IMG/VR virus record: IMGVR_UViG_3300045988_068751
DNA from: a virus
Strand: one strand, 5' to 3'
DNA length: 64,000 bases
The notes under the pieces were generated by a model. That model was given only the letters and a program-made list of their open reading frames with translations. It did no database searches and was not told the origin of the DNA. A program made the translations under genes and the position numbers. Positions 1 to 64,000 of the stretch are shown piece by piece (within the stretch, counting starts at the first letter, position 1; the number at the start of each line of letters is the position of its first letter).

Positions 1-9763: not shown

Positions 9764-9961
9764 TTAGTCTTTAGTTTTAACATAAAGTTGGCAATGGCAA
9801 GTCCCTTCTTCCATTTCCCTAAACTCTTTACACACACATACTGTATTTTCATCTCTTACTAAGGAGCATGGGCAGTACTTCTTACCATACTTCTCTTTAT
9901 TCCTTTTAAGTCCTGCTAAGACTGTCTCTTTTATTTCTTTATTATCAGTTACTTTAATCAT
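9764..9961 (-). CDS. small Cys-rich protein with a CPC-x10-CxC-x11-CHC motif (ferredoxin-thioredoxin-reductase catalytic-subunit-like)
   Basis: motif CPCSLVRDENTVCVCKEFREMEEGTCHC. Confidence 0.45.
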   Translation of the reverse strand: MIKVTDNKEIKETVLAGLKRNKEKYGKKYCPCSLVRDENTVCVCKEFREMEEGTCHCQLYVKTKD

Positions 9962-10389
9962 TGCGCTGACGCTGTATACAGTTCTATGTTTAGGTCTATT
10001 TCCCCACCAGTAAATCTAAATACTCTACCAGAATTATTCATTTTGACCCACCTTCCAGATGAAGGGAATGTTACTCCTTCTGCCCAATTCTCAGATTGAG
10101 AATCTACTGCTAATGTAATTTGAGACACTTGCCTAAGTATCATGTATCCCTCAAAACGTATCCAAACAGGTGTATTATATGGGTCTTGGTTAGGAAGTGC
10201 TAGCTTCTCTAAGTAATATTTAAGAGGATTTGCTAAAGTCTTAGTGTACGTTCGTTCTCCTTGCTCTAATCTTGGAGTAATTGTAAAGTAAGTAGTATTA
10301 TCAGAATACTTAAATGGTTCTCCATCCACCGAACTCTGATTAACAAATGAGAAACGTACTCTAAATTGCTGTATATTATTAATTGGCAT
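9958..10389 (-). CDS. hypothetical protein. The frame stays open 61 codons upstream of the called ATG and runs through a C9/G9 tract; likely 3' part of a homopolymer-interrupted gene (see 9958..10604)
   Basis: ORF track; manual translation of 10390-10604. Confidence 0.5.
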   Translation of the reverse strand: MPINNIQQFRVRFSFVNQSSVDGEPFKYSDNTTYFTITPRLEQGERTYTKTLANPLKYYLEKLALPNQDPYNTPVWIRFEGYMILRQVSQITLAVDSQSENWAEGVTFPSSGRWVKMNNSGRVFRFTGGEIDLNIELYTASAQ

Positions 10390-10557
10390 ATCCTGCCAAC
10401 CATAATGAAGGATTACATTTGGAGCAGTTATAGCTGCCTCTATACCTTCTAACTCTACTAACTGATTATCAGTATAACTAAATCCACTTTTAATCTGACA
10501 TCCTAATTCAAGTGCTCTAGCTTTAGTACAGCACTTATTATCAATTACCGAGAGAGT

Positions 10558-10566
10558 CCCCCCCCC
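10558..10566 (-). repeat. C9 on + strand = G9 on the coding (-) strand, in context ctATGGGGGGGGG; interrupts the reading frame
   Basis: seen directly. Confidence 0.9.
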
Positions 10567-10596
10567 ATAGTCTTAGCTTCTAATTCTGTTGCTATT

Positions 10597-10866
10597 TTAC
10601 TCATGGTTCTTGTATCGTTCTGTAATATTAATTAAATCCTTGTTGTCATGCAGTAACTCTAAGAAAGCCTTGTCTACTGCTATATCAAATGCAGTATTAG
10701 CAATGATTGGTTCTTTATGCACTCTCTCAATCTCTTCTCTAATCATTTGTTCAGATAATTGAGTGTATAATCGTTTGTTATAGTCATTATACCAAGGCTC
10801 ATTGAATGTTACTATTATGTCTTTACCTCTCATAAATATATTGTCTTTAGTAATCCAGGTAGGCAA
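10597..10866 (-). CDS. hypothetical protein
   Basis: ORF track; stop overlaps downstream ATG (ATGAGTAA). Confidence 0.5.
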   Translation of the reverse strand: MPTWITKDNIFMRGKDIIVTFNEPWYNDYNKRLYTQLSEQMIREEIERVHKEPIIANTAFDIAVDKAFLELLHDNKDLINITERYKNHE

Positions 10867-10936
10867 TACTTCCAGCCTGGATATATGTATGCATTCCTAT
10901 ACAATGCTTCTTCTACTAATTCTACTTCTTGTGTTA

Positions 10937-11248
10937 TCATTGATTAGCCTTTGCTCTTGCTAAATAGTCTCTAGTTTGCCATCTGCCATCATATTCCATA
11001 TCCCATGGAGCTACCTTATTTAGTATTTGTAGTAGCTCCTCACCACTTATAGAGTCTCTATGTTTGAGTGTATGAAGTATTTCATCCTTAAGGTTTCTAA
11101 TATAGAAGTCTCTCATATGTATGTTAGCATATAATTCCTTTATATAATCCCTCATATACTCTGCTAATTCATAGTCATTAGTCTCTAATAATTCTAGAGC
11201 TCTCTGGTCTACATTATCATAATCACCTGGTATTTGTTCTAGTTTCAT
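10937..11248 (-). CDS. hypothetical protein
   Basis: ORF track. Confidence 0.5.
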   Translation of the reverse strand: MKLEQIPGDYDNVDQRALELLETNDYELAEYMRDYIKELYANIHMRDFYIRNLKDEILHTLKHRDSISGEELLQILNKVAPWDMEYDGRWQTRDYLARAKANQ

Positions 11249-11619
11249 TGAAGTTTCTCTAAGTTCTTTACTATCGTGAATAGCTCATCTGGTTCGAATG
11301 ATGTGATATCATTAATAACATCAACCATATACTCTTTAACTTCATCTAGAGTCATTATTTTAAATTCATCCTTAGATAGGCCTTTAGTTTTAATGAATTT
11401 ACTAAATATGTCTATAATCTGGACTAAGTTGTGCTTATCTTGTAAATAGAACTCACCCTTCTCTGGATGAGATGCTAATTTAAATATATCTGCATTGTCT
11501 GTAATTACTTGTTCATATTCCTCATCACTAAGAAGATTCATTAACGCTACAGCTTTATCATATAGCAATTTAACTTCCTTCTCTTCATACTGCTTATTAA
11601 TTCTATCAATATGTCTCAT
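11245..11619 (-). CDS. hypothetical protein
   Basis: ORF track; ATGA overlap with the upstream gene. Confidence 0.5.
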   Translation of the reverse strand: MRHIDRINKQYEEKEVKLLYDKAVALMNLLSDEEYEQVITDNADIFKLASHPEKGEFYLQDKHNLVQIIDIFSKFIKTKGLSKDEFKIMTLDEVKEYMVDVINDITSFEPDELFTIVKNLEKLQ

Positions 11620-11621
11620 TA

Positions 11622-11876
11622 TTAGCGAATGTTATTATAAATGCAAGATAGTTGCATTAAATATTCAATACCAGCTCCATTAGCTAGTCCGTCTTGCAAT
11701 TTATTTAATAATTCTAATTTTACATCTGTTGTTTTATTGTCTAACTTCACCCAGTTAGTTGCCTTTGATTCATTACATCCTAAATCAGTATTTACTGGAC
11801 ATTCTGACAAACTAGTCTTTAATATTTTTACTTCATCTACTTCTTTACTTGTTAAGTCTTTAACTTCTTTAGCCAT
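11622..11876 (-). CDS. hypothetical protein (first gene of - strand block)
   Basis: ORF track. Confidence 0.45.
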   Translation of the reverse strand: MAKEVKDLTSKEVDEVKILKTSLSECPVNTDLGCNESKATNWVKLDNKTTDVKLELLNKLQDGLANGAGIEYLMQLSCIYNNIR

Positions 11877-11973
11877 TGTTATAAATTTTAGTTATTGTTA
11901 ATAATTCTGATTTAAGTTCGCAAATATATTATTATTTAATTTGACAATACAAAATTAGTTATATATTTCAATA

Positions 11974-11987
11974 TTACCAAATGGTAA
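11974..11987. promoter_or_regulatory. perfect dyad TTACCAA|ATGGTAA (operator-like palindrome) in the divergent control region
   Basis: seen directly. Confidence 0.3.
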
Positions 11988-12008
11988 TATAATTATTAAT
12001 ATATATTA

Positions 12009-12222
12009 TATATTGCCAACTCAAATTCACAGTTAATATTAAGTATATTGCCAACTCGGAACTTCATGACGTGCTGTGGCAATCTGCGCCCCTTCGGGGC
12101 TTGCTTGCAATTAGTAAGATGAATAGAAATTAATATATATTGCCAACTCACAAGTACGGGTGCTCAAAATCACACCCCCTCCCACTCCCGGGGTGGGTTG
12201 TCATATTATATATTGCCAACTC
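12009..12222. repeat. four direct copies of the 14-bp iteron TATATTGCCAACTC (12009, 12044, 12136, 12209), interspersed with GC-rich hairpins (gcccc-ttcg-ggggc; cccactcccggggtggg; cccctcac x2). Candidate replication origin or divergent promoter hub
   Basis: exact repeats read in sequence; 650-bp ORF-free region between divergent gene blocks. Confidence 0.6.
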
Positions 12223-12530
12223 GGATGCTGGGTGAATATTGCAAGATTTGTGTATATTGCGGATACGACAGTCGTGTTACCCCTCACACCCCTCACCCAT
12301 GTTTGGAGAAAATCAAAAGATTTATATCATTTGGTTTTGCTTTATAATATTCATTTTAAAATTATTAGCTTATGTACACTATTTTATCAAACGGTTTAGT
12401 TCGTGTTAATCTTACAGGTTGTTATATCACAATGTCAGAATATAAAGAACTAATTGCAAGCGTATAAAATTAAATTAAGAACGGGTAAATAAGTCCGTTC
12501 TATATTGTTTCACTAATAAATTATTAAACT

Positions 12531-13013
12531 ATGAATTTAGCAGAATTACAAGAAGTTAACAAGAAGTTACCGAAAGCAAGCAAGAACGAAATTGCAGCAG
12601 CTTTAAACCGTTTGGGTGTTAATCCTGATTCTATCAAGGTAGGCGACAAATTGAAATTTCCCGCTGAAATTAACGAATTCAACGGAACTATTACAAAGGG
12701 CGTTGTAAATGGTAATACGTTCTTTCAAGTTGCCGTTGAGGTTAACGGAGTGGCAAGAAACGTATCTATAAACTCTTTGTTCCGGTCTTTCAACGACCGT
12801 GAAAACAACAAGCGTATTACACCGGTTGACATTCTCCCAGAGGCGGACAAAGACAAATGTATTTTCAATATGTTTGAAAATAAGACAATAGCGGAATGTC
12901 TTGCAGATTTACAAGGTACGGAAGTAACCGCAAAGGCGATAGAATCGTTTGAAAGCGTCGCAAGGGACGGCTCACAAATGAACGTCAATGTTATTGCTTA
13001 CTGCAAAGAATAA
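12531..13013 (+). CDS. hypothetical protein (160 aa), first gene of + strand early block
   Basis: ORF track. Confidence 0.55.
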   Translation: MNLAELQEVNKKLPKASKNEIAAALNRLGVNPDSIKVGDKLKFPAEINEFNGTITKGVVNGNTFFQVAVEVNGVARNVSINSLFRSFNDRENNKRITPVDILPEADKDKCIFNMFENKTIAECLADLQGTEVTAKAIESFESVARDGSQMNVNVIAYCKE

Positions 13014-13120
13014 TAAAGTACTTCTTATTGAAAGGCACATTTAGAAAGTCTATTTGTGTCTTTCTTTTTATCATGCTTATTCAGATATATTTGTTAGTAT
13101 GTAGTTAGCCGAATAGTGAA

Positions 13121-13318
13121 ATGAAAGCGAAGAAATCAAAATTAAGAACTGTATTTGGACGTAATCGGAACGATGCAATTCATGCAAATAATGGTATAAT
13201 GTATAAACTGACAAATCCTCTGTTTGAGGAAGCAGTAGGCTATTATTTGCTTGAACAAATCTCCACTTGGAGTGGGACGAGATATAAAGTACTAAAGTAC
13301 GTAGTTCAGACCGTTTGA
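13121..13318 (+). CDS. hypothetical small protein
   Basis: ORF track. Confidence 0.4.
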   Translation: MKAKKSKLRTVFGRNRNDAIHANNGIMYKLTNPLFEEAVGYYLLEQISTWSGTRYKVLKYVVQTV

Positions 13319-13447
13319 ATGTGTAAAATGAATATTATTAAGAGTATGTAGGTCTGTGATAGATATACATACTCACCTTTTATTTGAGTTGACAATAATA
13401 CTATATATTTATGGACTACATCGAAGACGATTTCACAGATGCTCTGA

Positions 13448-13666
13448 TTGACGCAATTTGTGGAGAAGATTCAAGTAATAACGATTAAAAACTTTACAAC
13501 AATGGCAGTAACAAAATACGTTATAACTAACAATCTTTCTGTATTATACAATACTAGGGAGGAAGCAGAAGCTGCATTTGAAGCAGAAGTAGCAAAGTTG
13601 GAAACAGCATTTGCAAGAGGTGCTTTTAAGAGTCTGTACACAGTAGCACCTTTCATAGTAAAATAA
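13448..13666 (+). CDS. hypothetical small protein
   Basis: ORF track; an overlapping minus-strand ORF is judged spurious. Confidence 0.35.
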   Translation: MTQFVEKIQVITIKNFTTMAVTKYVITNNLSVLYNTREEAEAAFEAEVAKLETAFARGAFKSLYTVAPFIVK

Positions 13667-13674
13667 CAATTAAA

Positions 13675-13695
13675 ACCTCATGGTGTACAGGTTAA
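13675..13695 (+). promoter_or_regulatory. conserved promoter-like motif copy 1 (ACCTCATGGTGTACAGGTTAA), 3 nt before ATG 13698
   Basis: 5-member motif family, see findings. Confidence 0.45.
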
Positions 13696-13697
13696 CC

Positions 13698-13997
13698 ATG
13701 CGCACATTTATGGTATTCGAATACATTCATCCAAGCGGAATTAAACTACGTCCGGCTAGACCTTTAACTAACAGCATATTATACATTTACAATCCAATCG
13801 GCAATGAGTGGATGCATTTGTGTAAAGAGGACATACATGGACATTTAGAGCTGTTAACATACTTCAGTAATGGCGCTACTATGTATCAAGTGATTGAAGG
13901 TCTTAAGAAGGTAGTAGAGTATTGGGGAGATGACTATCTCGTAGGTCGTAGAGACTTTTACAAAGAGATTATAGACATCTATTCCTCACACCGATAA
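13698..13997 (+). CDS. hypothetical protein (start moved to the ATG after the motif; ORF track 13680)
   Basis: ORF track; motif position. Confidence 0.5.
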   Translation: MRTFMVFEYIHPSGIKLRPARPLTNSILYIYNPIGNEWMHLCKEDIHGHLELLTYFSNGATMYQVIEGLKKVVEYWGDDYLVGRRDFYKEIIDIYSSHR

Positions 13998-14237
13998 CAT
14001 CACAGGGTTTAGCTCTTCTAAGTAGTTGCAAATGCTTAGAATCCTTTACATGCAAAACGGACATAATGCATGTATTGCCCAAATTAAGACGTTCCTGTTT
14101 CACGCGTTAAAGCAGGAGTCCATTATGGTTGTTTTAATTACATTAATCTTTAAGTTTTAAACAGCGTCCTACATTGTTTGTGGGTTTTGGTATGGCTCCT
14201 CTGCCAAGTAATGCGTACAAAGAGCCACTAATCAAAA

Positions 14238-14258
14238 ACCTCACACTGAATAGGTAAA
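14238..14258 (+). promoter_or_regulatory. conserved promoter-like motif copy 2 (ACCTCACACTGAATAGGTAAA)
   Basis: motif family. Confidence 0.45.
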
Positions 14259-14270
14259 GTGTACATAGTT

Positions 14271-14558
14271 ATGAGTAAATACGATGATTGTCATAGAGTT
14301 GACAATAGATATACCACAGCTATAGGAATGAGCGTGTGGAGATTCTTTAACATTGGCAAATATAAGAATCAGAAAGTGAAAGACGTCTGTTACTTTAATC
14401 CATTCTATGTAGCATGGTGTCTGGAGAGCTGGCAGGGATTTAGTCTTACTAGCTACGAACGTTCCAATTACATGAAAGGACTGGAACGTCAGTTAGAGAA
14501 AGACCCTGAAGACCAAGAACTCATCTTAAAGGTGAGTAGATATAAAACCATTGTTTGA
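14271..14558 (+). CDS. hypothetical protein (ATG 14271; the ORF track starts at GTG 14259)
   Basis: ORF track. Confidence 0.5.
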   Translation: MSKYDDCHRVDNRYTTAIGMSVWRFFNIGKYKNQKVKDVCYFNPFYVAWCLESWQGFSLTSYERSNYMKGLERQLEKDPEDQELILKVSRYKTIV

Positions 14559-14856
14559 TATTTTTACAGAAATGATATAATCTTCCACCATAATGGGTAC
14601 GCCCGGAGACTAATGCAGAGCATCTCTTATACCAAACAGTATCTTCCTTTAATACTGGAGAGATGTCTTATCGTGAGATAAGGCAAAGGAGTGTGGCACA
14701 GGAAGGTGGATTCCTTTACTTGTAATAATATTTTTGTTCGTTTTATTACAGCATATCCTCCCGTGACGGGAGTGGCATCATGACTAAGCCTTTACGTGGC
14801 GATGCTATAAGTAAGTCAATAGACTGAAACTAATTAGTCATAATTAACCATTAAAG

Positions 14857-14877
14857 ACCTCACAACGTATAGGTAAG
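14857..14877 (+). promoter_or_regulatory. conserved promoter-like motif copy 3 (ACCTCACAACGTATAGGTAAG)
   Basis: motif family. Confidence 0.45.
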
Positions 14878-14889
14878 TTGTAGTAAATC

Positions 14890-15180
14890 ATGAAACAGTA
14901 TTTTTATTTAGTGACTAAATTAGTAAATGGAGAACTGACTCCACTTAGAATCTTTTTGCAATATAAGCTAGCCATTAGATTTGGAAGAAATTACGCAACT
15001 AAACACCCATATGCTTTAGTAGGTTTACACAAACAAGTAATATCTAACAGTGCAGACATTACTTGGATATGTAATCTATATCCTTGGAATCAGGTAGAAC
15101 CAGACATGATTGAAGCGGAAGAGGAGGTAATGCTTGATATCCTTGCTGATAACAACATGCTTATTGACCGTAAATCTTGA
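14890..15180 (+). CDS. hypothetical protein
   Basis: ORF track. Confidence 0.5.
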   Translation: MKQYFYLVTKLVNGELTPLRIFLQYKLAIRFGRNYATKHPYALVGLHKQVISNSADITWICNLYPWNQVEPDMIEAEEEVMLDILADNNMLIDRKS

Positions 15181-15211
15181 TTACATCATTAATAATTAAC
15201 GTTTCACTAAA

Positions 15212-15232
15212 ACCTTGCATTGTATAGGTAAA
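15212..15232 (+). promoter_or_regulatory. conserved promoter-like motif copy 4 (ACCTTGCATTGTATAGGTAAA)
   Basis: motif family. Confidence 0.45.
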
Positions 15233-15236
15233 ATGC

Positions 15237-16064
15237 ATGAAGATTATGGAATTATCACTTGTTAACAAACTGAAACAATTACCAATCGAACCGACTTACG
15301 TGGTTACAGAGAAGAATGCCGACATATTGAACGGCCTTCATCTTCTTGAGACAAACAGGGAAATTAAGTCTAACAAGGTAAACGACCTAGTTAAGGCTAT
15401 TCAAGAAGGGCTCTTCATTCCTCCTATCATTGTGTCTGCTGGAACATTCACTGTCATCGAAGGTGCTCACAGAACATCTGCATATAGAGAATGCTTGCGC
15501 AGAGGTATTCCCTTTACTATGAAGTTGTACTTGGTAAAGGATGTTGAAGCAACCGAAACGTGTATGCTTATCAATAACACACAGAAGAGTTGGAAGGCAA
15601 ATGACAGACTCATATCATATGTCAAGCAAAAGAAGAGCTCATACATAATACTGAAATCCTTCATGGAGAAGCATTCTAAGTATTTCATGAAAGGTACAAT
15701 GTATAACGTGACGGCAGCTCTAGCACTTCTAAGTCCTCTATCTTCTAATAATGCTGAAGCTGCATTCAGAGACGGCACCTTGGTTATTACGGAAGAAATG
15801 GTGAAGAAAGCTATGCCTACGCTTAATCAACTGAAACTTATTGGCGAAATCCTTGGTGCTAGAAGAGGTACAGGAGAGGCTGACTTGTCTCCGTTTAGGA
15901 GATATAGAATCAAGGATTGGATACGAGCCAGAGATATTATGAATATTTCTGTAGACCAGTTCATGAATCGGTTGAAGCGTAGAGTCGATTCCGGTAGGTG
16001 GGAAGAACCTTCAGAAAAGAATTGGTTCAATTCTTACATAGAAGTGGCATCGTTAAAACGCTAA
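15237..16064 (+). CDS. ParB-like nuclease-domain protein
   Basis: motif IIVSAGTFTVIEGAHRTSAY resembles the ParB/Srx-fold GxxRxxA box. Confidence 0.5.
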   Translation: MKIMELSLVNKLKQLPIEPTYVVTEKNADILNGLHLLETNREIKSNKVNDLVKAIQEGLFIPPIIVSAGTFTVIEGAHRTSAYRECLRRGIPFTMKLYLVKDVEATETCMLINNTQKSWKANDRLISYVKQKKSSYIILKSFMEKHSKYFMKGTMYNVTAALALLSPLSSNNAEAAFRDGTLVITEEMVKKAMPTLNQLKLIGEILGARRGTGEADLSPFRRYRIKDWIRARDIMNISVDQFMNRLKRRVDSGRWEEPSEKNWFNSYIEVASLKR

Positions 16065-16091
16065 GGAGTATTACATTTCCATATTTTTAGA

Positions 16092-16112
16092 ACCTGGCAG
16101 TGAGTAGGTTAA
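16092..16112 (+). promoter_or_regulatory. conserved promoter-like motif copy 5 (ACCTGGCAGTGAGTAGGTTAA)
   Basis: motif family. Confidence 0.4.
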
Positions 16113-16126
16113 CTGCCAACTTATCT

Positions 16127-16639
16127 ATGACTAATGAATTAGCAGAGGAATATAGAGAGCTTAAACGTAACTTAATACCCATATTGTTACAGACATGTGG
16201 TAAAGAGCGTTTATGTGATGCTGTAGACAAATGGTTATTAGTAAAATCCGGTATCAAAGTAATATCTAAATCATGGTATGAAGGTGGATTGCCTGGTAAA
16301 GAGTATGTGGTAATTAAGGATACTTCAGTACTTGCCAGCTATCCCTCTAAAGGTGCTAATTATGAACATCGTCTTGCGAGGTATAGAGCCTACACTAAGG
16401 CATTTAACCATGTAAGAGAAGAAGGAATACCTTTGGCTCCTATACAGGTTGATAAATTTACCAAAGTACTTGTCAATGGAATAACATTATGCCTTATAGG
16501 AACTTTCGAAGGTAAATCAGAGAATGATTTTATCAAAGAGATATCTGGTAAGGTTTATGTAAAGGCAGGTACTGATTCGGTAGATGTTATTGACCTGCAA
16601 ACTAGAAGAACTAAAAGATATAAAGTTCAGTACACATGA
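16127..16639 (+). CDS. hypothetical protein (ATG 16127; the ORF track starts at GTG 16100 inside the motif)
   Basis: ORF track. Confidence 0.5.
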   Translation: MTNELAEEYRELKRNLIPILLQTCGKERLCDAVDKWLLVKSGIKVISKSWYEGGLPGKEYVVIKDTSVLASYPSKGANYEHRLARYRAYTKAFNHVREEGIPLAPIQVDKFTKVLVNGITLCLIGTFEGKSENDFIKEISGKVYVKAGTDSVDVIDLQTRRTKRYKVQYT

Positions 16640-16980
16640 AACTATATTTTAACTATACACAGAACTTCATCCTCGCAGATTGTGAGGGTGAGGTTATTGA
16701 TATGAGAACTGGTCAGCCCTCTGATGCCAAACTACAATCTCGCCTTAATAGTTACAAAGATGAAACTACATCTAAGTGGATTCCTATTAAGGACTTAGGA
16801 GATTTGTATGATATGTCAGATAGTGATGTGACAGTTTCTGGCAGCTTAATCACGATGTCCATTGACGGACATAAGGTTACAGCTAGACATAAGGTGTCAG
16901 CAGGAGTTAATTATGTACAACTGACTGGACACTTCCCTCGCTACTTCTGGAAAGGATTTGCTAACTTATTAACTAAGTAA
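16636..16980 (+). CDS. hypothetical protein
   Basis: ORF track; ATGA overlap. Confidence 0.5.
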   Translation: MKLYFNYTQNFILADCEGEVIDMRTGQPSDAKLQSRLNSYKDETTSKWIPIKDLGDLYDMSDSDVTVSGSLITMSIDGHKVTARHKVSAGVNYVQLTGHFPRYFWKGFANLLTK

Positions 16981-16982
16981 CA

Positions 16983-17216
16983 ATGTTATCGCAGATACAA
17001 TTTAGGAAACAGAGAATACCATGTACTCTCAATCATCAATCTATTACTTCTCGTGAAGGTAAGTTGCTTCTTGGGTTTGGAACTAACCAGCCCATGATGC
17101 AGCAAGCCGAAAGACAAATTGCTAAACATCAGGTTCCTTATGAGACATCTGATTTAAATGGCATGCTTTCAATCATTATTGATTATTCTATTATCAGCAG
17201 TGTAACAACAATCTAA
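16983..17216 (+). CDS. hypothetical small protein
   Basis: ORF track. Confidence 0.4.
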   Translation: MLSQIQFRKQRIPCTLNHQSITSREGKLLLGFGTNQPMMQQAERQIAKHQVPYETSDLNGMLSIIIDYSIISSVTTI

Positions 17217-17226
17217 CCTTTAAACA

Positions 17227-17469
17227 ATGGATATAAAGAACAGCCCTATAGTTAAACATGCAATTAACAATGACAAATCTCTTCTTCCCGGAATCATCGC
17301 TTACAGCTGCAAAGAAGCTATAGTAATCGCTAAGAGAGAATGCGGTGATTTTATAGACTTCGCCAAGGAGTGGATACAGTCCTCCAAACAGCTTTGCGAA
17401 GAAGAGAACATTCCATGGGAACAGATTAGGACAGCAACTGGAGATTCTATTGATAATTATATATCATAA
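17227..17469 (+). CDS. hypothetical small protein
   Basis: ORF track. Confidence 0.45.
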   Translation: MDIKNSPIVKHAINNDKSLLPGIIAYSCKEAIVIAKRECGDFIDFAKEWIQSSKQLCEEENIPWEQIRTATGDSIDNYIS

Positions 17470-17485
17470 TCTCCTTTCCGTCTAA

Positions 17486-17561
17486 AAGAGAGTCTGATGA
17501 GTCGTTGAAAATTACGACGAAACTTCACTGTGATTTGGCACGTCACGGTGGAGTCACTCTT
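17486..17561 (+). ncRNA. hammerhead self-cleaving ribozyme, type I (open stem I). Core CUGAUGA 17494-17500; stem II gucg/cgac with G10.1-C11.1; GAAA 17519-17522; stem III 7 bp; cleavage after GUC at 17555
   Basis: all conserved core nucleotides and three helices read directly from the sequence. Confidence 0.8.
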
Positions 17562-17578
17562 AACCAATATTAGTAATT

Positions 17579-17740
17579 ATGAAACTCACTAAGAATAAGA
17601 AAGACAATATAATAATTAGTTCTGCCATTGGAGCATTAGTAATTATTAATATCATGTTGCCTACAGCTGGCGATTTCACATATGTAGTCGGAGCTATAGG
17701 TATTGTTGCGGCCATAGGAGTCTGGTTCTTACCAGACTAA
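17579..17740 (+). CDS. small hydrophobic membrane protein (53 aa, MKLTKNKKDNIIISSAIGALVIINIMLPTAGDFTYVVGAIGIVAAIGVWFLPD)
   Basis: manual ORF (<60 aa, not in the track). Confidence 0.35.
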   Translation: MKLTKNKKDNIIISSAIGALVIINIMLPTAGDFTYVVGAIGIVAAIGVWFLPD

Positions 17741-17781
17741 TCAAATAATTAATAAATCAAACTCTTTAAATTTAGAAGGAA

Positions 17782-18405
17782 ATGAAGAAATTACAAGAAC
17801 GCCTGAAAGCTGGTATTGATTTCAATCCAAAGAAAGACCCATGCTATGATTCTATCGTAGAAGAAGCTGAAACTATTCTTGGGCATGTACTTGATGCCGC
17901 TGAAGGCAAAGAAGTTCCTTACAAGAACTTCACTGTTGGTGGTGGTTATGACGAAAGGAAAGACCGTGAAATCGTCATTGTTCGTGGTGACGGTGAAGAC
18001 TTGCTCGTTATGGAAGTTAAGGACGAATCTATCCGTGTCCAACCTCATGAACGTCATGCTGTCACTCTGAATGAGGATGACGAAGCTTCTGCCCGTGAAA
18101 TCTTTGACATTCTTATGAAAATGAGAGACCAGAAACAAGGCTCTACATTTAAAGTCGAAGAAGGCAAAAAAGCTTTGTTTGAGTTTCTGAAGGATATATC
18201 TAAGGCTATCGGTGCTGATGTTGAAGGTGTTGAAACGCCAGAAGAGCTATTAAAAGCTCTCAAGGCTAGAGAAGAAGGCAATGAAGGAGCCATAGAAGAT
18301 TTGATGCGTGAACAACGCATTCATCTTACTATGCACATGCTTGACTGTTCCCGTGAGAAGGCAGAGAAGATTGTAAAGAACTTTGAAGAAGCTGTGAAGC
18401 GTTAA
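17782..18405 (+). CDS. hypothetical acidic protein (207 aa)
   Basis: ORF track. Confidence 0.55.
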   Translation: MKKLQERLKAGIDFNPKKDPCYDSIVEEAETILGHVLDAAEGKEVPYKNFTVGGGYDERKDREIVIVRGDGEDLLVMEVKDESIRVQPHERHAVTLNEDDEASAREIFDILMKMRDQKQGSTFKVEEGKKALFEFLKDISKAIGADVEGVETPEELLKALKAREEGNEGAIEDLMREQRIHLTMHMLDCSREKAEKIVKNFEEAVKR

Positions 18406-18415
18406 TAATGCCAAG

Positions 18416-18486
18416 AGAGGATTAGTTCAATGGTAGAAGGCTAGTTACAACTAGTAGTGGGAGTTCGAATCTCCCATCCTCTCCCA
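18416..18486 (+). tRNA. tRNA-like element with perfect T-arm (GGGAG-TTCGAAT-CTCCC), acceptor agaggat/atcctct and encoded CCA. The body is ~5 nt too short and the anticodon loop is only 6 nt (TTACAA); aberrant or pseudo-tRNA
   Basis: manual folding. Confidence 0.35.
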
Positions 18487-18565
18487 ATCATTTTAAAGTT
18501 TTGTATAGTTTAGGCTTGCCCCAGTCATGTTGTGAAACACACTTGGGCTTTTAATTAGTAAATTT

Positions 18566-18919
18566 ATGAATCAAAACGCAGTTAATTCTTTAAGGAATGC
18601 TAAGAGGCATATTCTTATTAGCGATGTTGATAAGTTCAATAGCCATTTATTGTATTACATATTAAATGTTATATATGGAACACATGACCATATTAAATTA
18701 AATACGATACGTGAAAGACTTGAACGTGAGCTTAAATGGTCATTGGACGAGCATATTCCTGATAAGGATGTAATTAGAGAATGGCTTGACAATGATTACC
18801 CTCTTATATGCATAACAGAGTTATCGTTTGACAGTTGTATTAAACTTGCCAACGATTTCCCAGATTATGAAATTGTAGTTTATAGTTGGATGAAACATGA
18901 AGGAAACTTACCATTTTAA
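18566..18919 (+). CDS. hypothetical protein
   Basis: ORF track. Confidence 0.5.
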   Translation: MNQNAVNSLRNAKRHILISDVDKFNSHLLYYILNVIYGTHDHIKLNTIRERLERELKWSLDEHIPDKDVIREWLDNDYPLICITELSFDSCIKLANDFPDYEIVVYSWMKHEGNLPF

Positions 18920-19055
18920 ATGGAATAAAAATAACTCCTAGGCTATTAAGTCTGTAATGGGTACGCTACTCAATGTAGCACAGGAAGATACTGATAGCTT
19001 TTTTGTTCAGGTTTGAGAGACCTCCTGGCATGAGAGGATAATCATGCCGTTCTAT

Positions 19056-19574
19056 GGGCCTAGATTTGGTTTTGACAGGCGATTACAAGTTAGTAAGACG
19101 TGTAGAGTTCGTACCAACTCTTTAATAATGATACAGCAATTTAAGTGGAAACACTGAAGTAAGAATGGCAGCCTAAGCTGCTGGCTTATCTATTAATTTA
19201 GCTCTAAGTCGGGTTAATTGGAGAGACCTAGAAACAGAAGAGGTGTGGGAAGAAGCGTATAGAGCAGCCCACTTAACTTGAAAGCCAAAGGTTAGTAAAG
19301 CTGAAATCTCCGCTACCTATCTATGGGTTACAAATAGAAACGTTCTCCAACGTAAATGGAGTGGTGGAGCGACCGTTCGGTCAAGCCCAGTTTGGTAGTT
19401 TGTGAACAACTAAGTCGTAGCCCTACGAGGGAGACGTAATTGGTGAATTAACACTCGGCTTCTTAGTAAAACTACCTACATGCTGAACTCAACAGCTGAT
19501 GTAATAAAATAGAGACACACGTAATCTTATTAATGAGGGTTGTTTGGACGGCGGTTCGACTCCGCCTAGGTCCA
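19056..19574 (+). ncRNA. ssrA: putative tmRNA (SsrA-like). The 5' end GGGCCUAGAUUUGGUUUUGACAGG resembles the E. coli tmRNA 5' end. Acceptor stem GGGCCUA/UAGGUCC carries G3-U70. The 3' T-arm is GGCGG-TTCGACT-CCGCC. The candidate tag ORF reads (A)GNTEVRMAA-stop, with the stop in the loop of a gcagc-cuaa-gcugc hairpin
   Basis: manual alignment to remembered E. coli SsrA 5' region and tag/helix-5 arrangement; 519 nt is longer than typical. Confidence 0.55.
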
Positions 19575-19623
19575 CTATTATTAACGTTTAAATATCAATT
19601 TTAGCTGAATTGGAACTATTAAA

Positions 19624-19905
19624 ATGAAAGCAAGGTTATTAAAGAAACTTCGCAAAGAATCAAAGAAACTGAAATTAATAAGAGGTGAGGATTATCAATA
19701 CATAGTTACTGATAGTCCTCATGATATATTAAGACCAAAGCTTGATACTTACTACAGTGGCACATACTACTGTGGTCAAGAATTATTATTTGACGAAGAT
19801 GTAATTGCATGGTTACATCAATGCAGACGTAATTGGATTCTGTCCGAGATTAAACGAATGCGTGTACATCTGCGTAAATCTCGAATTAGAATATATAAAG
19901 AGTAA
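19624..19905 (+). CDS. hypothetical basic protein
   Basis: ORF track. Confidence 0.45.
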   Translation: MKARLLKKLRKESKKLKLIRGEDYQYIVTDSPHDILRPKLDTYYSGTYYCGQELLFDEDVIAWLHQCRRNWILSEIKRMRVHLRKSRIRIYKE

Positions 19906-19931
19906 TTGTTTCACTAAAAGTTATTGAAATT

Positions 19932-20429
19932 ATGGGAAAGAGGTCAATATCCGACGATGACATCGTTCGGATTTTTAACACGGTAAAGGCAATGAATCCT
20001 GGGCCTTTTAAGATTACAGATGTAGTCAGGGATTTAAAGAAGAATGGCTTCCCAAGGCCAGAGAACTTCATGGCTGTTTTGCGTAAGCAGGGAGTGATTG
20101 AACCTGACGGTGCTATCTATACTAAAGGATTTATGTGGAAAGAACATGGCCCTTTGTATAAGACTAGAGTCATTGAATTGATAACTATCAGCAGGAAAGA
20201 AATGGCTAAGATACAGAGAGATGCGTATGCTAAGAGAATGGCTATTAAAGCTGGCACTTACGTAGCACCTCCTAAACCTAAGCCACAAGCTGAAATGGAA
20301 GCTGTTACAGAAGCGGAAGAAGACAAACATCTGATTCCTATTACACAAGCTGAAATGGAAGCAATCAAATTCCTGAAATCGAGAGGTTACAGAATCACTA
20401 AATTAATAACAGTTGAACAGATAGTATGA
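19932..20429 (+). CDS. hypothetical protein
   Basis: ORF track. Confidence 0.5.
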   Translation: MGKRSISDDDIVRIFNTVKAMNPGPFKITDVVRDLKKNGFPRPENFMAVLRKQGVIEPDGAIYTKGFMWKEHGPLYKTRVIELITISRKEMAKIQRDAYAKRMAIKAGTYVAPPKPKPQAEMEAVTEAEEDKHLIPITQAEMEAIKFLKSRGYRITKLITVEQIV

Positions 20430-21121
20430 AGTTTACAGTACAAGGGAACACGCCATTCAGTGCACATATTTGCCAATATCTATATGATTTGGAAAGCAAC
20501 TTTGCTAAGGAGAAATTATCATTGCCACTTAGTCAGATTATAGCTCATATCTTATATGGGACTAAGAGAATCAGACTTGGTAATGAAGCTATTCCGTCCG
20601 AAGCAATCACTATTTTGGAAGAATGTATTGAAGCTAATCAGCCAATACCAGTCAATTGTATCTTCGGCAGTTCTGAATCGGAGAAAGACTATGTTGATGT
20701 TGCTGAATTTCAATCTCTTCAAACGTTGAAGGATATAAGCAGGAGAGTTGCTAAATTCTACTATCCAGGCTTGAACATAAGACTAGATGTAGTAGGCGAT
20801 TCAAAATACGTTAGTAAGGTGATGAGACTGGCAACAGTCCTGGGTGGTTTTACCATAGGCACACACCAATCAGCTATTAACGTATCATTCGCTCACTACC
20901 GGCCAGCACACTATTATTATAAGTCTATTCCGTCTCGAAACATTCTACGAGGTGGATATGTTCCAGCTTGGGACGGTAGAGGTTATTTATACTTAGAATC
21001 CCCACATGATATTGTGAGTATGATAACTACAGCTGACAATCCTGATATTCTTTCGACGACTGTGGTGTTAGAAGCAAACGAAGAGACGGTAGACCTTCGT
21101 GTAGACTATCTAATACCGTAA
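20426..21121 (+). CDS. hypothetical protein (231 aa)
   Basis: ORF track; ATGA overlap. Confidence 0.55.
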   Translation: MKFTVQGNTPFSAHICQYLYDLESNFAKEKLSLPLSQIIAHILYGTKRIRLGNEAIPSEAITILEECIEANQPIPVNCIFGSSESEKDYVDVAEFQSLQTLKDISRRVAKFYYPGLNIRLDVVGDSKYVSKVMRLATVLGGFTIGTHQSAINVSFAHYRPAHYYYKSIPSRNILRGGYVPAWDGRGYLYLESPHDIVSMITTADNPDILSTTVVLEANEETVDLRVDYLIP

Positions 21122-21383
21122 ATCCACTATTGACGAATAGTGGTAGCAAAACTTGGTCTGAAGAACCAGTAGACATACTCCGGAGTGTGTCTATGACTTA
21201 AAGGCTATATCAAAGAGTTGAAACCTGTATCTATTCGAACAGTAGAAGTTCACCTGATTAAGCATCAGAAAACAGTAGTGCAAATCTACTATAGATATTG
21301 TGTAAGAGAGAATCTACACGGTCTGCATTATATAATCAGCATGCAGATAGGTCACCAAGCAAACCTCTTTCCTGCCTGGTCAA

Positions 21384-21440
21384 GTGTGCATTACGGTCTG
21401 TAAGTGGCGAGCGGGTTAACGTATGTCCGATTGCCGTAAT
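21384..21440. other. 9-bp inverted repeat gcattacgg ... ccgtaatgc enclosing a 39-nt loop, upstream of gene 21500
   Basis: seen directly. Confidence 0.3.
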
Positions 21441-21499
21441 GCCGCTTGTTTATTGTTTAGAATAAAGAAAGACTCTCATAACAATAAATTTAACAAGAG

Positions 21500-23194
21500 A
21501 TGGAAATGAAAGGAGCACAAAGGCCAAGGAGGCCTTACCCTAATGCCGCACGTCAAAGGCGGGATGAGAATAAACCTAAGTTTGTGGATAATAATCAGTT
21601 ATTCATAGACCAGTTTGTTAATCTTAAGAAATGTCTTCAGCCACGTACCTACGTGCAAGTGGCTAAAGATATGTATCCTTTATGGAAAGCTAATCCATTA
21701 CTATGTACTAAGTTTACTGCATATACGAGAATGATAACTCGTAAATGTAGAATAACTACCCCGGAAGGAGTTATACAACTTGATACACAGCAAGGAGAAG
21801 GTTTGAAGAATGAAGGTATAATGAGAATGTTGTGGTTGGCAATCTATCACAAACCCACATTCCATGCCAACATTGCTTATTTTGCAGCAGCTGGATGCTG
21901 GAAAGATTTCATTACTATGATGGCTTTAGATGTTCAACTCCATGGCTTTAAGCACAGATTGGATTGGGACTTCTTCAAGAAAGTCATATTCGCAGGTCTT
22001 GCCAACGGTCAGACATGTGATTTAGTAAAGAAGTATCTTCCTCGTGTTCGTTCCAGTGTTGCATGTAAGACAGATGAGGCAAAAGCACGTAACACAGTAG
22101 CCAAATTCTTGGCGGAAGGCCTTTATGGTAAACCTAAGGATGAAGGAGACTATTCAACCTATCGTAAATATAGGAAGATGAAGAATAGCGGGAAAGCAGC
22201 CCAATGGCAGCAGTTAATCAGTCAAAAGAAATTCTTGGAAATTGATTTTGACACTGTTACTGGAAAGGCGCTGGCACAGCTAGTAGGCTCTAAATTCCTC
22301 AAACATCAAGGTCTTAAAGAGAAGTATCAGAACTGGTTGAAGAACCGTAAGAAGCCCTCTAATAGCGGATTTCTACATACTCTGTTCAAACCATACGGAT
22401 TGGATAAAATTGCCGAAGAGATTCCAGAATTTATGGAAACTTCTATTAATGCAAGTTTCAATGTATTTGTTGATAATGCTAAACGCAATAGAGTAGCTCC
22501 GTTGTTGGTAGTAAGAGATATAAGTCATTCTGCTAATGGTGAGATAGAGAATAGCGAAACATCTGCTTACAGTTTGGGTAAAGCATATGCTTTATATCAT
22601 TCTGAATTACTTCCTACAATATTCAAGAACTCCTATGCCGTGTTAGAGGATAACATGGTTCTACGTAAGTTCAAAGGTCAGAATGTCATTGAGAAATGGA
22701 AATCTGACAAAGAAGAAGCATTATGCCAGAATCCTTCTATTATTAATATAGCAGAAATGCTGTGTAAAATGAAAGAAGATTATGGTGTGGATGAAGGAGA
22801 GTTCCCTAGAGGCTGTGTGGTAATTACTAACCATACATATTTTACCAAGTTGAACAACCAAGCATTCGTGGAATTTAAGCAAAGACTGCTTAAAGCAAAT
22901 TTCAGTAAGGAATTTGTAAGAGCATTCAAAGTTATCATTTGGAGAGTTCCTTTAGCATATAAGGGAAGACCTAATGTGGCTTTGGTTCCAGGAGTGTCAA
23001 ATTGCTTCTTAGTAAATGGACTTAATAATTCAACATCCTCATTTATTACTGGAGAGAAGAGGTTCCAGGTGCCTAAAACCACTAGAGACATCTTTAAGCA
23101 TGCTATGAATCAAGAGTTGCTTAATATGATGATTCTAGAGAAGGATGTTGTCAAGAAGAATGCAAGCGTGCAGAAGAAGCCTGTGAAGGCCTAA
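21500..23194 (+). CDS. hypothetical protein (564 aa)
   Basis: ORF track; no motif recognised. Confidence 0.6.
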   Translation: MEMKGAQRPRRPYPNAARQRRDENKPKFVDNNQLFIDQFVNLKKCLQPRTYVQVAKDMYPLWKANPLLCTKFTAYTRMITRKCRITTPEGVIQLDTQQGEGLKNEGIMRMLWLAIYHKPTFHANIAYFAAAGCWKDFITMMALDVQLHGFKHRLDWDFFKKVIFAGLANGQTCDLVKKYLPRVRSSVACKTDEAKARNTVAKFLAEGLYGKPKDEGDYSTYRKYRKMKNSGKAAQWQQLISQKKFLEIDFDTVTGKALAQLVGSKFLKHQGLKEKYQNWLKNRKKPSNSGFLHTLFKPYGLDKIAEEIPEFMETSINASFNVFVDNAKRNRVAPLLVVRDISHSANGEIENSETSAYSLGKAYALYHSELLPTIFKNSYAVLEDNMVLRKFKGQNVIEKWKSDKEEALCQNPSIINIAEMLCKMKEDYGVDEGEFPRGCVVITNHTYFTKLNNQAFVEFKQRLLKANFSKEFVRAFKVIIWRVPLAYKGRPNVALVPGVSNCFLVNGLNNSTSSFITGEKRFQVPKTTRDIFKHAMNQELLNMMILEKDVVKKNASVQKKPVKA

Positions 23195-23357
23195 GTATTT
23201 CGCGCACCGTTTATTTAATAGTTGAATTAATGTTCTGATTGGATAGAAGATAGATTTCATTATGCATGGAGAAGAGCGCATATTTGGTATAGTAATCTTT
23301 GTGCATATCTAGTAACACTAGGTGGGAATTTATTGGATGATTCCATAGGGACTGGAT

Positions 23358-23431
23358 AGAGATATAGTTCAGTGGTAGAACAGCTAAAGTCAATCTTTAG
23401 AAGAACATCAGTTCGAATCTGGTTATCTCTA
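23358..23431 (+). tRNA. tRNA, anticodon uncertain (loop gUCAAuc, reads as CAA, but positions 32/37 atypical and no long variable arm)
   Basis: acceptor agagata/tatctct, D-stem gttc/gaac, T-arm atcag-TTCGAAT-ctggt. Confidence 0.5.
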
Positions 23432-23533
23432 CACCATTTTATTAATATGATTCTTTCAACATATGCAGTGTCATTTCTATCTCGACTCATAGTCATTATT
23501 ACGAGTTAAAGTATCTGCAATTGTTGAATAACT

Positions 23534-23571
23534 ACTAAGCTCATCGGTTCGAGAGAATATGTGAGCTTAGT
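23534..23571 (+). other. hairpin family member H1: stem actaagctca/tgagcttagt, loop tcGGTTCGAGAGAATAtg
   Basis: see findings. Confidence 0.5.
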
Positions 23572-23681
23572 TTAATACCGAGCAAACTTCTATCGTATTT
23601 AATACATATTAACTTTTACATGTGGGGAAGATTCATTACCTTTGCACTCACAATTCACAGTTAATATGGATTGTGTGATTC

Positions 23682-23764
23682 GGGTATGCGCCAGAGTTGG
23701 AGAGCTGGGGCGGTCTGTAAAACCGTTGCCTATGGCTGAGTAGGTTCGAATCCTACCATGCCCA
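23682..23764 (+). tRNA. tRNA-Tyr (anticodon GTA), type II
   Basis: acceptor gggtatg/catgccc, anticodon arm gcggt-cuGUAaa-accgt, long variable arm, T-arm gtagg-TTCGAAT-cctac. Confidence 0.8.
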
Positions 23765-23817
23765 CTCACACTGCGATAATTAAATACAATATCTGTTGAG
23801 GTCAAACTCGACAAACC

Positions 23818-23845
23818 CTTCTATGGTTCGAGAGAATAGTAGAAG
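23818..23845 (+). other. hairpin family member H2: stem cttcta/tagaag, loop tGGTTCGAGAGAATAG
   Basis: see findings. Confidence 0.5.
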
Positions 23846-23865
23846 TAAACTGCGGGATTCGTATA

Positions 23866-24204
23866 ATGGTTATTATAACAGCCTTCCAAGCTGAAGATGA
23901 CAGTTCAATTCTGTTATCCCGCTCATTATTAATAATAGATGAGATTATGAAAGAGACATCATTTAAGGCAGGTGTTATTGGTGGATTATGTGGAGTATTT
24001 ACCTTCTTGGCATTATTTGCAACCACAAGTAAAGCATCAATTAATGAGTCTGCTGCTACTAATGGAGATTATAAAATCAACAGAGTGCAGTATGAATTTA
24101 TTAATGAACTAACCATTTATAAGGTATCAGGTCCTGGTATTCCAGGTATTAAGTATGTGCTTAGAGATTCCGAGAAAGGTGGTTTATGTGTATTGAATCC
24201 ATGA
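23866..24204 (+). CDS. hypothetical protein (possible later start at MKETSF with signal-peptide-like segment)
   Basis: ORF track. Confidence 0.4.
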   Translation: MVIITAFQAEDDSSILLSRSLLIIDEIMKETSFKAGVIGGLCGVFTFLALFATTSKASINESAATNGDYKINRVQYEFINELTIYKVSGPGIPGIKYVLRDSEKGGLCVLNP

Positions 24205-24482
24205 GTGAACACTGTCTTATTAAGAAGAATACTCCAGAACTTCGTAAGAAACTAGAGGATGCTGGGTTAAGTGTGTGTATATGTACTACATTTGAGGATG
24301 CTGATTGGCTTAGTTGCTGGGGTTCTCATATGTCATATGATATACATGGTGTGTATCCGGATGACGTGGACGATTTGTCTAAAGAAGCCTATCTGGAGAT
24401 GTATCTCAAGGAAACGAATCCGATTATATGTGAATCGGATGATGAGTTTATTAACATGTGTAAACAAATTAAAGGAAAATGA
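24186..24482 (+). CDS. hypothetical acidic protein
   Basis: ORF track. Confidence 0.45.
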   Translation: MCIESMSEHCLIKKNTPELRKKLEDAGLSVCICTTFEDADWLSCWGSHMSYDIHGVYPDDVDDLSKEAYLEMYLKETNPIICESDDEFINMCKQIKGK

Positions 24483-24571
24483 TTATGCGGTAGATTACTT
24501 ACAAGCCACCATAAGATAGTTGATTATTAATTAAGGCAATTTATTTATTAACTTATTAACAATTAACTATT

Positions 24572-24910
24572 ATGGCAACAATTAAACAATTTAAACAAGA
24601 AATCGCGAATTTAGTAAAAGCACAGAAGGCAGCTAAAAACATTAATGACTGCTCATCAGTTTATTACAACAGAGGAAGATTACATGCAATGTATGTAGCT
24701 TATTACATATTAAAGCATAAACTAATCGGAGAAGCTATGAATGAGTATCTAGCTAAAGTTATCAAAGAATGGAAATCACTTGAAACTCAAGGTTGGTGTG
24801 GTTATTCTAAGATGTATAGTGGAGAGAAGTATTTCCGAGAAAGAGTTGATTCACTGATTGATACATATTCTGATGAAGAGATTGTATGTGCTGATAGACC
24901 AGAAGCTTGA
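24572..24910 (+). CDS. hypothetical protein
   Basis: ORF track. Confidence 0.5.
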   Translation: MATIKQFKQEIANLVKAQKAAKNINDCSSVYYNRGRLHAMYVAYYILKHKLIGEAMNEYLAKVIKEWKSLETQGWCGYSKMYSGEKYFRERVDSLIDTYSDEEIVCADRPEA

Positions 24911-25160
24911 TGCAGTTTATGGTTGTGTACAAGGAGGTCATGCAGTAGCGCAGTGGTTATTAGAACATCCTAAGCAGGATTGGAATAATAGCTATTTAAT
25001 CTACTTATATGCAGACTTAGACAAATGGAAAGTAAGATTAGACTTAGTAAATAAGGACTATTCTTCATTCTATGAACCAGACCTTGGTAATCAATTAACA
25101 GCAATCGCATTACAAGATGACGGTCGCATGTTCAAGAAACTTAAATTAGTAAGAGAATGA
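24858..25160 (+). CDS. hypothetical protein
   Basis: ORF track (overlaps the previous ORF in another frame). Confidence 0.4.
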   Translation: MIHILMKRLYVLIDQKLDAVYGCVQGGHAVAQWLLEHPKQDWNNSYLIYLYADLDKWKVRLDLVNKDYSSFYEPDLGNQLTAIALQDDGRMFKKLKLVRE

Positions 25161-25462
25161 TATACAAACGAGATTATTATGTCAGTATAGGTGACGAACA
25201 GGTAATTATTACTAAGAACGCCATTATGCCATATAATGTAATGGAGCCTAGAAACAAATACTTTTATAAAGTTGGAGATAAGGTTTTAACTCCGTTCGGA
25301 ATACAAACTATTAAGGACATTATAAAGGATTATAGTTCTCAACCAGGTCATGAATGGATTATCCTAGTAGAGGAGAATGGCAATCAGTATAAGCCGTGTG
25401 AGTTAATTGGCATAGTAGTCAAGGAACTTACACTTGAACAGTGGAATCAAATTATCGAATAG
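25157..25462 (+). CDS. hypothetical protein
   Basis: ORF track. Confidence 0.5.
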   Translation: MIYKRDYYVSIGDEQVIITKNAIMPYNVMEPRNKYFYKVGDKVLTPFGIQTIKDIIKDYSSQPGHEWIILVEENGNQYKPCELIGIVVKELTLEQWNQIIE

Positions 25463-25501
25463 TTGATGAGTTGTGGGTAATCTCGTAAAACCCTCTGTCG
25501 C

Positions 25502-25573
25502 CCCATTACTTCAGTGGTAGAAGAGCAAATTCTAAACTTGTATGGCGTTGGTTCGAGTCCAACATGGGGCACT
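25502..25573 (+). tRNA. tRNA with CUA anticodon (amber-suppressor-type; loop UUCUAAA with U33, A37), type I, amino-acid identity unknown
   Basis: acceptor gccccat/atggggc, D cttc/gaag, anticodon stem gcaa(a)/(c)ttgt with one A-C mismatch, T-arm gttgg-TTCGAGT-ccaac. Confidence 0.7.
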
Positions 25574-25576
25574 TGC

Positions 25577-25653
25577 GGAAGAATGAAACGGATATATAAA
25601 TCATACTAGTCTCATAAGCTAGTTATATTGGGTTCGACTCCCATTTCCGCAAC
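25577..25653 (+). tRNA. tRNA with CAT anticodon (Met/Ile2/fMet) and an unusually long D-loop
   Basis: acceptor gcggaag/tttccgc, anticodon arm ctagt-cuCAUaa-gctag, T-arm tggg-TTCGACT-ccca. Confidence 0.5.
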
Positions 25654-25689
25654 TACAGTCATTGTACATTTGCATTTTCCAAATGCTAA

Positions 25690-25752
25690 GAAGACAAACA
25701 GCAATTTCCTGTATGTTGGCATAAGTAAATGAATCTATTGTCTTCTGATGAT
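25690..25752 (+). ncRNA. tRNA-leader structured element copy 1 (stem gaagaca/tgtcttc, loop begins aacagcaa, tail TGATGAT) immediately 5' of tRNA-Ile
   Basis: see findings. Confidence 0.55.
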
Positions 25753-25826
25753 GGGTGTGTAGCTCAGTCGGTTAGAGCACATCTCTGATAAGGATGAGGT
25801 CCCTGGTTCAATTCCAGGCACACCCA
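25753..25826 (+). tRNA. tRNA-Ile (GAT)
   Basis: acceptor gggtgtg/cacaccc, D gctc/gagc, anticodon arm catct-cuGAUaa-ggatg, T-arm cctgg-TTCAATT-ccagg. Confidence 0.85.
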
Positions 25827-25857
25827 CAATACAACAATTTTCAATAGCTTTGAATAA

Positions 25858-25928
25858 GAAGTCTTACAGCACGAAAGAAAGTGTTTCATATTTTATGATT
25901 TTAATTAAACTAAGAGACTTCTGTAGTC
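25858..25928 (+). ncRNA. tRNA-leader structured element copy 2 (stem gaagtct/agacttc, loop begins tacagcac, tail TGTAGTC) 5' of tRNA-Pro
   Basis: see findings. Confidence 0.55.
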
Positions 25929-26001
25929 CGGGATGTAGTTCAGTAGATAGAATGCGTGGTTTGGGACCACGAGGTCGCTGGTTTGAATCCAGTCATCCCG
26001 A
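25929..26001 (+). tRNA. tRNA-Pro (TGG)
   Basis: acceptor cgggatg/catcccg, anticodon arm cgtgg-uuUGGga-ccacg, T-arm gctgg-TTTGAAT-ccagt. Confidence 0.85.
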
Positions 26002-26046
26002 CCCCCTGTAGCATCCAAGAGAGGATGCTGATAATCCCATAATAAT

Positions 26047-26076
26047 AAATGTGGACAACTACTCCGTTCGTGAGAA
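26047..26076 (+). other. hairpin family member H3: stem aactact/agtagtt, loop cCGTTCGTGAGAATAG
   Basis: see findings. Confidence 0.5.
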
Positions 26077-26224
26077 TAGAGTAGTTTTAATAAGAACCAT
26101 AATTAACACAATAATATATAGTTTCACTAAACAATCATCAAATCAACTCAACAATCAACCCAACAACTTTTATTATGATTTGATTAACCTGTTTCATAGT
26201 TAAGCCCATAAGTCGTATTGATAT

Positions 26225-26296
26225 GTGGGCTTGCCCGAGAGGTTTAGGGGCTGGTCTGCAAAACCAGTTAGGACGGTTCGATTCCGTCAGCCCACT
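26225..26296 (+). tRNA. tRNA-Cys (GCA), discriminator U
   Basis: acceptor gtgggct/agcccac, anticodon arm ctggt-cuGCAaa-accag, T-arm gacgg-TTCGATT-ccgtc. Confidence 0.8.
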
Positions 26297-26316
26297 CTCG
26301 ATTTAGTGAAACATAA

Positions 26317-26379
26317 GAAGGCGTACAGCACTAATCATTGTACAGTTTACATGTTTTTGATAACGCGCCTTCTGTGGAT
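26317..26379 (+). ncRNA. tRNA-leader structured element copy 3 (stem gaaggcg/cgccttc, loop begins tacagcac, tail TGTGGAT) 5' of tRNA-Lys
   Basis: see findings. Confidence 0.55.
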
Positions 26380-26451
26380 GATTCCGGAGCATGTATGGAT
26401 ATGCTATAGACTTTTAATCTATAGAACAGGGTTCAAGTCCCTGCGGAATCA
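26380..26451 (+). tRNA. tRNA-Lys (TTT)
   Basis: acceptor gattccg/cggaatc, D gcat/atgc, anticodon arm ataga-cuUUUaa-tctat, T-arm caggg-TTCAAGT-ccctg. Confidence 0.85.
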
Positions 26452-26492
26452 CATATGTACTAAGATTGTACATGATGTCAAAGAACGAGTTT

Positions 26493-26522
26493 AACCACTC
26501 AGTCTGTGAAGATAGAGTGGTT
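26493..26522 (+). other. hairpin family member H4: stem aaccact/agtggtt, loop cAGTCTGTGAAGATAG
   Basis: see findings. Confidence 0.45.
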
Positions 26523-26556
26523 TATTTAGATTATTAATTTAAAATCAGATACATTT

Positions 26557-26700
26557 ATGAGTAAGATTATTGGAGTATTGTTAGTAATTGGTTCTGTTAT
26601 AGGAACAGTTGCTTGTATAGCTCAACATCAATTTAATCCATTCACTGGAGTATTATTGTTGCTAGTATTTTGCTTTGGTTGCTGTTTAGCGATGAGCTAG
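26557..26700 (+). CDS. small hydrophobic membrane protein (~47 aa, MSKIIGVLLVIGSVIGTVACIAQHQFNPFTGVLLLLVFCFGCCLAMS)
   Basis: manual ORF. Confidence 0.3.
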   Translation: MSKIIGVLLVIGSVIGTVACIAQHQFNPFTGVLLLLVFCFGCCLAMS

Positions 26701-26875
26701 ATTATTTATTTATTGACTAAAACTGATGTATTATGAGACTATTTAAGTTAATTAAGAAAGCAGTTCGTTGGTATTTCAAAGTGTCAGCTGATAGCTACAC
26801 GTGGTATCCAACAGGAGTAGTTCCTTACCATAGGGATTAACTCCGATGCAATCGGGATAGGTCAATTAAACATTT

Positions 26876-26950
26876 GGGAAGGAAGCTTAAGTGGTATACA
26901 GCTGCGGCCTGTTAAGCCGAAGATAGCGAGTTCGAGTCTCGCCCTTCCCG
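26876..26950 (+). tRNA. tRNA-Asn (GTT)
   Basis: acceptor gggaagg/ccttccc, anticodon loop cuGUUaa, T-arm gcgag-TTCGAGT-ctcgc. Confidence 0.75.
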
Positions 26951-27064
26951 CATTATTAACATTAAATTATAAGATTATGCATAGTTTTGGTGCTTACATT
27001 GTGGGAGCTATAGTGCTAGTAGTACTGTATTATATCTTTAAAGATTCCACAATCTAGAATTGAT

Positions 27065-27139
27065 GCGTCCTTAGCTCAATCGGTAGAGCCCCTGTCTCCA
27101 AAACTGGGTGTGTTGCATGTTCGAGTCGTGCAGGGCGTG
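27065..27139 (+). tRNA. tRNA-Trp (CCA)
   Basis: acceptor gcgtcct/agggcgt (two G-U), D gctc/gagc, anticodon loop cuCCAaa, T-arm gcatg-TTCGAGT-cgtgc. Confidence 0.65.
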
Positions 27140-27185
27140 CATGGTAGAAAATAGATAGGTTATCTATTAATTAGAATTACTAAAT

Positions 27186-27593
27186 GTGAAGTGTTCCGTA
27201 TGTGGAAAGCAATTAAGTGCTGGTAATCAATCTGGATTATGTCAAGAATGTTACCGTAAGAAAGTAAACGAAGATAAGATTGCAAAGTGGAAAGAAACTG
27301 GAGATACTGGATGTAAAGTTTCAACTACACTTAGAAATTGTATCAGAGATTATATTGCAGATAAACAGGAACACAAGTGTGCTATATGTGGTATAGATAG
27401 TGTATGGCAGGGTAAGCCCCTGAACTTTATACTTGACCATATAAACGGAGATGCTTCTAACAACTGGGAATATAACTTACGATTAATATGTCCTAACTGT
27501 GATTCACAGTTGGACACTTATAAGTCTAAGAATAAGAACAGTGCTAGAACACATAGAAAGAAATATCAAGGAAGTATGCCGGAGCCAGGTTGA
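27186..27593 (+). CDS. HNH homing-endonuclease-like protein with N-terminal CxxC zinc ribbon; its 3' end overlaps tRNA-Ser by 24 nt
   Basis: motif DHINGDASNNWEYNLRLICPNCDSQ (HNH), CSVCGK...CQEC. Confidence 0.65.
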   Translation: MKCSVCGKQLSAGNQSGLCQECYRKKVNEDKIAKWKETGDTGCKVSTTLRNCIRDYIADKQEHKCAICGIDSVWQGKPLNFILDHINGDASNNWEYNLRLICPNCDSQLDTYKSKNKNSARTHRKKYQGSMPEPG

Positions 27594-27656
27594 ACGGAAC
27601 GGACTTGAAATCCGTAGGCCCTTCGGGGTCCGGGGGTTCGAATCCCTCTGCTTCCT
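27570..27656 (+). tRNA. tRNA-Ser (TGA), type II
   Basis: acceptor ggaagta/tgcttcc, anticodon arm acgga-cuUGAaa-tccgt, variable arm ggccc-ttcg-gggtc, T-arm ggggg-TTCGAAT-ccctc. Confidence 0.8.
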
Positions 27657-27675
27657 CAACTAATTTGAATGTACT

Positions 27676-27999
27676 ATGAAGTTTAAAGTGAAATTAAGGA
27701 GAGTGTCTACGTTAAGTAGAAACCAAATTTGTAGAGTGTACGAATCTGGAATGCGAGAAATGGTAAAACGTCCCACATTAGTTAGAGTCCTTCTTAAGGA
27801 TTACAAAACTAAAGAAGATGTTAATGCTTTACTTGAGCAATTAAGCGAAGCAAGTAGAGCCGCTGAACAGGATTTATATGCAGAGTACCCAAAGTTGCCC
27901 AGAAAGGCTAAGAAGGAACTCAAGAAAAGGTTGAATGCAGTCAATAATGCCTATTGTGTTGGTATTACTTTATTGCTGGCTGAATCAGATGGCTTATAA
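27676..27999 (+). CDS. hypothetical protein
   Basis: ORF track. Confidence 0.5.
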   Translation: MKFKVKLRRVSTLSRNQICRVYESGMREMVKRPTLVRVLLKDYKTKEDVNALLEQLSEASRAAEQDLYAEYPKLPRKAKKELKKRLNAVNNAYCVGITLLLAESDGL

Positions 28000-28282
28000 A
28001 TTCATACCTACTCGATATGTAGACAATAACTCCAAGTTGTTGGCAAGAATTTACTTAAATAGGCAAAATTCTCGCCGAGTGGTATTACGAGGATACTATG
28101 ATTTTGATAAAGAGAAGTTTTACATTTCATCTATATCAAAGAAGGCTAATACAAGGTCTGTGATGAAGTTCTTACTAAAGACTATAGAATGTAGTAGATT
28201 TCATTGGGAGTATTCAGGGAACTATGATGATAAGCTCTATCAAGAGTGGTTAAAGGAACATGCAGTATTTAATAGATTGTAA
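27989..28282 (+). CDS. hypothetical protein (start moved to the internal Met; the track ORF starts at 27935)
   Basis: ORF track. Confidence 0.4.
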   Translation: MAYKFIPTRYVDNNSKLLARIYLNRQNSRRVVLRGYYDFDKEKFYISSISKKANTRSVMKFLLKTIECSRFHWEYSGNYDDKLYQEWLKEHAVFNRL

Positions 28283-28291
28283 AATTATCGT

Positions 28292-28483
28292 ATGAAAGGA
28301 ATTAATTTAACAGGATTGGACATGAAGAAGTTTGTTGGAACCGGCTACAACCCGTCTCAAGACATTATTAACACTAATGGTAGAGACGATGGAAGAACTA
28401 AGAACGGAGAGACTGAAGGATTCACTAATCCAAAGAAACAAAAGGTGGAGGAACCTAAAGAAAGACCAGAAGTATATTACTAG
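28292..28483 (+). CDS. hypothetical small protein
   Basis: ORF track. Confidence 0.35.
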   Translation: MKGINLTGLDMKKFVGTGYNPSQDIINTNGRDDGRTKNGETEGFTNPKKQKVEEPKERPEVYY

Positions 28484-28682
28484 GATTAAACTCCACGCTG
28501 CCTACTGGTACAATCCAGATAAGACAGCAAGAGGTAGACATTGGACAGAATTATATAATTCTAAATATACGTTTGCCTATAAAACAACCAGCACTCCTTG
28601 TAGTTGTCCTATGTGTAAAGGGGAACGTTATAATAGGAGACAGTTTAAGAAAGAGACAAGAGAATTACTTAATCTAGAATAA
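28332..28682 (+). CDS. hypothetical protein with C-terminal CxC...CxxC (overlaps the previous ORF in another frame; the true start may be internal)
   Basis: ORF track. Confidence 0.35.
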   Translation: MLEPATTRLKTLLTLMVETMEELRTERLKDSLIQRNKRWRNLKKDQKYITRIKLHAAYWYNPDKTARGRHWTELYNSKYTFAYKTTSTPCSCPMCKGERYNRRQFKKETRELLNLE

Positions 28683-28699
28683 CTGAATGGGTAATATAA

Positions 28700-28752
28700 G
28701 AAGGCATCAGCACTTTTACTGTGTCATGTAGTTCAATTTGCCTTCTGATGAT
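28700..28752 (+). ncRNA. tRNA-leader structured element copy 4 (stem gaaggca/tgccttc, loop begins tcagcac, tail TGATGAT; second helix catcag/ctgatg) 5' of tRNA-Arg
   Basis: see findings. Confidence 0.55.
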
Positions 28753-28825
<73 letters not shown>

Positions 28826-28840
28826 CTAATAATAGTTAAC

Positions 28841-29143
28841 ATGATTGGGTTCATAGAGTATTTAATTAGTAAAGGGTATAAACCTTATCGCAAGGTAATG
28901 TCTAAGAAGGGTTCTACATATGTAGAGGATTCTAATATAGGATTTTATTCTTCTATGTCAGAGCATATTGACCTTCGTCTTATTAAAGGTAAGAAGGAAG
29001 TAGTGTATGGATTACATGAGAGAGGACATTCTCCTACTCTTATATATCCTAGACCTAAATGGGTTAAATCTGATGCAGATATGGATAGACTATTTCTGAA
29101 TTATTCATTTGAAGAAATTGCTGAAATGATAGGTTTAAAATAG
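28841..29143 (+). CDS. hypothetical protein
   Basis: ORF track. Confidence 0.5.
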   Translation: MIGFIEYLISKGYKPYRKVMSKKGSTYVEDSNIGFYSSMSEHIDLRLIKGKKEVVYGLHERGHSPTLIYPRPKWVKSDADMDRLFLNYSFEEIAEMIGLK

Positions 29144-29330
29144 TGCACAATGAGGAGGGTATGCATGTAGAGTTCTATAACATGCTATGGGTTGGAGTCG
29201 GAGACTGACAAGAACAGTTGGGGCATGACTAAGTAATTGTGCATTTTATAGGTTATCAGACCGGTAGGTAACCTTCCGTAATCAGTCGGACGTTGGGAGC
29301 TGATAGCCCTACGATAGTGTGGCTAAATAT

Positions 29331-29403
29331 GGGCTGTGTAGTGTAAATGGCTAACACATCACTCTTGCACAGTGAAGTTGGAGTTCGAGTCTCACACGGT
29401 CCA
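29331..29403 (+). tRNA. tRNA-Ala (TGC) with G3-U70; the T-stem has two outer mismatches
   Basis: acceptor gggctgt/acggtcc, anticodon arm tcact-cuUGCac-agtga. Confidence 0.6.
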
Positions 29404-29431
29404 CAGATTGTTGAACTTAAATTGAAAGGTA

Positions 29432-30010
29432 ATGAATCGAGAAGAATTAGAAGATTTGAAAATAACCAAGATTAGTGAAGAGGAATATGAACGCCTTAAA
29501 GATTCAGACGAAGGAGAAGCTATGGAAGTGTCAATTGACTCATTAAAAGCTGAACAAGAGAAGCTAAAAGAGTCAGCATCATTACTTGATGAAGCAAAGA
29601 AGGCATTTTCAGCTTATTGGTTCTTACTGTCCCTCTTTATAGGACAGAATCTATGTTTGGGTGTTGTATTGTGTCAAATCTATTCAGCATGGTCTAAAGG
29701 AGAACCCCTCGGATTTATGGTACTATGTGCCATATCAATAATAGTGGCTGCTTCATATTCATGGAATGCAATAAGACCATATCGAGAACGATATAAGAAC
29801 TATAAACAAGTTCGCACTGCTTATAGTCGTCTGGTTGAAGCTAATAGAGCTGTGTTGGAATTACTGGAATATGTAGAATCTAAGCCCAAAGAAGAAAGAG
29901 CTGAAGAAGCCGAAGAGTTAGCAGAGCCAGTAGTTATGGCTGTAGCTGAACTATTCTTTGCTAGAATGGCATATACTAGGGCACTAAAAGAAGGATTAGA
30001 GTTGCAATAA
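29432..30010 (+). CDS. coiled-coil / membrane protein (acidic N- and C-termini, central hydrophobic segment)
   Basis: ORF track. Confidence 0.5.
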   Translation: MNREELEDLKITKISEEEYERLKDSDEGEAMEVSIDSLKAEQEKLKESASLLDEAKKAFSAYWFLLSLFIGQNLCLGVVLCQIYSAWSKGEPLGFMVLCAISIIVAASYSWNAIRPYRERYKNYKQVRTAYSRLVEANRAVLELLEYVESKPKEERAEEAEELAEPVVMAVAELFFARMAYTRALKEGLELQ

Positions 30011-30018
30011 CTCAATAT

Positions 30019-30092
30019 GGTGGCATTAGCTCAATTGGCAGAGCATTAGGTTGTGGTTCTAAGGGTTACGAGTTCAAGTCTCGTATGTCACC
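30019..30092 (+). tRNA. tRNA-His (GTG) with encoded G-1 and discriminator C
   Basis: g-gtggcat/atgtcac-c, anticodon arm ttagg-uuGUGgt-tctaa, T-arm acgag-TTCAAGT-ctcgt. Confidence 0.8.
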
Positions 30093-30391
30093 CAATTCTG
30101 CTGTTTAGGTATAAACGTATCATAAATCTTCCTGTTTGGTTTGACTTATTCAGCAGAGTTATATTTTATCTTGAAACGGAATGCCGAGGATGTGGTTAGG
30201 TGAAAATCCTAAAGTGGAATGTAGGGTACGTTGCGTGACGAAGTAATGGGAGTAGGTGCGATGGCAGCTTAATTAATGTTGAGGCCTCGTTAATATATGT
30301 ATAGCCGTACAGCACCGAAGGATTTAGACTGTCCAAAGCAACTGGCGTAATAAAGCATAAAATCCAGTGAAGACGTATGTGTAGGCAGTAT

Positions 30392-30466
30392 GGGGCGGTA
30401 GCGCAGGTGGTCAGTTCGCGCTGGACTGAAAATCCAGAGATAATGGTTCGACTCCATTTCGCCCCA
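30392..30466 (+). tRNA. tRNA-Phe (GAA)
   Basis: acceptor ggggcgg/tcgcccc, anticodon arm ctgga-cuGAAaa-tccag, T-arm aatgg-TTCGACT-ccatt. Confidence 0.8.
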
Positions 30467-30495
30467 CTTTAATAGATTAAATAATTATTAGTAAG

Positions 30496-31017
30496 ATGGA
30501 CAATAACTTGTATTATATCTTAGGAGGCATCGCCTATGGTATATTTATCCTACAATTCATAATATCATGGGTTACTGGGGAGTTCGATGTCGATGTAGAC
30601 TTTGATGGTGATGCTGATTTTGATGTCAGTGATGTTGTATCCTTTAAAGGATTTATCCATTTCTTCATGGGATTCGGAGGATGGACATCTATTAAGCAAT
30701 TATTAGGTTATGAAGTAACCTGGATTGATTGGTTAATAGGATTCTTTATAGGTCTTGTATTTGTATTTATGCTGTATCATTTATATAAGTTCTGTATGAA
30801 ATTGCAGAACCTTCCTAAAGACGAACCGAAGACTAACTTAGTTGGCAGAACTGCTACTATCTATGTACATTTAGGTGAAGGGCGCCATTTGGCATCCGTG
30901 AACATAAGTGGAGCATTGAGAGAAGTAGAAGTTGTATCTCTTAATAAGAAGATATATCCTGTCAATGAGCCAGTAACGATTCGTAAATACGAAGACAATA
31001 AATTATACATAGATTAA
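30496..31017 (+). CDS. NfeD-like membrane protein (N-terminal TM helices + C-terminal OB-fold-like beta domain), partner of the downstream flotillin
   Basis: hydrophobic N-half; C-terminal LVGRTATIYVHLGEGRHLASVNISGALREVEVVS...; YqiJ/YqiK-like gene order. Confidence 0.55.
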   Translation: MDNNLYYILGGIAYGIFILQFIISWVTGEFDVDVDFDGDADFDVSDVVSFKGFIHFFMGFGGWTSIKQLLGYEVTWIDWLIGFFIGLVFVFMLYHLYKFCMKLQNLPKDEPKTNLVGRTATIYVHLGEGRHLASVNISGALREVEVVSLNKKIYPVNEPVTIRKYEDNKLYID

Positions 31018-31030
31018 TACCAATTTCAAG

Positions 31031-32992
31031 ATGGAAATGACATCATTAATTATCGTTGGTGTAGTTGTACTAGTTGCAATCATCACTATCATTGGGATTC
31101 TATCCCGCTACCGTAAATGTAAATCTGACGAATTGTTGGTAGTTTATGGTAAAACAGGCTCTCACAAAGAGAAAGTTAGCGAACGCGACGCTAAAGGTAA
31201 TCTGGTTGACAGAGAAGTTGAAATTAAAACTGCCAAAGTTTATCATGGTGGTGCAGCTTTTGTATGGCCGATTATACAGGGTTATGAAGTAATGTCAATG
31301 CAGCCGATTCAATTGAATCTTGTATTGAAGAATGCTTTGTCAGCTCAAAATATTCGTGTAACTATCCCTACCACTGTAACTGTTGCTATTAGCCAAGAAC
31401 CGCTGATTATGCAGAATGCTGCTAATCGCTTACTAGGTGCTGATGATGACGTTAAAGAAAGTTTGATTTCAGATATTGTTTATGGTCAGATGAGGCTTGT
31501 TATTGCTTCGATGACTATTGAAGAGCTTAACTCTGACAGAGACAAGTTCCTAGCTCAAGCTAGAGACAATATCAATACAGAATTGAACAAACTTGGTCTT
31601 TATCTGATGAATATCAATATCAGTGACATTCAAGATGCTGCTCAATATATTGATAATCTTGGTAAGAAAGAAGAGACTAAAGCAAGAGCGCAATCACAAG
31701 CTGATATCGCAGAAGAAGAGAAGAAAGGAGCAATCCAGATAGCTCAAACTACGAGAGAGAAGGAGATTGCAATTGCAGCAGCTACTAAGGAGCAAGAAAC
31801 TATAGTGGCTGAAACTAACAGGGAGAAAGAAGTTGCTATTGCTAAGACCACTAAAGAGAAAGAAACTCAATTGGCCGAGCAGCATAAGGAGCAGCAAATT
31901 GCTGTTGCAGAGCAAAGAAAGGAACGTGAAATTGGTGTGGCTACAGCCCAAACTGAAGAAGCATCCAAAGTTGCCGAGCAAGAAGCATTAAGAGCTGCTA
32001 AGATTGCAGAGCAGCAAGCTTATGCAACTGCTAAAGAAGCAGAATTTACTGCCAAAGCTGAAGCCGCTAAGGCAGAAGCAGAAGCAGAGAAGGAAGTTCG
32101 TATGGCAGTAGCAGCACAAAATCAAGAAGCTGAAACTGTTAAAGCACAACAGGAAAAGGAAGCTAAAACTGCACAGTATGAATCAGAAGCCCGTCAAAAG
32201 GCAGCTGAAGCAGAGAAAGCAGCAGGAGTAGCTGAACAGAAAGCTACTATTGAAGTTTCCAAAGCTAAGGGAGAAGCAGAGAAAGCTAAAGCTGAAGCAG
32301 AAAGAGTAGCTGGTACTTCTAAAGTTGAAGCTCAAATGGCAGTTGCTAAAACAGAGCAAGAACGTCAGGTGGAAGTTAACGAAGCTAAAGCTAAAGCTGA
32401 AGAAGCTAAGCTTAAAGCTGAAGTAATTATACCTGCCGAGAAAGCCAAAGAGAAAGCTAAAATTGAAGCAGAAGCTGTTAAGAGTGTAGCCATTCTTGAA
32501 GCAGAAGCGGAAGCAGCTAAAATCTTGAAAGCAGCAGAAGCTAAAGCAAATGCTACTAAGATGCAACTGGAAGCAGAAGCTGAAGGTACCAAGAAGAAAC
32601 TTCTTGCTGAAGCTGAAGGTAAGAAAGCATCTTTAATGGCAGAAGCTGAACAGAAACAGGCAATGGAAATGGCTCCGGCTCTTGCAGTTGAACATATGAT
32701 TAAATCAGGTATGCATCCTGAAGCAATCGTTCAATATGCAATGACCGACAGGTGGAAAGAAGTTGCTGAAGCCAACGCTAAGGTGTTTGAACATATCCAG
32801 CTTGGTAATGTTACTGTGTATGGTGACTCCAATACTGCTGGGCAGTTCATGGCTAATATGGCTAAGAATCTTGCTCCTAGCTTGGAGATTGCCCGTAATT
32901 TGCCTATTGCAGATTCGCTTAAGCAAATAATCACTGGCAAGAAGCCAGAAGAATCGCCAGCTAAAGGTGATAATTTTCCTCCTGTAAAGTAA
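31031..32992 (+). CDS. flotillin-like SPFH/Band-7 domain protein (YqiK-like) with an N-terminal TM helix and a long Ala/Glu/Lys-rich coiled-coil
   Basis: N-terminal TM; SPFH-like region (YHGGAAFVWPIIQGYEVMSMQPIQL...); ~350-aa AEAK/KEKE coiled-coil. Confidence 0.7.
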   Translation: MEMTSLIIVGVVVLVAIITIIGILSRYRKCKSDELLVVYGKTGSHKEKVSERDAKGNLVDREVEIKTAKVYHGGAAFVWPIIQGYEVMSMQPIQLNLVLKNALSAQNIRVTIPTTVTVAISQEPLIMQNAANRLLGADDDVKESLISDIVYGQMRLVIASMTIEELNSDRDKFLAQARDNINTELNKLGLYLMNINISDIQDAAQYIDNLGKKEETKARAQSQADIAEEEKKGAIQIAQTTREKEIAIAAATKEQETIVAETNREKEVAIAKTTKEKETQLAEQHKEQQIAVAEQRKEREIGVATAQTEEASKVAEQEALRAAKIAEQQAYATAKEAEFTAKAEAAKAEAEAEKEVRMAVAAQNQEAETVKAQQEKEAKTAQYESEARQKAAEAEKAAGVAEQKATIEVSKAKGEAEKAKAEAERVAGTSKVEAQMAVAKTEQERQVEVNEAKAKAEEAKLKAEVIIPAEKAKEKAKIEAEAVKSVAILEAEAEAAKILKAAEAKANATKMQLEAEAEGTKKKLLAEAEGKKASLMAEAEQKQAMEMAPALAVEHMIKSGMHPEAIVQYAMTDRWKEVAEANAKVFEHIQLGNVTVYGDSNTAGQFMANMAKNLAPSLEIARNLPIADSLKQIITGKKPEESPAKGDNFPPVK

Positions 32993-33014
32993 TCCTTTTA
33001 CAGTGAATTTCTAA

Positions 33015-33079
33015 GAAGACTTACAGCACTAAGGTAATCATAAGCGATTGATATAGCATAAATAAGTCTTCTGTGGATT
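33015..33079 (+). ncRNA. tRNA-leader structured element copy 5 (stem gaagact/agtcttc, loop begins tacagcac, tail TGTGGATT) 5' of tRNA-Ser(GCT)
   Basis: see findings. Confidence 0.55.
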
Positions 33080-33167
33080 GGAGAGTTGGGTGAGTGGTCT
33101 ATACCAGAGTCCTGCTAAGACTCCGAACCTCAAAAGGGTTCCGCTGGTTCGAATCCAGCACTCTCCG
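33080..33167 (+). tRNA. tRNA-Ser (GCT), type II
   Basis: acceptor ggagagt/actctcc, anticodon arm gagtc-cuGCUaa-gactc, long variable arm, T-arm gctgg-TTCGAAT-ccagc. Confidence 0.85.
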
Positions 33168-33186
33168 CGCTGGCTAATAAGAGTTT

Positions 33187-33507
33187 GTGAAAATCATTAT
33201 TAACCTAATTATTAGAATTATGGTGAAGGTATTAAATTCAAGAGAATTGAGGAGTATAGATTTAAAATCTATTCCTGATGCAGTTATCTTAGCTTTTAAT
33301 ACTTTAATAGTTAAGAACTGGAGTGGTAAAGCTTCTGAATTTAAGCAATCAGATGTAATAGCCTATGTAGCATCTGAAGGTTTAACTGAAGAAGAAGTAA
33401 TTAAGAACCATTGGTTAGATGTAGAACCTCTATATCGAGAGAATGGTTTTGATGTGAAGTATGTAAGATGTCCAGAAGGCAATAAGTTTGTATTCTGGAA
33501 AGCTTAA
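33187..33507 (+). CDS. hypothetical protein
   Basis: ORF track. Confidence 0.5.
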   Translation: MKIIINLIIRIMVKVLNSRELRSIDLKSIPDAVILAFNTLIVKNWSGKASEFKQSDVIAYVASEGLTEEEVIKNHWLDVEPLYRENGFDVKYVRCPEGNKFVFWKA

Positions 33508-33515
33508 TAAGGTAT

Positions 33516-33588
33516 ACTGGATTCGACTAGTGGTTTAGGTCGACGCACTTTCGATGCGTAAACAGGGGTTCGAATCCCCTATCCAGTG
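33516..33588 (+). tRNA. tRNA-Glu (TTC)
   Basis: acceptor actggat/atccagt, anticodon arm acgca-cuUUCga-tgcgt, T-arm agggg-TTCGAAT-cccct. Confidence 0.8.
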
Positions 33589-33617
33589 CATTAGTAATGA
33601 ATTAATAATTACAGCTT

Positions 33618-34511
33618 ATGAAAGAATGTAACAAAGTATTCTTTGGCGAGAAGGGATTAACCCAAACTTCTGCCAATCACCTGGCTAATATAGCTAAGGA
33701 GACAGTGGAATCTAATAGACAAGCTTTAGATTCTGTAGGGTTTGTGAATGTCAATATTAGCTTGTTAAGTGGAGGTAACTCCAGGACTGTAAAGACAGGT
33801 AGAAATGAGGCATATCTTGATAATGTACCTACATTACTTCAAGAAGTTGCTAATATGAATGCCTTCTGCGCATGGATTCGTGAAGCTATTAAGGCTAGAG
33901 AAGAAGAACTTGAAATTATTAACAGGTACACTTGGGATGTATATGCTACAGATGTAGCTGGATTCAAGTTGGACACCCCGATTAAGGGTCATATCCTTAC
34001 CGAAGAGGAAGCAATTGCTTCATTGAGCATTGCAGAACGTATGGAATATTACAGACTAGAAGCAGAAGCATCTGCTATTGGTAAGTATATTCATCCAATG
34101 CGTCCGTTTGCAAACGCCCGTAGAGCTTTAATGGATGCCTATACTAATCCTACTAAGGTTGAAGGTTCTGGCACTGACACAATCGTGTACTCGTATGACC
34201 CGTCTGTTAGTAGCGACAAGGTAGAGAATACATTTTTTGCATTACAGCAGAAATACAGAGACATATCAGCTAGACTTAATAAGATTAAGTTTAAGATTGA
34301 TAAAATGGTAAAGGATTCTGAATATGAAGTCAATCAGGCTTATAAACAAGCTGTTGATAGATTCAATTTGGATGCCAAAACCCTGTCTCAACAATGTGAG
34401 ACTTGGAAAGTTGAAGAACGTAAGAAACTATTGGAACTTAAGATAGTAATTCCTAATGAGTTACAAGCAACTTATGAGTTACTAACTAAGATTTCCAATC
34501 CAGATAAATAG
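33618..34511 (+). CDS. hypothetical protein (297 aa), ends in TAG
   Basis: ORF track. Confidence 0.55.
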   Translation: MKECNKVFFGEKGLTQTSANHLANIAKETVESNRQALDSVGFVNVNISLLSGGNSRTVKTGRNEAYLDNVPTLLQEVANMNAFCAWIREAIKAREEELEIINRYTWDVYATDVAGFKLDTPIKGHILTEEEAIASLSIAERMEYYRLEAEASAIGKYIHPMRPFANARRALMDAYTNPTKVEGSGTDTIVYSYDPSVSSDKVENTFFALQQKYRDISARLNKIKFKIDKMVKDSEYEVNQAYKQAVDRFNLDAKTLSQQCETWKVEERKKLLELKIVIPNELQATYELLTKISNPDK

Positions 34512-34593
34512 GTGCTATAGTCTTGAATCTCATTGGATTCTAACATAGCTTTGCGTGAGTAGTATGAATTGCATCAAAGACTCTAGTCGATGC

Positions 34594-34607
34594 ATTTGTC
34601 GACAAAT
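34594..34607. promoter_or_regulatory. perfect 14-bp palindrome ATTTGTCGACAAAT in a 290-bp ORF-free region
   Basis: seen directly. Confidence 0.3.
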
Positions 34608-34796
34608 TAATCGTGTTCTGTATTCCATACAGGGACGATTTCCAGCATAATTAAGTATTATTAATTCAAACCCTGTCAGTCTATTGCGAAGTTACAAAAA
34701 TTCCTTTGACTTTGCCCTAGATAGCAATAGGCTGGTCTTTGGCTTTAATCTTAATTTTGTCATAGTTGCAATTAACTACTCACGACTATTTAACAC

Positions 34797-34869
34797 GCAG
34801 CTATCTACTAACTGGTTAGGTAATATGCCTCTCAAGCATAAAATACGGGTTCGAGTCCCGTTAGCTGTA
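34797..34869 (+). tRNA. tRNA-Glu (CTC)
   Basis: acceptor gcagcta/tagctgt, anticodon arm tatgc-cuCUCaa-gcata, T-arm acggg-TTCGAGT-cccgt. Confidence 0.7.
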
Positions 34870-35174
34870 CCTCGTACATAATCCTTCCAATCAGGTAACT
34901 GATTAGGCAATAATAATCATGTACACTCTAAGGCGACGTAAGGGATAGGAGCTTAGACGGTAGCTAGCACTGTAGTACGCAATGGTGGGATAGAAACGGC
35001 TAGCACCCACTTTCTATGAATTGCCATGTCCCATTTGGCACATCTGAATAGTGATTGTGAGTTGGACACACGATTACAGTAAGAGAATGACTCAGCTAGC
35101 GGGAAGGGACAATATCTGAATAACTGATTGCCAGTCCAAGCATAGGTTTCGAGGGTAGGTTAAGCAAGCTTCAT

Positions 35175-35248
35175 GGTGCATTCGTTCAGTGGCCCAGGAC
35201 ACCACCCTGTCACGGTGGATATCACGAGTTCGAATCTCGTATGCACCG
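35175..35248 (+). tRNA. tRNA-Asp (GTC)
   Basis: acceptor ggtgcat/atgcacc, anticodon arm ccacc-cuGUCac-ggtgg, T-arm acgag-TTCGAAT-ctcgt. Confidence 0.85.
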
Positions 35249-35306
35249 CTTTCTTTGATTTACGAAGGAGATGTCAGCACACTTGGTAACATCGTCTCCT
35301 GTTTAT

Positions 35307-35389
35307 GCCGACTTCGCATAGTGGTTGATTGCACGTGACTTGTAATCACGAGAGGAAACTCCACGTCAGTTCGAATCTGACAGTCGGCT
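35307..35389 (+). tRNA. tRNA-Thr (TGT) with unusually long (14-nt) variable region
   Basis: acceptor gccgact/agtcggc, anticodon arm cgtga-cuUGUaa-tcacg, T-arm gtcag-TTCGAAT-ctgac. Confidence 0.65.
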
Positions 35390-35476
35390 CGATTGTAATC
35401 CTAGATGATTACAGTTAGATTATAAATTACCACACAGAGATGCTTATTGAATTTAACATGTTAAATGTAAGTGTAA

Positions 35477-35857
35477 ATGAGCAGTTTTAAAGAGAAATTA
35501 AGTAAGAGTGGACAAAGTGTGCTTGATGCAAGAGCGCAGAATCTGTATGAATTGGCTAAAATCGAGGAAGACAGATTTGTTCAGGATTGTAAGTTGAAAG
35601 TACTTCGCATTCAGGGAGAAATCAACAAACACAATGACCTGGCTGTTAAATCAAGAGACTCTTTGAATCCGGGAGAAGGACTGAATCCGGCTGAATGGGT
35701 AAGAACAAGACATGAATTGGCACGTAAACTGCGTGTTGCAAAGATTGAACTTGCTCTAGCTATGCAAGTCGATGCAGAAGAATTTCCCGCTGATGCATCA
35801 GAATCCATTAATTTGGATGACGTGAAAGATGACGCTGCTGCAACTGTAAATGAATAA
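35477..35857 (+). CDS. hypothetical coiled-coil protein
   Basis: ORF track. Confidence 0.5.
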   Translation: MSSFKEKLSKSGQSVLDARAQNLYELAKIEEDRFVQDCKLKVLRIQGEINKHNDLAVKSRDSLNPGEGLNPAEWVRTRHELARKLRVAKIELALAMQVDAEEFPADASESINLDDVKDDAAATVNE

Positions 35858-35860
35858 TTT

Positions 35861-36793
35861 ATGGGAGCAGGTAGTTATTCTAGAATTGCTTATGATGTAG
35901 AGGCCGGCAGTAGGGGTTTATATACCTCCACTAGGGATGAACTCTTTAAGAGCCATGCCATTAATGCATGTAATACTGCTGCATCGCTTAACAACAATGT
36001 TAGGCAGTATAACACGCAGATAAGGCAAGAAATGGTTAACGTGGGTGTTCGTGAATCTCGTGATTCTAAAGAACATCCTTTCTCTACTCCGATAATCATT
36101 GCGCTAGACGTTACTGGTTCAATGATGGACACACCTTATGAAATGATTAGAGACCAATTCCCTAAGATTATGGACTCTCTCATTCAACTAGGTGTGCGTG
36201 ACCCACAAATCATGTTTATGGCAGTTGGGGACCACGTTTATGACCGATATCCAATTCAAATTGGTCAGTTTGAGTCTGATACAGCTAAAATCCTTGACAC
36301 TTTACAGTCATTCGTGATTGAAGGTGGTGGAGGAGGTAATAGAGGTGAAAGCTATCTACTATCTCACATCGTAGCGGGTTATCATACTGAAACTGATTCC
36401 TGGTTTGAAAGACACACTAAGGGATTCTTATTTACTATTGGAGATGAACCAAATCTCGATAAGGTAGAGGGATGTTACTTAGAACGTGTTCTAGGGTATC
36501 AAAAAGGTGCTAAAACCATTACTTGTCAAGAAGCTCTTGACAAAGCAAAGGAACAGTACCATGTATTCCACATTCACATTACTAATGCCAGTCATGGCTC
36601 AAGGGTTGCTGAATCTTGGAAGACTTTACTTGGACAGAATGTATTGACATGTGCATCTGGAGAAGTAGACAAGGTGATTGTCACCGCAATTAAAGAGAAC
36701 TATGAGGAGCCTGTTGAAGGCTTAGCTCCTAGTGCTTCTGTTAGTCAGGAATGGCAGGATGTGCCGTCTGATAGTAATGACAAATTTTATTAA
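35861..36793 (+). CDS. von Willebrand factor A (vWA) domain protein with MIDAS-type DxTGS motif
   Basis: IIIALDVTGSMMDTPYEMIRDQF... matches the vWA N-terminal beta-strand plus the DxSxS metal site. Confidence 0.55.
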   Translation: MGAGSYSRIAYDVEAGSRGLYTSTRDELFKSHAINACNTAASLNNNVRQYNTQIRQEMVNVGVRESRDSKEHPFSTPIIIALDVTGSMMDTPYEMIRDQFPKIMDSLIQLGVRDPQIMFMAVGDHVYDRYPIQIGQFESDTAKILDTLQSFVIEGGGGGNRGESYLLSHIVAGYHTETDSWFERHTKGFLFTIGDEPNLDKVEGCYLERVLGYQKGAKTITCQEALDKAKEQYHVFHIHITNASHGSRVAESWKTLLGQNVLTCASGEVDKVIVTAIKENYEEPVEGLAPSASVSQEWQDVPSDSNDKFY

Positions 36794-36799
36794 ACTGAA

Positions 36800-37867
36800 A
36801 TGATTAGTATTGTATTAGGAACATTCTTCGGCGATTGTGGCAAAGGGCAGACAGTTCACAACTTGTGTAACAAGTACATAGGTAAGCGAGAGTCTGTGTT
36901 AGTAGTCAGGTTTAGTGGTGGACATCAAGTAGGACATACTGTAAAGCATGGAGACATGATGCACACCTTTAGTAACTTTGGCAGCGGAACCTTACTTGGA
37001 GTGCCGACGTACTGGTCCGAATACTGTACTGTAGACCCAATTACCTCTATGTTGGAGGGTGCAGACTTAGCTAAAATGGGAGTTCGTCCCATTGTTCAGT
37101 ATCACCCTCACTGCCAAGTTGTAATTCCCTTCGATGTCTATTCCCAAGTTAATAACGAAGAGAACTTACGACATGGTACTGTAGGTACAGGGTTTAAAGC
37201 TTGTTTGGACCGAGTTAAGGCAGGATACAGCTTAACAGTTGTAGATTGTATGAATCCTTACATACTGCGTGAGAAACTAAATGCCATAGTGGATAACTAT
37301 TACAACATGTCTAGTAAATATCCTTCGATAGACCTAGACAACTGGTGTAGGTTAGCACATGCTTATTTCTTACATACAGGTACGGTTAATGAAGATTGCT
37401 TGTTGAATTATGATAACCTAGTGTTTGAAGGTTCACAGGGAATATTGCTTGACCAAAGATTCGGCATAATGCCTTATTGCACTCCGTCTAATACAACTTC
37501 ACAAAACGCTTACGAGCTGTTGCGGAAAGCAGGTATACGTAAAGAAATCCAAACTTGTTATGTAACTCGTCCTTATATAACAAGGCATGGTAATGGCCCA
37601 TTTCCTTCTGGAATGTCTGTTAGGGATGTCGATGACCCTAATAATAAGTTCAACGATTTCCAGAAGACGCTTAGGGCTATTGATTTCGACAAAGACCTAT
37701 TCGCACACAGTGTACGCATTAACCGTTCATTTAAGGTTCCTTATAGGAATGAACGAACGGAGAAATTGTACGTATCACATTGGGATGAAGCATCTGACGC
37801 AGAGCGAGAAATGCTAGCAAATTTATGGATGTCGATACAGCCCATGATATTCGATAAGTTAGTTTAG
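36800..37867 (+). CDS. adenylosuccinate synthetase-family protein (PurA-like; short 355-aa form comparable to archaeal PurA / phage PurZ). Ends in TAG followed by a terminator
   Basis: IVLGTFFGDCGKGQ vs PurA GTQWGDEGKGK; RFSGGHQVGHTV vs RYQGGHNAGHTL; FEGSQGILLDQRFGIMPYCTPSNTT vs [32 protein letters not shown] vs GAGPFPTE. Confidence 0.75.
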   Translation: MISIVLGTFFGDCGKGQTVHNLCNKYIGKRESVLVVRFSGGHQVGHTVKHGDMMHTFSNFGSGTLLGVPTYWSEYCTVDPITSMLEGADLAKMGVRPIVQYHPHCQVVIPFDVYSQVNNEENLRHGTVGTGFKACLDRVKAGYSLTVVDCMNPYILREKLNAIVDNYYNMSSKYPSIDLDNWCRLAHAYFLHTGTVNEDCLLNYDNLVFEGSQGILLDQRFGIMPYCTPSNTTSQNAYELLRKAGIRKEIQTCYVTRPYITRHGNGPFPSGMSVRDVDDPNNKFNDFQKTLRAIDFDKDLFAHSVRINRSFKVPYRNERTEKLYVSHWDEASDAEREMLANLWMSIQPMIFDKLV

Positions 37868-37888
37868 GAGTCTTCGGACTCCTTTTAC
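37867..37888 (+). terminator. rho-independent terminator ggagtc-TTCG-gactcc + ttttact
   Basis: perfect 6-bp stem, tetraloop, T-run. Confidence 0.7.
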
Positions 37889-37960
37889 TGGGCTATGGTG
37901 TAGTGGTAGTCACACAAGGTTTTGGCTCTTGTAGCCCAGGTTCGAATCCTGGTAGCCCAA
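37889..37960 (+). tRNA. tRNA-Gln (TTG)
   Basis: acceptor tgggcta/tagccca, anticodon arm caagg-uuUUGgc-tcttg, T-arm ccagg-TTCGAAT-cctgg. Confidence 0.7.
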
Positions 37961-38055
37961 CTACTAATTATTTCAGTTTAAAATAGAATTTATCATGAAG
38001 TCACTAACAACACTACTCTTTGAGAACTGTTAATTGTGAGTAAACATGGGCGTTC

Positions 38056-38129
38056 GGGGCCCGTATCTCAATCGGTTAGAGAAACTGACTCATAATCAGG
38101 AGGTTGTCGGTTCAAGTCCGGCCGGGCCC
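38056..38129 (+). tRNA. tRNA-Met (CAT), elongator-type (paired 1-72)
   Basis: acceptor gggcccg/cgggccc, D tctc/gaga, anticodon loop cuCAUaa, T-arm gtcgg-TTCAAGT-ccggc. Confidence 0.8.
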
Positions 38130-38142
38130 ACACAGTTAATAG

Positions 38143-38415
38143 TTGAATCGAATGAGTAAGGTAGTAGGTAGCATTGACGGCTACGATGTCATTTATGTGG
38201 AAGGCAAGAATATGATATTCTGTAAGAATACTATATTACCCTTTCCACTCATTAAAAGAATTATCAGAGGAGGTTTGTGTAGGGAAACAATCGAAGAGAA
38301 GAACCTGACTATCACTCAAGACGGTTCTATTATTCAACTTGGTTGTTTAACTACAACAAGAGAGAATTGTGAGGCAATCATTAAAGAAGTAAATAAGATT
38401 AATAAACCTAATTAA
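38143..38415 (+). CDS. hypothetical small protein
   Basis: ORF track. Confidence 0.45.
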   Translation: MNRMSKVVGSIDGYDVIYVEGKNMIFCKNTILPFPLIKRIIRGGLCRETIEEKNLTITQDGSIIQLGCLTTTRENCEAIIKEVNKINKPN

Positions 38416-38418
38416 GTA

Positions 38419-39876
38419 ATGGCAAAGAACATTATTCCGCAAGGAACTACAGCTGCTATTAAGCAGAGAGTTAACAAGTACGAGGAAACTCAGAAACAGA
38501 GAATGATTGAAGTGCTCCAAAGCAATGTGAAGTATGCTGATGCTCTGGGATTCATCGAAGGTGAAATCAAACAGTCCAAGAAAATGGCAAGTTTCAAATA
38601 CTCGCTGCTTTGTTGGAAACCAGACGGTGTATATCAGTTGAACAGAGCAATCAATGAAATCTTCGGTTCTGCCGTTAGTAAGGAGGATAACAGTCCTTCT
38701 GGAAACAGCAACATTGATACCGTAGACGTTGTTCTGGCAGACGGTTCTCGTACCAAAGTTCCGTTTGGTAAAATTAGCCTTGAAGAATTGGGAGAAGATT
38801 CTGAAATTAACATCAACTATGACAATGACCGTCATTTGCTCCTTATTAAGGGACAATGCCAGTTCAAATATCAGTCATTGATTGATGATATTGTTGACAG
38901 AACTAAAGAGCTGTTGGCGTCAGAATCTATCTATAAGAATCAGGCACTGGAAATCAGCAATCTGTCTGAACCTACTATCATGACACTTGCCGGCATTGAG
39001 AAACAATTCATGGTTCTTTCTAAGAAGACTGAATTTGAATTGCAACCGCTACGCTCAAGAATCTTGTATCCAGAGAAATGTCTGGCTAAAGGTATTCCAT
39101 TGAAGTATGGTTGTTTGCTGGAAGGTAAATATGGTACAGGTAAGACCTTGCTGGCATTTAAGCTGGCTAAAGATGCTGTAACAAACGGTTGGTCGTTCGT
39201 GTATTTGAAGAATCCTTCTCTTCTTGCAGAAACTCTGCGCATGTGTAAAGTTGTTGACCGTTCGGGTCATGGTGTTGTTGTATTTGTTGAAGATATTGAC
39301 CAAGTAACTAGAGGTAACAGAGATGCTGCTATGCAAGACATCCTGAATACTCTGGACGGTGGTGATACCAAAGACATGAACGTAATCACCTTGTTCACTA
39401 CTAATCACATTGAATTGATTGAACCTACCTTCTTAAGAGGTAAGAGAATCGGCTCTGTGATTACCATGGACTGTCTGGACGCTGAAACTGCGGAGAAATT
39501 CATCCGTTCTACCTTCACCGCTGAAGAAGGATATACAATCGACGATGATTTGAGTGAAGTATGTAACTACATTCAAGAAGCTGAAATTGCTCCGGCATTT
39601 ATGGCTGAAATCGTTGAATCAACCAAATCCAAACTTATCTTTACAGAAGAAACCCATGTAACATCGTTCCATATCAAAGCTAGCGTTGAATCTTATCAAC
39701 GTCAACTTGGACTTGCATCCAAGAAAGCTGTTGTGGAAACTCCGGCTGAAAGATTGGTAAATGCTCTCAAACTCGTTCTGGGTACAGAGAAGCTTGAAGC
39801 AATTACTCAGATGTGTGAGTATGAGTGGGAACTTGACCGTAAGGACTATTCTACGGAGAAGAAAGACAACAAATAA
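38419..39876 (+). CDS. classical AAA-family ATPase with ~200-aa N-terminal extension
   Basis: Walker A LLEGKYGTGKT, Walker B VVFVEDID, sensor-1 TTN, arginine-finger region PTFLRGKRIGSV. Confidence 0.7.
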   Translation: MAKNIIPQGTTAAIKQRVNKYEETQKQRMIEVLQSNVKYADALGFIEGEIKQSKKMASFKYSLLCWKPDGVYQLNRAINEIFGSAVSKEDNSPSGNSNIDTVDVVLADGSRTKVPFGKISLEELGEDSEININYDNDRHLLLIKGQCQFKYQSLIDDIVDRTKELLASESIYKNQALEISNLSEPTIMTLAGIEKQFMVLSKKTEFELQPLRSRILYPEKCLAKGIPLKYGCLLEGKYGTGKTLLAFKLAKDAVTNGWSFVYLKNPSLLAETLRMCKVVDRSGHGVVVFVEDIDQVTRGNRDAAMQDILNTLDGGDTKDMNVITLFTTNHIELIEPTFLRGKRIGSVITMDCLDAETAEKFIRSTFTAEEGYTIDDDLSEVCNYIQEAEIAPAFMAEIVESTKSKLIFTEETHVTSFHIKASVESYQRQLGLASKKAVVETPAERLVNALKLVLGTEKLEAITQMCEYEWELDRKDYSTEKKDNK

Positions 39877-39881
39877 ACCTT

Positions 39882-39914
39882 GGAGGGCGAGAGCAATCTC
39901 GCTCTCCTTTTATT
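39882..39914 (+). terminator. rho-independent terminator (10-bp stem ggagggcgag/ctcgctctcc, loop agcaat, then TTTTATT)
   Basis: seen directly. Confidence 0.65.
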
Positions 39915-39923
39915 AACAACTAA

Positions 39924-40142
39924 ATGAAACATTTATTGATATTCCTATTAGTCTTATTAATGTCTGCAACTAAGGTGGATAACACACCTAGAGACTTTCA
40001 TGTAAGTATAGTAGGAGAAGAGAAAGTAGAACAATTTGAATCCAAATTCCCTCAAATAGTTAAGGACGAAGCCGTGTATATTGCATATCTTCAGCGATAC
40101 TATAGAGGACATGAAGATGAATTTATCAATTTGATGAAGTAA
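39924..40142 (+). CDS. small secreted/membrane protein (N-terminal signal-like helix)
   Basis: ORF track. Confidence 0.45.
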   Translation: MKHLLIFLLVLLMSATKVDNTPRDFHVSIVGEEKVEQFESKFPQIVKDEAVYIAYLQRYYRGHEDEFINLMK

Positions 40143-40146
40143 CAAT

Positions 40147-40228
40147 GGGGTAGTGCTGGAATTGGCAGACAGGCTTGGTTTAGGCCCAAGTGCCTTCGGG
40201 CGTGTGAGTTCGAGTCTCACCTACCCTA
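40147..40228 (+). tRNA. tRNA-Leu (TAG), type II
   Basis: acceptor ggggtag/ctaccct, anticodon arm cttgg-uuUAGgc-ccaag, variable arm, T-arm gtgag-TTCGAGT-ctcac. Confidence 0.8.
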
Positions 40229-40407
40229 CTAGATTATTAACTATTAAATGTATTTAATTATGGTAGAAACTTTAAGTGAGCTGCTTGAAAATGCAGCTAA
40301 CGTAGCAGAGGACAACGGTGGTAAGCTTTCAATAGCAAGCGCAGCAGTATTAATTGCTGAAGCTTACGAGTTAGGAATGGATAAGGCAACTAAATTACTG
40401 ACAGAGG

Positions 40408-40866
40408 ATGCCAACAATTGTTGATATGAGACCGTCAACTAACACTTTCAGACATGCAACTTTGATAGTAATATGGCTGGTGGTGTGCTTAGTAGGACTA
40501 GGAGGATGTAAATCTAACCTAGTTAAAGAAACCTGTATTGACAAACCTGTGTGGACTACAGTAGTTGCTAAGGACTGTTATACCGAAACAGTTAATCAAC
40601 AGACGCATACTGTATATGAGCTTACACTAATAGCCGACGGTAGGGACAATCAGTTCAAACTACGTGTAGACAAACCAACCTATGATAGAGCTTTTATTAA
40701 TAACAAGCCTAATAGGCTTAACTTTAATCTCAATAGAAGTGATTATGGAACTGGTTGGGAACCACTAATTGTTGCATTATACTTCATTATGCTCGTTGGC
40801 GGGCTAGCATGTGTGATAATTGAAGGTATAAAATACATGATTGATATTAAAGAACATTTATCATAG
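40408..40866 (+). CDS. putative lipoprotein / membrane protein (LVGLGGC lipobox-like, C-terminal TM)
   Basis: ORF track; hydrophobic N- and C-termini. Confidence 0.45.
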   Translation: MPTIVDMRPSTNTFRHATLIVIWLVVCLVGLGGCKSNLVKETCIDKPVWTTVVAKDCYTETVNQQTHTVYELTLIADGRDNQFKLRVDKPTYDRAFINNKPNRLNFNLNRSDYGTGWEPLIVALYFIMLVGGLACVIIEGIKYMIDIKEHLS

Positions 40867-41692
40867 TATGGAGAAATTGAGTGCAGATGCGTTACGTTTA
40901 GCCTTAGTAACAGCATCTATGGAGTACTATAAGAAGTACGTAGAAGGCAATCAAGACTTTGACAATTCCGAGCAAATCAAAGAAGAGCTTGGTAAGTTAG
41001 AAGCAGCAGGTCTGGGTGGAACTAAGAATGCAGAAACTCTTAGGACTATTCTCGAGTCTAAGAAGTATAAGTCAGCTTTAGGCCCAGAGAAATTAGACTT
41101 GAAGAAGGTTAACGAAATGACATCCTATATTAAAGAATCGTATCCTGATGCACTGGTTGTGACTTACGAGGATTTCTTTGCAATCCTGAAGAAGTACAAT
41201 TTGTATTGTGGTCCAATATCGACCTTCAGCGGATTCATTCCAAGTGAGAATGTGTCACAAATAGCAAAGGCTTCTAACGCTTTGAACTCTTTAAATCTTA
41301 ACTACGTCAGTTGGGTTGAAGCTGCGAGAATAGATTCAAGAATGTCTAAGGACATGACCAAACGGCTTGTTGAGTATTTCTCTAGATTCCCATTTGTATT
41401 CAAAGGTATTGACCGTGGTTATCAGTACATGAGGTCTATAGGTGGAAGTTATAAGGAGGAAGATTACCTACATCTTGGCACCTCATATCTAGACCATAGT
41501 GCTTGGTTAATTGCCGCGCCTTATGATACTATGGAGAATAATATTCGCATAGAAATCTTCTCTAAAGCTGAAGAAGACCGTAAAAGAAGGTTAGAAGACC
41601 CAATAGTATTTAGGGCTACCAAAGTAGGTATTGTTATCGTGTCTATGTGGGGAGAAGAAGCATCAGACAGCATGTTCGATAAATACCGATAA
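40841..41692 (+). CDS. paralog-family protein A (shares N- and C-terminal motifs with 46993..47859 and 49876..50814)
   Basis: conserved C-terminal DPIVF..T..GIVIVSMWGEEASD..F and N-terminal A..L..A.MEY...LG..KNA..L. Confidence 0.55.
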   Translation: MILKNIYHSMEKLSADALRLALVTASMEYYKKYVEGNQDFDNSEQIKEELGKLEAAGLGGTKNAETLRTILESKKYKSALGPEKLDLKKVNEMTSYIKESYPDALVVTYEDFFAILKKYNLYCGPISTFSGFIPSENVSQIAKASNALNSLNLNYVSWVEAARIDSRMSKDMTKRLVEYFSRFPFVFKGIDRGYQYMRSIGGSYKEEDYLHLGTSYLDHSAWLIAAPYDTMENNIRIEIFSKAEEDRKRRLEDPIVFRATKVGIVIVSMWGEEASDSMFDKYR

Positions 41693-41946
41693 ACATGTAA
41701 TCCACCACTTAAATGTGAGCAGGTGTAGAAATGACTATAGGGCTATTTCAGTTTAGCAGACGTGCTATTCCATAGATTAGCTGACGTCAATAATTGGTAA
41801 GGCAGCTCGCAGCCCTGCCAGGCGGATTATTCATATATAAGAACATAAGGAGACAAAGCCAGACTAGCCGGCAGTGAAGCAAACGGGAGGTATTAAGGTT
41901 GCATTGGTAACGATGTAGACACGATGAGCTTTATGTTCTTATTAAT

Positions 41947-42020
41947 GGCGAGATAGCTCAACTGGCTAGAGCGTGCGACTCATAATCGCAAGGTTGGGTG
42001 TTCGAGTCACCTTCTCGCTA
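41947..42020 (+). tRNA. tRNA with CAT anticodon (third CAU tRNA: fMet, Met or Ile2)
   Basis: acceptor ggcgaga/tctcgct, D gctc/gagc, anticodon arm tgcga-cuCAUaa-tcgca, T-arm gggtg-TTCGAGT-cacct. Confidence 0.8.
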
Positions 42021-42045
42021 CGTTATTAATTAATACTTAAAGATT

Positions 42046-42441
42046 ATGTTTGTAAAATTTGTAAAAGATGATAAGACAATAGAGGAAGTATCAATTTCAT
42101 CAGAGATGATTCCATTTCCTACTGATATAGTAGTGTTAGAAGCTGGTAAATTCACCGTAGAATCTAGAGAATATGATATACTTGATGGAACTTGTACAGT
42201 TATATTAGACCAACAAATTACCTGGACAGAACATCCTCAAGAGTATAGTGATGCAATGCTTGCATACAGGAAGCGTTGGAATAATACAATTGATTTGTCA
42301 TGTGAAGACTTCTTTAAGATGAAACAGTTTGTACAGACTGGTTCCAAACTGCAAGCAGTTAAGCATGTAAAAGAATCTGCTAAATGTGGTTTAAAAGAAG
42401 CTAAGGATTTTGTTGACACTTATTGCGATTACGTATTATGA
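42046..42441 (+). CDS. protein with C-terminal ribosomal bL12 (L7/L12) CTD-like motif
   Basis: AVKHVKESAKCGLKEAKDFVDT vs bL12 [23 protein letters not shown]. Confidence 0.45.
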   Translation: MFVKFVKDDKTIEEVSISSEMIPFPTDIVVLEAGKFTVESREYDILDGTCTVILDQQITWTEHPQEYSDAMLAYRKRWNNTIDLSCEDFFKMKQFVQTGSKLQAVKHVKESAKCGLKEAKDFVDTYCDYVL

Positions 42442-42675
42442 GATGGTTATATCATATCCTAATTAATTGGATAGACTTAGTAAGAGATTGATATGGAAAC
42501 AGCATTAATGATTACTGTAGTCATTGCATTTGTGGCTGCACTAATAGCTATGTTACTAACTATATGGGATTGTGACTTTAAATGGGTTAAGATATTCTTA
42601 AGTGTAGCTGCTATAAGCACTATAGGAATGATAATTGTAGTTGTAATTAAGGTCATGATGTCAGTATAAGGGTAT

Positions 42676-42759
42676 GGCTGGATGTCGTAATTGGTAACCG
42701 AGGTAGACTTAAACTCTACTGGGCATTTGCCTGTGCGGGTTCGACTCCCGTTCCAGCCA
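42676..42759 (+). tRNA. tRNA-Leu (TAA), type II
   Basis: acceptor ggctgga/tccagcc, anticodon arm gtaga-cuUAAac-tctac, variable arm, T-arm gcggg-TTCGACT-cccgt. Confidence 0.85.
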
Positions 42760-42962
42760 CTAATAATTAAAGGAAGGAGGATTTATGAAAGAACTATTAG
42801 AACAGCTAAAAGAACAGTTTGCAGGAAATGAAATTATGACTGCTGTTACTGATACAGTAGAGAAGGCATATAAAATTGGATATTCTGAAGGTTTTGCTGC
42901 TGGTGAAGAAGCAATGAAGAATCTGATTGACAAGTTAACATCACCTACAATATCTAATTAAT

Positions 42963-43454
42963 ATGACTATAGAAGAGTTCCTGCGCAAAATAGTTGAGAT
43001 TGATTTAACTCAAGCTCAACATGTATTCCATGATTGGGATGCTGCTCTGGAGAGTTATGCTATTAGGTATAAGAAACACGGTTCACCCAATGTAGTTAGG
43101 TTATTAAAGATTGCTAACTCATTGGGTGAACTTGTTGATTTATATAGGGGAGTAGTGCTAAGAAGATATCCAATGACTATAGCTTCGTTGAATAGTAAAA
43201 CTGTCAGATATAATGAGTTGATATCTTACTATAACTACAAGAATGGGCAAGAGTTAACCTTGTTTGAAAGGATAAGTAATGGCTCTACCATGGAAGAGAG
43301 ATTAAACTTTGTATATTTAATGTCTAAAGCCGATGCATTACAAGGAGAGACTATTGACCGAAGGAAAATCCTTCAGAACCTCAGAGAAGGGAAACTCTAT
43401 GACTCCTCTAATCAAATCTGGCCAAGAGCATGTCTTGAGTCCTATAAATCTTAG
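42963..43454 (+). CDS. hypothetical protein
   Basis: ORF track. Confidence 0.5.
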   Translation: MTIEEFLRKIVEIDLTQAQHVFHDWDAALESYAIRYKKHGSPNVVRLLKIANSLGELVDLYRGVVLRRYPMTIASLNSKTVRYNELISYYNYKNGQELTLFERISNGSTMEERLNFVYLMSKADALQGETIDRRKILQNLREGKLYDSSNQIWPRACLESYKS

Positions 43455-43617
43455 CGATGTAGAGGTAGGTGATATAGTATTCTGCAAAGTTAAAGGTAGA
43501 TACTATACTCACTTAGTCAAAGCTAAGGGAGACAGAGGAGTTCTTATAGGCAACAATCATGGTAAGATTAATGGGTGGACCAAATCCGTATTTGGTAAAG
43601 TAACTAAAATACTATAA
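43333..43617 (+). CDS. S24-family (LexA/UmuD-like) peptidase domain protein; the true start is probably the internal Met near 43399
   Basis: GNSMTPLIKSGQEHVLSPINLSDVEVGDIVF plus downstream Lys (Ser-Lys dyad pattern). Confidence 0.5.
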   Translation: MHYKERLLTEGKSFRTSEKGNSMTPLIKSGQEHVLSPINLSDVEVGDIVFCKVKGRYYTHLVKAKGDRGVLIGNNHGKINGWTKSVFGKVTKIL

Positions 43618-43618
43618 C

Positions 43619-44812
43619 ATGAGTGAACGAAGACTTAAACTTGGTCATAGGAAAGAGTATAAACGTAAAAGCAAGCATACTCGTAATCCAAGCTACTATC
43701 CTAGACACCTTACTAAAGTGACGCTAGCTGATTTTGATGCTGATTTCAATTTGAGAGTATCTAAAGAAGTGGCAGCGCAGAGAGGATATGGTAGAAAGGT
43801 ATTAGACAAAAGTTGTCATATAGCTTGGGACCACGGCTATGGATACGTTAAAGAATCTAGGATTGTGAAATTCATAGCCAAGTATGTAGGTAAGCCTTAT
43901 AAAGAGCTAGCCAAAGCCTGGAATGAGTGGATTAAGCCAATTAAGAATACTGACAAAACTGAATACCTAGACGACTACTTCACTGATTATAGGTGGAGAC
44001 AGGCGTTCTTTAGAGTTGATGATAACGGATTAGTACAATCTGTTGAGCAGACTCCTAGAGGTCGTCGATACAACATTAGTACTAAGCAATGGAAGGAGAA
44101 CAGGAATCATGCTTTGCCCAAGTTTGGTAAGATTGCTAAACCTCATAAAGCAGCAGACTATTATGATTACTGTTATGGATTTGCCAATTCTAATCCTGAC
44201 TCCAATGGAACAGACTCTGACTTTTATAGACCGAGGTTGCTAGGTCATTATTGGTGTATGGTTAATGGTACTCCAGTTGAGTTGCCAGTATATCATGTAC
44301 GTGATGCTCGTGACTATATAAGGTGGTGGTTAGACGGCAAGCAAGGCAGACTTCCTGGGACTAGAGAAGTAGTTAAAGTCGATACGTACCAGCAACTCTT
44401 TAGACCTGGAACTTATGCTTATGAACAAGCTGTTAAGTTTGATAACAACTGGGTTTATCTTCCGATTCCATGTAGCAAAGGAGGTTATATAGGTGAAACA
44501 TCTAAGCATTTTATGCATTTAGAGACGGAGCAGATTCCTAATCCTAGATATGCAGAAATTCAAAGTAGCTTAGATGCTCTTACTAAGAGTGTAGAAGATA
44601 TAGAAGCGGGCATAACTGTTACATTTAGTGACGGAGTAACTCCTGTAACTATGGAGTATCTTACTAACGAAATTAACAATGCTCACTACCGTCTCTCTAT
44701 GACTTCTAGGTATATAACAGTTAATCACGGCTACGGACAGTTATATCCATTAGTAAAACGAATTGATTATGAAAGAACTATTCAAAAAATGGCTAGAGAA
44801 GCGAGCATGTAG
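43619..44812 (+). CDS. hypothetical protein (397 aa), ends in TAG
   Basis: ORF track. Confidence 0.55.
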   Translation: MSERRLKLGHRKEYKRKSKHTRNPSYYPRHLTKVTLADFDADFNLRVSKEVAAQRGYGRKVLDKSCHIAWDHGYGYVKESRIVKFIAKYVGKPYKELAKAWNEWIKPIKNTDKTEYLDDYFTDYRWRQAFFRVDDNGLVQSVEQTPRGRRYNISTKQWKENRNHALPKFGKIAKPHKAADYYDYCYGFANSNPDSNGTDSDFYRPRLLGHYWCMVNGTPVELPVYHVRDARDYIRWWLDGKQGRLPGTREVVKVDTYQQLFRPGTYAYEQAVKFDNNWVYLPIPCSKGGYIGETSKHFMHLETEQIPNPRYAEIQSSLDALTKSVEDIEAGITVTFSDGVTPVTMEYLTNEINNAHYRLSMTSRYITVNHGYGQLYPLVKRIDYERTIQKMAREASM

Positions 44813-45079
44813 GCATGAATGGAGTATAATAGCTAAGACTAGCTATACTGACTGTATCAGATATCTGTTAGTATGCCTTAAGTGTGGTAAGCTTAAAAGG
44901 AAACGAGTATAGACCAGGCTGGAATCTGGGTTAAATAAAGTCCAGCGATGACAACTAAAGCAGAGTTGAGCGTATGTAATAAGACGTGCAGTTTAGCGCT
45001 GACTGTGGGGTGGTTGCAGAACACCTCTTTAGGAATGACTATCAGTGTTTGACTATTAGTATTCTAACCACTGCTCCAT

Positions 45080-45162
45080 GCGGTTGTAGTGTAAAGGAGG
45101 GCACATCACTAATTTTAGTATGCGCACAAGTGATAGATTGGGTTCGATTCCCGACAGCCGCT
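45080..45162 (+). tRNA. tRNA-like element with good acceptor (gcggttg/cagccgc) and T-arm (ttggg-TTCGATT-cccga) but no canonical anticodon arm (6-bp stem atcact/agtgat encloses 18 nt); possible intron-containing or pseudo-tRNA
   Basis: exhaustive manual search for a 5-bp/7-nt anticodon arm failed. Confidence 0.4.
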
Positions 45163-45194
45163 CACCCTGAACCCTGTAATTCTAATCCTATAAG

Positions 45195-45446
45195 ATGTTT
45201 GGAAAGAAACAATCAGCCGAACCGGCTAAAGTAACAAGTACCTCACTAGCCGAGGAATCAGCTAAGATTATTGATGTATTTGAGAAAGCTGTTACCAATC
45301 TTAAAGAGGTAGCATCTAGAGCTCAAGCAGAGAAAGAGGTTAGAGAACAAGAGATTATCGAATTACAAACTGAAGCTGCAAACCTTGAAGCAGTTTCTAA
45401 CAAAGCAACAGCCATGGCCGAGAAGATTGGTGGGTTGCTATCATAA
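45195..45446 (+). CDS. hypothetical coiled-coil protein
   Basis: ORF track. Confidence 0.45.
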   Translation: MFGKKQSAEPAKVTSTSLAEESAKIIDVFEKAVTNLKEVASRAQAEKEVREQEIIELQTEAANLEAVSNKATAMAEKIGGLLS

Positions 45447-45450
45447 CATT

Positions 45451-45915
45451 ATGGACAAAATCAGAGACGTATCAGAAATTGATTTCAAAGTGGAGGAAGT
45501 AATGAAAGCTAAATCTTTCAATGACTTCGTAAACGGAGATGTAGAGAAGGCTTTCTATCTGGGCTTCTTTAGAAATGAATTGCAACAACCTCTATCTGTT
45601 GCTATGCAAATTAGAGGTGATGAAGGCATAGCCTTAGTAAAGAGTTTTGACGAAGCAATGCAGAAGGCTAGACCTTATGTAGAAGAAATGTCTGCTATAG
45701 CTGATGATGCTATGGCTAAAGAGGAGTTCACAATGTTAGATGTAGTTAATGAAGTCTCTGACAAGGTTAACTACAAACAGGAGGAAGACAAATTCTATGT
45801 CATCTTTATCTTAGGTATGTGGGTTAAGCATCTTATTGATGAGGATGTCATATCCGAAACTGAAGAAGATGAGGATGATGAGGATTTTGTTGAGAATCCT
45901 AATGCCGACGCATAA
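45451..45915 (+). CDS. hypothetical protein with acidic C-terminal tail (start moved to MDKIRD; ORF track 45385)
   Basis: ORF track. Confidence 0.5.
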   Translation: MDKIRDVSEIDFKVEEVMKAKSFNDFVNGDVEKAFYLGFFRNELQQPLSVAMQIRGDEGIALVKSFDEAMQKARPYVEEMSAIADDAMAKEEFTMLDVVNEVSDKVNYKQEEDKFYVIFILGMWVKHLIDEDVISETEEDEDDEDFVENPNADA

Positions 45916-45923
45916 TTTTATTC

Positions 45924-46472
45924 ATGTCTAGTAAGTCTGAAGAGTGGAAGGATATTACTGGATATGAAGGACTCTATCAAGTTTCTACGTTAGGTAATGT
46001 GAGAAGCTACGATAAAATTGTTGGTTGTAGAGGAGGTAAAACACGCCTGGTCAAAGGTAAAATACTAGCTCCTACCAGAAGTGGTAATGGTTACGTGAAA
46101 GTTATGCTAACTAAGAACAAAACTCGTAGAAACAGGAATGTTCATAGATTAGTTGCCGAAGCATTTATACCAAACCCCGACGGATTTACAGATATAAATC
46201 ATATAAACGAAATTAAGACCGACAATAGAGTTTCCAATCTGGAGTGGTGTTCCAGGTGCTATAACAATCATTACAGTCGTATCCCAGAGAAGATGAATGA
46301 AGCCAAGAAGATTAGAGTTAAACAGGTGTCTTTAGATGGTGAAATTATTAATGTCTGGAATGGAATCAGAGAAGCAGCTAGAGCTTTAGGTATTAAGTCT
46401 CATAGACACATATCTGATTGCTGTAAAGGAAAAGCTAAAACATGTTATGGTTTTAAATGGGAATACTGTTAA
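45924..46472 (+). CDS. HNH homing endonuclease (NUMOD4-like N-terminus + HNH_3-like core)
   Basis: EWKDITGYEGLYQVSTLGNVRS (NUMOD4-like); VHRLVAEAFIPNP...INHI...DNRVSNLEW. Confidence 0.7.
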   Translation: MSSKSEEWKDITGYEGLYQVSTLGNVRSYDKIVGCRGGKTRLVKGKILAPTRSGNGYVKVMLTKNKTRRNRNVHRLVAEAFIPNPDGFTDINHINEIKTDNRVSNLEWCSRCYNNHYSRIPEKMNEAKKIRVKQVSLDGEIINVWNGIREAARALGIKSHRHISDCCKGKAKTCYGFKWEYC

Positions 46473-46872
46473 ACACTCGTATAGGGTATATTGTGATGGT
46501 GCCTATTCCCCTGCGAGAAATCAAGGGGGAATAGGCTTTGTCATTTTAGAGGATGACAAGAAGATATTCCAATACAGTAAGATGTATAAGAACAGCACCA
46601 ATCAGCGAATGGAGCAAATGGCTGTCATAGTTGCCCTGGAATCCATAAAGGAACCTTCTGAAATTACAATAGTAACAGATTCTATGTATATTGTAGGAAC
46701 TCTTACTAAAGGGTGGAAGAGGAAAGCCAATACTGATTTGTGGGAACGTCTTGATAAGGCTGTGAACAGGCATAAAGTAGTGTCTGTTGAGTGGTGTAAA
46801 GGTCACGCAAGTGATGAACATAATAAGGAAGCCGACAAGCTTGCTTATAATGCTAGTAACGAAATAGGATAA
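46447..46872 (+). CDS. rnhA: ribonuclease H (RNase HI-type)
   Basis: YCDGAY...GGIGFVI, EQMAVIVAL, IVTDSMY, WCKGHASDEHNKEADKLA match RNase H catalytic segments. Confidence 0.7.
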   Translation: MVLNGNTVKHSYRVYCDGAYSPARNQGGIGFVILEDDKKIFQYSKMYKNSTNQRMEQMAVIVALESIKEPSEITIVTDSMYIVGTLTKGWKRKANTDLWERLDKAVNRHKVVSVEWCKGHASDEHNKEADKLAYNASNEIG

Positions 46873-46992
46873 ACCTATGAAATACAAGAAGAAAGTACAA
46901 CGTCTTAAAGACCGACAGGCTTGGTGGGATAAGCAATCTGATTCATTTAAGAGAGCTACTACTAGACCAGGTTCAGTTAAACAAAAGTAATT

Positions 46993-47859
46993 ATGAACAA
47001 TTTTAGTCCTTCTACAGATACGTCTGTAGGCACAAAGAGATTCACAGCCCAAGAAGTGCAATTAGCTTATACTCTAATGGCTGTAGAGTACATGAAGACT
47101 ATTAAGGGTCTGAATCCGAATCATCAACTAGTTGATAAGGCTGTCAAACTGAAAGCTTTAGGATTTACTAATTCTAAAGAAGTAGGTGATGCTATCACTT
47201 CGGAAGAGGACCTTAAAGTCTTAAAATGTTATAGCTTTTTGCAAAGACATTTCCCTGGCTCATTGATACTTAAGGAGGAGGATTTCATTAATCTGAATGT
47301 TAAGTATGGATTAGTTGTTGGAAGACTATCAGCTTATAAAGGTTCTGTGCCTGACGAGAACATTGATGAAATCTCTAAGGTAATGGCCACTGCTCAAGCA
47401 CTTGAAGCAAATGAGTATGTTAACTATAGCGGAAACGGTTCACCTTTACGGTATGTTACTGGTATGCAAGTTGCTACTCACCCTATGCCTATTGGTAGCA
47501 TGTCCTATCCGGTTGGAAGGTACTTCATTAGGCAGGAACCTTCCCATATTGGACTTATGTATTTGAGTAGAAATAAGGCTAGAATGAATGCATATCCATT
47601 CTTTCATATCCTTAATAAAGCCAAGGCACATGATGTGAACATTGCTGATTCAAAAGAATGTAGCAGTGCTGACTTATTCATTGCCGCTCCTATTGAAGAA
47701 ATGAATGAAACGATGCAGTTTACAGTTCCGGAAAGGAAGATTATTCCTATCAATAATGACCCATTTGTGTTTCAAGTAACTCCAATAGGGGTAATGATTC
47801 ACTCTAAATGGGGAGTAGAAGCCGAAGACAATATATTCGACAATATTAAACCTTTATAA
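46993..47859 (+). CDS. paralog-family protein B
   Basis: C-terminal DPFVFQVTPIGVMIHSKWGVEAEDNIFD; similarity to A and C. Confidence 0.55.
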   Translation: MNNFSPSTDTSVGTKRFTAQEVQLAYTLMAVEYMKTIKGLNPNHQLVDKAVKLKALGFTNSKEVGDAITSEEDLKVLKCYSFLQRHFPGSLILKEEDFINLNVKYGLVVGRLSAYKGSVPDENIDEISKVMATAQALEANEYVNYSGNGSPLRYVTGMQVATHPMPIGSMSYPVGRYFIRQEPSHIGLMYLSRNKARMNAYPFFHILNKAKAHDVNIADSKECSSADLFIAAPIEEMNETMQFTVPERKIIPINNDPFVFQVTPIGVMIHSKWGVEAEDNIFDNIKPL

Positions 47860-47863
47860 GATT

Positions 47864-49876
47864 ATGGAATTTGTCAAGTTTAAAAGAGCAGTCCATGCGC
47901 AGTTTAATCAACTAGCTGCTGGTGCAGACATGCTCTTTCTGACTAATGTAGACAAGGACGCATTATGGGATTGTTACCTTAATTCCTTTCCGGAGGAAGA
48001 GAGACAGTCTCATAATTGCAACAATTGTAAACATTATATCAGACATTATGGTAGAGTTGTCGCCATTAAAGACAATAAAGTAGTAACCATGTGGGAGAAC
48101 CTACAGTTGGATGAACCTTATGCTACTGTAGCTAGAAATCTCGATGCATTAGTGAAATCAAAACCAGTTGTAGATGTTTTTATCACTCGTGATTATGAAC
48201 TAGGAATTGATAGAAACAATGCCTATATTGACAGTTTGCAAGGTCCTAAAGTAATTACCTGGAATCATCTTTACTATCATATGCCAAATCAATTGGTGTA
48301 TACAGGAACTGAATCCGTATCTGCTGTAATGGGGACTTTACGCACAACTAAGGAAGTGTTCAAACGTGCACTGGAGGAATTAACTATCGATTCTATAGAA
48401 ACAGTTCTGGACTTAATAGGTCAGAATGCTTTATATAGAGGAGAACAGTTTAAAAATGACTTAAGTGTATTCCTGGGTCATAAAAGACACTATGATTCAT
48501 TACCTGATGAAGAGAAAGACAACTGGTGTTGGGCAAACTTCAATCGTGTAGGATGTGCACGCATTCGTAATACGGCAATTGGTACATTGTTGGTAAATAT
48601 ATCATCAGGACTTGAATTGGACGATTGTGTGACTGCATACGAACGTATCATGGCTCCAGAGAACTATCAAAGACCTAAGTCAATTGTTACTAAAAGAATG
48701 ATTGAGGAAGCACAGAAGAAAGTGCAGGAACTAGGTCTTATGGATTCTCTACCTCGTAGACATGCTGCCTTAGAGGATATAACAGTCAACAATGTTATAT
48801 TTGCTAATCGTGATGCCAAGAAGGTAATGGCTGGAAATATATTCGAAGAACTGGCCGCAGACACTAAAGTTAATCCTAAGAAGTTTGACAAGTTAACTGA
48901 AATTAGCATTGATGATTTCATTGCTAATGTGGTACCCACTGCCACTAACATAGAAGTGTTAATGGAAAGTAGATTGTCCAATAACTTAGTAACTCTTACA
49001 GCTCCTGTTAACAAGGATGCTAAGAATCTGTTTAAATGGCCGAACAACTTTGCTTGGACATATAATGGAGGGGTAGCTGATTCTATTAAAGAGAAAGTAA
49101 GAGCTGCTGGTGGTCAGACTGAAGGATTCTTAAGATGTTCGTTGGCATGGTCTAACTATGATGACTTGGATTTGCATGTCGTTGAACCTAATAATCTTGA
49201 AATTTATTACTCCAACAGAATCGGCAGAAGTGGTGGTAAGCTAGACGTGGATGAAAATGCCGGATATGGCAAAACTCGCAAACCCGTTGAGAACATTATA
49301 TGGGTTAACGAACGCAAGATGCTTGAAGGTAAGTATGTTGTGTATGTTAATAACTTTCATTGTAGAGAATCTGTTGATACAGGATTTACATTGGAAATAG
49401 AACACAATGGAGAAGTCCGACAATTTGTCTATGACAAACCCGTTAAACATAAAGAGAATGTCATGGTTGCCGAGATTACTTACAGTAAATCTAAAGGCAT
49501 CCAAATAAGAGAGCTAATACCCAGTACTAGCCATTCGTCAGTAAGCCTATGGAATATTGATACTAACAAGTTCCATAAGGTGAACGTGATGATGCTGTCC
49601 CCCAATTATTGGGATGAGCAGGGTATTGGCAATAAACATTACTTCTTTATGTTGGATGATTGCAAGAATCCGGAGCCTGTTCGTGGATTCTTTAACGAAT
49701 ATCTTAACAGTGAGCTAACTCCTCACCGTAAGGTATTTGAGGTTCTAGCTGATAAGATGAAGACTCCTTACCAAGAACATCAATTGAGTGGATTAGGGTT
49801 CTCATCTACTATGCGTAATTCCGTTATTGTTAAAGTGGACGGAACATTTAGTAGAACTTTAAAAGTCAATTTCTGA
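47864..49876 (+). CDS. hypothetical large protein (670 aa) with N-terminal Cys cluster (CNNCKHY)
   Basis: ORF track. Confidence 0.6.
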   Translation: MEFVKFKRAVHAQFNQLAAGADMLFLTNVDKDALWDCYLNSFPEEERQSHNCNNCKHYIRHYGRVVAIKDNKVVTMWENLQLDEPYATVARNLDALVKSKPVVDVFITRDYELGIDRNNAYIDSLQGPKVITWNHLYYHMPNQLVYTGTESVSAVMGTLRTTKEVFKRALEELTIDSIETVLDLIGQNALYRGEQFKNDLSVFLGHKRHYDSLPDEEKDNWCWANFNRVGCARIRNTAIGTLLVNISSGLELDDCVTAYERIMAPENYQRPKSIVTKRMIEEAQKKVQELGLMDSLPRRHAALEDITVNNVIFANRDAKKVMAGNIFEELAADTKVNPKKFDKLTEISIDDFIANVVPTATNIEVLMESRLSNNLVTLTAPVNKDAKNLFKWPNNFAWTYNGGVADSIKEKVRAAGGQTEGFLRCSLAWSNYDDLDLHVVEPNNLEIYYSNRIGRSGGKLDVDENAGYGKTRKPVENIIWVNERKMLEGKYVVYVNNFHCRESVDTGFTLEIEHNGEVRQFVYDKPVKHKENVMVAEITYSKSKGIQIRELIPSTSHSSVSLWNIDTNKFHKVNVMMLSPNYWDEQGIGNKHYFFMLDDCKNPEPVRGFFNEYLNSELTPHRKVFEVLADKMKTPYQEHQLSGLGFSSTMRNSVIVKVDGTFSRTLKVNF

Positions 49877-50814
49877 TGTTTAGATTTCTAAAACGCAATG
49901 ATTCTGAAGTTATAACTCCAGAAGTGGTTGACGTGCCGGTGACGACTATTCAGTCCAACATAGCTATGGCTCTTGCTTTATGTATGGAGGAATATCTACG
50001 TTCTGTTTCCAAGACATCAGTTGATATTCCTAATAGAGATACATTAGTAAGAGAATACAACACGTTGGTTGATGCTGGACTGGGCAGCTCAAAAAATGCT
50101 AGGTTATTGCAAGCTAAAATATCGGAATATAATCAGATAGCTCTGGATGCCATGCGCGCTAAGAACTTGTTTAGCTTCGTAAAACGTGCAAGAGAGGTGT
50201 TCGGAGAGAGTACTCTTCTAGTTGGCTCTAAACAATTTGATGATGTTTGTAAGAAGTATAAACTTGTCAAAGGGCTACTAAAACAGTACACTGGGGTGAT
50301 TCCTGACCGTAATATTAGAGAAATACTAGAAGTTAAGCGCAAACTTAATGGTGAAGGACCTATGTTCTCTGATTTAGGATTGGAATGTACTAGTGGAGCA
50401 TATTATTATGTTACAGGCATTAACTATGGATACAGTGACAGTGAAACTATGTTGAACAATCTGAAGAAATACATAGAATCACACAATCACATAGTTATTG
50501 GCCCTGATATAGAAGGCACACTCAGGCTGTCTAGTATAATTAACAAGAATCCCGGCCTTCCTGCTGATGTAAAGGCTTTTAGCTACCCTAACATAGTTTC
50601 CTTTGATGCTGTTAAGATAGGTAGAAATGAGCTATTTGTAGCTTGCCCTCCTAGTCAATTAAACAATCCAGAGGTTACAATCACTAAGAAGGCAGTAGAC
50701 CCTATTGTGTACCAGCCTTGTGCTTATGGTATTCTCATTCACAGTATGTGGGGAGAAGAATCAGAGGACAAAGTGTTTGAAGAATATAAACGTATTAACA
50801 ATTTAATGCTATAA
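49876..50814 (+). CDS. paralog-family protein C
   Basis: C-terminal DPIVYQPCAYGILIHSMWGEESEDKVFE; N-terminal MEEYL...LGSSKNARLL. Confidence 0.55.
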   Translation: MFRFLKRNDSEVITPEVVDVPVTTIQSNIAMALALCMEEYLRSVSKTSVDIPNRDTLVREYNTLVDAGLGSSKNARLLQAKISEYNQIALDAMRAKNLFSFVKRAREVFGESTLLVGSKQFDDVCKKYKLVKGLLKQYTGVIPDRNIREILEVKRKLNGEGPMFSDLGLECTSGAYYYVTGINYGYSDSETMLNNLKKYIESHNHIVIGPDIEGTLRLSSIINKNPGLPADVKAFSYPNIVSFDAVKIGRNELFVACPPSQLNNPEVTITKKAVDPIVYQPCAYGILIHSMWGEESEDKVFEEYKRINNLML

Positions 50815-50816
50815 TT

Positions 50817-51191
50817 ATGTTTGAGAAAGCATCTAGAATGAAATTGCGTTTTAACACGCAACGTGGAGTTCTTTCTGTTGAAGACTTGTGGGATTTACCC
50901 TTAATTCAACTTGACAATATTGCAATTGCTCTTAACAAGAAATTGCAAGAGTCTAAAACTGAAAGCTTCATCAAAACCCGGACTAAGGACACTACCGAAC
51001 TTGAACTGAAATTCAATATTGCAAAACACATTATTGATGTTAAGTTGCAAGAACAGGAAGACCGTCTACTTGAAAGTGAGAAGAAAGCTAAGCGTCAGAA
51101 GATTCTTGACCTTATGGCTAAGAAACAAGACGCCGAACTCGAAGGCAAATCTCTGGAAGAATTAGCTAAAGAACTTGAAGCACTTAATTGA
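50817..51191 (+). CDS. hypothetical coiled-coil protein
   Basis: ORF track. Confidence 0.5.
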   Translation: MFEKASRMKLRFNTQRGVLSVEDLWDLPLIQLDNIAIALNKKLQESKTESFIKTRTKDTTELELKFNIAKHIIDVKLQEQEDRLLESEKKAKRQKILDLMAKKQDAELEGKSLEELAKELEALN

Positions 51192-51454
51192 TTATGAACT
51201 TTGAGAAAGAAATAAAGAAATGGCAGAAGGTGAACAGCTCTGAAACTAAAGCCCAGCTCTTTGAAGCAGTAGATTACATCTGCGCTGATGAGCCTAATGG
51301 ATTAGTAGGAGTGACTGGTTTGCTATTTGATGCCGATAAACTCAAGAGGAGTATCAATGCTGCGCTTTCCATGAGAGCGGAAGCTAACGTGGTTACACGT
51401 AGATATGGTTTGCGTCAGCAGGTGCTATACTTGATGTACTATGGCGAAGAGTGA
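51188..51454 (+). CDS. hypothetical protein
   Basis: ORF track; ATGA overlap. Confidence 0.5.
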   Translation: MIMNFEKEIKKWQKVNSSETKAQLFEAVDYICADEPNGLVGVTGLLFDADKLKRSINAALSMRAEANVVTRRYGLRQQVLYLMYYGEE

Positions 51455-51611
51455 CTATAAGTGCTCTTGCGCTGGAAGAGGCTAAACTTTAAAGGAAGCA
51501 TGTAAGTAATACTGTGAGTTATGCTGACAGACCGTCCACGTGAAAAGCCCAGTACGTGATACTGGCAAGGGCGGCCGTTAAATCGGAATTGCTTCCTGTA
51601 TGGTCCCATAG

Positions 51612-51683
51612 TTCAATGGATAGAACGCTGGTCTACGGAACCTGAAATGGCAGTTCGACTCTGCCTGGGACTACTAACTTAAT
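51612..51683 (+). tRNA. tRNA-Arg (ACG)
   Basis: acceptor ggtccca/tgggact, D gttc/gaac, anticodon loop cuACGga, T-arm ggcag-TTCGACT-ctgcc. Confidence 0.75.
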
Positions 51684-51693
51684 AAGGAAAGAG

Positions 51694-52296
51694 ATGACTA
51701 ACTTAGAAATTATTAAAAGATTAAAGACTGCTAAAGACTTGTACGATAAAGATACAAAGCCAGGTAGTGATAAGAATGGTGGTATGTGCCACTATATGAA
51801 GCAAGCATTCAACGGAGTGTTTAAAGAAGGAATACCTCCCTCTTATAATGAATTAGTGGCATTAATTCCGGAGTTTAACCCAGAGTTTCTAGGAGGTAAT
51901 GTCAAACAAGAAGAAGTAGCTAGGCTGGTCTTTTGGTGGCCCGTAGATGAGAAGAAACACAGGCTTATAGCCTTCGATAAACTCATCCATTGGTACACAG
52001 AAAGAACCAATAAGCACACTATCTTACTAAAAGCTAAGAAGCTGTTTGAAGACCATTCAGAATACTGGGGAATGTGTTTCTGCATTGAACATGCTATGGC
52101 TGGCACAGAAAGAGGAATCAACATCTATGATGAACGTGATGTAGTTGCTATGTTTCCAGAGTTCAATAGAGAGTTCTTAGGTGCACCTAAAGACAGGTAT
52201 GGTAAGGCATTTTGGTGGACTCCCGATGACGAGAAGGGTCACAATGCTAGGATTGAAGCATTTGATAAACTGATTAAGTATTACGAAGGAAGATGA
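51694..52296 (+). CDS. hypothetical protein with internal tandem duplication (PEFN[PR]EFLG...WW.P.DEK.H...AFDKLI)
   Basis: ORF track; two ~75-aa repeats. Confidence 0.5.
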   Translation: MTNLEIIKRLKTAKDLYDKDTKPGSDKNGGMCHYMKQAFNGVFKEGIPPSYNELVALIPEFNPEFLGGNVKQEEVARLVFWWPVDEKKHRLIAFDKLIHWYTERTNKHTILLKAKKLFEDHSEYWGMCFCIEHAMAGTERGINIYDERDVVAMFPEFNREFLGAPKDRYGKAFWWTPDDEKGHNARIEAFDKLIKYYEGR

Positions 52297-52658
52297 ACTG
52301 GATAAAAAGAATCATGAATAAGTTATTTATTGATAATGAGTCCTATAACATTGAAGAGGACAATATCACTATCTCACAAATCAAGCGTAAAATTTACGTA
52401 AATGGTAAATTAATATCTGAAACGAATAAGGATAGTGTACATATCAGTTTTACTGGTAACGTAAAAGAGCTTAACTGCAACACATGTGATATTGACGGAG
52501 ACGCATTTGCTGTACATGGTAATAGTGTTAAAGTTAAAGGCAATGTGGGAGGTTCTATAGAAGCTAACAGTATTGAGGTTGGTGGTAATGTACAAGGAGA
52601 CATTGATGCTAACTCTGTTAAAGTAAAAGGCAGACACACTGGGAGTATTAACGTATAG
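52293..52658 (+). CDS. bactofilin-like (polymer-forming beta-helix repeat) protein
   Basis: repeating G.V.G.I.AN.V.VKG motif over the C-terminal 70 aa; ends in TAG. Confidence 0.4.
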   Translation: MNWIKRIMNKLFIDNESYNIEEDNITISQIKRKIYVNGKLISETNKDSVHISFTGNVKELNCNTCDIDGDAFAVHGNSVKVKGNVGGSIEANSIEVGGNVQGDIDANSVKVKGRHTGSINV

Positions 52659-52665
52659 CTTTCAA

Positions 52666-52739
52666 GGCTCAGTAGCTCAATAGTATAGAGCATCTCCGTC
52701 CTAAGGAGAGGGTTGTGGGTTAGAGCCCCACCTGAGTCA
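52666..52739 (+). tRNA. tRNA-Arg (CCT); T-loop atypical (TTAGAGC)
   Basis: acceptor ggctcag/ctgagtc, D gctc/gagc, anticodon arm tctcc-guCCUaa-ggaga. Confidence 0.65.
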
Positions 52740-52759
52740 CAAACCAATTATTAGTTATT

Positions 52760-53083
52760 ATGAAGAATATCTTTAATTTTGGTAAATTGTTGGAAGGTGA
52801 ATCTATGAATGCGGACGAGGCATATTCAGTTGCCACTTACAATGAAGTGGTGACACAAGAAACTCTAATTAAGAGGTTTCTAGATACTACTGACCAACTT
52901 ATTAAGGCTAAGAGTGAGAACAATTACTTTAGTCTTGTTATGGATTTGAATGATGATGTAGCTAAAGCCAAGGATGAAATCCTTAAATACTACGAAGATA
53001 AACGATTCTTCGTTAAGGTTATTGATAAAGAAGGATATCCTGGCTTAGTTGGAGAATATCTATTCATATCCTGGAAGAAGTGA
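52760..53083 (+). CDS. hypothetical protein
   Basis: ORF track. Confidence 0.5.
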   Translation: MKNIFNFGKLLEGESMNADEAYSVATYNEVVTQETLIKRFLDTTDQLIKAKSENNYFSLVMDLNDDVAKAKDEILKYYEDKRFFVKVIDKEGYPGLVGEYLFISWKK

Positions 53084-53236
53084 ATTTCTTTATTCTAACA
53101 TAACCACAGGCATAATTGAGAGTGAAATGCCTGTTTAAGCAGTCCCCACTGCTGTAATGGTGATTTGATTACCATACATTATCTTAAGCCCTTGAGGGTT
53201 GGTGTGAATAGACTATTCACATGTTCTTAACATTAA

Positions 53237-53605
53237 TTGTTAACAACAATGACATTCGATGAACAAGACTCTCTTATAGAGTCATTGAACGCGGCTTATG
53301 ATAAAGCCGGAACTATTACAGATGAAGACATCAAAGAACTGTTTGCCAAGAAGAATGCAATCGCTGATGAAGACGAGCAAACTTCTTATGAGTTCGATGA
53401 ATTCTTTGCAGAAGTAGTAAGTAAATGGGCGCAAGACGGGCTGACTGATGAGAAAGCTCGATTACTGCTCAATCTTATTGATAGCGCTGACGGTAGTGTG
53501 GACGATTCTGAAGACGCAATGTTGGAAGAATTATCTATGGCTGAACTGACTGGCGTGGACATATCTGAAATATTAAAAGATAAGTTCCCAGACTACTTTG
53601 AATAG
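53237..53605 (+). CDS. hypothetical acidic protein. It ends in TAG, which is followed in frame by 44 sense codons encoding a hydrophobic tail (through the G9 tract) before TGA 53738
   Basis: ORF track; manual translation 53606-53740. Confidence 0.5.
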   Translation: MLTTMTFDEQDSLIESLNAAYDKAGTITDEDIKELFAKKNAIADEDEQTSYEFDEFFAEVVSKWAQDGLTDEKARLLLNLIDSADGSVDDSEDAMLEELSMAELTGVDISEILKDKFPDYFE

Positions 53606-53658
53606 TTCTTATGTATGGTGATAGGTTATGGAATAGACATTCCAGCCAGAATATCACT

Positions 53659-53667
53659 GGGGGGGGG
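53659..53667 (+). repeat. G9 homopolymer in the 53606-53877 gene-poor region, read as GGG in two open frames
   Basis: seen directly. Confidence 0.9.
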
Positions 53668-53877
53668 TGTAGGCTCTTCTTCGTTGCTCCTAGCAACACA
53701 CCTAATGCCAAGTATAGGCATTATTGTTATCAGTTTATGATAACGGACTTTAGGCTACGTTATATTTAATGTAGTGCTAATCGCGCAGAACGATATTCGT
53801 ACTGCCGTTTAGGGTCAAATTCAGATTAGTTATTAGATTATTCTTTACTTCTAATGAGGTAAGGTCTACTCTAGTGA

Positions 53878-54183
53878 TTGTCTGGGTTTGGCCCTTCTTT
53901 TTTAACTTTAGATATGCAGAAATTTAAGTACGAAGACAATGAACTAATACCCATTTTACAGGCAGGAGACCTTATCACTGTAAACGGCAGTCCGGTGGAA
54001 ATCGTTGACAGTGGTTGCGCGTGCTTTGGCTGTTACTTTAAAGCCAGTGACTGTACTATGGAGTGTAGATGTCCACTTGACGAAGACTTGATATTTCGAA
54101 AGGTGGAAAAGAAGATTAAACAAGATGAGAGGGTTGAGCAAACTAAAAACGTGGCTGAAGAGGAAGGGATTTACTTCTACTAA
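53878..54183 (+). CDS. hypothetical Cys-rich small protein
   Basis: ORF track. Confidence 0.45.
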   Translation: MSGFGPSFLTLDMQKFKYEDNELIPILQAGDLITVNGSPVEIVDSGCACFGCYFKASDCTMECRCPLDEDLIFRKVEKKIKQDERVEQTKNVAEEEGIYFY

Positions 54184-54601
54184 TTATAAGGGAGATTCGG
54201 AGTACTACACATTGAACGGATTCTCTGCTACTGTGAGGTTAGCAGACCATGTAGGAAGAGAAGGAACTGAAACTGATAAATATATAAATATCATTCCAGA
54301 CGGAGTTGATAGATATGTATTTATTTATGACAGAATATCTACTTCTATGAGCCATAAGGAACTTATTAAGGCATTAGATGCTTTAATATATCTGCATGGT
54401 AAAATTCCCAAGTATTTCGAGAATAGAGACCTTATTAAGAAGAGATACGAAGATGCTGTTTCCAGCGTCCAATCTCATTTAGCTAGAAGGACGGTAGACC
54501 AACGAGCAGTGTTGGTTAAGGGTGTTAGTACCTTAGAACCCGTCATACTCGAGTTGCAGAAACTATGTTGTCAATTTAGAGTAGAGAAAGAGAAATTGTG
54601 A
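54125..54601 (+). CDS. hypothetical protein
   Basis: ORF track. Confidence 0.45.
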   Translation: MRGLSKLKTWLKRKGFTSTNYKGDSEYYTLNGFSATVRLADHVGREGTETDKYINIIPDGVDRYVFIYDRISTSMSHKELIKALDALIYLHGKIPKYFENRDLIKKRYEDAVSSVQSHLARRTVDQRAVLVKGVSTLEPVILELQKLCCQFRVEKEKL

Positions 54602-54810
54602 TTGTAATATTAATAGTGCTCGCACTGTATGGTGTGTCTTACTTACTAAACATTGTACTGAACTACATGCTTGCATACTACGACTTGGATGAAGAATACT
54701 TCTGGGAAGTCGTAGAGGAGGATGTAGGTTGGTGGATGACATGTCCAGTCATATCACCATTCTTATACTTATGGCTAATAGGTAAGGTATTAGAAGAACA
54801 ATCAGATTAA
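54598..54810 (+). CDS. small membrane protein
   Basis: ORF track; hydrophobic N-terminus. Confidence 0.4.
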   Translation: MIVILIVLALYGVSYLLNIVLNYMLAYYDLDEEYFWEVVEEDVGWWMTCPVISPFLYLWLIGKVLEEQSD

Positions 54811-54839
54811 ACTAATACTAACTTTACGGATAATCAAGT

Positions 54840-55112
54840 ATGATTATTGAAGAAGCTGACTTTAGAATGGAATCTGTAGGTGACAATTTACACTTCTGGG
54901 ACCTATCTATACTAAAGACTATTAAATCTAAGGACGGAGAACGTCAGGAGTTTAAAGTAATTGGTTATGGACTTCCCATATCTGCATGTCTTCAAAGAAT
55001 AGCGGATTATAGAATAGAGTGTAAGCACCCAGATGCCATGTCTCTGAAAGAATATATTCAAGATTACAAACAAGAAGTAACTAGATTAGAAGAGTTAACT
55101 AAAGGAATTTAA
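54840..55112 (+). CDS. hypothetical protein
   Basis: ORF track. Confidence 0.45.
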   Translation: MIIEEADFRMESVGDNLHFWDLSILKTIKSKDGERQEFKVIGYGLPISACLQRIADYRIECKHPDAMSLKEYIQDYKQEVTRLEELTKGI

Positions 55113-55115
55113 GCT

Positions 55116-55292
55116 ATGGCTTCACGTAAGAAAGGTACGGCACCTCATAAGCCGAAGAAGGTGTATGAATCTGTTAAGTTAATGAATTGTGCAAGGTGTG
55201 GTAGAGATACTACTCACACGCTGTTCGATTATGACAACAGGCTTTATAAATGTAATGTCTGTGGGGCAGTTTATACCAAACGTGGTAAATAA
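55116..55292 (+). CDS. small zinc-ribbon protein (58 aa; CARCG...CNVCG)
   Basis: manual ORF below track cutoff. Confidence 0.35.
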   Translation: MASRKKGTAPHKPKKVYESVKLMNCARCGRDTTHTLFDYDNRLYKCNVCGAVYTKRGK

Positions 55293-55322
55293 CTAATATT
55301 TAACTCATTAAACTTATCAGTA

Positions 55323-55781
55323 ATGAAGAAGGAAACTATCAAAGAGACTCCAGAGGAGAGATTCAAAAGACTAAGAATCAAGGATTTGACCGATGATGCT
55401 TTCATGGTGGCAGAGCATTTAAGACAGCCATCTGTAACACCACGTGACCCAAGTGTGTGGAGTAAAACTCCTAAAGAACGTAAGTTGTGGAAACGCTATA
55501 GACGATTCCCCGCTCCAAGTTATCAATGGCCGGCTCCTGCCAAATCTATTCCTATTCCTGGAACTCTGGTCGTGTATGTAAAGGGTGGTAACTTTACTAC
55601 TGGTAAAATGAATCCAAAGACCAACAAACCTATACCAAAGAACACATTTAGCCATAAATGTATTCAATCTGACATCCCTTTCTTATTAAGTAAATATAAG
55701 ACAGAGAAGTCCCAGGTTACTAAATATTCTTGGAATGGCAAAACCTACGCCCCCGACTGTCTACCATTCTGGGGACGTTAA
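55323..55781 (+). CDS. hypothetical basic protein
   Basis: ORF track. Confidence 0.5.
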   Translation: MKKETIKETPEERFKRLRIKDLTDDAFMVAEHLRQPSVTPRDPSVWSKTPKERKLWKRYRRFPAPSYQWPAPAKSIPIPGTLVVYVKGGNFTTGKMNPKTNKPIPKNTFSHKCIQSDIPFLLSKYKTEKSQVTKYSWNGKTYAPDCLPFWGR

Positions 55782-56086
55782 ACTAACAGTATATCCTTCC
55801 TTTCTATATGAAGTACAACTATACCTCATTAGGAAGGATAGGGTAGAATGTGTAGGTTCTAAGTTCTATACTACTGATAAGCCTATTAAGGTAAGGGAAT
55901 CGCAGTTTATTAAAGTCGACGATGAGATTACATGTGCTAAGTATATTACTTGGCTAGCAGCTCCCCTAGATTATTTAATGAACAACAATTTTAAAGTGTT
56001 AGAACGTGAGAATGCTAGACAAAGACGGAAATCCAATACAGGAGAAGACAAGCGAAGGAGTTCAAACCGTAGGCGCTGAACCTACT

Positions 56087-56647
56087 ATGAAGTATACAGA
56101 GCAGGTGATTGATAAGTCTAGACGTGTTTGCCCACTATCAACTGTAATGGTTGAGATGTTGGTAAAACAGATGTCAGCCGAACTTGCCAACCATGCTCTG
56201 TATATGACCTTTGCCAATTACTTTGAAGTAGAGGGTTTACCAAAGCTAGGTATTTACTGGAGAGGTCGTGCTAGGGAAGAATATTTGCATCATTCTTGGA
56301 TATTTGAATATCTAACCACTAACGATGCTCTGTTCCAATATCCGCCTGTTCCAGCCATTAATGTTGAAATCACTGATAGAGTCATGCCCTTTGCTGCCAC
56401 AGTAGATAGGGAGATTGAGACTACTCGTGGTATTAATAAGATTGTAGACCAAGCTCAAAAAGAGAGTGATTGGGCTACATTCCAATGGTTGAATGGAGAG
56501 GATGAGGATGAAGGTATGTTAGTTAAAGAGCAAGTAGAAGAAGAATCTATTAGTCGTACTATTCTTGATATGGCTAAAGAACAGGCTACTTGGCTTCGTA
56601 AAGAGAATGCAATACTTGATTTCTATAATGGTCTAGGTCGCAAGTAA
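56087..56647 (+). CDS. ferritin-like diiron-carboxylate protein (start taken at MKYTEQ within track ORF 56006..56647)
   Basis: ELANHALYMTFANYFEVEGLPKLGIYWRGRAREEYLHHSWIFEYL resembles the ferritin helix A/B pattern with E..H. Confidence 0.45.
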   Translation: MKYTEQVIDKSRRVCPLSTVMVEMLVKQMSAELANHALYMTFANYFEVEGLPKLGIYWRGRAREEYLHHSWIFEYLTTNDALFQYPPVPAINVEITDRVMPFAATVDREIETTRGINKIVDQAQKESDWATFQWLNGEDEDEGMLVKEQVEEESISRTILDMAKEQATWLRKENAILDFYNGLGRK

Positions 56648-56711
56648 TTGCCTATAATCAGATTAACTTATCTAAAGAGATTACATTTGGAAACATTTAA
56701 TCTACAAGTTT

Positions 56712-57239
56712 ATGAAAGAAAGAGTTGAGTATAGAGTTGACAGTTTTGTTGATTTTACTGGCATGGAACGTAAGTTCGTAATGGTTGCATTGTCACAAGA
56801 AGTATGTGCTGAAATTGACCCAGATACAGAGAACTGGGATGAAGATGCACTCTTAAGTGATAAATGTCTGTCTATTGGCGTATCTGTATGTCAACCAGAA
56901 GATGAGTTTGATGAGAATATGGGAGTTCAAATAGCTCTTGGTAAGGCTCGTAAACTACATAATCATGCTCTGTACAGTACTGACCCCGGATTGATTAACC
57001 GTGGTGTAGTTAATGCTCTTCTTGACCAGGAAGTAGCATTCTTCAAACAATGCCCTGGCAAGTATCTGAAAGGATATGATACAGCTAAGGCTATCTATGA
57101 AGAAGGACGTAAAATGGTTGAACTAGAAGCATCACTATCTGATGAAGAACGTACATGCTTGGATACCTTATTAACTTCTAAGAATGATAGAGTGGATGTT
57201 ATCTATGATATCTATAACTACTATCAGTCTCAGAAATGA
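56712..57239 (+). CDS. hypothetical protein
   Basis: ORF track. Confidence 0.5.
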   Translation: MKERVEYRVDSFVDFTGMERKFVMVALSQEVCAEIDPDTENWDEDALLSDKCLSIGVSVCQPEDEFDENMGVQIALGKARKLHNHALYSTDPGLINRGVVNALLDQEVAFFKQCPGKYLKGYDTAKAIYEEGRKMVELEASLSDEERTCLDTLLTSKNDRVDVIYDIYNYYQSQK

Positions 57240-57553
57240 AATTTAAGGATGCTTTCGTTGGAGGTGTGATTGCTGCTGCTATATGCCTTGGTATAGCATG
57301 GGCTTGCAAGGATAGAAACACAGTAGTTATTCCTGACAACACTAAATATGAGCAAGCTATAGACTCGCTCAATAAGGAAGTAAGGAAGTTAGAAATTACT
57401 AACGACAGTCTAATTAGTGTCATTACCAATTCTAAAGGTAAGATAGACACTATTAATAATTGGTATGAAAAGGAGCTTATTGATATTACTAATCAGTCTA
57501 TTGCCGCTGATGCATCTTTCTTCGCAGAATATGTATCCCAAGCTGGTAGATGA
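57236..57553 (+). CDS. hypothetical membrane-anchored protein
   Basis: ORF track. Confidence 0.4.
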   Translation: MKFKDAFVGGVIAAAICLGIAWACKDRNTVVIPDNTKYEQAIDSLNKEVRKLEITNDSLISVITNSKGKIDTINNWYEKELIDITNQSIAADASFFAEYVSQAGR

Positions 57554-57878
57554 CTCTTTAGTTGTGATTACTCCACAGCAATTAAAGGCTAGTAACCTTA
57601 TATTTCTGGAGCATAAGAAGCTTAAGCTAGAGAGGTTTGAACTCAATAAACAGCTTACATCTTATGAATTACTAACTGCTAACTATGCTAAAACTGATAG
57701 TATAAGACTTCAACAACTAGCACGAGCAGAATTGCAAATGCAGATGTATGATGAAGCTATTAGTAAGCAACGGGAGCAGATAGCTAAGATGAACAAAAAG
57801 AACAAGAGATTAACTACATTGTCAATAGGAGGATTTGCTATCAGTGTAGGCTTATTATTAGCCTTACTGATTAAATAG
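57465..57878 (+). CDS. hypothetical protein with signal-like N-terminus, coiled-coil and C-terminal TM (overlaps the previous ORF)
   Basis: ORF track. Confidence 0.4.
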   Translation: MKRSLLILLISLLPLMHLSSQNMYPKLVDDSLVVITPQQLKASNLIFLEHKKLKLERFELNKQLTSYELLTANYAKTDSIRLQQLARAELQMQMYDEAISKQREQIAKMNKKNKRLTTLSIGGFAISVGLLLALLIK

Positions 57879-57907
57879 CAAATTCTTGGCAAACTACTAT
57901 TCGGAAC

Positions 57908-58114
57908 ATGGCGAACAAACTATCTGACAGTTTTGATAAGGACAGAGATGGAGTAAAGTACAAATATCCCGAGAGAACTTGCAAAGACTGTTCTAGATAT
58001 CCCTGTTTCAGAGGTATTGAGCGCAGTGTTTGTGATTTCGCCAAGTATGGTTGTGTGCATTATAAAGACGGTGGGGTTAATAAACGACAAAATGAGCTGG
58101 TGGGCTCGGAATGA
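57908..58114 (+). CDS. small Cys-rich protein
   Basis: ORF track. Confidence 0.4.
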   Translation: MANKLSDSFDKDRDGVKYKYPERTCKDCSRYPCFRGIERSVCDFAKYGCVHYKDGGVNKRQNELVGSE

Positions 58115-58416
58115 TGATTCAATATACCATACGCGTTGAATTACTAGCTAGTAAGGAAGATGCTGGTGGCTATATAGTCTATGCATTCAAAGATTTGTCA
58201 AACGGCACATATAAAATGTGTACCCGATGTCCTAACTGGGAAGGTCCATTCTTAAGAGTTGGTGACATCGGGTATTTGAAATGTAAGGAAGTATATGCAG
58301 GGGAAGACACATGGTATAATCCCATCACTGACTCCTTTGAGAAGTATAAATATACCGATATATATTTCGAAGACTTTGTTTATGAGAAACCACCAGAAGG
58401 TGAGATTATACTGTAA
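58111..58416 (+). CDS. hypothetical protein
   Basis: ORF track. Confidence 0.45.
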   Translation: MMIQYTIRVELLASKEDAGGYIVYAFKDLSNGTYKMCTRCPNWEGPFLRVGDIGYLKCKEVYAGEDTWYNPITDSFEKYKYTDIYFEDFVYEKPPEGEIIL

Positions 58417-58472
58417 AAGATTATCTAAATTAACGAGATTAGACCATTATCTAAAATTAATATGATATATCT

Positions 58473-59315
58473 ATGTTCAGAGAGAAATTGGCATCAGCTA
58501 TCGATAGAAAGAATAATGACATCAACTCTTTCATTTGGAAGGGTCGTAAGCAAGAAGTAAATGGAGCTTTAGTACAAGAGGAGAAACGCTTGGTTGATTG
58601 TACTGAAGAAGAACTTCGTAATTTCTATGCACATTGTGATTCTATGCTCTATAATACTAACAAGGACTATCCTGGTCGTTATGTTCTATTGGACATTATT
58701 AAAGACCAGCGTCAGCGTTGTAACGCAGAATTGTTCTTGCGCTGGTTAGAACAGGAGCAGCATATGCCAAGGTTTAAGTTCCTAGAGGCTTTAGTCTCTT
58801 TCTTGGATATTAATAAGGACGGTATAGACCCGAAAGAGTACCCAATCGAAGGAACTATGTGCGGCTGTCCTAAAGAGTTTGGAGACATTCCAACAGAGAC
58901 AGTACGCGAAGGTTGTTTGGACAGACTGGGAAAGTTCAACAAACAACACATTACTCTTACATTTATTCTCAAGCAAGGTCTATGGTTCACTGCTCAAGAG
59001 AGCAAGGATTTAGTGGAGAAAGACCCTAAGACAGGTCAGATAAGAGATAAGATTGAAGTGGCGAAGGAAAGACTAGGTCTGAAGCCCACAATGCCTCTTT
59101 ATGTTACTCCTAAAGGACTTAGCTATTCACAGCTTCGTTCTATGGTTAATTTGAAGAGTAAGAAGTATACAGAACTAACTACTGACCAATTAAAGGTTCT
59201 TAGAAATAGAATCTTGTATTCTTTGGAAGATGAAGTGAAGTTCCATATATCTCAGTGGGAAACTCGCAAGAACCAAATTAAATTAGTATGTGATGCTAAA
59301 GGCTATACTTTATAA
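58473..59315 (+). CDS. hypothetical protein (280 aa)
   Basis: ORF track. Confidence 0.55.
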   Translation: MFREKLASAIDRKNNDINSFIWKGRKQEVNGALVQEEKRLVDCTEEELRNFYAHCDSMLYNTNKDYPGRYVLLDIIKDQRQRCNAELFLRWLEQEQHMPRFKFLEALVSFLDINKDGIDPKEYPIEGTMCGCPKEFGDIPTETVREGCLDRLGKFNKQHITLTFILKQGLWFTAQESKDLVEKDPKTGQIRDKIEVAKERLGLKPTMPLYVTPKGLSYSQLRSMVNLKSKKYTELTTDQLKVLRNRILYSLEDEVKFHISQWETRKNQIKLVCDAKGYTL

Positions 59316-59469
59316 TGTGCTCTGGATGCTGACCACAGTTAATCCAGATTACTATGTAGTAGGTATAAGCTACTTAACGTAACTTGTGAGAATTTACTAA
59401 TATTAAAATAACAGGGTTCAAGGTAATAGATTCAAATGAGTTATTAATTAAGGGCTTAGCCTATAACAA

Positions 59470-60744
59470 GTGGCAGACTTATTCGGAAACGTAAGCAGAG
59501 ATGAACGCCAAGCAATTGGTGTTCAACGTTGGGTAGATAATAAGTTGCGTGGTTCTTTAGTCTATTGTACCGGTTTCGGTAAGACTAGAACTGCCATTAT
59601 GTGTATGAAAAGATTCTTGGCTAAGAATCCTGGTAGAAGAATTATAATAGTAGTACCTACTGATGCACTACAGAGACAATGGCTTAGTGATTTAACAGAG
59701 CAGCAAGTCCCAATAGTGTACGAGGTACTAATAATAAACTCTGTTGTGAAACATGAGTGGACATGTGATTTGCTAGTACTTGATGAATGTCATAAATATG
59801 CTTCCGACCTGTTTGGAAAGGTATTTGAAGTAGTCAAGTATAAAATAATTCTAGGTTTAACTGCAACTATGGAACGACTAGACGGTAAGGATAGTTATAT
59901 CAAGAAGTATTGTCCAGTAGTTGATAGAGTAGATGTTAGTGAAGCTACTGCTAGAGGCTGGTTATCTCCTTATAGGGAATACAAAGTCATGGTAGAAGTA
60001 GACAATCTAGACAAATACTATGAGTTAAATAGAGAGTTTTATGAGCATTTTGCTTTCTTCGGTCATGATTTTACACTTGCTATAGCTTGTGCTACTAAAT
60101 GGCAGAAGAGAATTGAGCTAGCTAAAACCATGCTTCCCGACTTTGACAAGAAACCAGATGAATGGAAAGCTCTTAATAAGACCATTCTAATTCATGCTAT
60201 GGGTTTCAATAGGACTTTACAGGCAAGGAAGAAGTTCATTTATGAACATCCTAAAAAGATAGAACTTACAAATATGATACTTGAGCATAGGCAAGACAAG
60301 AAATGTATTACTTTTAGTAAGACAATCAAGATTGCCGAACAAATCAAGTATGGTAAGGTACTATCTAGTAAGGAAACTAAGAAGAAGGGAAGGATGACTT
60401 TAGAGGAGTTTAAATCAGCATCTGTGGGAGTACTTAATACTTCTAAGATGTTAGATGAAGGAGCTGACATACCAGGACTGTCAGTAGCCGTTATTCTTGG
60501 ATATGATTCCAGTCCTACGTCTAAGACGCAGAGAATAGGTAGAGTTATTAGAAAGGCAGAGAATAAAGTAGCGGAAGTCTTTACTTTAGTAATCAAGGGA
60601 ACCGTTGAAGAAGAATGGTTTCGCAAGAGTACTGGTAGTAAGGATTATATCACTATAGCCGATTCTGATTTATTAAATCTACTAGAAGGGCGAGAATTTA
60701 CTCCTAAGAAGAACAAAGAAACTAAAATGATATTTAGGTTCTAA
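59470..60744 (+). CDS. SF2 DEAD/DEAH-box-type helicase
   Basis: Walker A YCTGFGKTRTA, motif II VLDECH, motif III TATMER, C-terminal helicase domain motifs (GADIPGLSVAV, QRIGRVIR). Confidence 0.7.
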   Translation: MADLFGNVSRDERQAIGVQRWVDNKLRGSLVYCTGFGKTRTAIMCMKRFLAKNPGRRIIIVVPTDALQRQWLSDLTEQQVPIVYEVLIINSVVKHEWTCDLLVLDECHKYASDLFGKVFEVVKYKIILGLTATMERLDGKDSYIKKYCPVVDRVDVSEATARGWLSPYREYKVMVEVDNLDKYYELNREFYEHFAFFGHDFTLAIACATKWQKRIELAKTMLPDFDKKPDEWKALNKTILIHAMGFNRTLQARKKFIYEHPKKIELTNMILEHRQDKKCITFSKTIKIAEQIKYGKVLSSKETKKKGRMTLEEFKSASVGVLNTSKMLDEGADIPGLSVAVILGYDSSPTSKTQRIGRVIRKAENKVAEVFTLVIKGTVEEEWFRKSTGSKDYITIADSDLLNLLEGREFTPKKNKETKMIFRF

Positions 60745-60944
60745 TGTTTAGAGTGTTATATTGCAACATAGGTGCTGAAGGGCAGCCTGATAGAACTTCA
60801 ACAGTATCTACTGATGTTGATGCTGTTAAGCTATTAGAGCTGTTAGAGAAGCATTCAGAGCATCGTATTTGCATGATGTCTGTGCATTTAGAGCGTAGCC
60901 CTCTAGATGTGCAAAGTCTTATTACGAGCCTGAAATTTAAGTAG
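60744..60944 (+). CDS. hypothetical small protein
   Basis: ORF track. Confidence 0.4.
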   Translation: MFRVLYCNIGAEGQPDRTSTVSTDVDAVKLLELLEKHSEHRICMMSVHLERSPLDVQSLITSLKFK

Positions 60945-61004
60945 ATTCGTTTTGAAATGTAACAAGATTATCGTATCTTTGTAATCCTTAACGGTCAAAA
61001 TTAC

Positions 61005-61229
61005 ATGACAACTGAAAGATTGCTTGAACTTGTAATGCTTACTAACACGTTTGATAGTATCATTCATGCTAGTGGTGTCAACGAAAACGGTGAAATTGAA
61101 TTTGAAGGTGGAATCTATGACGTCAAGGCTATGGTAGCAAGGCAGACAGAACTCTTTAAAGAGTTTATAGCTCCTTACGAAGTAGCAGGCGAAGCTTATG
61201 TGATTGAGGACACTGAGAAATCAGAATAA
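61005..61229 (+). CDS. hypothetical small acidic protein
   Basis: ORF track. Confidence 0.45.
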   Translation: MTTERLLELVMLTNTFDSIIHASGVNENGEIEFEGGIYDVKAMVARQTELFKEFIAPYEVAGEAYVIEDTEKSE

Positions 61230-61282
61230 CAAAGTATCACAGCTGATAGATTAGTAAGTTATTTACTTATTAATCAATACGC

Positions 61283-61906
61283 TTGGAGAAATTAAGTTTA
61301 ACAATAGAGAATCAGTTGTTAATAATGGAGCAGTATAGGCTTACTGCTGAGGAGTTGTTAATGATTGAGTTGCTATTCTTGGCACAACCAGAAGAGGGAC
61401 ATAAAGACTCCCTCATCCGATATCTGGGAATGCCAATAACTAAAACCCGCCTTAGAGACGTATTATTAAGTCTACAGGTGAAGGGAGTCATTACTAAGAA
61501 GTATAAAATTCCCGCAGAGGGTCAGACGTTTGACCCTGAATCTGTAATCTTTAATGAAAACTTCATTAAGAATTATAGAAAGTATTCCGGAGACCTGGGA
61601 GGAGAGTTCTGGGAAGCATACCCAGATATTGTCATTATTAATGGTAGGGAGTATAGTTTAAAGAACTGGTCTAAGAAGTTTAACACTTTGGAAGATATGT
61701 TCTTTAGATATGGCAAGAATATAGGATGGAAACTTGAGAATCATAAAAGGGTGATAGAGTTAGTCAATTGGGCTAAACAGAACAAATGTAATCTGATAAA
61801 CGTCAATATTGCTGACTTTATAATGTCTAAGGCTTGGGAAGGCATCGAGAAGTTTAAAGATGGAACATATGAAGAATTAGTGTTTGATACTATGACGGAA
61901 CTATGA
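61283..61906 (+). CDS. hypothetical protein (possible helicase loader / replication accessory, by position)
   Basis: ORF track; ATGA overlap with the downstream helicase. Confidence 0.45.
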   Translation: MEKLSLTIENQLLIMEQYRLTAEELLMIELLFLAQPEEGHKDSLIRYLGMPITKTRLRDVLLSLQVKGVITKKYKIPAEGQTFDPESVIFNENFIKNYRKYSGDLGGEFWEAYPDIVIINGREYSLKNWSKKFNTLEDMFFRYGKNIGWKLENHKRVIELVNWAKQNKCNLINVNIADFIMSKAWEGIEKFKDGTYEELVFDTMTEL

Positions 61907-62994
61907 CATATACTAGCAGACTAATCGAACTTATCAAAAGAGGTAGAGAAGGTGACAATCAAGGGTTATCACTTGGAATGCCTAAGCTGGAGCATATAAT
62001 TGACGGATTAACTCAAGAGACCTATTACCTGATTGCCGCAGGAACTGGTAACGGTAAGACTAGTTTCGTGCTTCACTCCTTTATATATAAGGCTCTACTG
62101 GACTCTGATTCTGATAAGGATGTTCAGTTTATTATATTCTCTTTGGAGATGAGTGCTGAGCAGTTACTTGCTAAATTGCTCTCTCTTCATATATATGAGA
62201 CATATGGTAAACAAATATCTTTTAAAGAGTTATTGTCTAGAGGCAAGGACTCTACACTCTCTAATGAGGATTATGAGTTAGTACAGGAATGTATTCCATG
62301 GCTAGAATCTATAGAGGACAGACTAATAATACATGACGGCACTCTCAATTCAGAGAAGTATAAGTCTCTAATCATAGAGGATTTAAAGAAATTTGGAACC
62401 TTTGTTGATGAAGATACTTATGAACTTAATAATCCGAAACAAATTATCGCAGTAATTACTGACCACTTAGGCTTAGTGAGACCACAGTTGGGTCGTAGCA
62501 AGAAAGAGGAGATTGATACAATATCGGCATATGGTGTCTCATTTAGAAATAAATGTAAGATATCTCCAATCAATATTATGCAGTTCAATAGAAATGCTAA
62601 TAATGCAGAACGACTAAAACAAGGCTTGCAAGAACCTGATTTGTCAGATTTAAAAGAGAGTGGTTCTCCGAGTGAGGATGCCAATGTAGTATTGGTATTA
62701 TTTAATCCATTTAGAAGCAAATTGTCTACATATAGAGGATATTGCATTAAAGAGCTAAAGGATGGTTTCAGGTCATTATTGGTTCTTAAGAATAGATTTG
62801 GTGCGTCTGATGTAGCCATTGGTGTAGGATTTTATGGTAGATGCGGTATCTTTAAAGAGCTTCCGTCTGCGTCTGAAATCAATGATTATGACAAGTATAA
62901 GAATCCAGATTGGACTATTATTGATTTCCCAGACAGGGAAGTCGAGATAGAACGAACTAAGAAAGATGATTTACGCGTAACCATAACATTATGA
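61903..62994 (+). CDS. DnaB-like replicative helicase C-terminal (RecA-fold) domain protein
   Basis: Walker A LIAAGTGNGKTSF, Walker B IAVITDHLGL, LVLKNRFGA resembles the DnaB KNRNG motif. Confidence 0.65.
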   Translation: MTYTSRLIELIKRGREGDNQGLSLGMPKLEHIIDGLTQETYYLIAAGTGNGKTSFVLHSFIYKALLDSDSDKDVQFIIFSLEMSAEQLLAKLLSLHIYETYGKQISFKELLSRGKDSTLSNEDYELVQECIPWLESIEDRLIIHDGTLNSEKYKSLIIEDLKKFGTFVDEDTYELNNPKQIIAVITDHLGLVRPQLGRSKKEEIDTISAYGVSFRNKCKISPINIMQFNRNANNAERLKQGLQEPDLSDLKESGSPSEDANVVLVLFNPFRSKLSTYRGYCIKELKDGFRSLLVLKNRFGASDVAIGVGFYGRCGIFKELPSASEINDYDKYKNPDWTIIDFPDREVEIERTKKDDLRVTITL

Positions 62995-62998
62995 TTTA

Positions 62999-63691
62999 AT
63001 GAGCCAAATTATAGGACTTGGAGGATTTTCGGGAAGTGGTAAGTCTAGTTCCCTACAGTATTTAAACCCAAAGGAGACATTTATCATTAGCTGTACTCCT
63101 AAACAATTATCAATTCCAGGATTTAGGAAGAATTACAAGAAGCTAACTCAGGACAAAGACAAGAACTATGTTGGAAATTGGTATTTCAGCAATGAATTTG
63201 CCAAAGTGATGAACATCATGAATGTAGTTAATGTTAAAATGCCAGAGATTAAGGTCTTAGTAATTGACGATAGTAATTATCTTCTTTCACAAGAGGTGAT
63301 GTCTAGAAGTGCGGAGAAAGGATATGATAAGCATATTGACTTTGCAAAGCACTATTATGATTTAATAATGAAAGCTATGACTCTTAGAGAGGATTTAATT
63401 GTAGTGTTCATATCTCATATTGTAAATGACGGTAACGACTATGACCCTAAATATAAGTTATTTACTACTGGAAAGATGTTGGATAGGTCTGTTAATATAG
63501 ATGGACTGTTTAATTATTTGCTGTATGCAGAGAAGATTGTAAATGATGAAGAGGTTGACTATAAATTCAGAACAAGGTCACTTGGTCCAGATACTTGTAG
63601 AAGTACCGCAGGATGTTTCCCAGATTTATATGTTGAACCTAATATGAAGATGGTGATTGACACAATCAATAAATTTGAATACGGAGAATGA
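62999..63691 (+). CDS. P-loop ATPase (AAA_24 / Sak4-like recombination ATPase candidate)
   Basis: Walker A IGLGGFSGSGKSS near the N-terminus, Walker B VLVIDDSNYLL. Confidence 0.55.
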   Translation: MSQIIGLGGFSGSGKSSSLQYLNPKETFIISCTPKQLSIPGFRKNYKKLTQDKDKNYVGNWYFSNEFAKVMNIMNVVNVKMPEIKVLVIDDSNYLLSQEVMSRSAEKGYDKHIDFAKHYYDLIMKAMTLREDLIVVFISHIVNDGNDYDPKYKLFTTGKMLDRSVNIDGLFNYLLYAEKIVNDEEVDYKFRTRSLGPDTCRSTAGCFPDLYVEPNMKMVIDTINKFEYGE

Positions 63692-64000
63692 TAGTTAAAA
63701 TGCTGTTAACTTTGGACTTTGACCCAGCTACTGGAGAGTATAAATCTCTAAAGCAGGAAATTGTCAAAGAAGAAGTAAAGACTAGAACAGTCAAGGAAGA
63801 GGTTCCAGAGACATCTGAACCGCAAATTACCCTAGACCCTAACAAGTACATACTTAATAAAGCAGCTGCCCAATTAATGGGAGTTGCTTGGGAAGATAGA
63901 CTTAGTATTAAATATCAGAAAATTGACGGAATCACTTTCCCCGTTATAGGAACTGATGAAGCCTTTGGAACCAAAGGTGGAAACAAACTTACTAAGAGTC
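63690..64000 (+). CDS. 3'-truncated ORF at window end (MIVKMLLTLDFDPATGEYKSLKQEIVKEEVK...)
   Basis: manual: open frame to the end of the window. Confidence 0.35.

Follow-up and report, generated by a model that had tools for sequence, protein, structure and literature searches.

The poly-G locus and its genes

The window analysed here, meaning the whole 64-kb stretch of viral DNA, carries on its minus strand an open reading frame that begins with an ATG, runs into a tract of nine G residues (10566..10558; C9 on the plus strand) and ends shortly beyond it. As sequenced, this 5' part of the target gene (10545..10604, minus strand) is an ATG-initiated frame of 19 sense codons (MSKIATELEAKTMGGGLSR) closed by TAA. 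The N-terminus reads MSKIATELEAKTMGGG into the G9, which occupies codons 14-16, and is followed by LSR and the stop, so that the tract is out of frame and the gene is in what is termed here the OFF state. The remainder of the target (9958..10557, minus strand), which includes the called ORF 9958..10389, comprises 199 codons and a TGA in the frame set by G10 or G7. Upstream lies a gene that is most likely of 78 aa with an ATG start (10597..10833, minus strand), this being the form called in relatives; an 89-aa form starting at TTG was disfavoured on the same grounds. The TAA of the upstream gene (10599..10597) overlaps the ATG of the target (10604..10602) as ATGAGTAA, which suggests translational coupling of the two. 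On the other side a 65-aa FeThRed_B-like gene (9764..9961, minus strand) adjoins the target, its ATG overlapping the target TGA as ATGA.

Computation of the reading frames showed that G10 gives a stop-free ORF of 215 aa ending at 9958 and that G7 gives one of 214 aa; G8 does not restore the frame, and both G9 and G8 yield products of 19-20 aa. An SSR tract of a length prone to slippage (about G7 or longer) is placed inside an ORF where gain or loss of one repeat unit toggles between a full-length and a shortened product. In the fused 215-aa reading the junction is ..AKTMGGGTLSVIDNK.. and the junction peptide of the fused protein is TMGGGTLSVIDNK. A preliminary description of this DNA had given coordinates and readings for the locus, all of which proved correct when the sequence was rechecked. 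Its figure of 20 codons at G9 corresponds to 19 sense codons plus the stop, its fusion at G10 into a protein of ~215 aa containing 9958..10389 was confirmed, with G7 working as well, and -1 is indeed the direction that a ribosomal slip on the G9 allele would have to take.

A protein search with the 215-aa sequence returned 80 homologs, every one of them metagenomic. Clusters of 215-aa homologs with 1636 and 1150 member sequences carry the exact junction MGGGTLSVIDNK, and the clusters of shortened calls, of 143, 166 and 167 aa, have 1337, 1253 and 526 members, respectively; the shortened calls are evidently gene-caller output from out-of-frame alleles. Full-length homologs number in the thousands in metagenomic data and their N-terminus is nearly invariant, residues 1-57 being almost unchanging from one homolog to the next. 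The fused 215-codon ORF is a real gene. It had been proposed that the two halves are a single gene split by the tract, with no spacer between them, and this stands, since full-length homologs with an identical junction dominate the matches. Tract-less homologs with the two parts as clearly separate genes were looked for, and this was not the arrangement found. Neither the gene nor the locus found a match when megablast and tblastn were run against 50,697 deposited phage records.

Variation in tract length among relatives

Tract length was surveyed in 64 human-gut contig records, 17 from IMG/VR and 47 from JGI/ENA (the latter mostly with SPAdes-style names), among which are about five duplicate assemblies, so that the counts are slightly redundant. 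All of the tract comparisons are between consensus assemblies, and errors of assembly in the homopolymer could account for some of the differences in length, above all where a contig has about 3x coverage. Tract lengths of G7, G8, G9 and G10 occurred across the 64 records, alongside a few alleles that are interrupted yet in frame; ~40% of the alleles were in frame. The 17 IMG/VR contigs covered G7-G10 and one interrupted allele, GGGGGGAGGG; the interrupted in-frame alleles altogether were GGGGGGAGGG, GGGAGGGGGG, GGGGGGGAG and GGGGAGG. Among the 47 JGI/ENA contigs 19 were in frame and 27 out of frame, and in one the tract was deleted. The in-frame classes in these contigs were ATG+G10, G9 followed by A, ATA+G9 and the interrupted forms, and the out-of-frame classes were ATG+G9, ATG+G8 and ATA with G7, G8 or G10. 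The commonest allele was that of the window, ATG+G9 (13/47), which is OFF. Both wrong frames were represented among the out-of-frame alleles, 16 of which need -1 and 11 need +1. Diverged alleles retain the tract, with G7 in L089, G10 in L090 and GGGGAGG in L086-88, and homologs with only 23-25% identity in the C-terminal domain still carry G7 or G10. The suggestion in the preliminary description that the window holds an OFF phase variant gains support from this variation in tract length among near-identical genomes.

The rate of tract change was compared with that of the surroundings at 60 loci, each with 900 nt of flank. Of pairs with 1-3 flank differences 82% had different tract alleles, and of pairs more than 40 differences apart 85%. 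Two of the contigs (L107 and L137) have flanks that are identical over 900 nt and tracts, G9A and G7A, that are 2 G apart. Alignments to the window, 298 kb in all, covered three of the tracts, and these ranked among the top frame-changing indel sites; of about 30 alignments, 14-20 departed from the window at a given tract, with just 13 indels in total at A/T runs of 4-5 nt. The tract is polymorphic among near-identical genomes, and its mutation rate is far above that of the flanking sites.

Copies in the OFF state are well preserved beyond the tract. The full downstream frame of ~199 codons is kept in 33/37 OFF copies as against 21/24 ON copies, and pN/pS was 0.50 for OFF-OFF and 0.38 for ON-ON comparisons, both below 1. 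A few copies (L099, L101, L127 and L140) have extra premature stops or deletions. Sequences that are nearly identical include both ON and OFF copies, interleaved with one another. The fast change of the tract, the intact OFF frames and a pN/pS below 1 together argue for rapid, non-destructive switching rather than decay. A separate observation is that OFF alleles outnumber ON alleles by about 60:40 and that pN/pS is fairly high, which also fits a dispensable accessory gene.

Other G tracts and the paralogous family

Three of the four G tracts of the window sit in one paralogous family. One paralog on the plus strand (1154..1543) has an in-frame G8 at 1225-1232 and is ON in the window; its relatives range from G6 to G11, the most frequent length being G9, which is OFF. 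Another (1778..2272, plus strand) has an in-frame G9 at 1897-1905 and is also ON, again with G6-G11 in relatives. The closest paralog of the target at the N-terminus (2285..2827, plus strand; MTNKIATE..TGGGT..TKCATR..NNQLV) has no tract and is 'locked', its Gly-Gly-Gly being encoded as GGT GGA GGT. A fifth family member with a G tract of its own is found in other slots of L076, L086 and L090 (MSRIVTQ..YGKGGG, then YCPHYQ..) and is 361 aa long when in frame. A BNR/Asp-box identity was considered for the 361-aa paralog of L076 and rejected, there being a single S-x-D-x-G-x-x-W motif and no sequence match in Pfam or PDB.

The fourth tract, a G9 at 53659..53667 on the plus strand, is located in an intergenic region (53606-53914), and its length in relatives is G6-G11. 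This region of 310 nt is hairpin-rich and almost invariant among nine relatives, in which the variation is confined to the tract and to the loops of two hairpins; no Rfam family matched it, and the nine relatives show no compensatory changes. A further site at 12175 was rejected as a fifth tract, the change there being a private 1-nt difference. All four tracts vary independently of one another among relatives. In ten genomes, the window and L076 among them, the three tract genes were seen in six of their eight possible ON/OFF combinations.

Homopolymers in the genome

The window has a GC content of 37.5%, and its only G/C runs of at least 6 nt are the four tracts of 8-9 nt, with none at all of 6-7 nt. 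Four G/C runs of at least 8 nt compare with 0.22 expected under a first-order Markov model, and synonymous-codon shuffling gave an expectation of 0.03 for such runs within CDS. The long A/T runs show the opposite departure. Those of at least 7 nt are absent from the window, against 21 expected from the Markov model or 17.3 ± 3.7 from the codon shuffle (minimum 10), and in called CDS there are 4 A/T runs of at least 6 nt against 58 expected. In 24 long ORFs of the window, 6.2% of Gly codons are GGG. A sister genome from human faeces (GenBank MT835470.1), which is 97% identical to the window where the two overlap, presents a similar picture: over its 117 kb the G/C runs of at least 6 nt are the two family tracts only, and just two A/T runs reach 7 nt. 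Homopolymer runs of at least 6 nt number about 10 in the 64-kb window and 15 in the 117 kb of MT835470. The tract is over-represented relative to both base composition and codon usage; it is selected, not compositional. A Z-genome was considered as the cause of this homopolymer spectrum and is at most a lead: the gene concerned is PurA-like (PF00709) and scored just 19 bits with the PurZ model, and no DatZ- or MazZ-like domains were found near it.

Protein architecture and possible function

The fused protein is one of a multigene family that is phage-specific, and it falls into two parts. A conserved N-terminal module of about 57 residues (10435..10604, minus strand; IATELEAK-GGG-NKCCTKARALELGC-NQLVELEGIE) is common to the paralogs and to distant relatives that have other C-termini. 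It is followed by a hypervariable C-terminal domain of about 158 residues (9958..10434, minus strand), a predicted beta-sandwich that behaves as a cassette swapped among strains and among paralogs. In the AlphaFold monomer residues 60-215 form the beta-sandwich with pLDDT above 90, and residues 1-57 are without confident structure (pLDDT below 50). Comparison of L090 with the window found identities of 89-100% for the flanking genes, 88% for the N-terminal module and 25% for the C-terminal domain; among relatives more generally the C-terminal domain is 23-32% identical where the flanks reach 89-100%. Two proteins, P0076 and P0042, are reciprocal natural chimeras in which sequences of two paralogs meet at the NQLVxxEDI boundary. 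A contig binned into a Phocaeicola MAG encodes a distant relative that has the N-terminal module and another C-terminus and lacks the tract.

Attempts to assign a function by similarity gave little. Searches of Pfam, PHROGs, NCBIfam and PADLOC found nothing for the fused protein, the three paralogs or the neighbouring genes, and no significant fold or family match was obtained for the fused protein. A family-profile search of 5.8 billion proteins recovered 941 members, none with a name beyond 'hypothetical protein'. The family maps some 5 kb away from the terminase. It occupies a block that is divergent from the module of portal and tail-fibre genes, and it is adjoined by a 1246-aa protein with a glucosaminidase domain. 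The tract-bearing family is outside the canonical tail-fibre module and has a modular, cassette-swapping architecture. With its conserved N-terminus and swappable C-terminus this architecture resembles that of phage host-recognition proteins. By that analogy a receptor-binding role may be put forward for the family, a tentative assignment that falls a little short of probable, and the N-terminal module probably serves in docking or oligomerisation.

Probable phase variation and alternative explanations

Each sequence-level feature of an SSR contingency locus that was examined is present at this locus. The G9 is likely to be a slipped-strand poly-G contingency tract in a single gene of 215 codons, captured in the window in its OFF phase. 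Slipped-strand mispairing during replication of the phage DNA would add or remove one G. A length of 7 or 10 (or of 9 in alleles with an A directly after the tract or an ATA codon directly before it) would then give the full-length protein, and at the remaining lengths translation would end after 19-20 codons, the window representing the commonest OFF allele. Independent tracts in the paralogs, two in the window and one more in some strains, would give each population a combinatorial mix of ON and OFF states. If the family proteins mediate recognition of the host surface, switching may be a form of bet-hedging against a variable surface, probably that of a member of the Bacteroidota. From the assembled alleles we infer that the switching takes place within populations and is reversible, through replication slippage.

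It is possible to attribute the length differences to homopolymer errors of sequencing or assembly, in which case the true sequence would be G10 and the gene intact. Homopolymers are prone to error, coverage stands at about 3x in several related contigs, the sequencing platform of the largest IMG/VR source (3300045988) is unknown, and the window has no A/T run above 6 nt by which the error could be gauged internally. However, discrete alleles recur across many independent assemblies, among them L101 at 122x, L110 at 24x and L133 at 18x, and the GenBank record and HMP-derived contigs behave alike at the sister tracts. Both ON and OFF calls are represented by protein clusters exceeding 1000 members, and the indels concentrate in G tracts with almost none at A/T runs of 4-5 nt. 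Errors would also leave unexplained the use of GGG GGG GGG against codon usage and the existence of interrupted in-frame alleles. An artefact is considered unlikely.

The second possibility is programmed recoding, in which G9 would be the functional state and the full-length protein would be made by a -1 ribosomal frameshift, or by stuttering of RNA polymerase that adds a G. A -1 shift on G GGG GGG GGA is in the correct direction and would allow re-pairing of tRNA-Gly, a tRNA-Gly(UCC) is encoded by the phage, and G9 is the commonest allele. Transcriptional slippage is known at long homopolymers, so that leaky expression from OFF alleles is plausible. Against a programmed site, the length of the tract is not conserved, 19 of the 46 natural alleles need no shift at all, being in frame, and the OFF ones occur in both wrong frames, which one programmed shift cannot serve. 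The interrupted alleles, which are stabilised, are all in frame, with no out-of-frame ones. No stimulatory structure was found 3' of the tract, where fold z-scores were -0.59 and -0.69 and the nearest hairpin starts about 20 nt on, as against the 5-9 nt of a stimulator, and the product in the 0 frame would be a 19-aa peptide. Recoding is decidedly unlikely. The preliminary description had left a programmed-frameshift site as the other branch of its interpretation, and this branch was set aside on the variable length, the ~40% of alleles in frame, the two OFF frames and the want of a stimulatory RNA structure.

Plain pseudogenisation, in which a dispensable gene has been knocked out by a frameshift and there is no adaptive or reversible switching, is very unlikely as well: the majority of alleles are OFF, four copies have further premature stops or deletions and pN/pS is 0.4-0.5, but the downstream frames of OFF copies are as intact as those of ON copies, the two states alternate among sequences that hardly differ, the tract persists in alleles with C-terminal domains only about 25% identical, and similar tracts are present in three paralogs and at an intergenic site of a genome in which other homopolymers have been purged.

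Phase variation by the poly-G tract may be part of something larger, and a wider scheme can be entertained, though it is doubtful. Under this scheme, one of targeted mutability, nearly all slippage-prone homopolymers would have been purged from the genome, with four to five long G tracts kept as switches. Three to four of these would lie in a surface-recognition family and provide at most 8-16 phasotypes to match the phase-variable capsules of Bacteroidota, and one, in a structured and strongly conserved intergenic RNA, could serve as a rheostat of regulation. Were such a genome-wide design true, it would be the first evidence, drawn from natural populations, that a virus of the human gut has a 'phasome'.

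Comparison with known systems

The closest parallel is in Campylobacter Fletchervirus, for which poly-G phase variation of receptor-binding proteins has been reported (Sorensen et al., Cell Rep 2021;35:109214, cited in PMC10579305, PMC12823448 and PMC10877375). As that system is presented in the citing literature, poly-G tracts inside phage coding genes determine ON or OFF by their length, there are several tract genes per genome, and the proposed role is phenotypic diversity toward hosts with a phase-variable surface, in all of which the present phage is similar. It differs in that this gene and locus have no sequence relationship to Fletchervirus, nothing having matched among the 50,697 phage records, and in that both the lineage (about 155-190 kb, 37% GC, human gut, probably with a Bacteroidota host) and the protein family are others. 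The tracts here also coexist with a genome-wide purge of other homopolymers. Receptor binding and effects on host range are described as demonstrated for Fletchervirus, whereas here we only infer them. By analogy the locus appears to work like the Fletchervirus poly-G switches and the bacterial contingency loci, in an unrelated phage.

A recent study of T-even and other cultured phages found that homopolymers in ORFs give reversible +/-1 frameshifts through polymerase slippage, which were read as bet-hedging, and that T2, T4 and T6 have 168-191 runs of at least 6 nt, mostly short and in all gene classes (Gomez, Barrick & Waters, bioRxiv 2025, PMC12633550). Homopolymer runs in phage ORFs and +/-1 frameshifts are common to both cases, but in the present phage the long tracts are exclusively G, 8-9 nt in length and concentrated in one paralogous family. 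The poly-G/C loci in surface-structure genes of Campylobacter, Neisseria, Haemophilus and Helicobacter are alike in having tracts of the G8-G11 class near the 5' end of the ORF, in the over-representation of these tracts relative to composition and in the several independent switches that produce combinatorial 'phasotypes'; the difference is that the tracts described here are virus-borne and replicated by phage machinery. A conserved N-terminus with variable C-terminal recognition domains is also a property of the invertible tail fibres of Mu and P1 and of diversity-generating retroelements, in which variation is likewise aimed at putative host-interaction genes. The device here is instead a frameshift tract, with no reverse transcriptase or template repeat seen and no inverted repeats flanking, in the window, the ~3.8-kb segment that has two natural arrangements.

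Within the literature searched, poly-G phase variation of phage genes was attributed, in the papers that cite it, to a single study of Campylobacter phages, and wider SSR contingency loci in phages to the 2025 preprint on laboratory coliphages and vibriophages (PMC12633550). The same principle would here extend to an abundant uncultured phage of the human gut, for which public runs yield clusters exceeding 1000 member sequences, with the ON/OFF polymorphism visible in dozens of independent metagenomes, and offers a handle on how gut phages may hedge against hosts whose surfaces vary in phase. There is also a warning for annotation, in that the tract explains the splitting of the gene by gene callers into fragments of 143 and 166 aa; phage genes frameshifted at G tracts ought not to be dismissed as pseudogenes or assembly errors. 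The genome-wide purge of homopolymers is an unusual signature that may help to find similar systems.

The phage and its gene arrangements

The phage is an uncultured inhabitant of the human gut, represented by contigs that measure about 155-190 kb, the longest reaching some 188 kb. Its kinship with Ackermannviridae-like and Bastille-like myoviruses is distant, one core protein being about 47% identical. Shine-Dalgarno-like motifs precede 5/69 ORFs, against a background of 14%. The scarcity of these motifs, together with the relative binned with Phocaeicola, points weakly to a host in the Bacteroidota. Recoding of TAG, a possibility raised by a tRNA(CUA), was rejected: coding density under the standard code is 94.5% and is not improved by recoding, and the stops of the target are TAA and TGA.

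A segment of ~3.8 kb occurs in two natural arrangements, which also differ in gene content. A switch of the invertase type was rejected as their origin, since there are no inverted repeats at 6823 or 10605 of the window and the differing gene content indicates mosaicism; a search that was not exhaustive identified no invertase. The downstream 65-aa FeThRed_B-like gene stays linked to the target in both arrangements.

Homopolymer depletion

Homopolymers were found to be depleted genome-wide, both throughout the window and in the sister genome MT835470.1 (records L091-L093). The 64-kb window holds no run of A or T of at least 7 nt, where 17-21 were expected, and 117 kb of MT835470.1 holds only two. 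Use of the codons AAA and AAG is almost equal (380 and 393), despite a GC content of 37%. This pattern suggests strong selection against slippage-prone runs.

Arrangement of the tract-bearing family

The segment of ~3.8 kb bearing the target, the minus-strand gene with the G9 tract, occurs in two orientations or arrangements across related contigs, exemplified by 6823-10605 in the window and 10000-14715 in the related contig L076. The window-like arrangement was counted 49 times and the L076-like arrangement 16 times, a few duplicate assemblies being included. In the latter the target lies directly 3' of the gene for a 1252-aa protein with a glucosaminidase domain, and the slot of the target behind the 78-aa gene is filled by a different tract-bearing paralog. 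No inverted repeats flanking the segment were found in the window.

Some strains carry an extra family member of about 357-361 aa with its own G tract and the pattern MGRIVTQ/MSRIVTQ..YG[KR]GGG-YCPxY..NQLVKEEDI.., which is absent from the window. It lies at 13651-14735 (-) in L076, at 3119-4192 in L086 and at 3011-4074 in L090. The gene is out of frame (OFF) at G9 in L076 and L090; the tract of the L086 copy is interrupted, yet the gene is in frame.

The cluster of tract-bearing paralogs is adjoined in the window by a gene (3069-6809, +) whose product of 1246 aa has a glucosaminidase (FlgJ-like) domain in its centre. This protein could be a cell-wall hydrolase associated with the virion and is a candidate partner of the conserved N-terminal module of the family.

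Non-coding regions

The intergenic region 53606-53914 is conserved above the level of coding DNA, with nearly no change across nine relatives. It contains several hairpins, among whose positions the loops alone vary, and its 5' part holds a G tract of G6-G11. Neither an Rfam match nor, among the nine relatives, compensatory pairs were found; the region could be regulatory or give rise to a structured RNA.

About 600 nt of non-coding DNA (11900-12500), in which ATATATTGCCAACTC motifs recur, separate divergent gene blocks and may be an origin or promoter region. Site 12175 reads C5 against C4 in relatives, a 1-nt difference shared with two related locus records; as a rare variant, seen in those two records besides the window, it was rejected as a variable tract.

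Other genes

A set of 28 tRNA genes lies at 18416-52740 (+). One, at 25500-25572 (+), is of the amber-suppressor type, with the anticodon CUA, and ARAGORN labels it 'Pyl'. In neither the window nor 117 kb of the sister genome did coding density point to recoding of TAG or TGA. A short adenylosuccinate-synthetase homolog of 355 aa (36800-37867, +; PF00709, 4e-33; phrog_1211) was sub-threshold for the PurA and PurZ models alike. As regards possible synthesis of 2-aminoadenine (Z) DNA by the phage, the neighbourhood of this gene yielded no domains like DatZ or MazZ. An HNH/NUMOD homing-endonuclease gene is located at 45924-46472 (+).

Follow-up and report, generated by a model that had tools for sequence, protein, structure and literature searches.

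The segment 17486–17561 of the IMG/VR virus record IMGVR_UViG_3300045988_068751 is, as judged from its sequence, a genuine type I hammerhead self-cleaving RNA for which cleavage is predicted, and it is one of a large family of such RNAs that lie between small genes of gut phages. Positions are those of the window, i.e. the whole stretch of 64,000 nucleotides that was analysed. Based on our findings we consider it probable, at roughly 85%, that the RNA encoded by 17488–17561 is a cis-acting type I hammerhead of a gut-phage subfamily that splits a same-strand multi-gene transcript at C17555/A17556. The window adds one hammerhead, confirmed by sequence, to the many known in phages, and its main interest is that it exemplifies a large phage subfamily that is missed by the Rfam thresholds.

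Core, helices and topology of the element

All invariant bases of the hammerhead core are present at 17488–17561 on the + strand, i.e. CUGAUGA, GAAA, the A15.1-U16.1 pair and the GUC triplet, and three helices are arranged around this core (Table 1), the layout of the complete segment 17486–17561 being AA GAGAGU CUGAUGA GUCG-UUGAAAAUUA-CGAC GAAA C..G UC ACUCUU. The pairs adjacent to the core are A17556-U17493 (1.1-2.1), G17501-C17518 (10.1-11.1) and C17523-G17553 (15.2-16.2), and stem II may be extended by a fifth pair, U17505-A17514. Position H17, at which the hammerhead class demands a base other than G, is C17555. The topology is that of type I, i.e. stem I is open and holds both the 5' and the 3' end, and stems II and III are closed by loops.

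A type I hammerhead had already been called here in a sequence-only reading, and this call is upheld by the core sequence, the topology, the fold and the comparative evidence. The CUGAUGA core, a stem II of the form gucg-loop-cgac with the G10.1-C11.1 pair, the GAAA including A15.1 and the C15.2-G16.2 pair of stem III, all of which it had listed, were found, and the GUC triplet is present as G17553, U17554 and C17555, the predicted cut after C17555 being the position expected from the core geometry. Two of the helices, however, have to be described differently. Stem I has the proposed length of 6 bp and the proposed 3' strand ACUCUU, but its 5' strand is GAGAGU and not 'aagagu', and its distal pair is a G-U wobble; stem III, which had been given 7 bp, actually consists of 13 consecutive pairs, from A17522-U17554 through U17534-G17542.

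Table 1. Parts of the hammerhead, flanking genes, and loci with several ribozymes
Feature	Position	Strand	Remarks
Unpaired AA, directly 5' of stem I	17486–17487	+	Family-conserved flank, candidate tertiary-contact element
Stem I, 5' strand GAGAGU	17488–17493	+	Pairs with 17556–17561
Catalytic core strand C3-A9, CUGAUGA	17494–17500	+	Invariant in alignment A2 (21 unrelated members)
Stem II GUCG/CGAC (G10.1-C11.1) and loop UUGAAAAUUA	17501–17518	+	17501–17504 pair with 17515–17518
Core G12 A13 A14 and A15.1, GAAA	17519–17522	+	Read from sequence
Stem III hairpin	17522–17554	+	13 pairs, A15.1-U16.1 and C15.2-G16.2 through U17534-G17542; 7-nt loop UUGGCAC
Predicted scissile bond	17555–17556	+	C17 is C17555; bond 3' of C17555, before A17556 (position 1.1); from core geometry
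Stem I, 3' strand ACUCUU	17556–17561	+	Pairs with GAGAGU
Upstream ORF, 80 aa	17227–17469	+	Last of a tightly packed same-strand block; stop 18 nt before stem I; L027 homologue 44%
Downstream hydrophobic ORF, 53 aa	17579–17740	+	ATG 23 nt after the predicted cut; 55-aa hydrophobic ORF at this place in L027
Next gene	17782–18405	+	Follows the 53-aa ORF
Multiple or interleaved ribozymes, L090	2806–2875, 3609–3678	-	
Multiple or interleaved ribozymes, L010	2300–2362, 3306–3384	+	
Multiple or interleaved ribozymes, L002, L043, L063, L082, L104			

For 17480–17570 the fold of minimum energy coincides exactly with the three-way junction of a hammerhead (-27.4 kcal/mol, z = -2.96). In the minimum-energy fold of a 221-nt context stem I is swapped for other pairings, and stems II and III persist. 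Stem I is weak, as its 6 bp include three A-U pairs and one G-U pair, and competition from other pairings is common for short open helices; the loss of stem I in the longer context argues for co-transcriptional folding and not against the motif.

The site is also the single match in the whole window, on both strands, to a loose type I descriptor that comprises the core, GAAA, a base other than G at position 17 and minimum stem lengths of 4, 3 and 4 bp. In 300 dinucleotide-preserving shuffles of the window this descriptor gave 0.033 matches per window, and with stems of at least 6, 4 and 7 bp the 300 shuffled windows contained no match at all. A second hammerhead or another ribozyme was not found in the window by a full-window Rfam search (E≤5), by our family model R1 with filters off (see below) or by the type I descriptor on both strands.

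The family in viral contigs and its covariation

The subfamily is defined by a stem II with a nearly invariant loop (GUCKUUGAAAAUUAMGAC), an open stem I of 5–6 bp, an unpaired AA tail at the 5' side and a GUH cleavage site. The 30-mer that consists of the core, stem II with its loop and GAAAC occurs as an exact copy in 28 IMG/VR contigs, about 20 of which are from the phage lineage of the window; the others carry unrelated hammerheads whose stems I and III are completely different. The 18-nt stem II module is likewise identical in 28 viral contigs, and if its three inner pairs are left free, more than 120 viral contigs are found among the matches listed. The 137 matches listed have a type I layout in 123 cases, a type III layout in 11 and neither in 3, and their stem II covaries, with UCU/AGA in 105, UCG/CGA in 29 and UAU/AUA, UAG/CUA and UUU/AGA in one each. 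In the type I register, 87 of the 105 distinct matches listed form at least 5 bp in stem I and at least 4 bp in stem III, as compared to 15 of 2100 with shuffled flanks.

Pairing was analysed in an ungapped alignment, A2, of 21 unrelated members, which excludes the lineage of the window and whose members were picked for fixed equal stem lengths. In A2 96.4% of the cells are paired, a percentage that is inflated by the choice of the members by stem length, versus 25–45% in slid registers. Both sides have changed in 11 of the 16 pairs, all 6 pairs of stem I among them, and these both-sided changes are not inflated by the selection. The values for pairing and for both-sided changes are reached by 0 of 500 shuffles. 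The covariance model R1 was built from A2, so that it, too, leaves out the window's lineage, and it scores the site with 55.1 bits (E = 9e-15), the runner-up in the window having 11 bits. As the seeds were gathered with the core and stem II pattern of the window itself, the corresponding share of the R1 score and of the family invariance is circular, which leaves stems I and III and the AA flank as the only parts that do not depend on the search pattern.

In 67 non-redundant members from the matches listed the triplet at the cleavage site is GUC (59), GUU (6) or GUA (2), i.e. there is never a G at H17. Stem III typically has 6 pairs in the family, so that the 13 pairs of the window correspond to about twice the usual length. 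Many loci harbour two to four hammerheads that are spaced by ~400 nt and each precede a small gene (Table 1). In other phage loci Pistol and Twister-P5 ribozymes are interleaved with the family hammerheads, and of these three Rfam at gathering thresholds reports the Pistol and Twister copies but none of the hammerheads. A full-text literature search with the loop sequence matched no paper.

Conservation in orthologues

A diverged syntenic relative of the window is found on a 185-kb contig, L027, where the protein encoded just upstream of the ribozyme shares 44% identity, and the one just downstream 31%, with its counterpart in the window. Within the interval the only match at the nucleotide level is the ribozyme itself, with 88% identity over 89 nt, and the flanks are unalignable. 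The core, stem I and stem II of L027 are the same as in the window, and stem III is re-paired in a compensatory manner, CUUCACUACU...AGUGGUGGAG in L027 versus CUUCACUGUGAU...GUCACGGUGGAG in the window. Further changes in stem III that are compatible with pairing are U-G to U-A (L017) and U-A to U-G (L008), and one A-C mismatch is tolerated in close relatives. In all orthologues CUGAUGA is identical and every catalytic base is intact. The UUGGCA loop of stem III (17535–17541 in the window, ~6480–6490 in L027) is kept despite the rebuilt stem.

A search for further diverged orthologues by means of two neighbouring proteins yielded only near-identical relatives and L027, and blastn of 16600–18500 against GenBank phages gave no match. 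Synteny was also considered for the phages L030, L033, L035 and L062, in which three features, a conserved non-coding element of 100 nt, a family hammerhead and a tRNA, occur in the same order, and was rejected, as the window proteins from 14259–23194 have no match there. On this basis we do not claim that the hammerheads of these four phages are orthologous to that of the window.

Rfam models do not cover the subfamily

At the Rfam gathering thresholds the window contains 26 tRNAs, one tmRNA and RAGATH-34, and no hammerhead reaches the gathering score (Hammerhead_1, Hammerhead_3, Hammerhead_II, HH9, HH10, clan CL00010; RAGATH-1). In a permissive search of 251 nt RAGATH-1-hammerhead (RF03152) was the best Rfam family, with a full-length alignment at 23.8 bits (gathering 56.3), and the best match of clan CL00010 was a partial one to Hammerhead_3 at 21.3 bits (gathering 48.5). 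A score below the gathering threshold had been taken in the sequence-only reading as an outcome that would speak against the ribozyme; the score does lie below the threshold, yet this is non-diagnostic, as all members of the subfamily that were tested also fall short. L057, a canonical relative, can be aligned over its whole length with Hammerhead_1 (RF00163), and with the right architecture, but obtains only 19.3 bits versus 34, and on RAGATH-1 it obtains 24.4 bits versus 56.3. Moreover, in eight related loci with 17 hammerheads found by model R1 no hammerhead is detected at Rfam gathering thresholds, and Pistol and Twister-P5 in the same loci are.

Because every member of the subfamily tested falls short alike, we attribute the sub-gathering score of the window to the coverage of the Rfam models. 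Thus, Rfam at its gathering thresholds misses a whole subfamily that extends to more than 120 viral contigs among the matches listed, to crAss-like phages and to gut MAGs, and as Rfam is blind to it, ribozyme counts in phage genomes are underestimates.

Gene context and proposed function

The ORFs around the site are all on the + strand and are tightly packed from 15237 to 17469, and no terminator-like site was found on the + strand between the upstream genes and the ribozyme. The gene context given earlier, with an ORF that ends at 17469, a small membrane ORF and a gene at 17782, proved correct, and all three are on the + strand. Among the matches listed, family members are located at a median of 7 nt after the upstream stop and 40 nt before the next start, the distances in the window being 18 and 23 nt, and just 4 of 68 are inside an ORF. 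The genes downstream of family members are small and of many unrelated kinds.

Taking together the sequence, the fold, the covariation in the family, the conservation in orthologues and the intergenic position on the strand of the flanking genes, we infer that the element would cleave a joint transcript and thereby affect downstream expression. The three-way junction would fold once RNA polymerase has passed 17561 on the + strand, and the 2'-OH of C17555 would attack the adjacent phosphate, a chemistry that is well established for hammerheads. The products would be a 5' RNA with a 2',3'-cyclic phosphate end and a 3' RNA that starts with a 5'-OH at A17556. As a consequence of the type I topology nearly the whole ribozyme would stay on the 3' end of the upstream RNA, i.e. 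behind the genes up to 17469, as a compact structure, and the downstream RNA would consist of a 23-nt leader followed by the 53-aa membrane ORF and the 17782 gene. As stem I is weak, with only 6 bp, the two products should separate, and the genes upstream and downstream of the cut would then likely reside on separate RNAs, each with a stability and a translation of its own. What hammerheads do in prokaryotes and phages is still regarded as an open question (PMC6155905).

Three other explanations are all much less likely than the cleavage of a multi-gene transcript. The same active ribozyme might trim the 5' leader of a transcript initiated a short distance upstream, providing a defined 5'-OH end for the downstream genes. 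This would be in line with two sigma-70-like sites on the + strand that end at 17457 and 17467, i.e. 20–30 nt before stem I, and with the location of the family members listed, whose median distance to the next start is 40 nt, but both sites match just 9 of 12 positions, and the region contains fewer sigma-70-like sites than expected by chance (15 versus a shuffle mean of 23.5). Bacteroidota, the likely host group, are not known to use this promoter consensus, which also counts against leader trimming. Furthermore, the genes upstream form a dense same-strand block without a terminator, and in 39% of the members listed the upstream stop abuts stem I, which leaves no room for a promoter, so that we regard leader trimming as unlikely.

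Still less probable, and in our view only a faint prospect, is a conserved hammerhead-shaped RNA that does not cleave, e.g. a protein-binding site, an element that controls translation or transcription, or a decayed ribozyme. Decay would alter the core first, but the catalytic bases are all intact in the window and its orthologues, H17 is never G in the 67 non-redundant members from the matches listed, and the score of the family model is high. On the other side stand the fact that no Rfam gathering score is reached, the unusual length of stem III (13 pairs versus typically 6) and the UUGGCA loop, whose preservation in L027 in spite of the changed stem III hints at an extra constraint. Finally, the idea that AT-rich phage DNA matches the hammerhead consensus by chance, which might be suspected given the shortness of the motif and the known false positives of loose hammerhead descriptors, is already refuted by the shuffles (0 of 300 at comparable stems, 0.033 matches per window with the loose descriptor), by the R1 score (E = 9e-15) and by the island of conservation between diverged genes in L027.

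AA tail and loop II as putative peripheral contact

For fast cleavage natural hammerheads need a peripheral tertiary contact (PMC3088659, PMC6155905). In the subfamily studied here the AA tail and the invariant loop II may well constitute this contact, which would allow fast cleavage at physiological Mg2+. Among the 67 non-redundant members from the matches listed stem I has a length of 5–6 bp in 62, and positions -2 and -1 before stem I are AA in 65–66. The upstream stop codon overlaps the AA tail in 29 of 74 members from the matches listed (39%); in the window the stop is located 18 nt upstream instead. We also considered that the AA flank is merely the upstream stop codon and rejected this, as AA is found in 43 of 45 members, again from the matches listed, whose stop is elsewhere. 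The UAA flank might form a Watson-Crick pseudoknot with UUA in loop II, a loop that was fixed by the search pattern. The sharply conserved loop II and the AA tail are a testable candidate for a tertiary contact. An alternative hairpin (17470–17477 with 17484–17491) that would hide stem I and might act as regulatory switch was rejected, as its upstream arm is not kept in L027.

Going beyond a mere contact, one may speculate that the subfamily has an undescribed type I periphery, in which a short open stem I and an AA tail dock on the almost invariant stem II/loop module, and that its cleavage is coupled to translation of the upstream gene; we regard this combination as doubtful, albeit conceivable. 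Such docking would replace the internal loop of stem I or the pseudoknot, and where the stop overlaps the AA tail (39% of the members listed), a terminating ribosome would cover the 5' strand of stem I and delay folding. If this is true, the ribozyme would not be a constitutive cutter but a translation-sensitive boundary element of hypervariable small-gene cassettes in gut phages.

The phage, wider occurrence and neighbouring RNA elements

Most proteins encoded near the ribozyme have no family matches; a ParB-like protein is encoded upstream, and a helicase, an SPFH protein and an adenylosuccinate synthetase are encoded elsewhere. The helicase is most similar to proteins of uncultured phages from human faeces (46%), and phages of Cellulophaga and Flavobacterium come next (25%), which suggests that the window's phage, itself uncultured, is a gut phage of a Bacteroidota host.

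The stem II module is also present in the crAss-like phages cr131_1, cr272_1, cr273_1 and cr53_1 and in 39 contigs of gut or rumen bacterial MAGs, mostly from Clostridia, some from Bacteroides/Bacteroidales, Elusimicrobia and others. Moreover, the cultured Agathobaculum phages AB434P2 and AB434P3 contain an unannotated related hammerhead that has the AA tail and resembles the family in stem II but has a variant loop II. In AB434P2 (L203 1503–1560; OP172633.1 ~42214–42271) it has the hammerhead fold, a CUGAAGA core and an AUC site and lies between CDS for hypothetical proteins, the upstream stop abutting the AA tail and the downstream CDS being ~35 nt away. With these two phages the function of phage hammerheads, a question that has long been open, becomes accessible to study.

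Several other RNA elements were observed in the window. An intergenic element of ~100 nt at 14586–14700 (+) recurs with 92% identity in L035 (9345–9452, -) and with ~73% in L030 (593–674) and L033 (8519–8600, -), the latter two with an internal 24-nt hairpin cleanly deleted. It starts with a TATAAT-like box and contains a 9-bp hairpin capped by GNGA as well as a helix in which an insert is optional; no Rfam model matches it, and it may be a promoter with a conserved leader or an undescribed ncRNA. RAGATH-34 is located at 21124–21231 (+), ~3.6 kb downstream of the hammerhead (121.5 bits, gathering 60.7), and is also present in L027 (10331–10435); its small hairpin has the loop CUGAAGA, which is CUGAUGA in L027, and its 3' tail ends in UUGAAACC.

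ARAGORN detects 28 tRNA genes, which are scattered among the protein genes across 18416–52740. The tRNA at 25500–25572 (+) has the anticodon CUA and is thus an amber suppressor, which suggests that TAG is recoded in part of the phage genome. A tRNA-like gene at 18416–18486 (+), which starts 11 nt after the stop of the 17782–18405 gene, scores 49.8 bits with the Rfam tRNA model; its anticodon arm has a 6-bp stem and a UACA tetraloop in place of a normal anticodon loop, and ARAGORN cannot assign it. A phage tmRNA at 19056–19577 (+), present in L027 at 8282–8798, scores 85.8 bits, has large insertions relative to the Rfam model and is not called by ARAGORN.

Comparison with known systems

The hammerhead of the window has the catalytic core, the three-helix junction and the open stem I in common with hammerhead type I (RF00163, CL00010), but differs from it by the conserved 10-nt loop II, UUGAAAAUUA, and stays below its gathering score. 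In the type I hammerhead of Schistosoma stem I has an internal loop and a distal extension, whereas the window has a short open helix with an AA tail. RAGATH-1 (RF03152) resembles the window in being type I, in its GUC site and rather long stem III, and in a 5-bp stem I that follows an A-rich UAUAAAAU-like flank. In the RAGATH-1 consensus, however, stem II is minimal and a hairpin upstream is conserved, whereas the window has a full stem II of 4–5 bp, a loop of 10 nt and no such conserved hairpin, the upstream sequence not being conserved in L027. Twister, pistol and RAGATH-34 of phage accessory regions are similar to the window in their genomic context only, and their folds differ. Small ribozymes and RAGATH motifs were reportedly found by Weinberg et al. 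in 2015 to be associated in their genomic neighbourhoods, and the Pistol and Twister-P5 ribozymes beside family members in other loci, like RAGATH-34 downstream of the hammerhead in the window and in L027, agree with such an association.

Hammerheads of phages and prophages have been known since 2011 (Perreault et al. 2011, PMC3088659). About 40% of that set have a Watson-Crick pseudoknot between stems I and II (PMC3088659), whereas none is evident in the window. The members of the set often occur as several per locus, ~400 nt apart, as do the hammerheads of the loci related to the window, which itself has a single copy. Like the hammerhead of the window, those of the 2011 set are intergenic and on the same strand as small flanking genes of varying identity, and prophage hammerheads, which flank single genes, have been proposed to cut the long transcripts of phages into mRNAs of the length of single genes (PMC3088659).

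Follow-up and report, generated by a model that had tools for sequence, protein, structure and literature searches.

A long one-piece tmRNA gene, missed by ARAGORN, in a large and probably crAss-like phage that infects Bacteroidales of the human gut

Introduction

Genes for tmRNA have been described in a number of phages, namely the mycobacteriophage Bxz1 group, Bacillus phage G, the huge phages, and Stenotrophomonas phage Marzo (PMC4131195, PMC7162821, PMC8928761). The surveys that reported phage tmRNAs in huge phages and in the gut virome relied on ARAGORN, as does the annotation program Pharokka, and for RefSeq viruses the curated tmRNA database draws on what ARAGORN and BLAST detected (PMC11915505). 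Less canonical forms are also on record. Mycobacteriophage DS6A carries a tmRNA mimic that has the tRNA-like domain without a tag frame, and intron-containing and permuted tmRNA genes are unusually long, the introns being located in the T-loop (PMC11915505). Additionally, temperate elements commonly integrate at the 3’ end of tmRNA genes (PMC11915505). For the Zeta group of crAss-like phages, with genomes of 145–192 kb, a tmRNA is mentioned neither in its defining paper (PMC7886860) nor in a 2025 paper on it (PMC12386605); both sought tRNAs only, with tRNAscan-SE.

Here we describe a tmRNA gene from a viral record of IMG/VR (IMGVR_UViG_3300045988_068751), together with its relatives. Like the known phage tmRNAs, it is a full gene in a large phage genome with many tRNA genes. 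Unlike them, as far as their descriptions go, it belongs to a family that ARAGORN misses or mis-tags and that is found in probably crAss-like gut phages, whereas the known examples came out of ARAGORN or BLAST pipelines. Phage tmRNAs as such are already known, but this oversized family has apparently not been reported.

Results

The window, by which we mean the whole 64,000-nucleotide stretch of DNA that was analysed, was compared with the Rfam tmRNA model RF00023, which matched positions 19056–19577 over its full length (model positions 1–374) and scored 85.8 bits, where the gathering score is 47 (E value 7e-32). With 87 complete homologues in addition, we consider it confirmed that 19056–19574 on the + strand is a genuine one-piece tmRNA gene, whose mature RNA would be about 519 nt long before CCA addition. 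An earlier note, made from the letters of the sequence without database searches, had proposed a phage-encoded tmRNA here, to be checked with Infernal and the tmRNA models and to be abandoned should the region turn out to be an intron or some other non-coding RNA. Its proposal stands: the Rfam model detects the gene well over threshold, the surroundings are those of a phage (a tRNA array, helicase genes, and a crAss-like terminase on an overlapping contig, all described below), and a permissive Rfam scan of 18900–19700 yielded nothing credible except the tmRNA and no intron family. The note’s ORF-free, GC-richer stretch needs correction in its size only, as it measures 704 bp rather than 660 bp: it extends from the end of one ORF at 18919 to the start of the next at 19624, contains no ORFs apart from two trivial ones (37 and 30 aa), and has a G+C content of 0.39–0.46 compared with 0.30–0.35 in the flanks.

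The two ends of the RNA lie where the earlier note had placed them. The first base, 19056, opens the 5’ end GGGCCUAGAUUUGGUUUUGACAGGCGAUU, and the 5’ strand of the acceptor stem, GGGCCUA (19056–19062), pairs with UAGGUCC (19567–19573), which is followed by the discriminator A at 19574. The G3-U70 pair that confers alanine identity, also claimed in the note, is formed by 19058 and 19571, and the T-arm, GGCGG-UUCGACU-CCGCC with its 7-nt loop intact, occupies 19550–19566, directly before UAGGUCC-A as had been read. The tRNA-like domain further contains a D-loop-like segment, UGGUUUUGACAG (19067–19078), which is the expected SmpB-contact region and which, as a 12-mer following GGGN6, was found in a genome scan almost only in the tmRNA genes of Bacteroidota. 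The observation that CCA is not encoded was likewise correct, since CUA comes after the discriminator. This does not disqualify the gene: the tmRNA database paper describes the CCA position as “not always encoding CCA” (PMC11915505), most sampled Bacteroidales tmRNA genes also lack an encoded CCA, and among the complete copies of the phage family the base after the discriminator is C in 84/87 while the full CCA is encoded in none. Addition by an enzyme is presumed.

Homologues were collected from IMG/VR by two exact-pattern scans, the first using a T-arm pattern and the second an internal motif. The second scan retrieved 92 phage contigs, mostly 93–192 kb in length and mostly from one human-gut collection, and the relatives share phage genes on both sides of the tmRNA. 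Of the homologues, 87 are complete and 72 unique, with lengths of 487–601 nt. G3-U70 and the discriminator A are present in every one of the 87 complete copies. These fall into six acceptor-stem sequence types, all with seven pairs and two of the pairs with compensatory changes, and the stem begins with GGGC in all but two copies. In the T-arm, four of the five pairs show compensatory changes while remaining 100% paired across the 72 unique sequences.

The tag frame, GGA AAC ACU GAA GUA AGA AUG GCA GCC UAA (19147–19176; tmRNA nt 92–121), has GGA as its resume codon, encodes GNTEVRMAA, and ends in UAA, which agrees with the (A)GNTEVRMAA of the earlier note. Seventeen tag variants occur in the family, all ending in [R/K]-[M/L]-[A/V]-A. 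GNTEVRMAA is found in 25 unique sequences, ATYSEVRMAA in 11, AEIAPVRMAA in 10, and AERSD[VY]RMAA in 8, with the others being rarer. The tag always comprises 9 or 10 whole codons and stops with UAA or UGA; synonymous changes include GGA/GGC and GCC/GCU/GCG, and the arginine codon AGA is conservatively exchanged for lysine (AAG or AAA). By this pattern of substitution, the tag evolves as coding sequence. A candidate long-range pairing between the end of the tag (AGAAUG, nt 107–112) and CGUUCU (nt 286–291) was rejected, because the variants with AAGAUG or AAAAUG keep CGUUCU and so show no covariation.

The 5’ strand of helix 2 (19076–19103; tmRNA nt 21–48) pairs with its 3’ strand (19517–19546; nt 462–491), a helix which both the minimum free energy (MFE) fold and the Rfam alignment recover and which covaries: among the 72 sequences, compensatory changes were seen in 7 of 9 pairs of H2a and 5 of 10 pairs of H2b, twelve in all. 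A putative pseudoknot PK1 follows at 19104–19134, with stem 1 formed by AGAGUU and AACUCU (nt 49–54 and 61–66) and stem 2 by the loop sequence GUACC and GAUAC (nt 56–60 and 75–79). Stem 1 is invariant across the family, and in stem 2 the pair U57-A78 is replaced by C-G in 9 sequences, with a U-G intermediate in one. The long form of PK1 occurs in approximately 39/72 sequences; searching the short form (33/72, put at about a third of the family) did not reveal a stem 2. Helix 5, GCAGC-CUAA-GCUGC (19168–19181), holds the UAA stop codon in its 4-nt loop, as the earlier note had seen; two of its five pairs show compensatory changes in the 72 sequences, one of them being the synonymous change GCA to GCU. 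Where the note suggested looking for PK1–PK4 by folding, the outcome was divided: PK1 has partial support, from an invariant stem 1 and one covarying pair of stem 2 in the long form, and no one-to-one match to canonical PK2–PK4 was made within the 335-nt region that takes their place.

This expanded region (19182–19516, + strand) contains conserved helices, some of which covary. In tmRNA numbering, it consists of a hairpin at nt 128–155; a large domain at nt 156–333, closed by GGGUU/AGCCC, with internal hairpins and a candidate compact H-type pseudoknot at nt 285–306; a domain at nt 339–421 closed by GGUAGUUU/AAACUACC; and a hairpin at nt 422–448. From the stop codon to the T-arm the distance is 373 nt here and 347–453 nt in the family, compared with approximately 245 nt in Bacteroidota, the latter being an estimate from typical tmRNA length and tag position. 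The additional nucleotides are distributed among several modules, one of which, a 30-nt hairpin, is present in 0, 1, or 2 copies. The highly variable modules are separated by long, near-invariant blocks that are in part single-stranded, AGUCGGGUU and AGACCUAGAAACAGAAGAGGU among them. For one block, invariance in the 72-sequence set is partly a matter of ascertainment, as the block served as the internal-motif search pattern, although the 25 sequences retrieved with the T-arm pattern show hardly any variation in it either. Apparent covariation in a helix of nt 165–169 and 252–256 was mostly an alignment shift of one GGAGA/UCUCC helix and was left uncounted. We would also like to note that the GGAGA, UCUCC, CUCCA, and UGGAG repeats in the expanded region offer competing pairings.

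Taken over the whole RNA, a pseudoknot-free structure of 91 pairs was scored on 25 homologues. In it, 98.9% of cells are paired, compared with 37–47% when the 3’ partners are slid, and 16 pairs show compensatory changes, compared with 0–2 in the slid controls; none of 500 shuffles scored as high. The structural and Rfam signal is far above chance expectation. The MFE z-score of the whole RNA is weak (-1.38) and uninformative by itself, which is to be expected since a tmRNA is pseudoknotted.

Run on the window, ARAGORN reports 28 tRNA genes (one of undetermined type) and no tmRNA. Lowering its thresholds produced nothing, apart from a spurious permuted call on the opposite strand at -ps70. Shortening the RNA changed this outcome: upon deletion of nt 334–421 (leaving 431 nt) or of nt 156–333 (leaving 341 nt), ARAGORN calls a tmRNA with the tag GNTEVRMAA at nt 92–121, the very tag proposed by the earlier note. 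Smaller deletions that leave at least 438 nt, or substitution of a CCA, still gave no call. As the shortened RNA is called and the longer one is not, the failure is therefore due to a size limit of the program. The same holds through the family, as 42 of 45 full-length copies were missed and the other 3 were given a wrong tag, and all 72 unique relatives were called after internal deletion. The earlier note had counted failure of tmRNA models to detect the gene against its own reading; formally ARAGORN does fail, owing to this limit, and the Rfam model does not.

A scan of bacterial genomes with the 5’ motif GGGN6TGGTTTTGACAG returned almost exclusively Bacteroidota, and at the scanned loci ARAGORN identified 85 Bacteroidota tmRNAs of 370–413 nt, with the tag starting at nt 93–99 (nt 92 in the phage). 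Over its first 120 nt, the phage RNA can be aligned colinearly with Bacteroidales tmRNAs, and the resume contexts correspond (AAUUUAAGU|GGA in the phage, AAUUAAGU|GGC in Bacteroidales). Past these 120 nt, BLAST matches are confined to the last 36–38 nt, which are 83–92% identical to the 3’ ends of Bacteroidales tmRNAs; no close homologue beyond the 3’ end was found in the bacterial genomes of the scan. Given the agreement in the 5’ domain, in the resume context, and in the length of the tag, we assign the phage tmRNA to the Bacteroidota type. The two share the G3-U70 acceptor stem, the discriminator A, the T-arm with its UUCGAnU loop, UGGUUUUGACAG, the lack of an encoded CCA, a long helix 2, the context AAUU(U)AAGU|GGN around the resume codon with a putative PK1 before it, and a tag of 9–10 codons that begins at about nt 92–99 and has a non-polar xAA end.

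There are also differences. The phage RNA is 519 nt long, which makes the unusual length remarked on in the earlier note evident beside the sampled Bacteroidota tmRNAs, and the 90–200 nt by which family members exceed these fall in the stretch from the tag to the 3’ strand of helix 2, in larger modular domains in which PK2–PK4 are not recognizable. Sampled Bacteroidota tags (for example GENNYALAA, GNNNFALAA, GETSYAFAA, and GNTQYAMAA) have Ala or Ser at position -4 and a basic residue there in no case, whereas the phage family always has Arg or Lys at -4, and mostly Met at -3. Finally, the gene is phage-borne, and its acceptor stem begins with GGGC rather than GGGG, save in the two complete copies already mentioned. 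The other long forms of tmRNA gene do not resemble it beyond their length. In contrast to intron-containing genes, the 7-nt T-loop UUCGACU is unbroken and no intron family scores in 18900–19700; in contrast to permuted genes, this one is colinear with the standard model, and RF04321 reaches only 12–15 bits, well short of the gathering score (47).

The window also carries a 27-tRNA array downstream of the tmRNA, with an amber-suppressor tRNA, and genes for an AAA+ ATPase, an SNF2 helicase, and a DnaB helicase, which are three of four replication genes conserved in crAss-like phages (PMC7886860). GenBank record MT835470.1 (117 kb) overlaps positions 1–5317 of the window at 90–97% identity and reaches 111 kb beyond it. 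This contig encodes portal, large terminase (TerL), and major head proteins, and its TerL is closest to those of crAss-like phages, including phages of Bacteroides intestinalis, at approximately 30% identity. The carrier is thus most likely a large crAss-like phage, with Bacteroidales of the human gut as hosts and a genome of roughly 175 kb. It probably belongs to the Zeta group, since this total and the related contigs of up to 192 kb fit the genome sizes of that group.

Among the ORFs neighboring the tmRNA, no integrase or other Pfam/PHROG domain was detected. A tblastn search with E. coli SmpB as the only query found no smpB in the window, in the flanks of the relatives, or in MT835470.1; the query sequence was verified, and other records of the phage collection do carry smpB. 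Stop-codon recoding was considered as a rationale for the tmRNA and set aside: the window and MT835470.1 are each consistent with the standard code, and reading TAG as sense brings no specific gain, so recoding is not the reason for a tmRNA in this genome.

Upstream of the gene, a possible sigma-70-like promoter (TTGAGA-18 nt-GATAAT, 19013–19042, + strand) matches the consensus at 10 of 12 positions and ends 14 nt before the mature 5’ end, although in a consensus scan such sites are no more frequent in the region than expected by chance. It is overlapped by a hairpin, GGCAUGA-GAGGAUAA-UCAUGCC (19027–19048, + strand), separated by 7 nt from the start of the mature RNA, and related upstream hairpins with other arm sequences occur in other clades. 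Its loop motif, GAGKATAA, was tried as a repeated phage signal and dismissed, since the window contains 8 copies of it where 7.8 are expected. One relative (L210) has the 3’ end of a tRNA immediately before its tmRNA, an arrangement that suggests co-transcription and processing by RNase P.

Discussion

We consider the locus to be, very probably, a functional one-piece ssrA gene of a large crAss-like phage infecting gut Bacteroidales, derived from the Bacteroidota type and subsequently enlarged. Judged by sequence, the features needed for alanylation, SmpB binding, and the resumption and termination of translation are present and under selection. The most likely role is trans-translation with the SmpB, alanyl-tRNA synthetase (AlaRS), and EF-Tu of the host. 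That the RNA is expressed, processed, and charged, that it works with the SmpB of the host, and that the phage benefits is what we infer from these features, as follows. The RNA would be transcribed together with the neighboring + strand genes and the tRNA array, from a promoter of its own or behind an upstream tRNA. RNase P would trim its 5’ end, and its 3’ end would be trimmed and given CCA by an enzyme. Host AlaRS would then charge it with alanine by way of G3-U70 and the discriminator A, and host SmpB would bind through the Bacteroidota-type UGGUUUUGACAG of the tRNA-like domain; that SmpB, AlaRS, EF-Tu, and the CCA-adding enzyme would be those of the host is supposed because the sequence of the host phylum is kept and a phage smpB was not found. 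EF-Tu would carry the charged RNA to ribosomes that have stalled because an mRNA is broken or lacks a stop codon, translation would resume on GGA, A-GNTEVRMAA would be appended, and termination would occur at the UAA in helix 5. The ribosome would thereby be freed and the peptide marked, presumably for proteolysis. The phage would gain in that ribosomes stay available during infection, when demand for rescue may rise with the decay of host mRNA, read-through by the suppressor tRNA, and host defenses that cut RNA.

Other readings of the locus are less probable. One is that it does not work at all, being a captured or decaying host ssrA, an attP-type fragment, or mis-assembled bacterial DNA. The close identity of the last 36–38 nt to Bacteroidales tmRNA 3’ ends would fit such a reading, as would the use of the tmRNA gene end as an integration site by temperate elements. 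The gene, however, is full length and no mere 3’ fragment, has no integrase in the neighboring ORFs, lies between the same phage genes in its relatives, and recurs in 92 phage contigs, among which substitutions compensate one another and the tag is conserved, while the scanned bacterial genomes offer no close homologue beyond the 3’ end; we give this reading hardly any credence. It is also very improbable that the RNA inhibits host trans-translation as a decoy that titrates SmpB or AlaRS, as has been proposed for mycobacteriophage DS6A. There is precedent for this (PMC4131195, PMC11915505), and the host-type SmpB-contact sequence is kept in the tRNA-like domain, which the DS6A mimic likewise carries on a phage genome. 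A decoy would nevertheless have no need of the resume context, tag frame, stop, and helix 5, all of which are under coding-type constraint in 72/72 unique copies, and the absence of a tag frame that characterizes the DS6A mimic does not apply to this family.

The RNA might be a modified rescue RNA or a dual-function RNA that enters stalled ribosomes as usual, with a phage tag that redirects proteins, for instance by evading or altering recognition by a protease or adaptor, with extra domains that bind a factor of phage or host and thereby act as a platform or decoy, or with both. The basic residue at -4 in all 17 tags, where sampled Bacteroidota have Ala or Ser, would suit this idea, as would the near-invariant, partly single-stranded blocks amid the variable modules and the maintenance of the expansion throughout the family. 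Against it, any such partner is purely conjectural, the invariance of one block is in part the product of the search pattern, the C-terminal MAA or LAA remains a typical non-polar degron end, and tmRNA pseudoknot regions are known to tolerate change; we therefore hold it to be possible but unlikely. Somewhat more doubtful to us is a remodelled form of trans-translation, in which the extra domains and the basic tag residue together would give tagged proteins, or even the RNA, a phage-specific fate, such as evasion or diversion of recognition by host proteases or the recruitment of a factor from the phage, and counter the stalling caused by host defenses or by the phage’s own suppressor tRNA. 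With a basic residue at -4, tagged proteins may meet another fate than classical degradation. Ordinary trans-translation with host factors remains our preferred role for the RNA.

In the human gut, crAss-like phages are the predominant viruses. The presence of a conserved tmRNA in a large-genome lineage of these phages would place a rescue function beside some 27 tRNAs and a suppressor tRNA, and its Bacteroidota-type tRNA-like domain offers an independent prediction of host phylum for uncultured phages. That ARAGORN misses the family points to a systematic blind spot in the annotation of long tmRNAs. The family shows how much a tmRNA can gain in its pseudoknot region, the RNA reaching 487–601 nt without an intron, and it has a distinct putative degron, ending in xRMAA.

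Variation within and around the tmRNA gene

Within the tmRNA itself, members of the phage family differ in a 30-nt hairpin module, GUUUGGAAGCGUCAGCUUCUGAACCUUUAA, which is present in zero, one or two tandem copies depending on the member (columns 430-490 of alignment A1, our alignment of the family; examples are the relatives' loci L020, 13202-13797, L035 and L037). Because the start of the module resembles the sequence 3' of it, we suggest that the module arose by tandem duplication.

In one relative, L259, the interval 1875-2544 contains an ORF and a repeat of the tmRNA 3' end. The ORF (1908-2456) lies on the strand opposite to the tmRNA and encodes a Cys-rich product of 182 aa, for which a Pfam search retrieved no significant match. 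It is located between the tmRNA 3' end and an exact second copy of the final 25 nt of the tmRNA (2520-2544). This arrangement looks like a small mobile insertion with the tmRNA 3' end as its target.

Upstream of the tmRNA, a short hairpin is found on the + strand of the window within 19013-19048, with counterparts upstream of the tmRNA in the relatives' loci L036, L206, L209 and L205. These hairpins are distinct in each clade and end 5-7 nt 5' of the tmRNA start, and many of them carry a TATAA-like or GATAA-like sequence within the loop or 3' arm. A possible role is that of a promoter or of a processing signal. A similar GGCATGA...GAGTATAAT element occurs a second time in the window, in an intergenic position at 44805-44830.

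Among the Bacteroidota-type tmRNAs from the bacterial genome scan, loci L113, L109 and L124 have the tags GEGNYALAA, GNNNYALAA and ADNNYALAA. All three are short contigs from MAGs assigned to Bifidobacterium breve, to Alphaproteobacteria or to an unclassified "bacterium", and are probably mis-binned.

Other RNAs and genes in the window

A tRNA-like gene (18416-18486, +; Rfam tRNA, 49.8 bits) was reported by ARAGORN as "tRNA-???" with the anticodon "ac", i.e., without a normal anticodon; in its anticodon arm, CUAGU-UACA-ACUAG, the loop seems to be shortened. Between ORFs 1.5 kb 3' of the tmRNA, the RAGATH-34 RNA motif (RF03103) is matched over its full length at 21124-21231 (+), with 121.5 bits (gathering score, 60.7). 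ARAGORN further identified an array of 26 tRNA genes with intervening ORFs (23358-52740, +); one of them is for an amber-suppressor tRNA whose anticodon is CTA, labeled Pyl (25500-25572, +). The standard genetic code fits the window as well as the 117-kb contig that overlaps it (MT835470.1), and the suppressor therefore has no obvious recoding role here.

Also within the array is a gene for a 653 aa SPFH/Band 7 domain protein (31031-32992, +), and beyond it lies one for a ferritin-like protein (56006-56647, +), both uncommon as phage cargo. Finally, an adenylosuccinate-synthetase-like gene (36800-37867, +; Pfam PF00709, E = 4e-33) has as its top PHROG phrog_1211, whose annotation is that of the PurZ-type enzyme found in phages with 2-aminoadenine in place of adenine, and may point to modified DNA.

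What the first reader, a model, noticed from the sequence alone, without database searches (positions are those of the whole stretch)
25502..25573. Phage-encoded tRNA with CUA anticodon (amber suppressor type)
The fold is a canonical cloverleaf with anticodon loop U-U-C-U-A-A-A (U33, CUA at 34-36, A37). This tRNA would decode UAG.
- In this window TAG is used as a genuine stop by at least one gene (the PurA-like gene 36800..37867).
- The suppressor may therefore act on a subset of genes, or late in infection.
Basis: seen in the sequence. Interest (0 to 1): 0.7.

Follow-up and report, generated by a model that had tools for sequence, protein, structure and literature searches.

The report
Conserved amber-suppressor tRNA, unrecoded gut phage
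A large human-gut phage carries a real, evolutionarily maintained tRNA that should read the UAG stop codon, yet none of its own genes contains an internal UAG, while its more distant relatives have rewritten UAG (or UGA) into an amino-acid codon.

Summary
A tRNA gene with anticodon CUA lies at 25500-25572 (+), inside an array of about 29 phage tRNAs (ARAGORN; Rfam 62.7 bits).

It is under selection:
- Four alleles were found in more than 70 gut-metagenome copies and three sister species.
- All keep CUA-A37-A38.
- Seven stem pairs changed on both sides and stayed paired.

- I closed the genome at about 184.7 kb: the window, a 9.5-kb gap, and GenBank MT835470.1.
- It is fully standard-code. Terminase, portal, major capsid and tail-fibre genes are uninterrupted.
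- TAG ends 23 of 219 genes, and none of the 45 in the structural block.
- The only coding-like in-frame TAG junction (1778-2272 | 2285-2827) joins two accessory genes that the sister species lack.

New context:
- Every terminase relative at 42-61% identity is recoded, with 3-13 in-frame TAGs aligning with Gln, or 5-6 TGAs aligning with Trp.
- Three of the four CUA tRNAs found in those relatives are tRNA-Gln-like. This one is not; its nearest paralogue is tRNA-Arg(UCU).

Verdict: a known kind of element (phage suppressor tRNA) in a standard-code branch of a mixed-code clade. Its amino acid and its present role are unknown.

The parts
25500..25572 (+). tRNA gene with anticodon CUA (amber-suppressor type). 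Type I, 5-nt variable loop, G1-C72, discriminator A73, no encoded CCA, A31.C39 mismatch.
   Evidence: ARAGORN. Rfam RF00005 62.7 bits. Covariation over three distinct alleles. Identical in 19 IMG/VR contigs and in 39 of 54 metagenome copies.
25532..25534 (+). Anticodon CTA (positions 34-36), within the loop TTCTAAA at 25530-25536.
   Evidence: CTA is invariant in all four alleles, while positions 31-33 vary.
18416..52740 (+). tRNA array that contains the CUA tRNA: 28 ARAGORN tRNAs on the + strand covering nearly all amino acids. This is context, not part of the element.
25574..25655 (+). Adjacent tRNA-like gene with loop CTCATAA (anticodon CAU), starting 1-2 nt after the CUA tRNA and probably co-transcribed with it. 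ARAGORN misses it in the window.
   Evidence: Read by eye. Sub-threshold Rfam tRNA hit at 25588-25651, 22.7 bits. Three different alleles sit at the same spot in the 19 contigs, one of them a canonical tRNA-Met(CAU).
25157..25462 (+). ORF (101 aa) immediately upstream. It ends in TAG 37 nt before the tRNA.
   Evidence: TAG is also the stop in the sister species L227.
1778..2827 (+). Only candidate read-through target in the genome. ORF A (1778-2272, stop TAG at 2270-2272), then 4 sense codons, then ORF B (2285-2827) in the same frame.
   Evidence: The junction is identical in MT835470 and in strain variants. One variant has CAG at the TAG position. A and B are absent from the sister species.
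36800..37867 (+).
   Evidence: Pfam Adenylsucc_synt 4e-33. TAG stop, kept in three sister loci. tRNA-Gln at 37889 rules out a continuing ORF.
19056..19577 (+). Phage tmRNA gene. It is possibly relevant because read-through of stop codons creates non-stop ribosome complexes.
   Evidence: Rfam RF00023 85.8 bits.

Best explanation
**What it is.** This is a genuine, selectively maintained tRNA gene whose anticodon CUA pairs with UAG. It belongs to a ~185-kb human-gut phage whose genes lack Shine-Dalgarno sites, which points to a Bacteroidota-type host.

**How it most likely works (inferred).**
- It is transcribed with the + strand tRNA array and cut out by host RNase P and 3' processing.
- CCA is added after transcription, because CCA is not encoded. 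The phage has its own CCA-adding-type enzyme.
- A host synthetase charges it, and it then competes with release factor 1 at UAG.
- The amino acid cannot be named from sequence. The body is not tRNA-Gln-like; the nearest paralogue is the phage tRNA-Arg(UCU), but both classical Arg determinants (A20, C35) are missing.

**What is shown.** In this phage no gene needs the tRNA. The genome is entirely standard-code, so its only substrates in cis are the 23 TAG stop codons (10% of genes, none in the structural block). The lineage is a standard-code branch of a clade whose other members have recoded TAG to Gln or TGA to Trp in structural genes.

**Reading.** I therefore see it as a piece of stop-codon-recoding machinery kept in a lineage that is not yet, or no longer, recoded. 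Today it would act as a probably weak, tolerated amber suppressor. Weakness is suggested by the conserved 31.39 mismatch and by C33 in some alleles. Late genes end in TAA, and a phage tmRNA can clear read-through ribosomes. Its selected benefit is unknown.
For: **Real tRNA**
- ARAGORN and Rfam both call it.
- RNAalifold independently gives the cloverleaf.
- 7 compensatory pairs, and 0 of 500 shuffles reach the score.
- The tertiary pair G19-C56 in the window allele becomes A19-U56 in the sister alleles (read).

**Selection on CUA**
- Four alleles occur in three species (SPFH protein 69-75% identical).
- Across 19 IMG/VR contigs and 54 metagenome copies, every allele has CTA-A-A, while positions 31-33 and the stems vary.
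- No sibling with another anticodon was found.

**Standard code**
- The genome closes at 184,746 bp.
- ORF coverage is 0.9-1.0 under the standard code.
- TerL, portal, major capsid and tail fibres are intact.
- Of 219 genes, 145 end in TAA, 51 in TGA and 23 in TAG. In the structural block the counts are 41, 4 and 0.
- Extensions after TAG stops score as non-coding.
- One coding-like TAG junction exists genome-wide.
- The sister species' TerL regions are standard-code too.

**Clade context**
- All TerL relatives at 42-61% identity have 3-13 in-frame TAGs or 5-6 in-frame TGAs.
- TAG columns align with Gln and TGA columns with Trp.

**Not Gln-like**
- Three of the four CUA tRNAs of recoded relatives match the phage tRNA-Gln 5' half at 0.70-0.89 (the fourth at 0.59).
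- This family matches it at 0.56-0.59, and tRNA-Arg(UCU) at 0.67-0.73 over the full length.

**Other support**
- CCA-adding-type enzyme; tmRNA; no Shine-Dalgarno motifs.
- The framework is published: suppressor tRNAs in recoded gut phages and in standard-code relatives (bioRxiv 10.1101/2021.08.26.457843).
Against: - There are no expression, charging or suppression data.
- The window sequence alone folds best into a non-cloverleaf.
- The 31.39 mismatch, and C33 in two alleles, could impair decoding.
- A tRNA with no sense-codon job, kept with compensatory changes over three species, implies a benefit that this account does not identify.
- TAG stops are not depleted overall (10.5%). Their absence from late genes is matched by a TGA deficit, so it may be no more than a TAA preference.
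- Gln codons at the relatives' TAG columns show no CAG excess, so there is no reversion signature. The direction, pre-adaptation or relic, is unresolved.
- About 80 of the 219 proteins were scanned against family libraries. A release factor or synthetase among the rest cannot be excluded.
Confidence: 0.55

Rival explanations
1. One reading: the suppressor decodes in-frame TAG codons in a subset of this phage's own genes (late, structural or lysis genes), as in code-15 gut phages.
For: Distant relatives do exactly this. The literature model places recoding in late genes.
Against: - The complete ~185-kb genome has no TAG-interrupted gene.
- TerL, portal, major capsid and tail fibres are continuous ORFs.
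- Making TAG a sense codon raises ORF coverage no more than making TGA one does.
- The structural sequence comes from a 96.5% identical relative (MT835470.1), not from the very same isolate.
Confidence: 0.03
2. Programmed read-through: the tRNA exists to make a C-terminally extended or fused protein at one TAG stop. The leading candidate is an A-B fusion (1778-2272 read through TAG 2270 into 2285-2827), giving two products from one message.
For: - It is the only TAG junction in the genome with coding-like sequence on both sides and no competing gene.
- It is in frame with no other stop.
- The junction is identical in all strains seen.
- One deletion variant translates the junction with CAG (Gln) at the TAG position and has lost B's ATG.
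Against: - B has its own ATG.
- A is truncated or split in several strains.
- A and B have no detectable homologues in the two sister species that keep the tRNA.
- With 23 TAG-terminated genes, one in-frame neighbour is no more than chance expects.
- Other TAG stops conserved across species (33618-34511, 36800-37867) have short or non-conserved extensions.
Confidence: 0.1
3. Action in trans on other genomes. The suppressor changes how UAG is read in the infected cell to the phage's advantage. It could corrupt or extend host proteins as a form of host takeover, with the phage tmRNA recycling ribosomes. Or it could interfere with, or make the phage compatible with, co-infecting TAG-recoded relatives and prophages.
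For: - It is conserved without any need in cis.
- The phage's late genes never end in TAG.
- The phage encodes a tmRNA.
- Relatives and other gut phages are TAG-recoded.
- The tRNA body differs from three of the four CUA suppressors found in those relatives, which are Gln-type, so it could insert a different residue.
Against: This is pure inference. No target has been identified, and the host and its co-infecting phages are unknown. A weak suppressor (mismatch 31.39, C33) would be a poor weapon. The lack of TAG in late genes is explained by a general TAA preference.
Confidence: 0.15
4. It is not a UAG decoder. One version: with 31.39 unpaired the loop has 9 nt, and another register gives UCU/CCU (Arg), so it would be an odd tRNA-Arg. 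The other version: the RNA has a non-translational role, or is a decaying paralogue of tRNA-Arg(UCU).
For: - The nearest paralogue is tRNA-Arg(UCU), at 0.67-0.73 identity.
- The string UUCUAA is shared with the Arg loop, shifted by one base (read).
- The shifted register gives UCU, UCU and CCU in the three alleles.
- Bacterial tRNAs with this acceptor stem are mostly Arg(UCU) and Lys, in a truncated sample.
Against: - Positions 34-38 (CUAAA) are invariant, whereas the would-be wobble base and 'U33' of the shifted register vary.
- The phage already has Arg-UCU, Arg-CCU and Arg-ACG tRNAs.
- A20 is deleted.
- Compensatory changes in all four stems and in the 19-56 pair argue against decay.
Confidence: 0.07

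Closest known systems
Suppressor tRNA(CUA) of TAG-to-Gln recoded gut phages (genetic code 15): crAss-like, Lak and the large-phage clades of Borges et al.
   Same: - Phage-encoded, CUA anticodon, set among other phage tRNAs, from the human gut.
- Host probably uses the standard code.
- Terminase relatives of this phage are recoded in exactly this way, and some of them carry CUA tRNAs.
   Different: - This phage's own genome has no in-frame TAG, and TAG is a working stop.
- Three of the four relatives' suppressors are tRNA-Gln-like, and this one is not.
- No release factor or synthetase gene was found among the proteins scanned.
Suppressor tRNAs in standard-code close relatives of recoded phages (a TGA suppressor in a standard-code 'Agate' phage; bioRxiv 10.1101/2021.08.26.457843)
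   Same: A standard-code genome carries a stop-codon suppressor inside a clade of mixed genetic codes. The authors read this as a step that may precede code change.
   Different: Here the codon is TAG, not TGA. The tRNA is kept in at least three species with compensatory substitutions, which argues for a lasting function rather than a recent acquisition. TAG stops are not especially depleted, at 10.5%.
Classical bacterial and phage amber suppressors (E. coli supE, supF; T4 psu1), from my own knowledge
   Same: CUA anticodon with A37 and A38 in a 7-nt loop. They decode UAG in competition with RF1.
   Different: Those are single-base anticodon mutants of a sense tRNA and keep its identity. No sense-anticodon sibling of this tRNA was found in viral or metagenome collections, and its isotype is unclear.
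tRNA-Pyl (ARAGORN's label)
   Same: Anticodon CUA.
   Different: This tRNA has an ordinary 7-nt D loop (GG in the window allele, GA in the sister alleles), a T loop TTCGAGT (TTTGAAT in the sister alleles), a 5-nt variable loop, and a 4-5-bp anticodon stem. tRNA-Pyl is defined, from my own knowledge, by a 6-bp anticodon stem, a 3-nt variable loop, a tiny D loop and no T-psi-C motif.

Membership tests
Elongator tRNA (Rfam RF00005) | Score above the curated threshold, with a cloverleaf of 7-bp acceptor, 4-bp D, 5-bp anticodon and 5-bp T stems. | tested here: met
   62.7 bits against 29. ARAGORN cloverleaf. RNAalifold consensus. The exception is that pair 31-39 is a mismatch in all alleles.
Elongator tRNA (Rfam RF00005) | Structure maintained by compensatory substitutions among homologues. 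| tested here: met
   7 pairs changed on both sides. 95% of cells are paired, against 25-51% for slid partners. 0 of 500 shuffles reach the score. This rests on only three distinct sequences.
Amber suppressor tRNA | Anticodon CUA at positions 34-36 of a 7-nt loop, with U33 and a purine at 37. | tested here: met
   Loop UUCUAAA. CUA-A37-A38 is invariant in four alleles. U33 is C in two alleles.
Amber suppressor tRNA | It is expressed, aminoacylated, and inserts an amino acid at UAG. | not testable with these tools
   This needs tRNA-seq, acid-gel Northern blots, or reporter assays.
Code-15 (TAG to Gln) recoded phage system | In-frame TAG codons inside phage genes, mainly structural and lysis genes. 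| tested here: not met
   No such gene in the 184.7-kb composite genome. The feature is met in TerL relatives at 42-61% identity.
Code-15 (TAG to Gln) recoded phage system | Coding density rises markedly when TAG is read as sense. | tested here: not met
   The gain in ORF coverage from TAG-as-sense is 0-0.19 per 8-kb bin and is no larger than for TGA-as-sense. Recoded relatives gain 0.2-0.6.
Code-15 (TAG to Gln) recoded phage system | Suppressor derived from tRNA-Gln, so that host GlnRS can charge it. | tested here: not met
   5'-half identity to the phage tRNA-Gln(UUG) is 0.56-0.59, against 0.70-0.89 for three of the four CUA tRNAs of recoded relatives (0.59 for the fourth). G1-C72 replaces U1-A72. 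Charging with Gln is not excluded.
Code-15 (TAG to Gln) recoded phage system | Accessory code-change genes (RF2, aminoacyl-tRNA synthetase). | tested here: inconclusive
   None was found among about 80 proteins scanned. These genes are optional in the published systems, and the remaining small ORFs were not scanned.
tRNA-Pyl | 6-bp anticodon stem, 3-nt variable loop, very short D loop, no GG or T-psi-C motifs. | tested here: not met
   4-5-bp anticodon stem, 5-nt variable loop, 7-nt D loop AGTGGTA, T loop TTCGAGT.

The most novel reading that the evidence does not exclude
A non-Gln amber suppressor is kept by a standard-code phage for use on other genomes' UAG codons. It would reprogram termination in the infected cell to damage or mistime co-infecting TAG-recoded relatives or prophages, or to corrupt host proteins. 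The phage itself would be protected by TAA-terminated late genes and its own tmRNA. This would be a form of genetic-code conflict between phages.
Probability: 0.12. Interest if true: 0.8.

Novelty: new member of a known kind. Interest (0 to 1): 0.45.

Why it matters
Stop-codon recoding in gut phages is thought to start when a suppressor tRNA is acquired, but few lineages sit at that boundary. This clade offers a clean natural comparison. Three ~185-kb species are fully standard-code yet keep a CUA tRNA under selection. Their terminase relatives have TAG-to-Gln or TGA-to-Trp recoded structural genes. The case makes two questions testable: whether a suppressor precedes or outlives recoding, and what a suppressor does for a phage that has no internal stop codons to read. 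It also warns annotators that a 'tRNA-Sup' or 'tRNA-Pyl' call does not by itself mean an alternative genetic code.

Tried and rejected
- **Close annotated relatives.** Megablast of 20001-64000 against GenBank phages gave nothing. Only window 1-5317 matched MT835470.1.
- **Wasted scan.** A mistyped anticodon-wildcard pattern found nothing and cost one viral scan. The corrected pattern returned the same 19 contigs, so no sense-anticodon sibling exists there.
- **Isotype by similarity.**
  - blastn of the tRNA against phage records gave only generic ~73% hits to Arg, Lys and Asn tRNAs.
  - The 5'-half pattern found nothing in 185,579 bacterial and archaeal genomes.
  - A metagenome search for siblings whose anticodon does not end in A found none.
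  - The isotype is left open.
- **Read-through evidence.** Extensions after TAG stops are no shorter and no more coding-like than those after TGA or TAA. TAG stops interchange freely with TAA and TGA between species.
- **A-B fusion.**
  - A and B are not paralogues.
  - Database 'fusions' are mostly singleton chimeras or deletion variants from Logan assemblies.
  - A and B are absent from the sister species.
  - Rejected as the conserved function.
- **Reversion signature.** Looked for CAG rather than CAA where relatives have TAG. There is no excess.
- **Structural-module annotation.** PHROGs and Pfam found nothing for most large virion proteins or for ORFs 306-3069, so the idea that A/B are tail chaperones upstream of a tape-measure-like protein could not be tested.
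- **Transcription signals.** The sigma-70 promoter and terminator scan around the tRNA was no better than shuffles, and the host probably uses other promoters.
- **tmRNA.** ARAGORN's tmRNA mode missed the tmRNA that Rfam finds.

Full report
**1. The observation**

ARAGORN finds 28 tRNA genes on the + strand between 18416 and 52740. One of them is a 73-nt tRNA at 25500-25572 with anticodon CTA at 25532-25534. Rfam's tRNA model scores it 62.7 bits, above the threshold of 29.

Its features are:
- a type-I tRNA with a 5-nt variable loop;
- G1-C72 and discriminator A73;
- no encoded CCA;
- an A.C mismatch at 31-39, the one departure from a textbook cloverleaf.

ARAGORN's 'Pyl' label reflects only the anticodon. 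The structural hallmarks of tRNA-Pyl are absent. The single sequence folds slightly better into a non-cloverleaf, -22.6 against -20.3 kcal/mol, so the case for the cloverleaf rests on comparison with homologues.

**2. It is conserved and under selection**

- The exact gene is present in 19 IMG/VR contigs and is identical over all 73 nt.
- Fetching the tRNA region of related contigs through a neighbouring SPFH-domain protein showed two sister species (SPFH 75% and 69% identical). Each carries a diverged CUA tRNA at the same place, after tRNA-Tyr and tRNA-Gly and before tRNA-Ile.
- A metagenome scan added a fourth allele, and all 54 copies there have CTA.
- Across the three distinct sequences aligned, 7 of 21 pairs changed on both sides and stayed paired, spread over all four stems. 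None of 500 shuffles reaches the observed covariation score, and partners slid by 1-3 columns give 25-51% pairing against 95%.
- RNAalifold independently returns the cloverleaf.
- The tertiary pair G19-C56 of the window allele is A19-U56 in the sister alleles (read).
- Positions 34-38 (CUAAA) never vary. Positions 31-33 do, including C33 in two alleles, and the 31.39 mismatch is kept in all.
- No sibling with another anticodon was found.

**3. The genome and its code**

Window 1-5317 matches the end of GenBank MT835470.1 at 96.5% identity. That record is an unannotated 117,447-bp scaffold from human faeces.

Loci fetched around the last window gene and around the NrdD gene at the start of MT835470.1 overlap each other. 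The map therefore closes into a circle: window, a 9.5-kb gap, then MT835470.1, for 184,746 bp in all. This agrees with related IMG/VR contigs of 182-190 kb.

The composite genome is standard-code throughout:
- ORFs of at least 120 codons cover 0.9-1.0 of most of MT835470.1, and reading TAG as sense adds no more than reading TGA as sense.
- The minus-strand block MT 32003-109394 holds the terminase large subunit, portal, major head protein and tail fibres as unbroken ORFs.
- A simple gene call gives 219 genes with stops TAA 145, TGA 51 and TAG 23. The structural block has TAA 41, TGA 4 and TAG 0.
- That absence of TAG goes with an equal deficit of TGA, so it may be only a TAA preference.
- Sequence after TAG stops looks non-coding, with a mean codon score of -0.05 against 0.29 for genes.
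- TAG stops swap with TAA and TGA between species.
- Genes lack Shine-Dalgarno motifs, 8% against 20% background. This is typical of phages of Bacteroidota, an inference from general knowledge.

**4. Is there any target in cis?**

I searched the whole genome for TAG codons flanked on both sides by at least 25 codons of coding-like sequence and not covered by another gene. The search gives one case. ORF A (1778-2272) ends in TAG at 2270 and is followed, after four sense codons, by ORF B (2285-2827) in the same frame.

Points in favour of read-through here:
- The junction is identical in every strain seen.
- One deletion variant translates it with CAG at the TAG position and has lost B's ATG.

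Points against:
- B has its own start codon.
- A is split or truncated in several strains.
- A and B are not related to each other.
- Neither has a homologue in the two sister species that keep the tRNA.

Read-through here is possible, but it cannot be the conserved reason for the tRNA.

**5. The wider clade**

Terminase relatives fall into two classes.
- The sister species (90-93% identity) have intact, standard-code terminase regions.
- Every relative at 42-61% identity is recoded. Some have 3-13 in-frame TAGs in the terminase gene and gain 0.2-0.6 in ORF coverage when TAG is sense. One group has 5-6 in-frame TGAs instead.

At well-conserved columns TAG aligns with Gln: 18 of 18, 20 of 23 and 11 of 15 in three columns. 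TGA aligns with Trp. This matches the published picture of large gut-phage clades that mix codes 11, 15 and 4, with recoding concentrated in structural and lysis genes, and with suppressor tRNAs occasionally seen in standard-code relatives (10.1101/2021.08.26.457843).

The direction of change could not be resolved. Gln codons at the relatives' TAG columns are CAA 8 and CAG 6, the same ratio as in the whole gene.

**6. Which amino acid?**

Three of the four CUA tRNAs found next to recoded terminases are clearly tRNA-Gln-like. They start with U1 and have the D arm GGTGTAATGGTAGCAC, and their 5' halves are 0.70-0.89 identical to the phage tRNA-Gln(UUG); the fourth is at 0.59. The family studied here is at 0.56-0.59.

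Its nearest paralogue is the phage tRNA-Arg(UCU), at 0.67-0.73. The two share the unusual A19-U56 T loop, but this tRNA lacks A20 and C35. From my own knowledge of E. coli, those are the main ArgRS determinants.

Bacterial tRNAs with the same acceptor stem and A73 are mostly Arg(UCU), Lys and Thr, in a truncated sample. Also from my own knowledge of the E. coli suppressor literature, orphan CUA tRNAs with A73 tend to be charged with Lys or Gln.

I leave the amino acid open.

**7. How it most likely works**

*Shown.* It is a conserved, structurally sound tRNA with an invariant CUA anticodon, in a standard-code genome, within a mixed-code clade.

*Inferred.*
- It is co-transcribed with the array. 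The next tRNA starts 1-2 nt downstream, and no + strand terminator lies nearby.
- CCA is added by the host or by the phage's own CCA-adding-type enzyme.
- It is charged by a host synthetase and competes with RF1 at UAG.
- The conserved mismatch at the base of the anticodon stem, and C33 in some alleles, suggest a weak suppressor.
- A weak suppressor would be tolerable because late genes end in TAA and because the phage carries a tmRNA that could clear ribosomes that read through to message ends.

The benefit that keeps it is not identified. The options are pre-adaptation to recoding, a relic of recoding, action in trans on host or competing recoded phages, or a strain-specific read-through product. 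The rival explanations above weigh each of these.

**8. Verdict**

The element is real, and the label 'amber-suppressor type' is justified. The proposal that it serves a subset of this phage's genes fails. It is a new member of a known kind.

Two features make it worth a note. It is maintained over several species in genomes that have no internal UAG. And its body is not the tRNA-Gln type seen in three of the four CUA tRNAs found in its recoded relatives.

Noticed in passing
window 25574-25655 (+); L001-L019: An undetected tRNA-like gene with a CAU anticodon loop (CTCATAA) and a 14-nt D loop abuts the CUA tRNA. Among otherwise near-identical strains this slot holds three quite different alleles. 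One is a canonical 72-nt tRNA-Met(CAU), and one differs by a compensatory acceptor-stem change. It looks as if a tRNA cassette is being swapped.
   Followed up: partly
window 18416-18486 (+): A tRNA (Rfam 49.8 bits) with a 6-nt anticodon loop TTACAA and an encoded CCA end; ARAGORN reports 'tRNA-???'. It could be the missing tRNA-Val(UAC), since no Val tRNA was called. The sister species L227 has another 6-nt-loop tRNA at 457-531.
   Followed up: no
window 23358-23432 (+): A 'tRNA-Leu(CAA)' with a short variable loop (type I, unlike bacterial tRNA-Leu). It has a pyrimidine at position 37 and a possible extra G32-C38 pair. Its identity is doubtful.
   Followed up: no
window 19056-19577 (+): A phage-encoded tmRNA (Rfam 85.8 bits) with large insertions; ARAGORN's tmRNA mode misses it. 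Read by eye, the tag would be (A)GNTEVRMAA followed by UAA.
   Followed up: partly
window 21124-21231 (+): A full-length, very strong match to RAGATH-34 RNA (121.5 bits against a gathering score of 60.7), a structured RNA of unknown function, lying between ORFs just upstream of the tRNA array.
   Followed up: no
window 36800-37867 (+): A short PurA-like protein (355 aa). It matches only the first ~277 of 416 Pfam positions and falls far below the NCBIfam cut-offs for PurA. The PurZ model hit is very weak (19 bits against 300). By these scores it is not a recognisable PurZ.
   Followed up: partly
L391-L428 (TerL relatives); L402, L409, L416, L421, L424, L427: Relatives with TerL 42-61% identical are stop-codon recoded: TAG to Gln in most, TGA to Trp in L422-L428. 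Some carry Gln-like CUA tRNAs of ~90 nt with an insertion in the variable region. Two carry UCA (opal-suppressor type) tRNAs, which ARAGORN labels SeC.
   Followed up: partly
window ~1196-2277; L199, L200, L349-L351; proteins P0001-P0027: The region between ORF 306-1145 and ORF B is a hotspot of deletions and domain swaps among strains. Many singleton 'chimeric' proteins are joined at microhomologies. Some B variants keep the first 53 residues and carry a different C-terminal domain with an Asp-box-like SxDGGxxW motif.
   Followed up: partly
L137-L141, L171 (NrdD); L370-L378 and others (TerL): In some strains the NrdD and TerL matches span about 1 kb more DNA than the protein needs, at 100% identity. 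This suggests self-splicing introns or inteins with homing endonucleases. HNH and NUMOD-type endonuclease genes are present (MT 65624-66406; L023 18400-19179).
   Followed up: no
MT835470.1 (L020) 6487-7695, 11046-11807, 12438-13358, 29901-30806: A tRNA and RNA repair toolkit sits next to the replication genes. It comprises an ATP-dependent ligase, a CCA-adding-type nucleotidyltransferase, a polynucleotide kinase-phosphatase, and a HAD 'Swiss Army Knife' RNA-repair domain fused to a YqeY/GatB-like domain.
   Followed up: no
IMGVR_UViG_3300045988_069849 (270,378 bp); ERZ857922.2 (337,704 bp); ERZ827512.8 (316,849 bp): Some contigs that carry the tRNA are about 1.5-1.8 times the closed genome length of ~185 kb. 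They are probably concatemer or misassembly artefacts rather than larger genomes.
   Followed up: no
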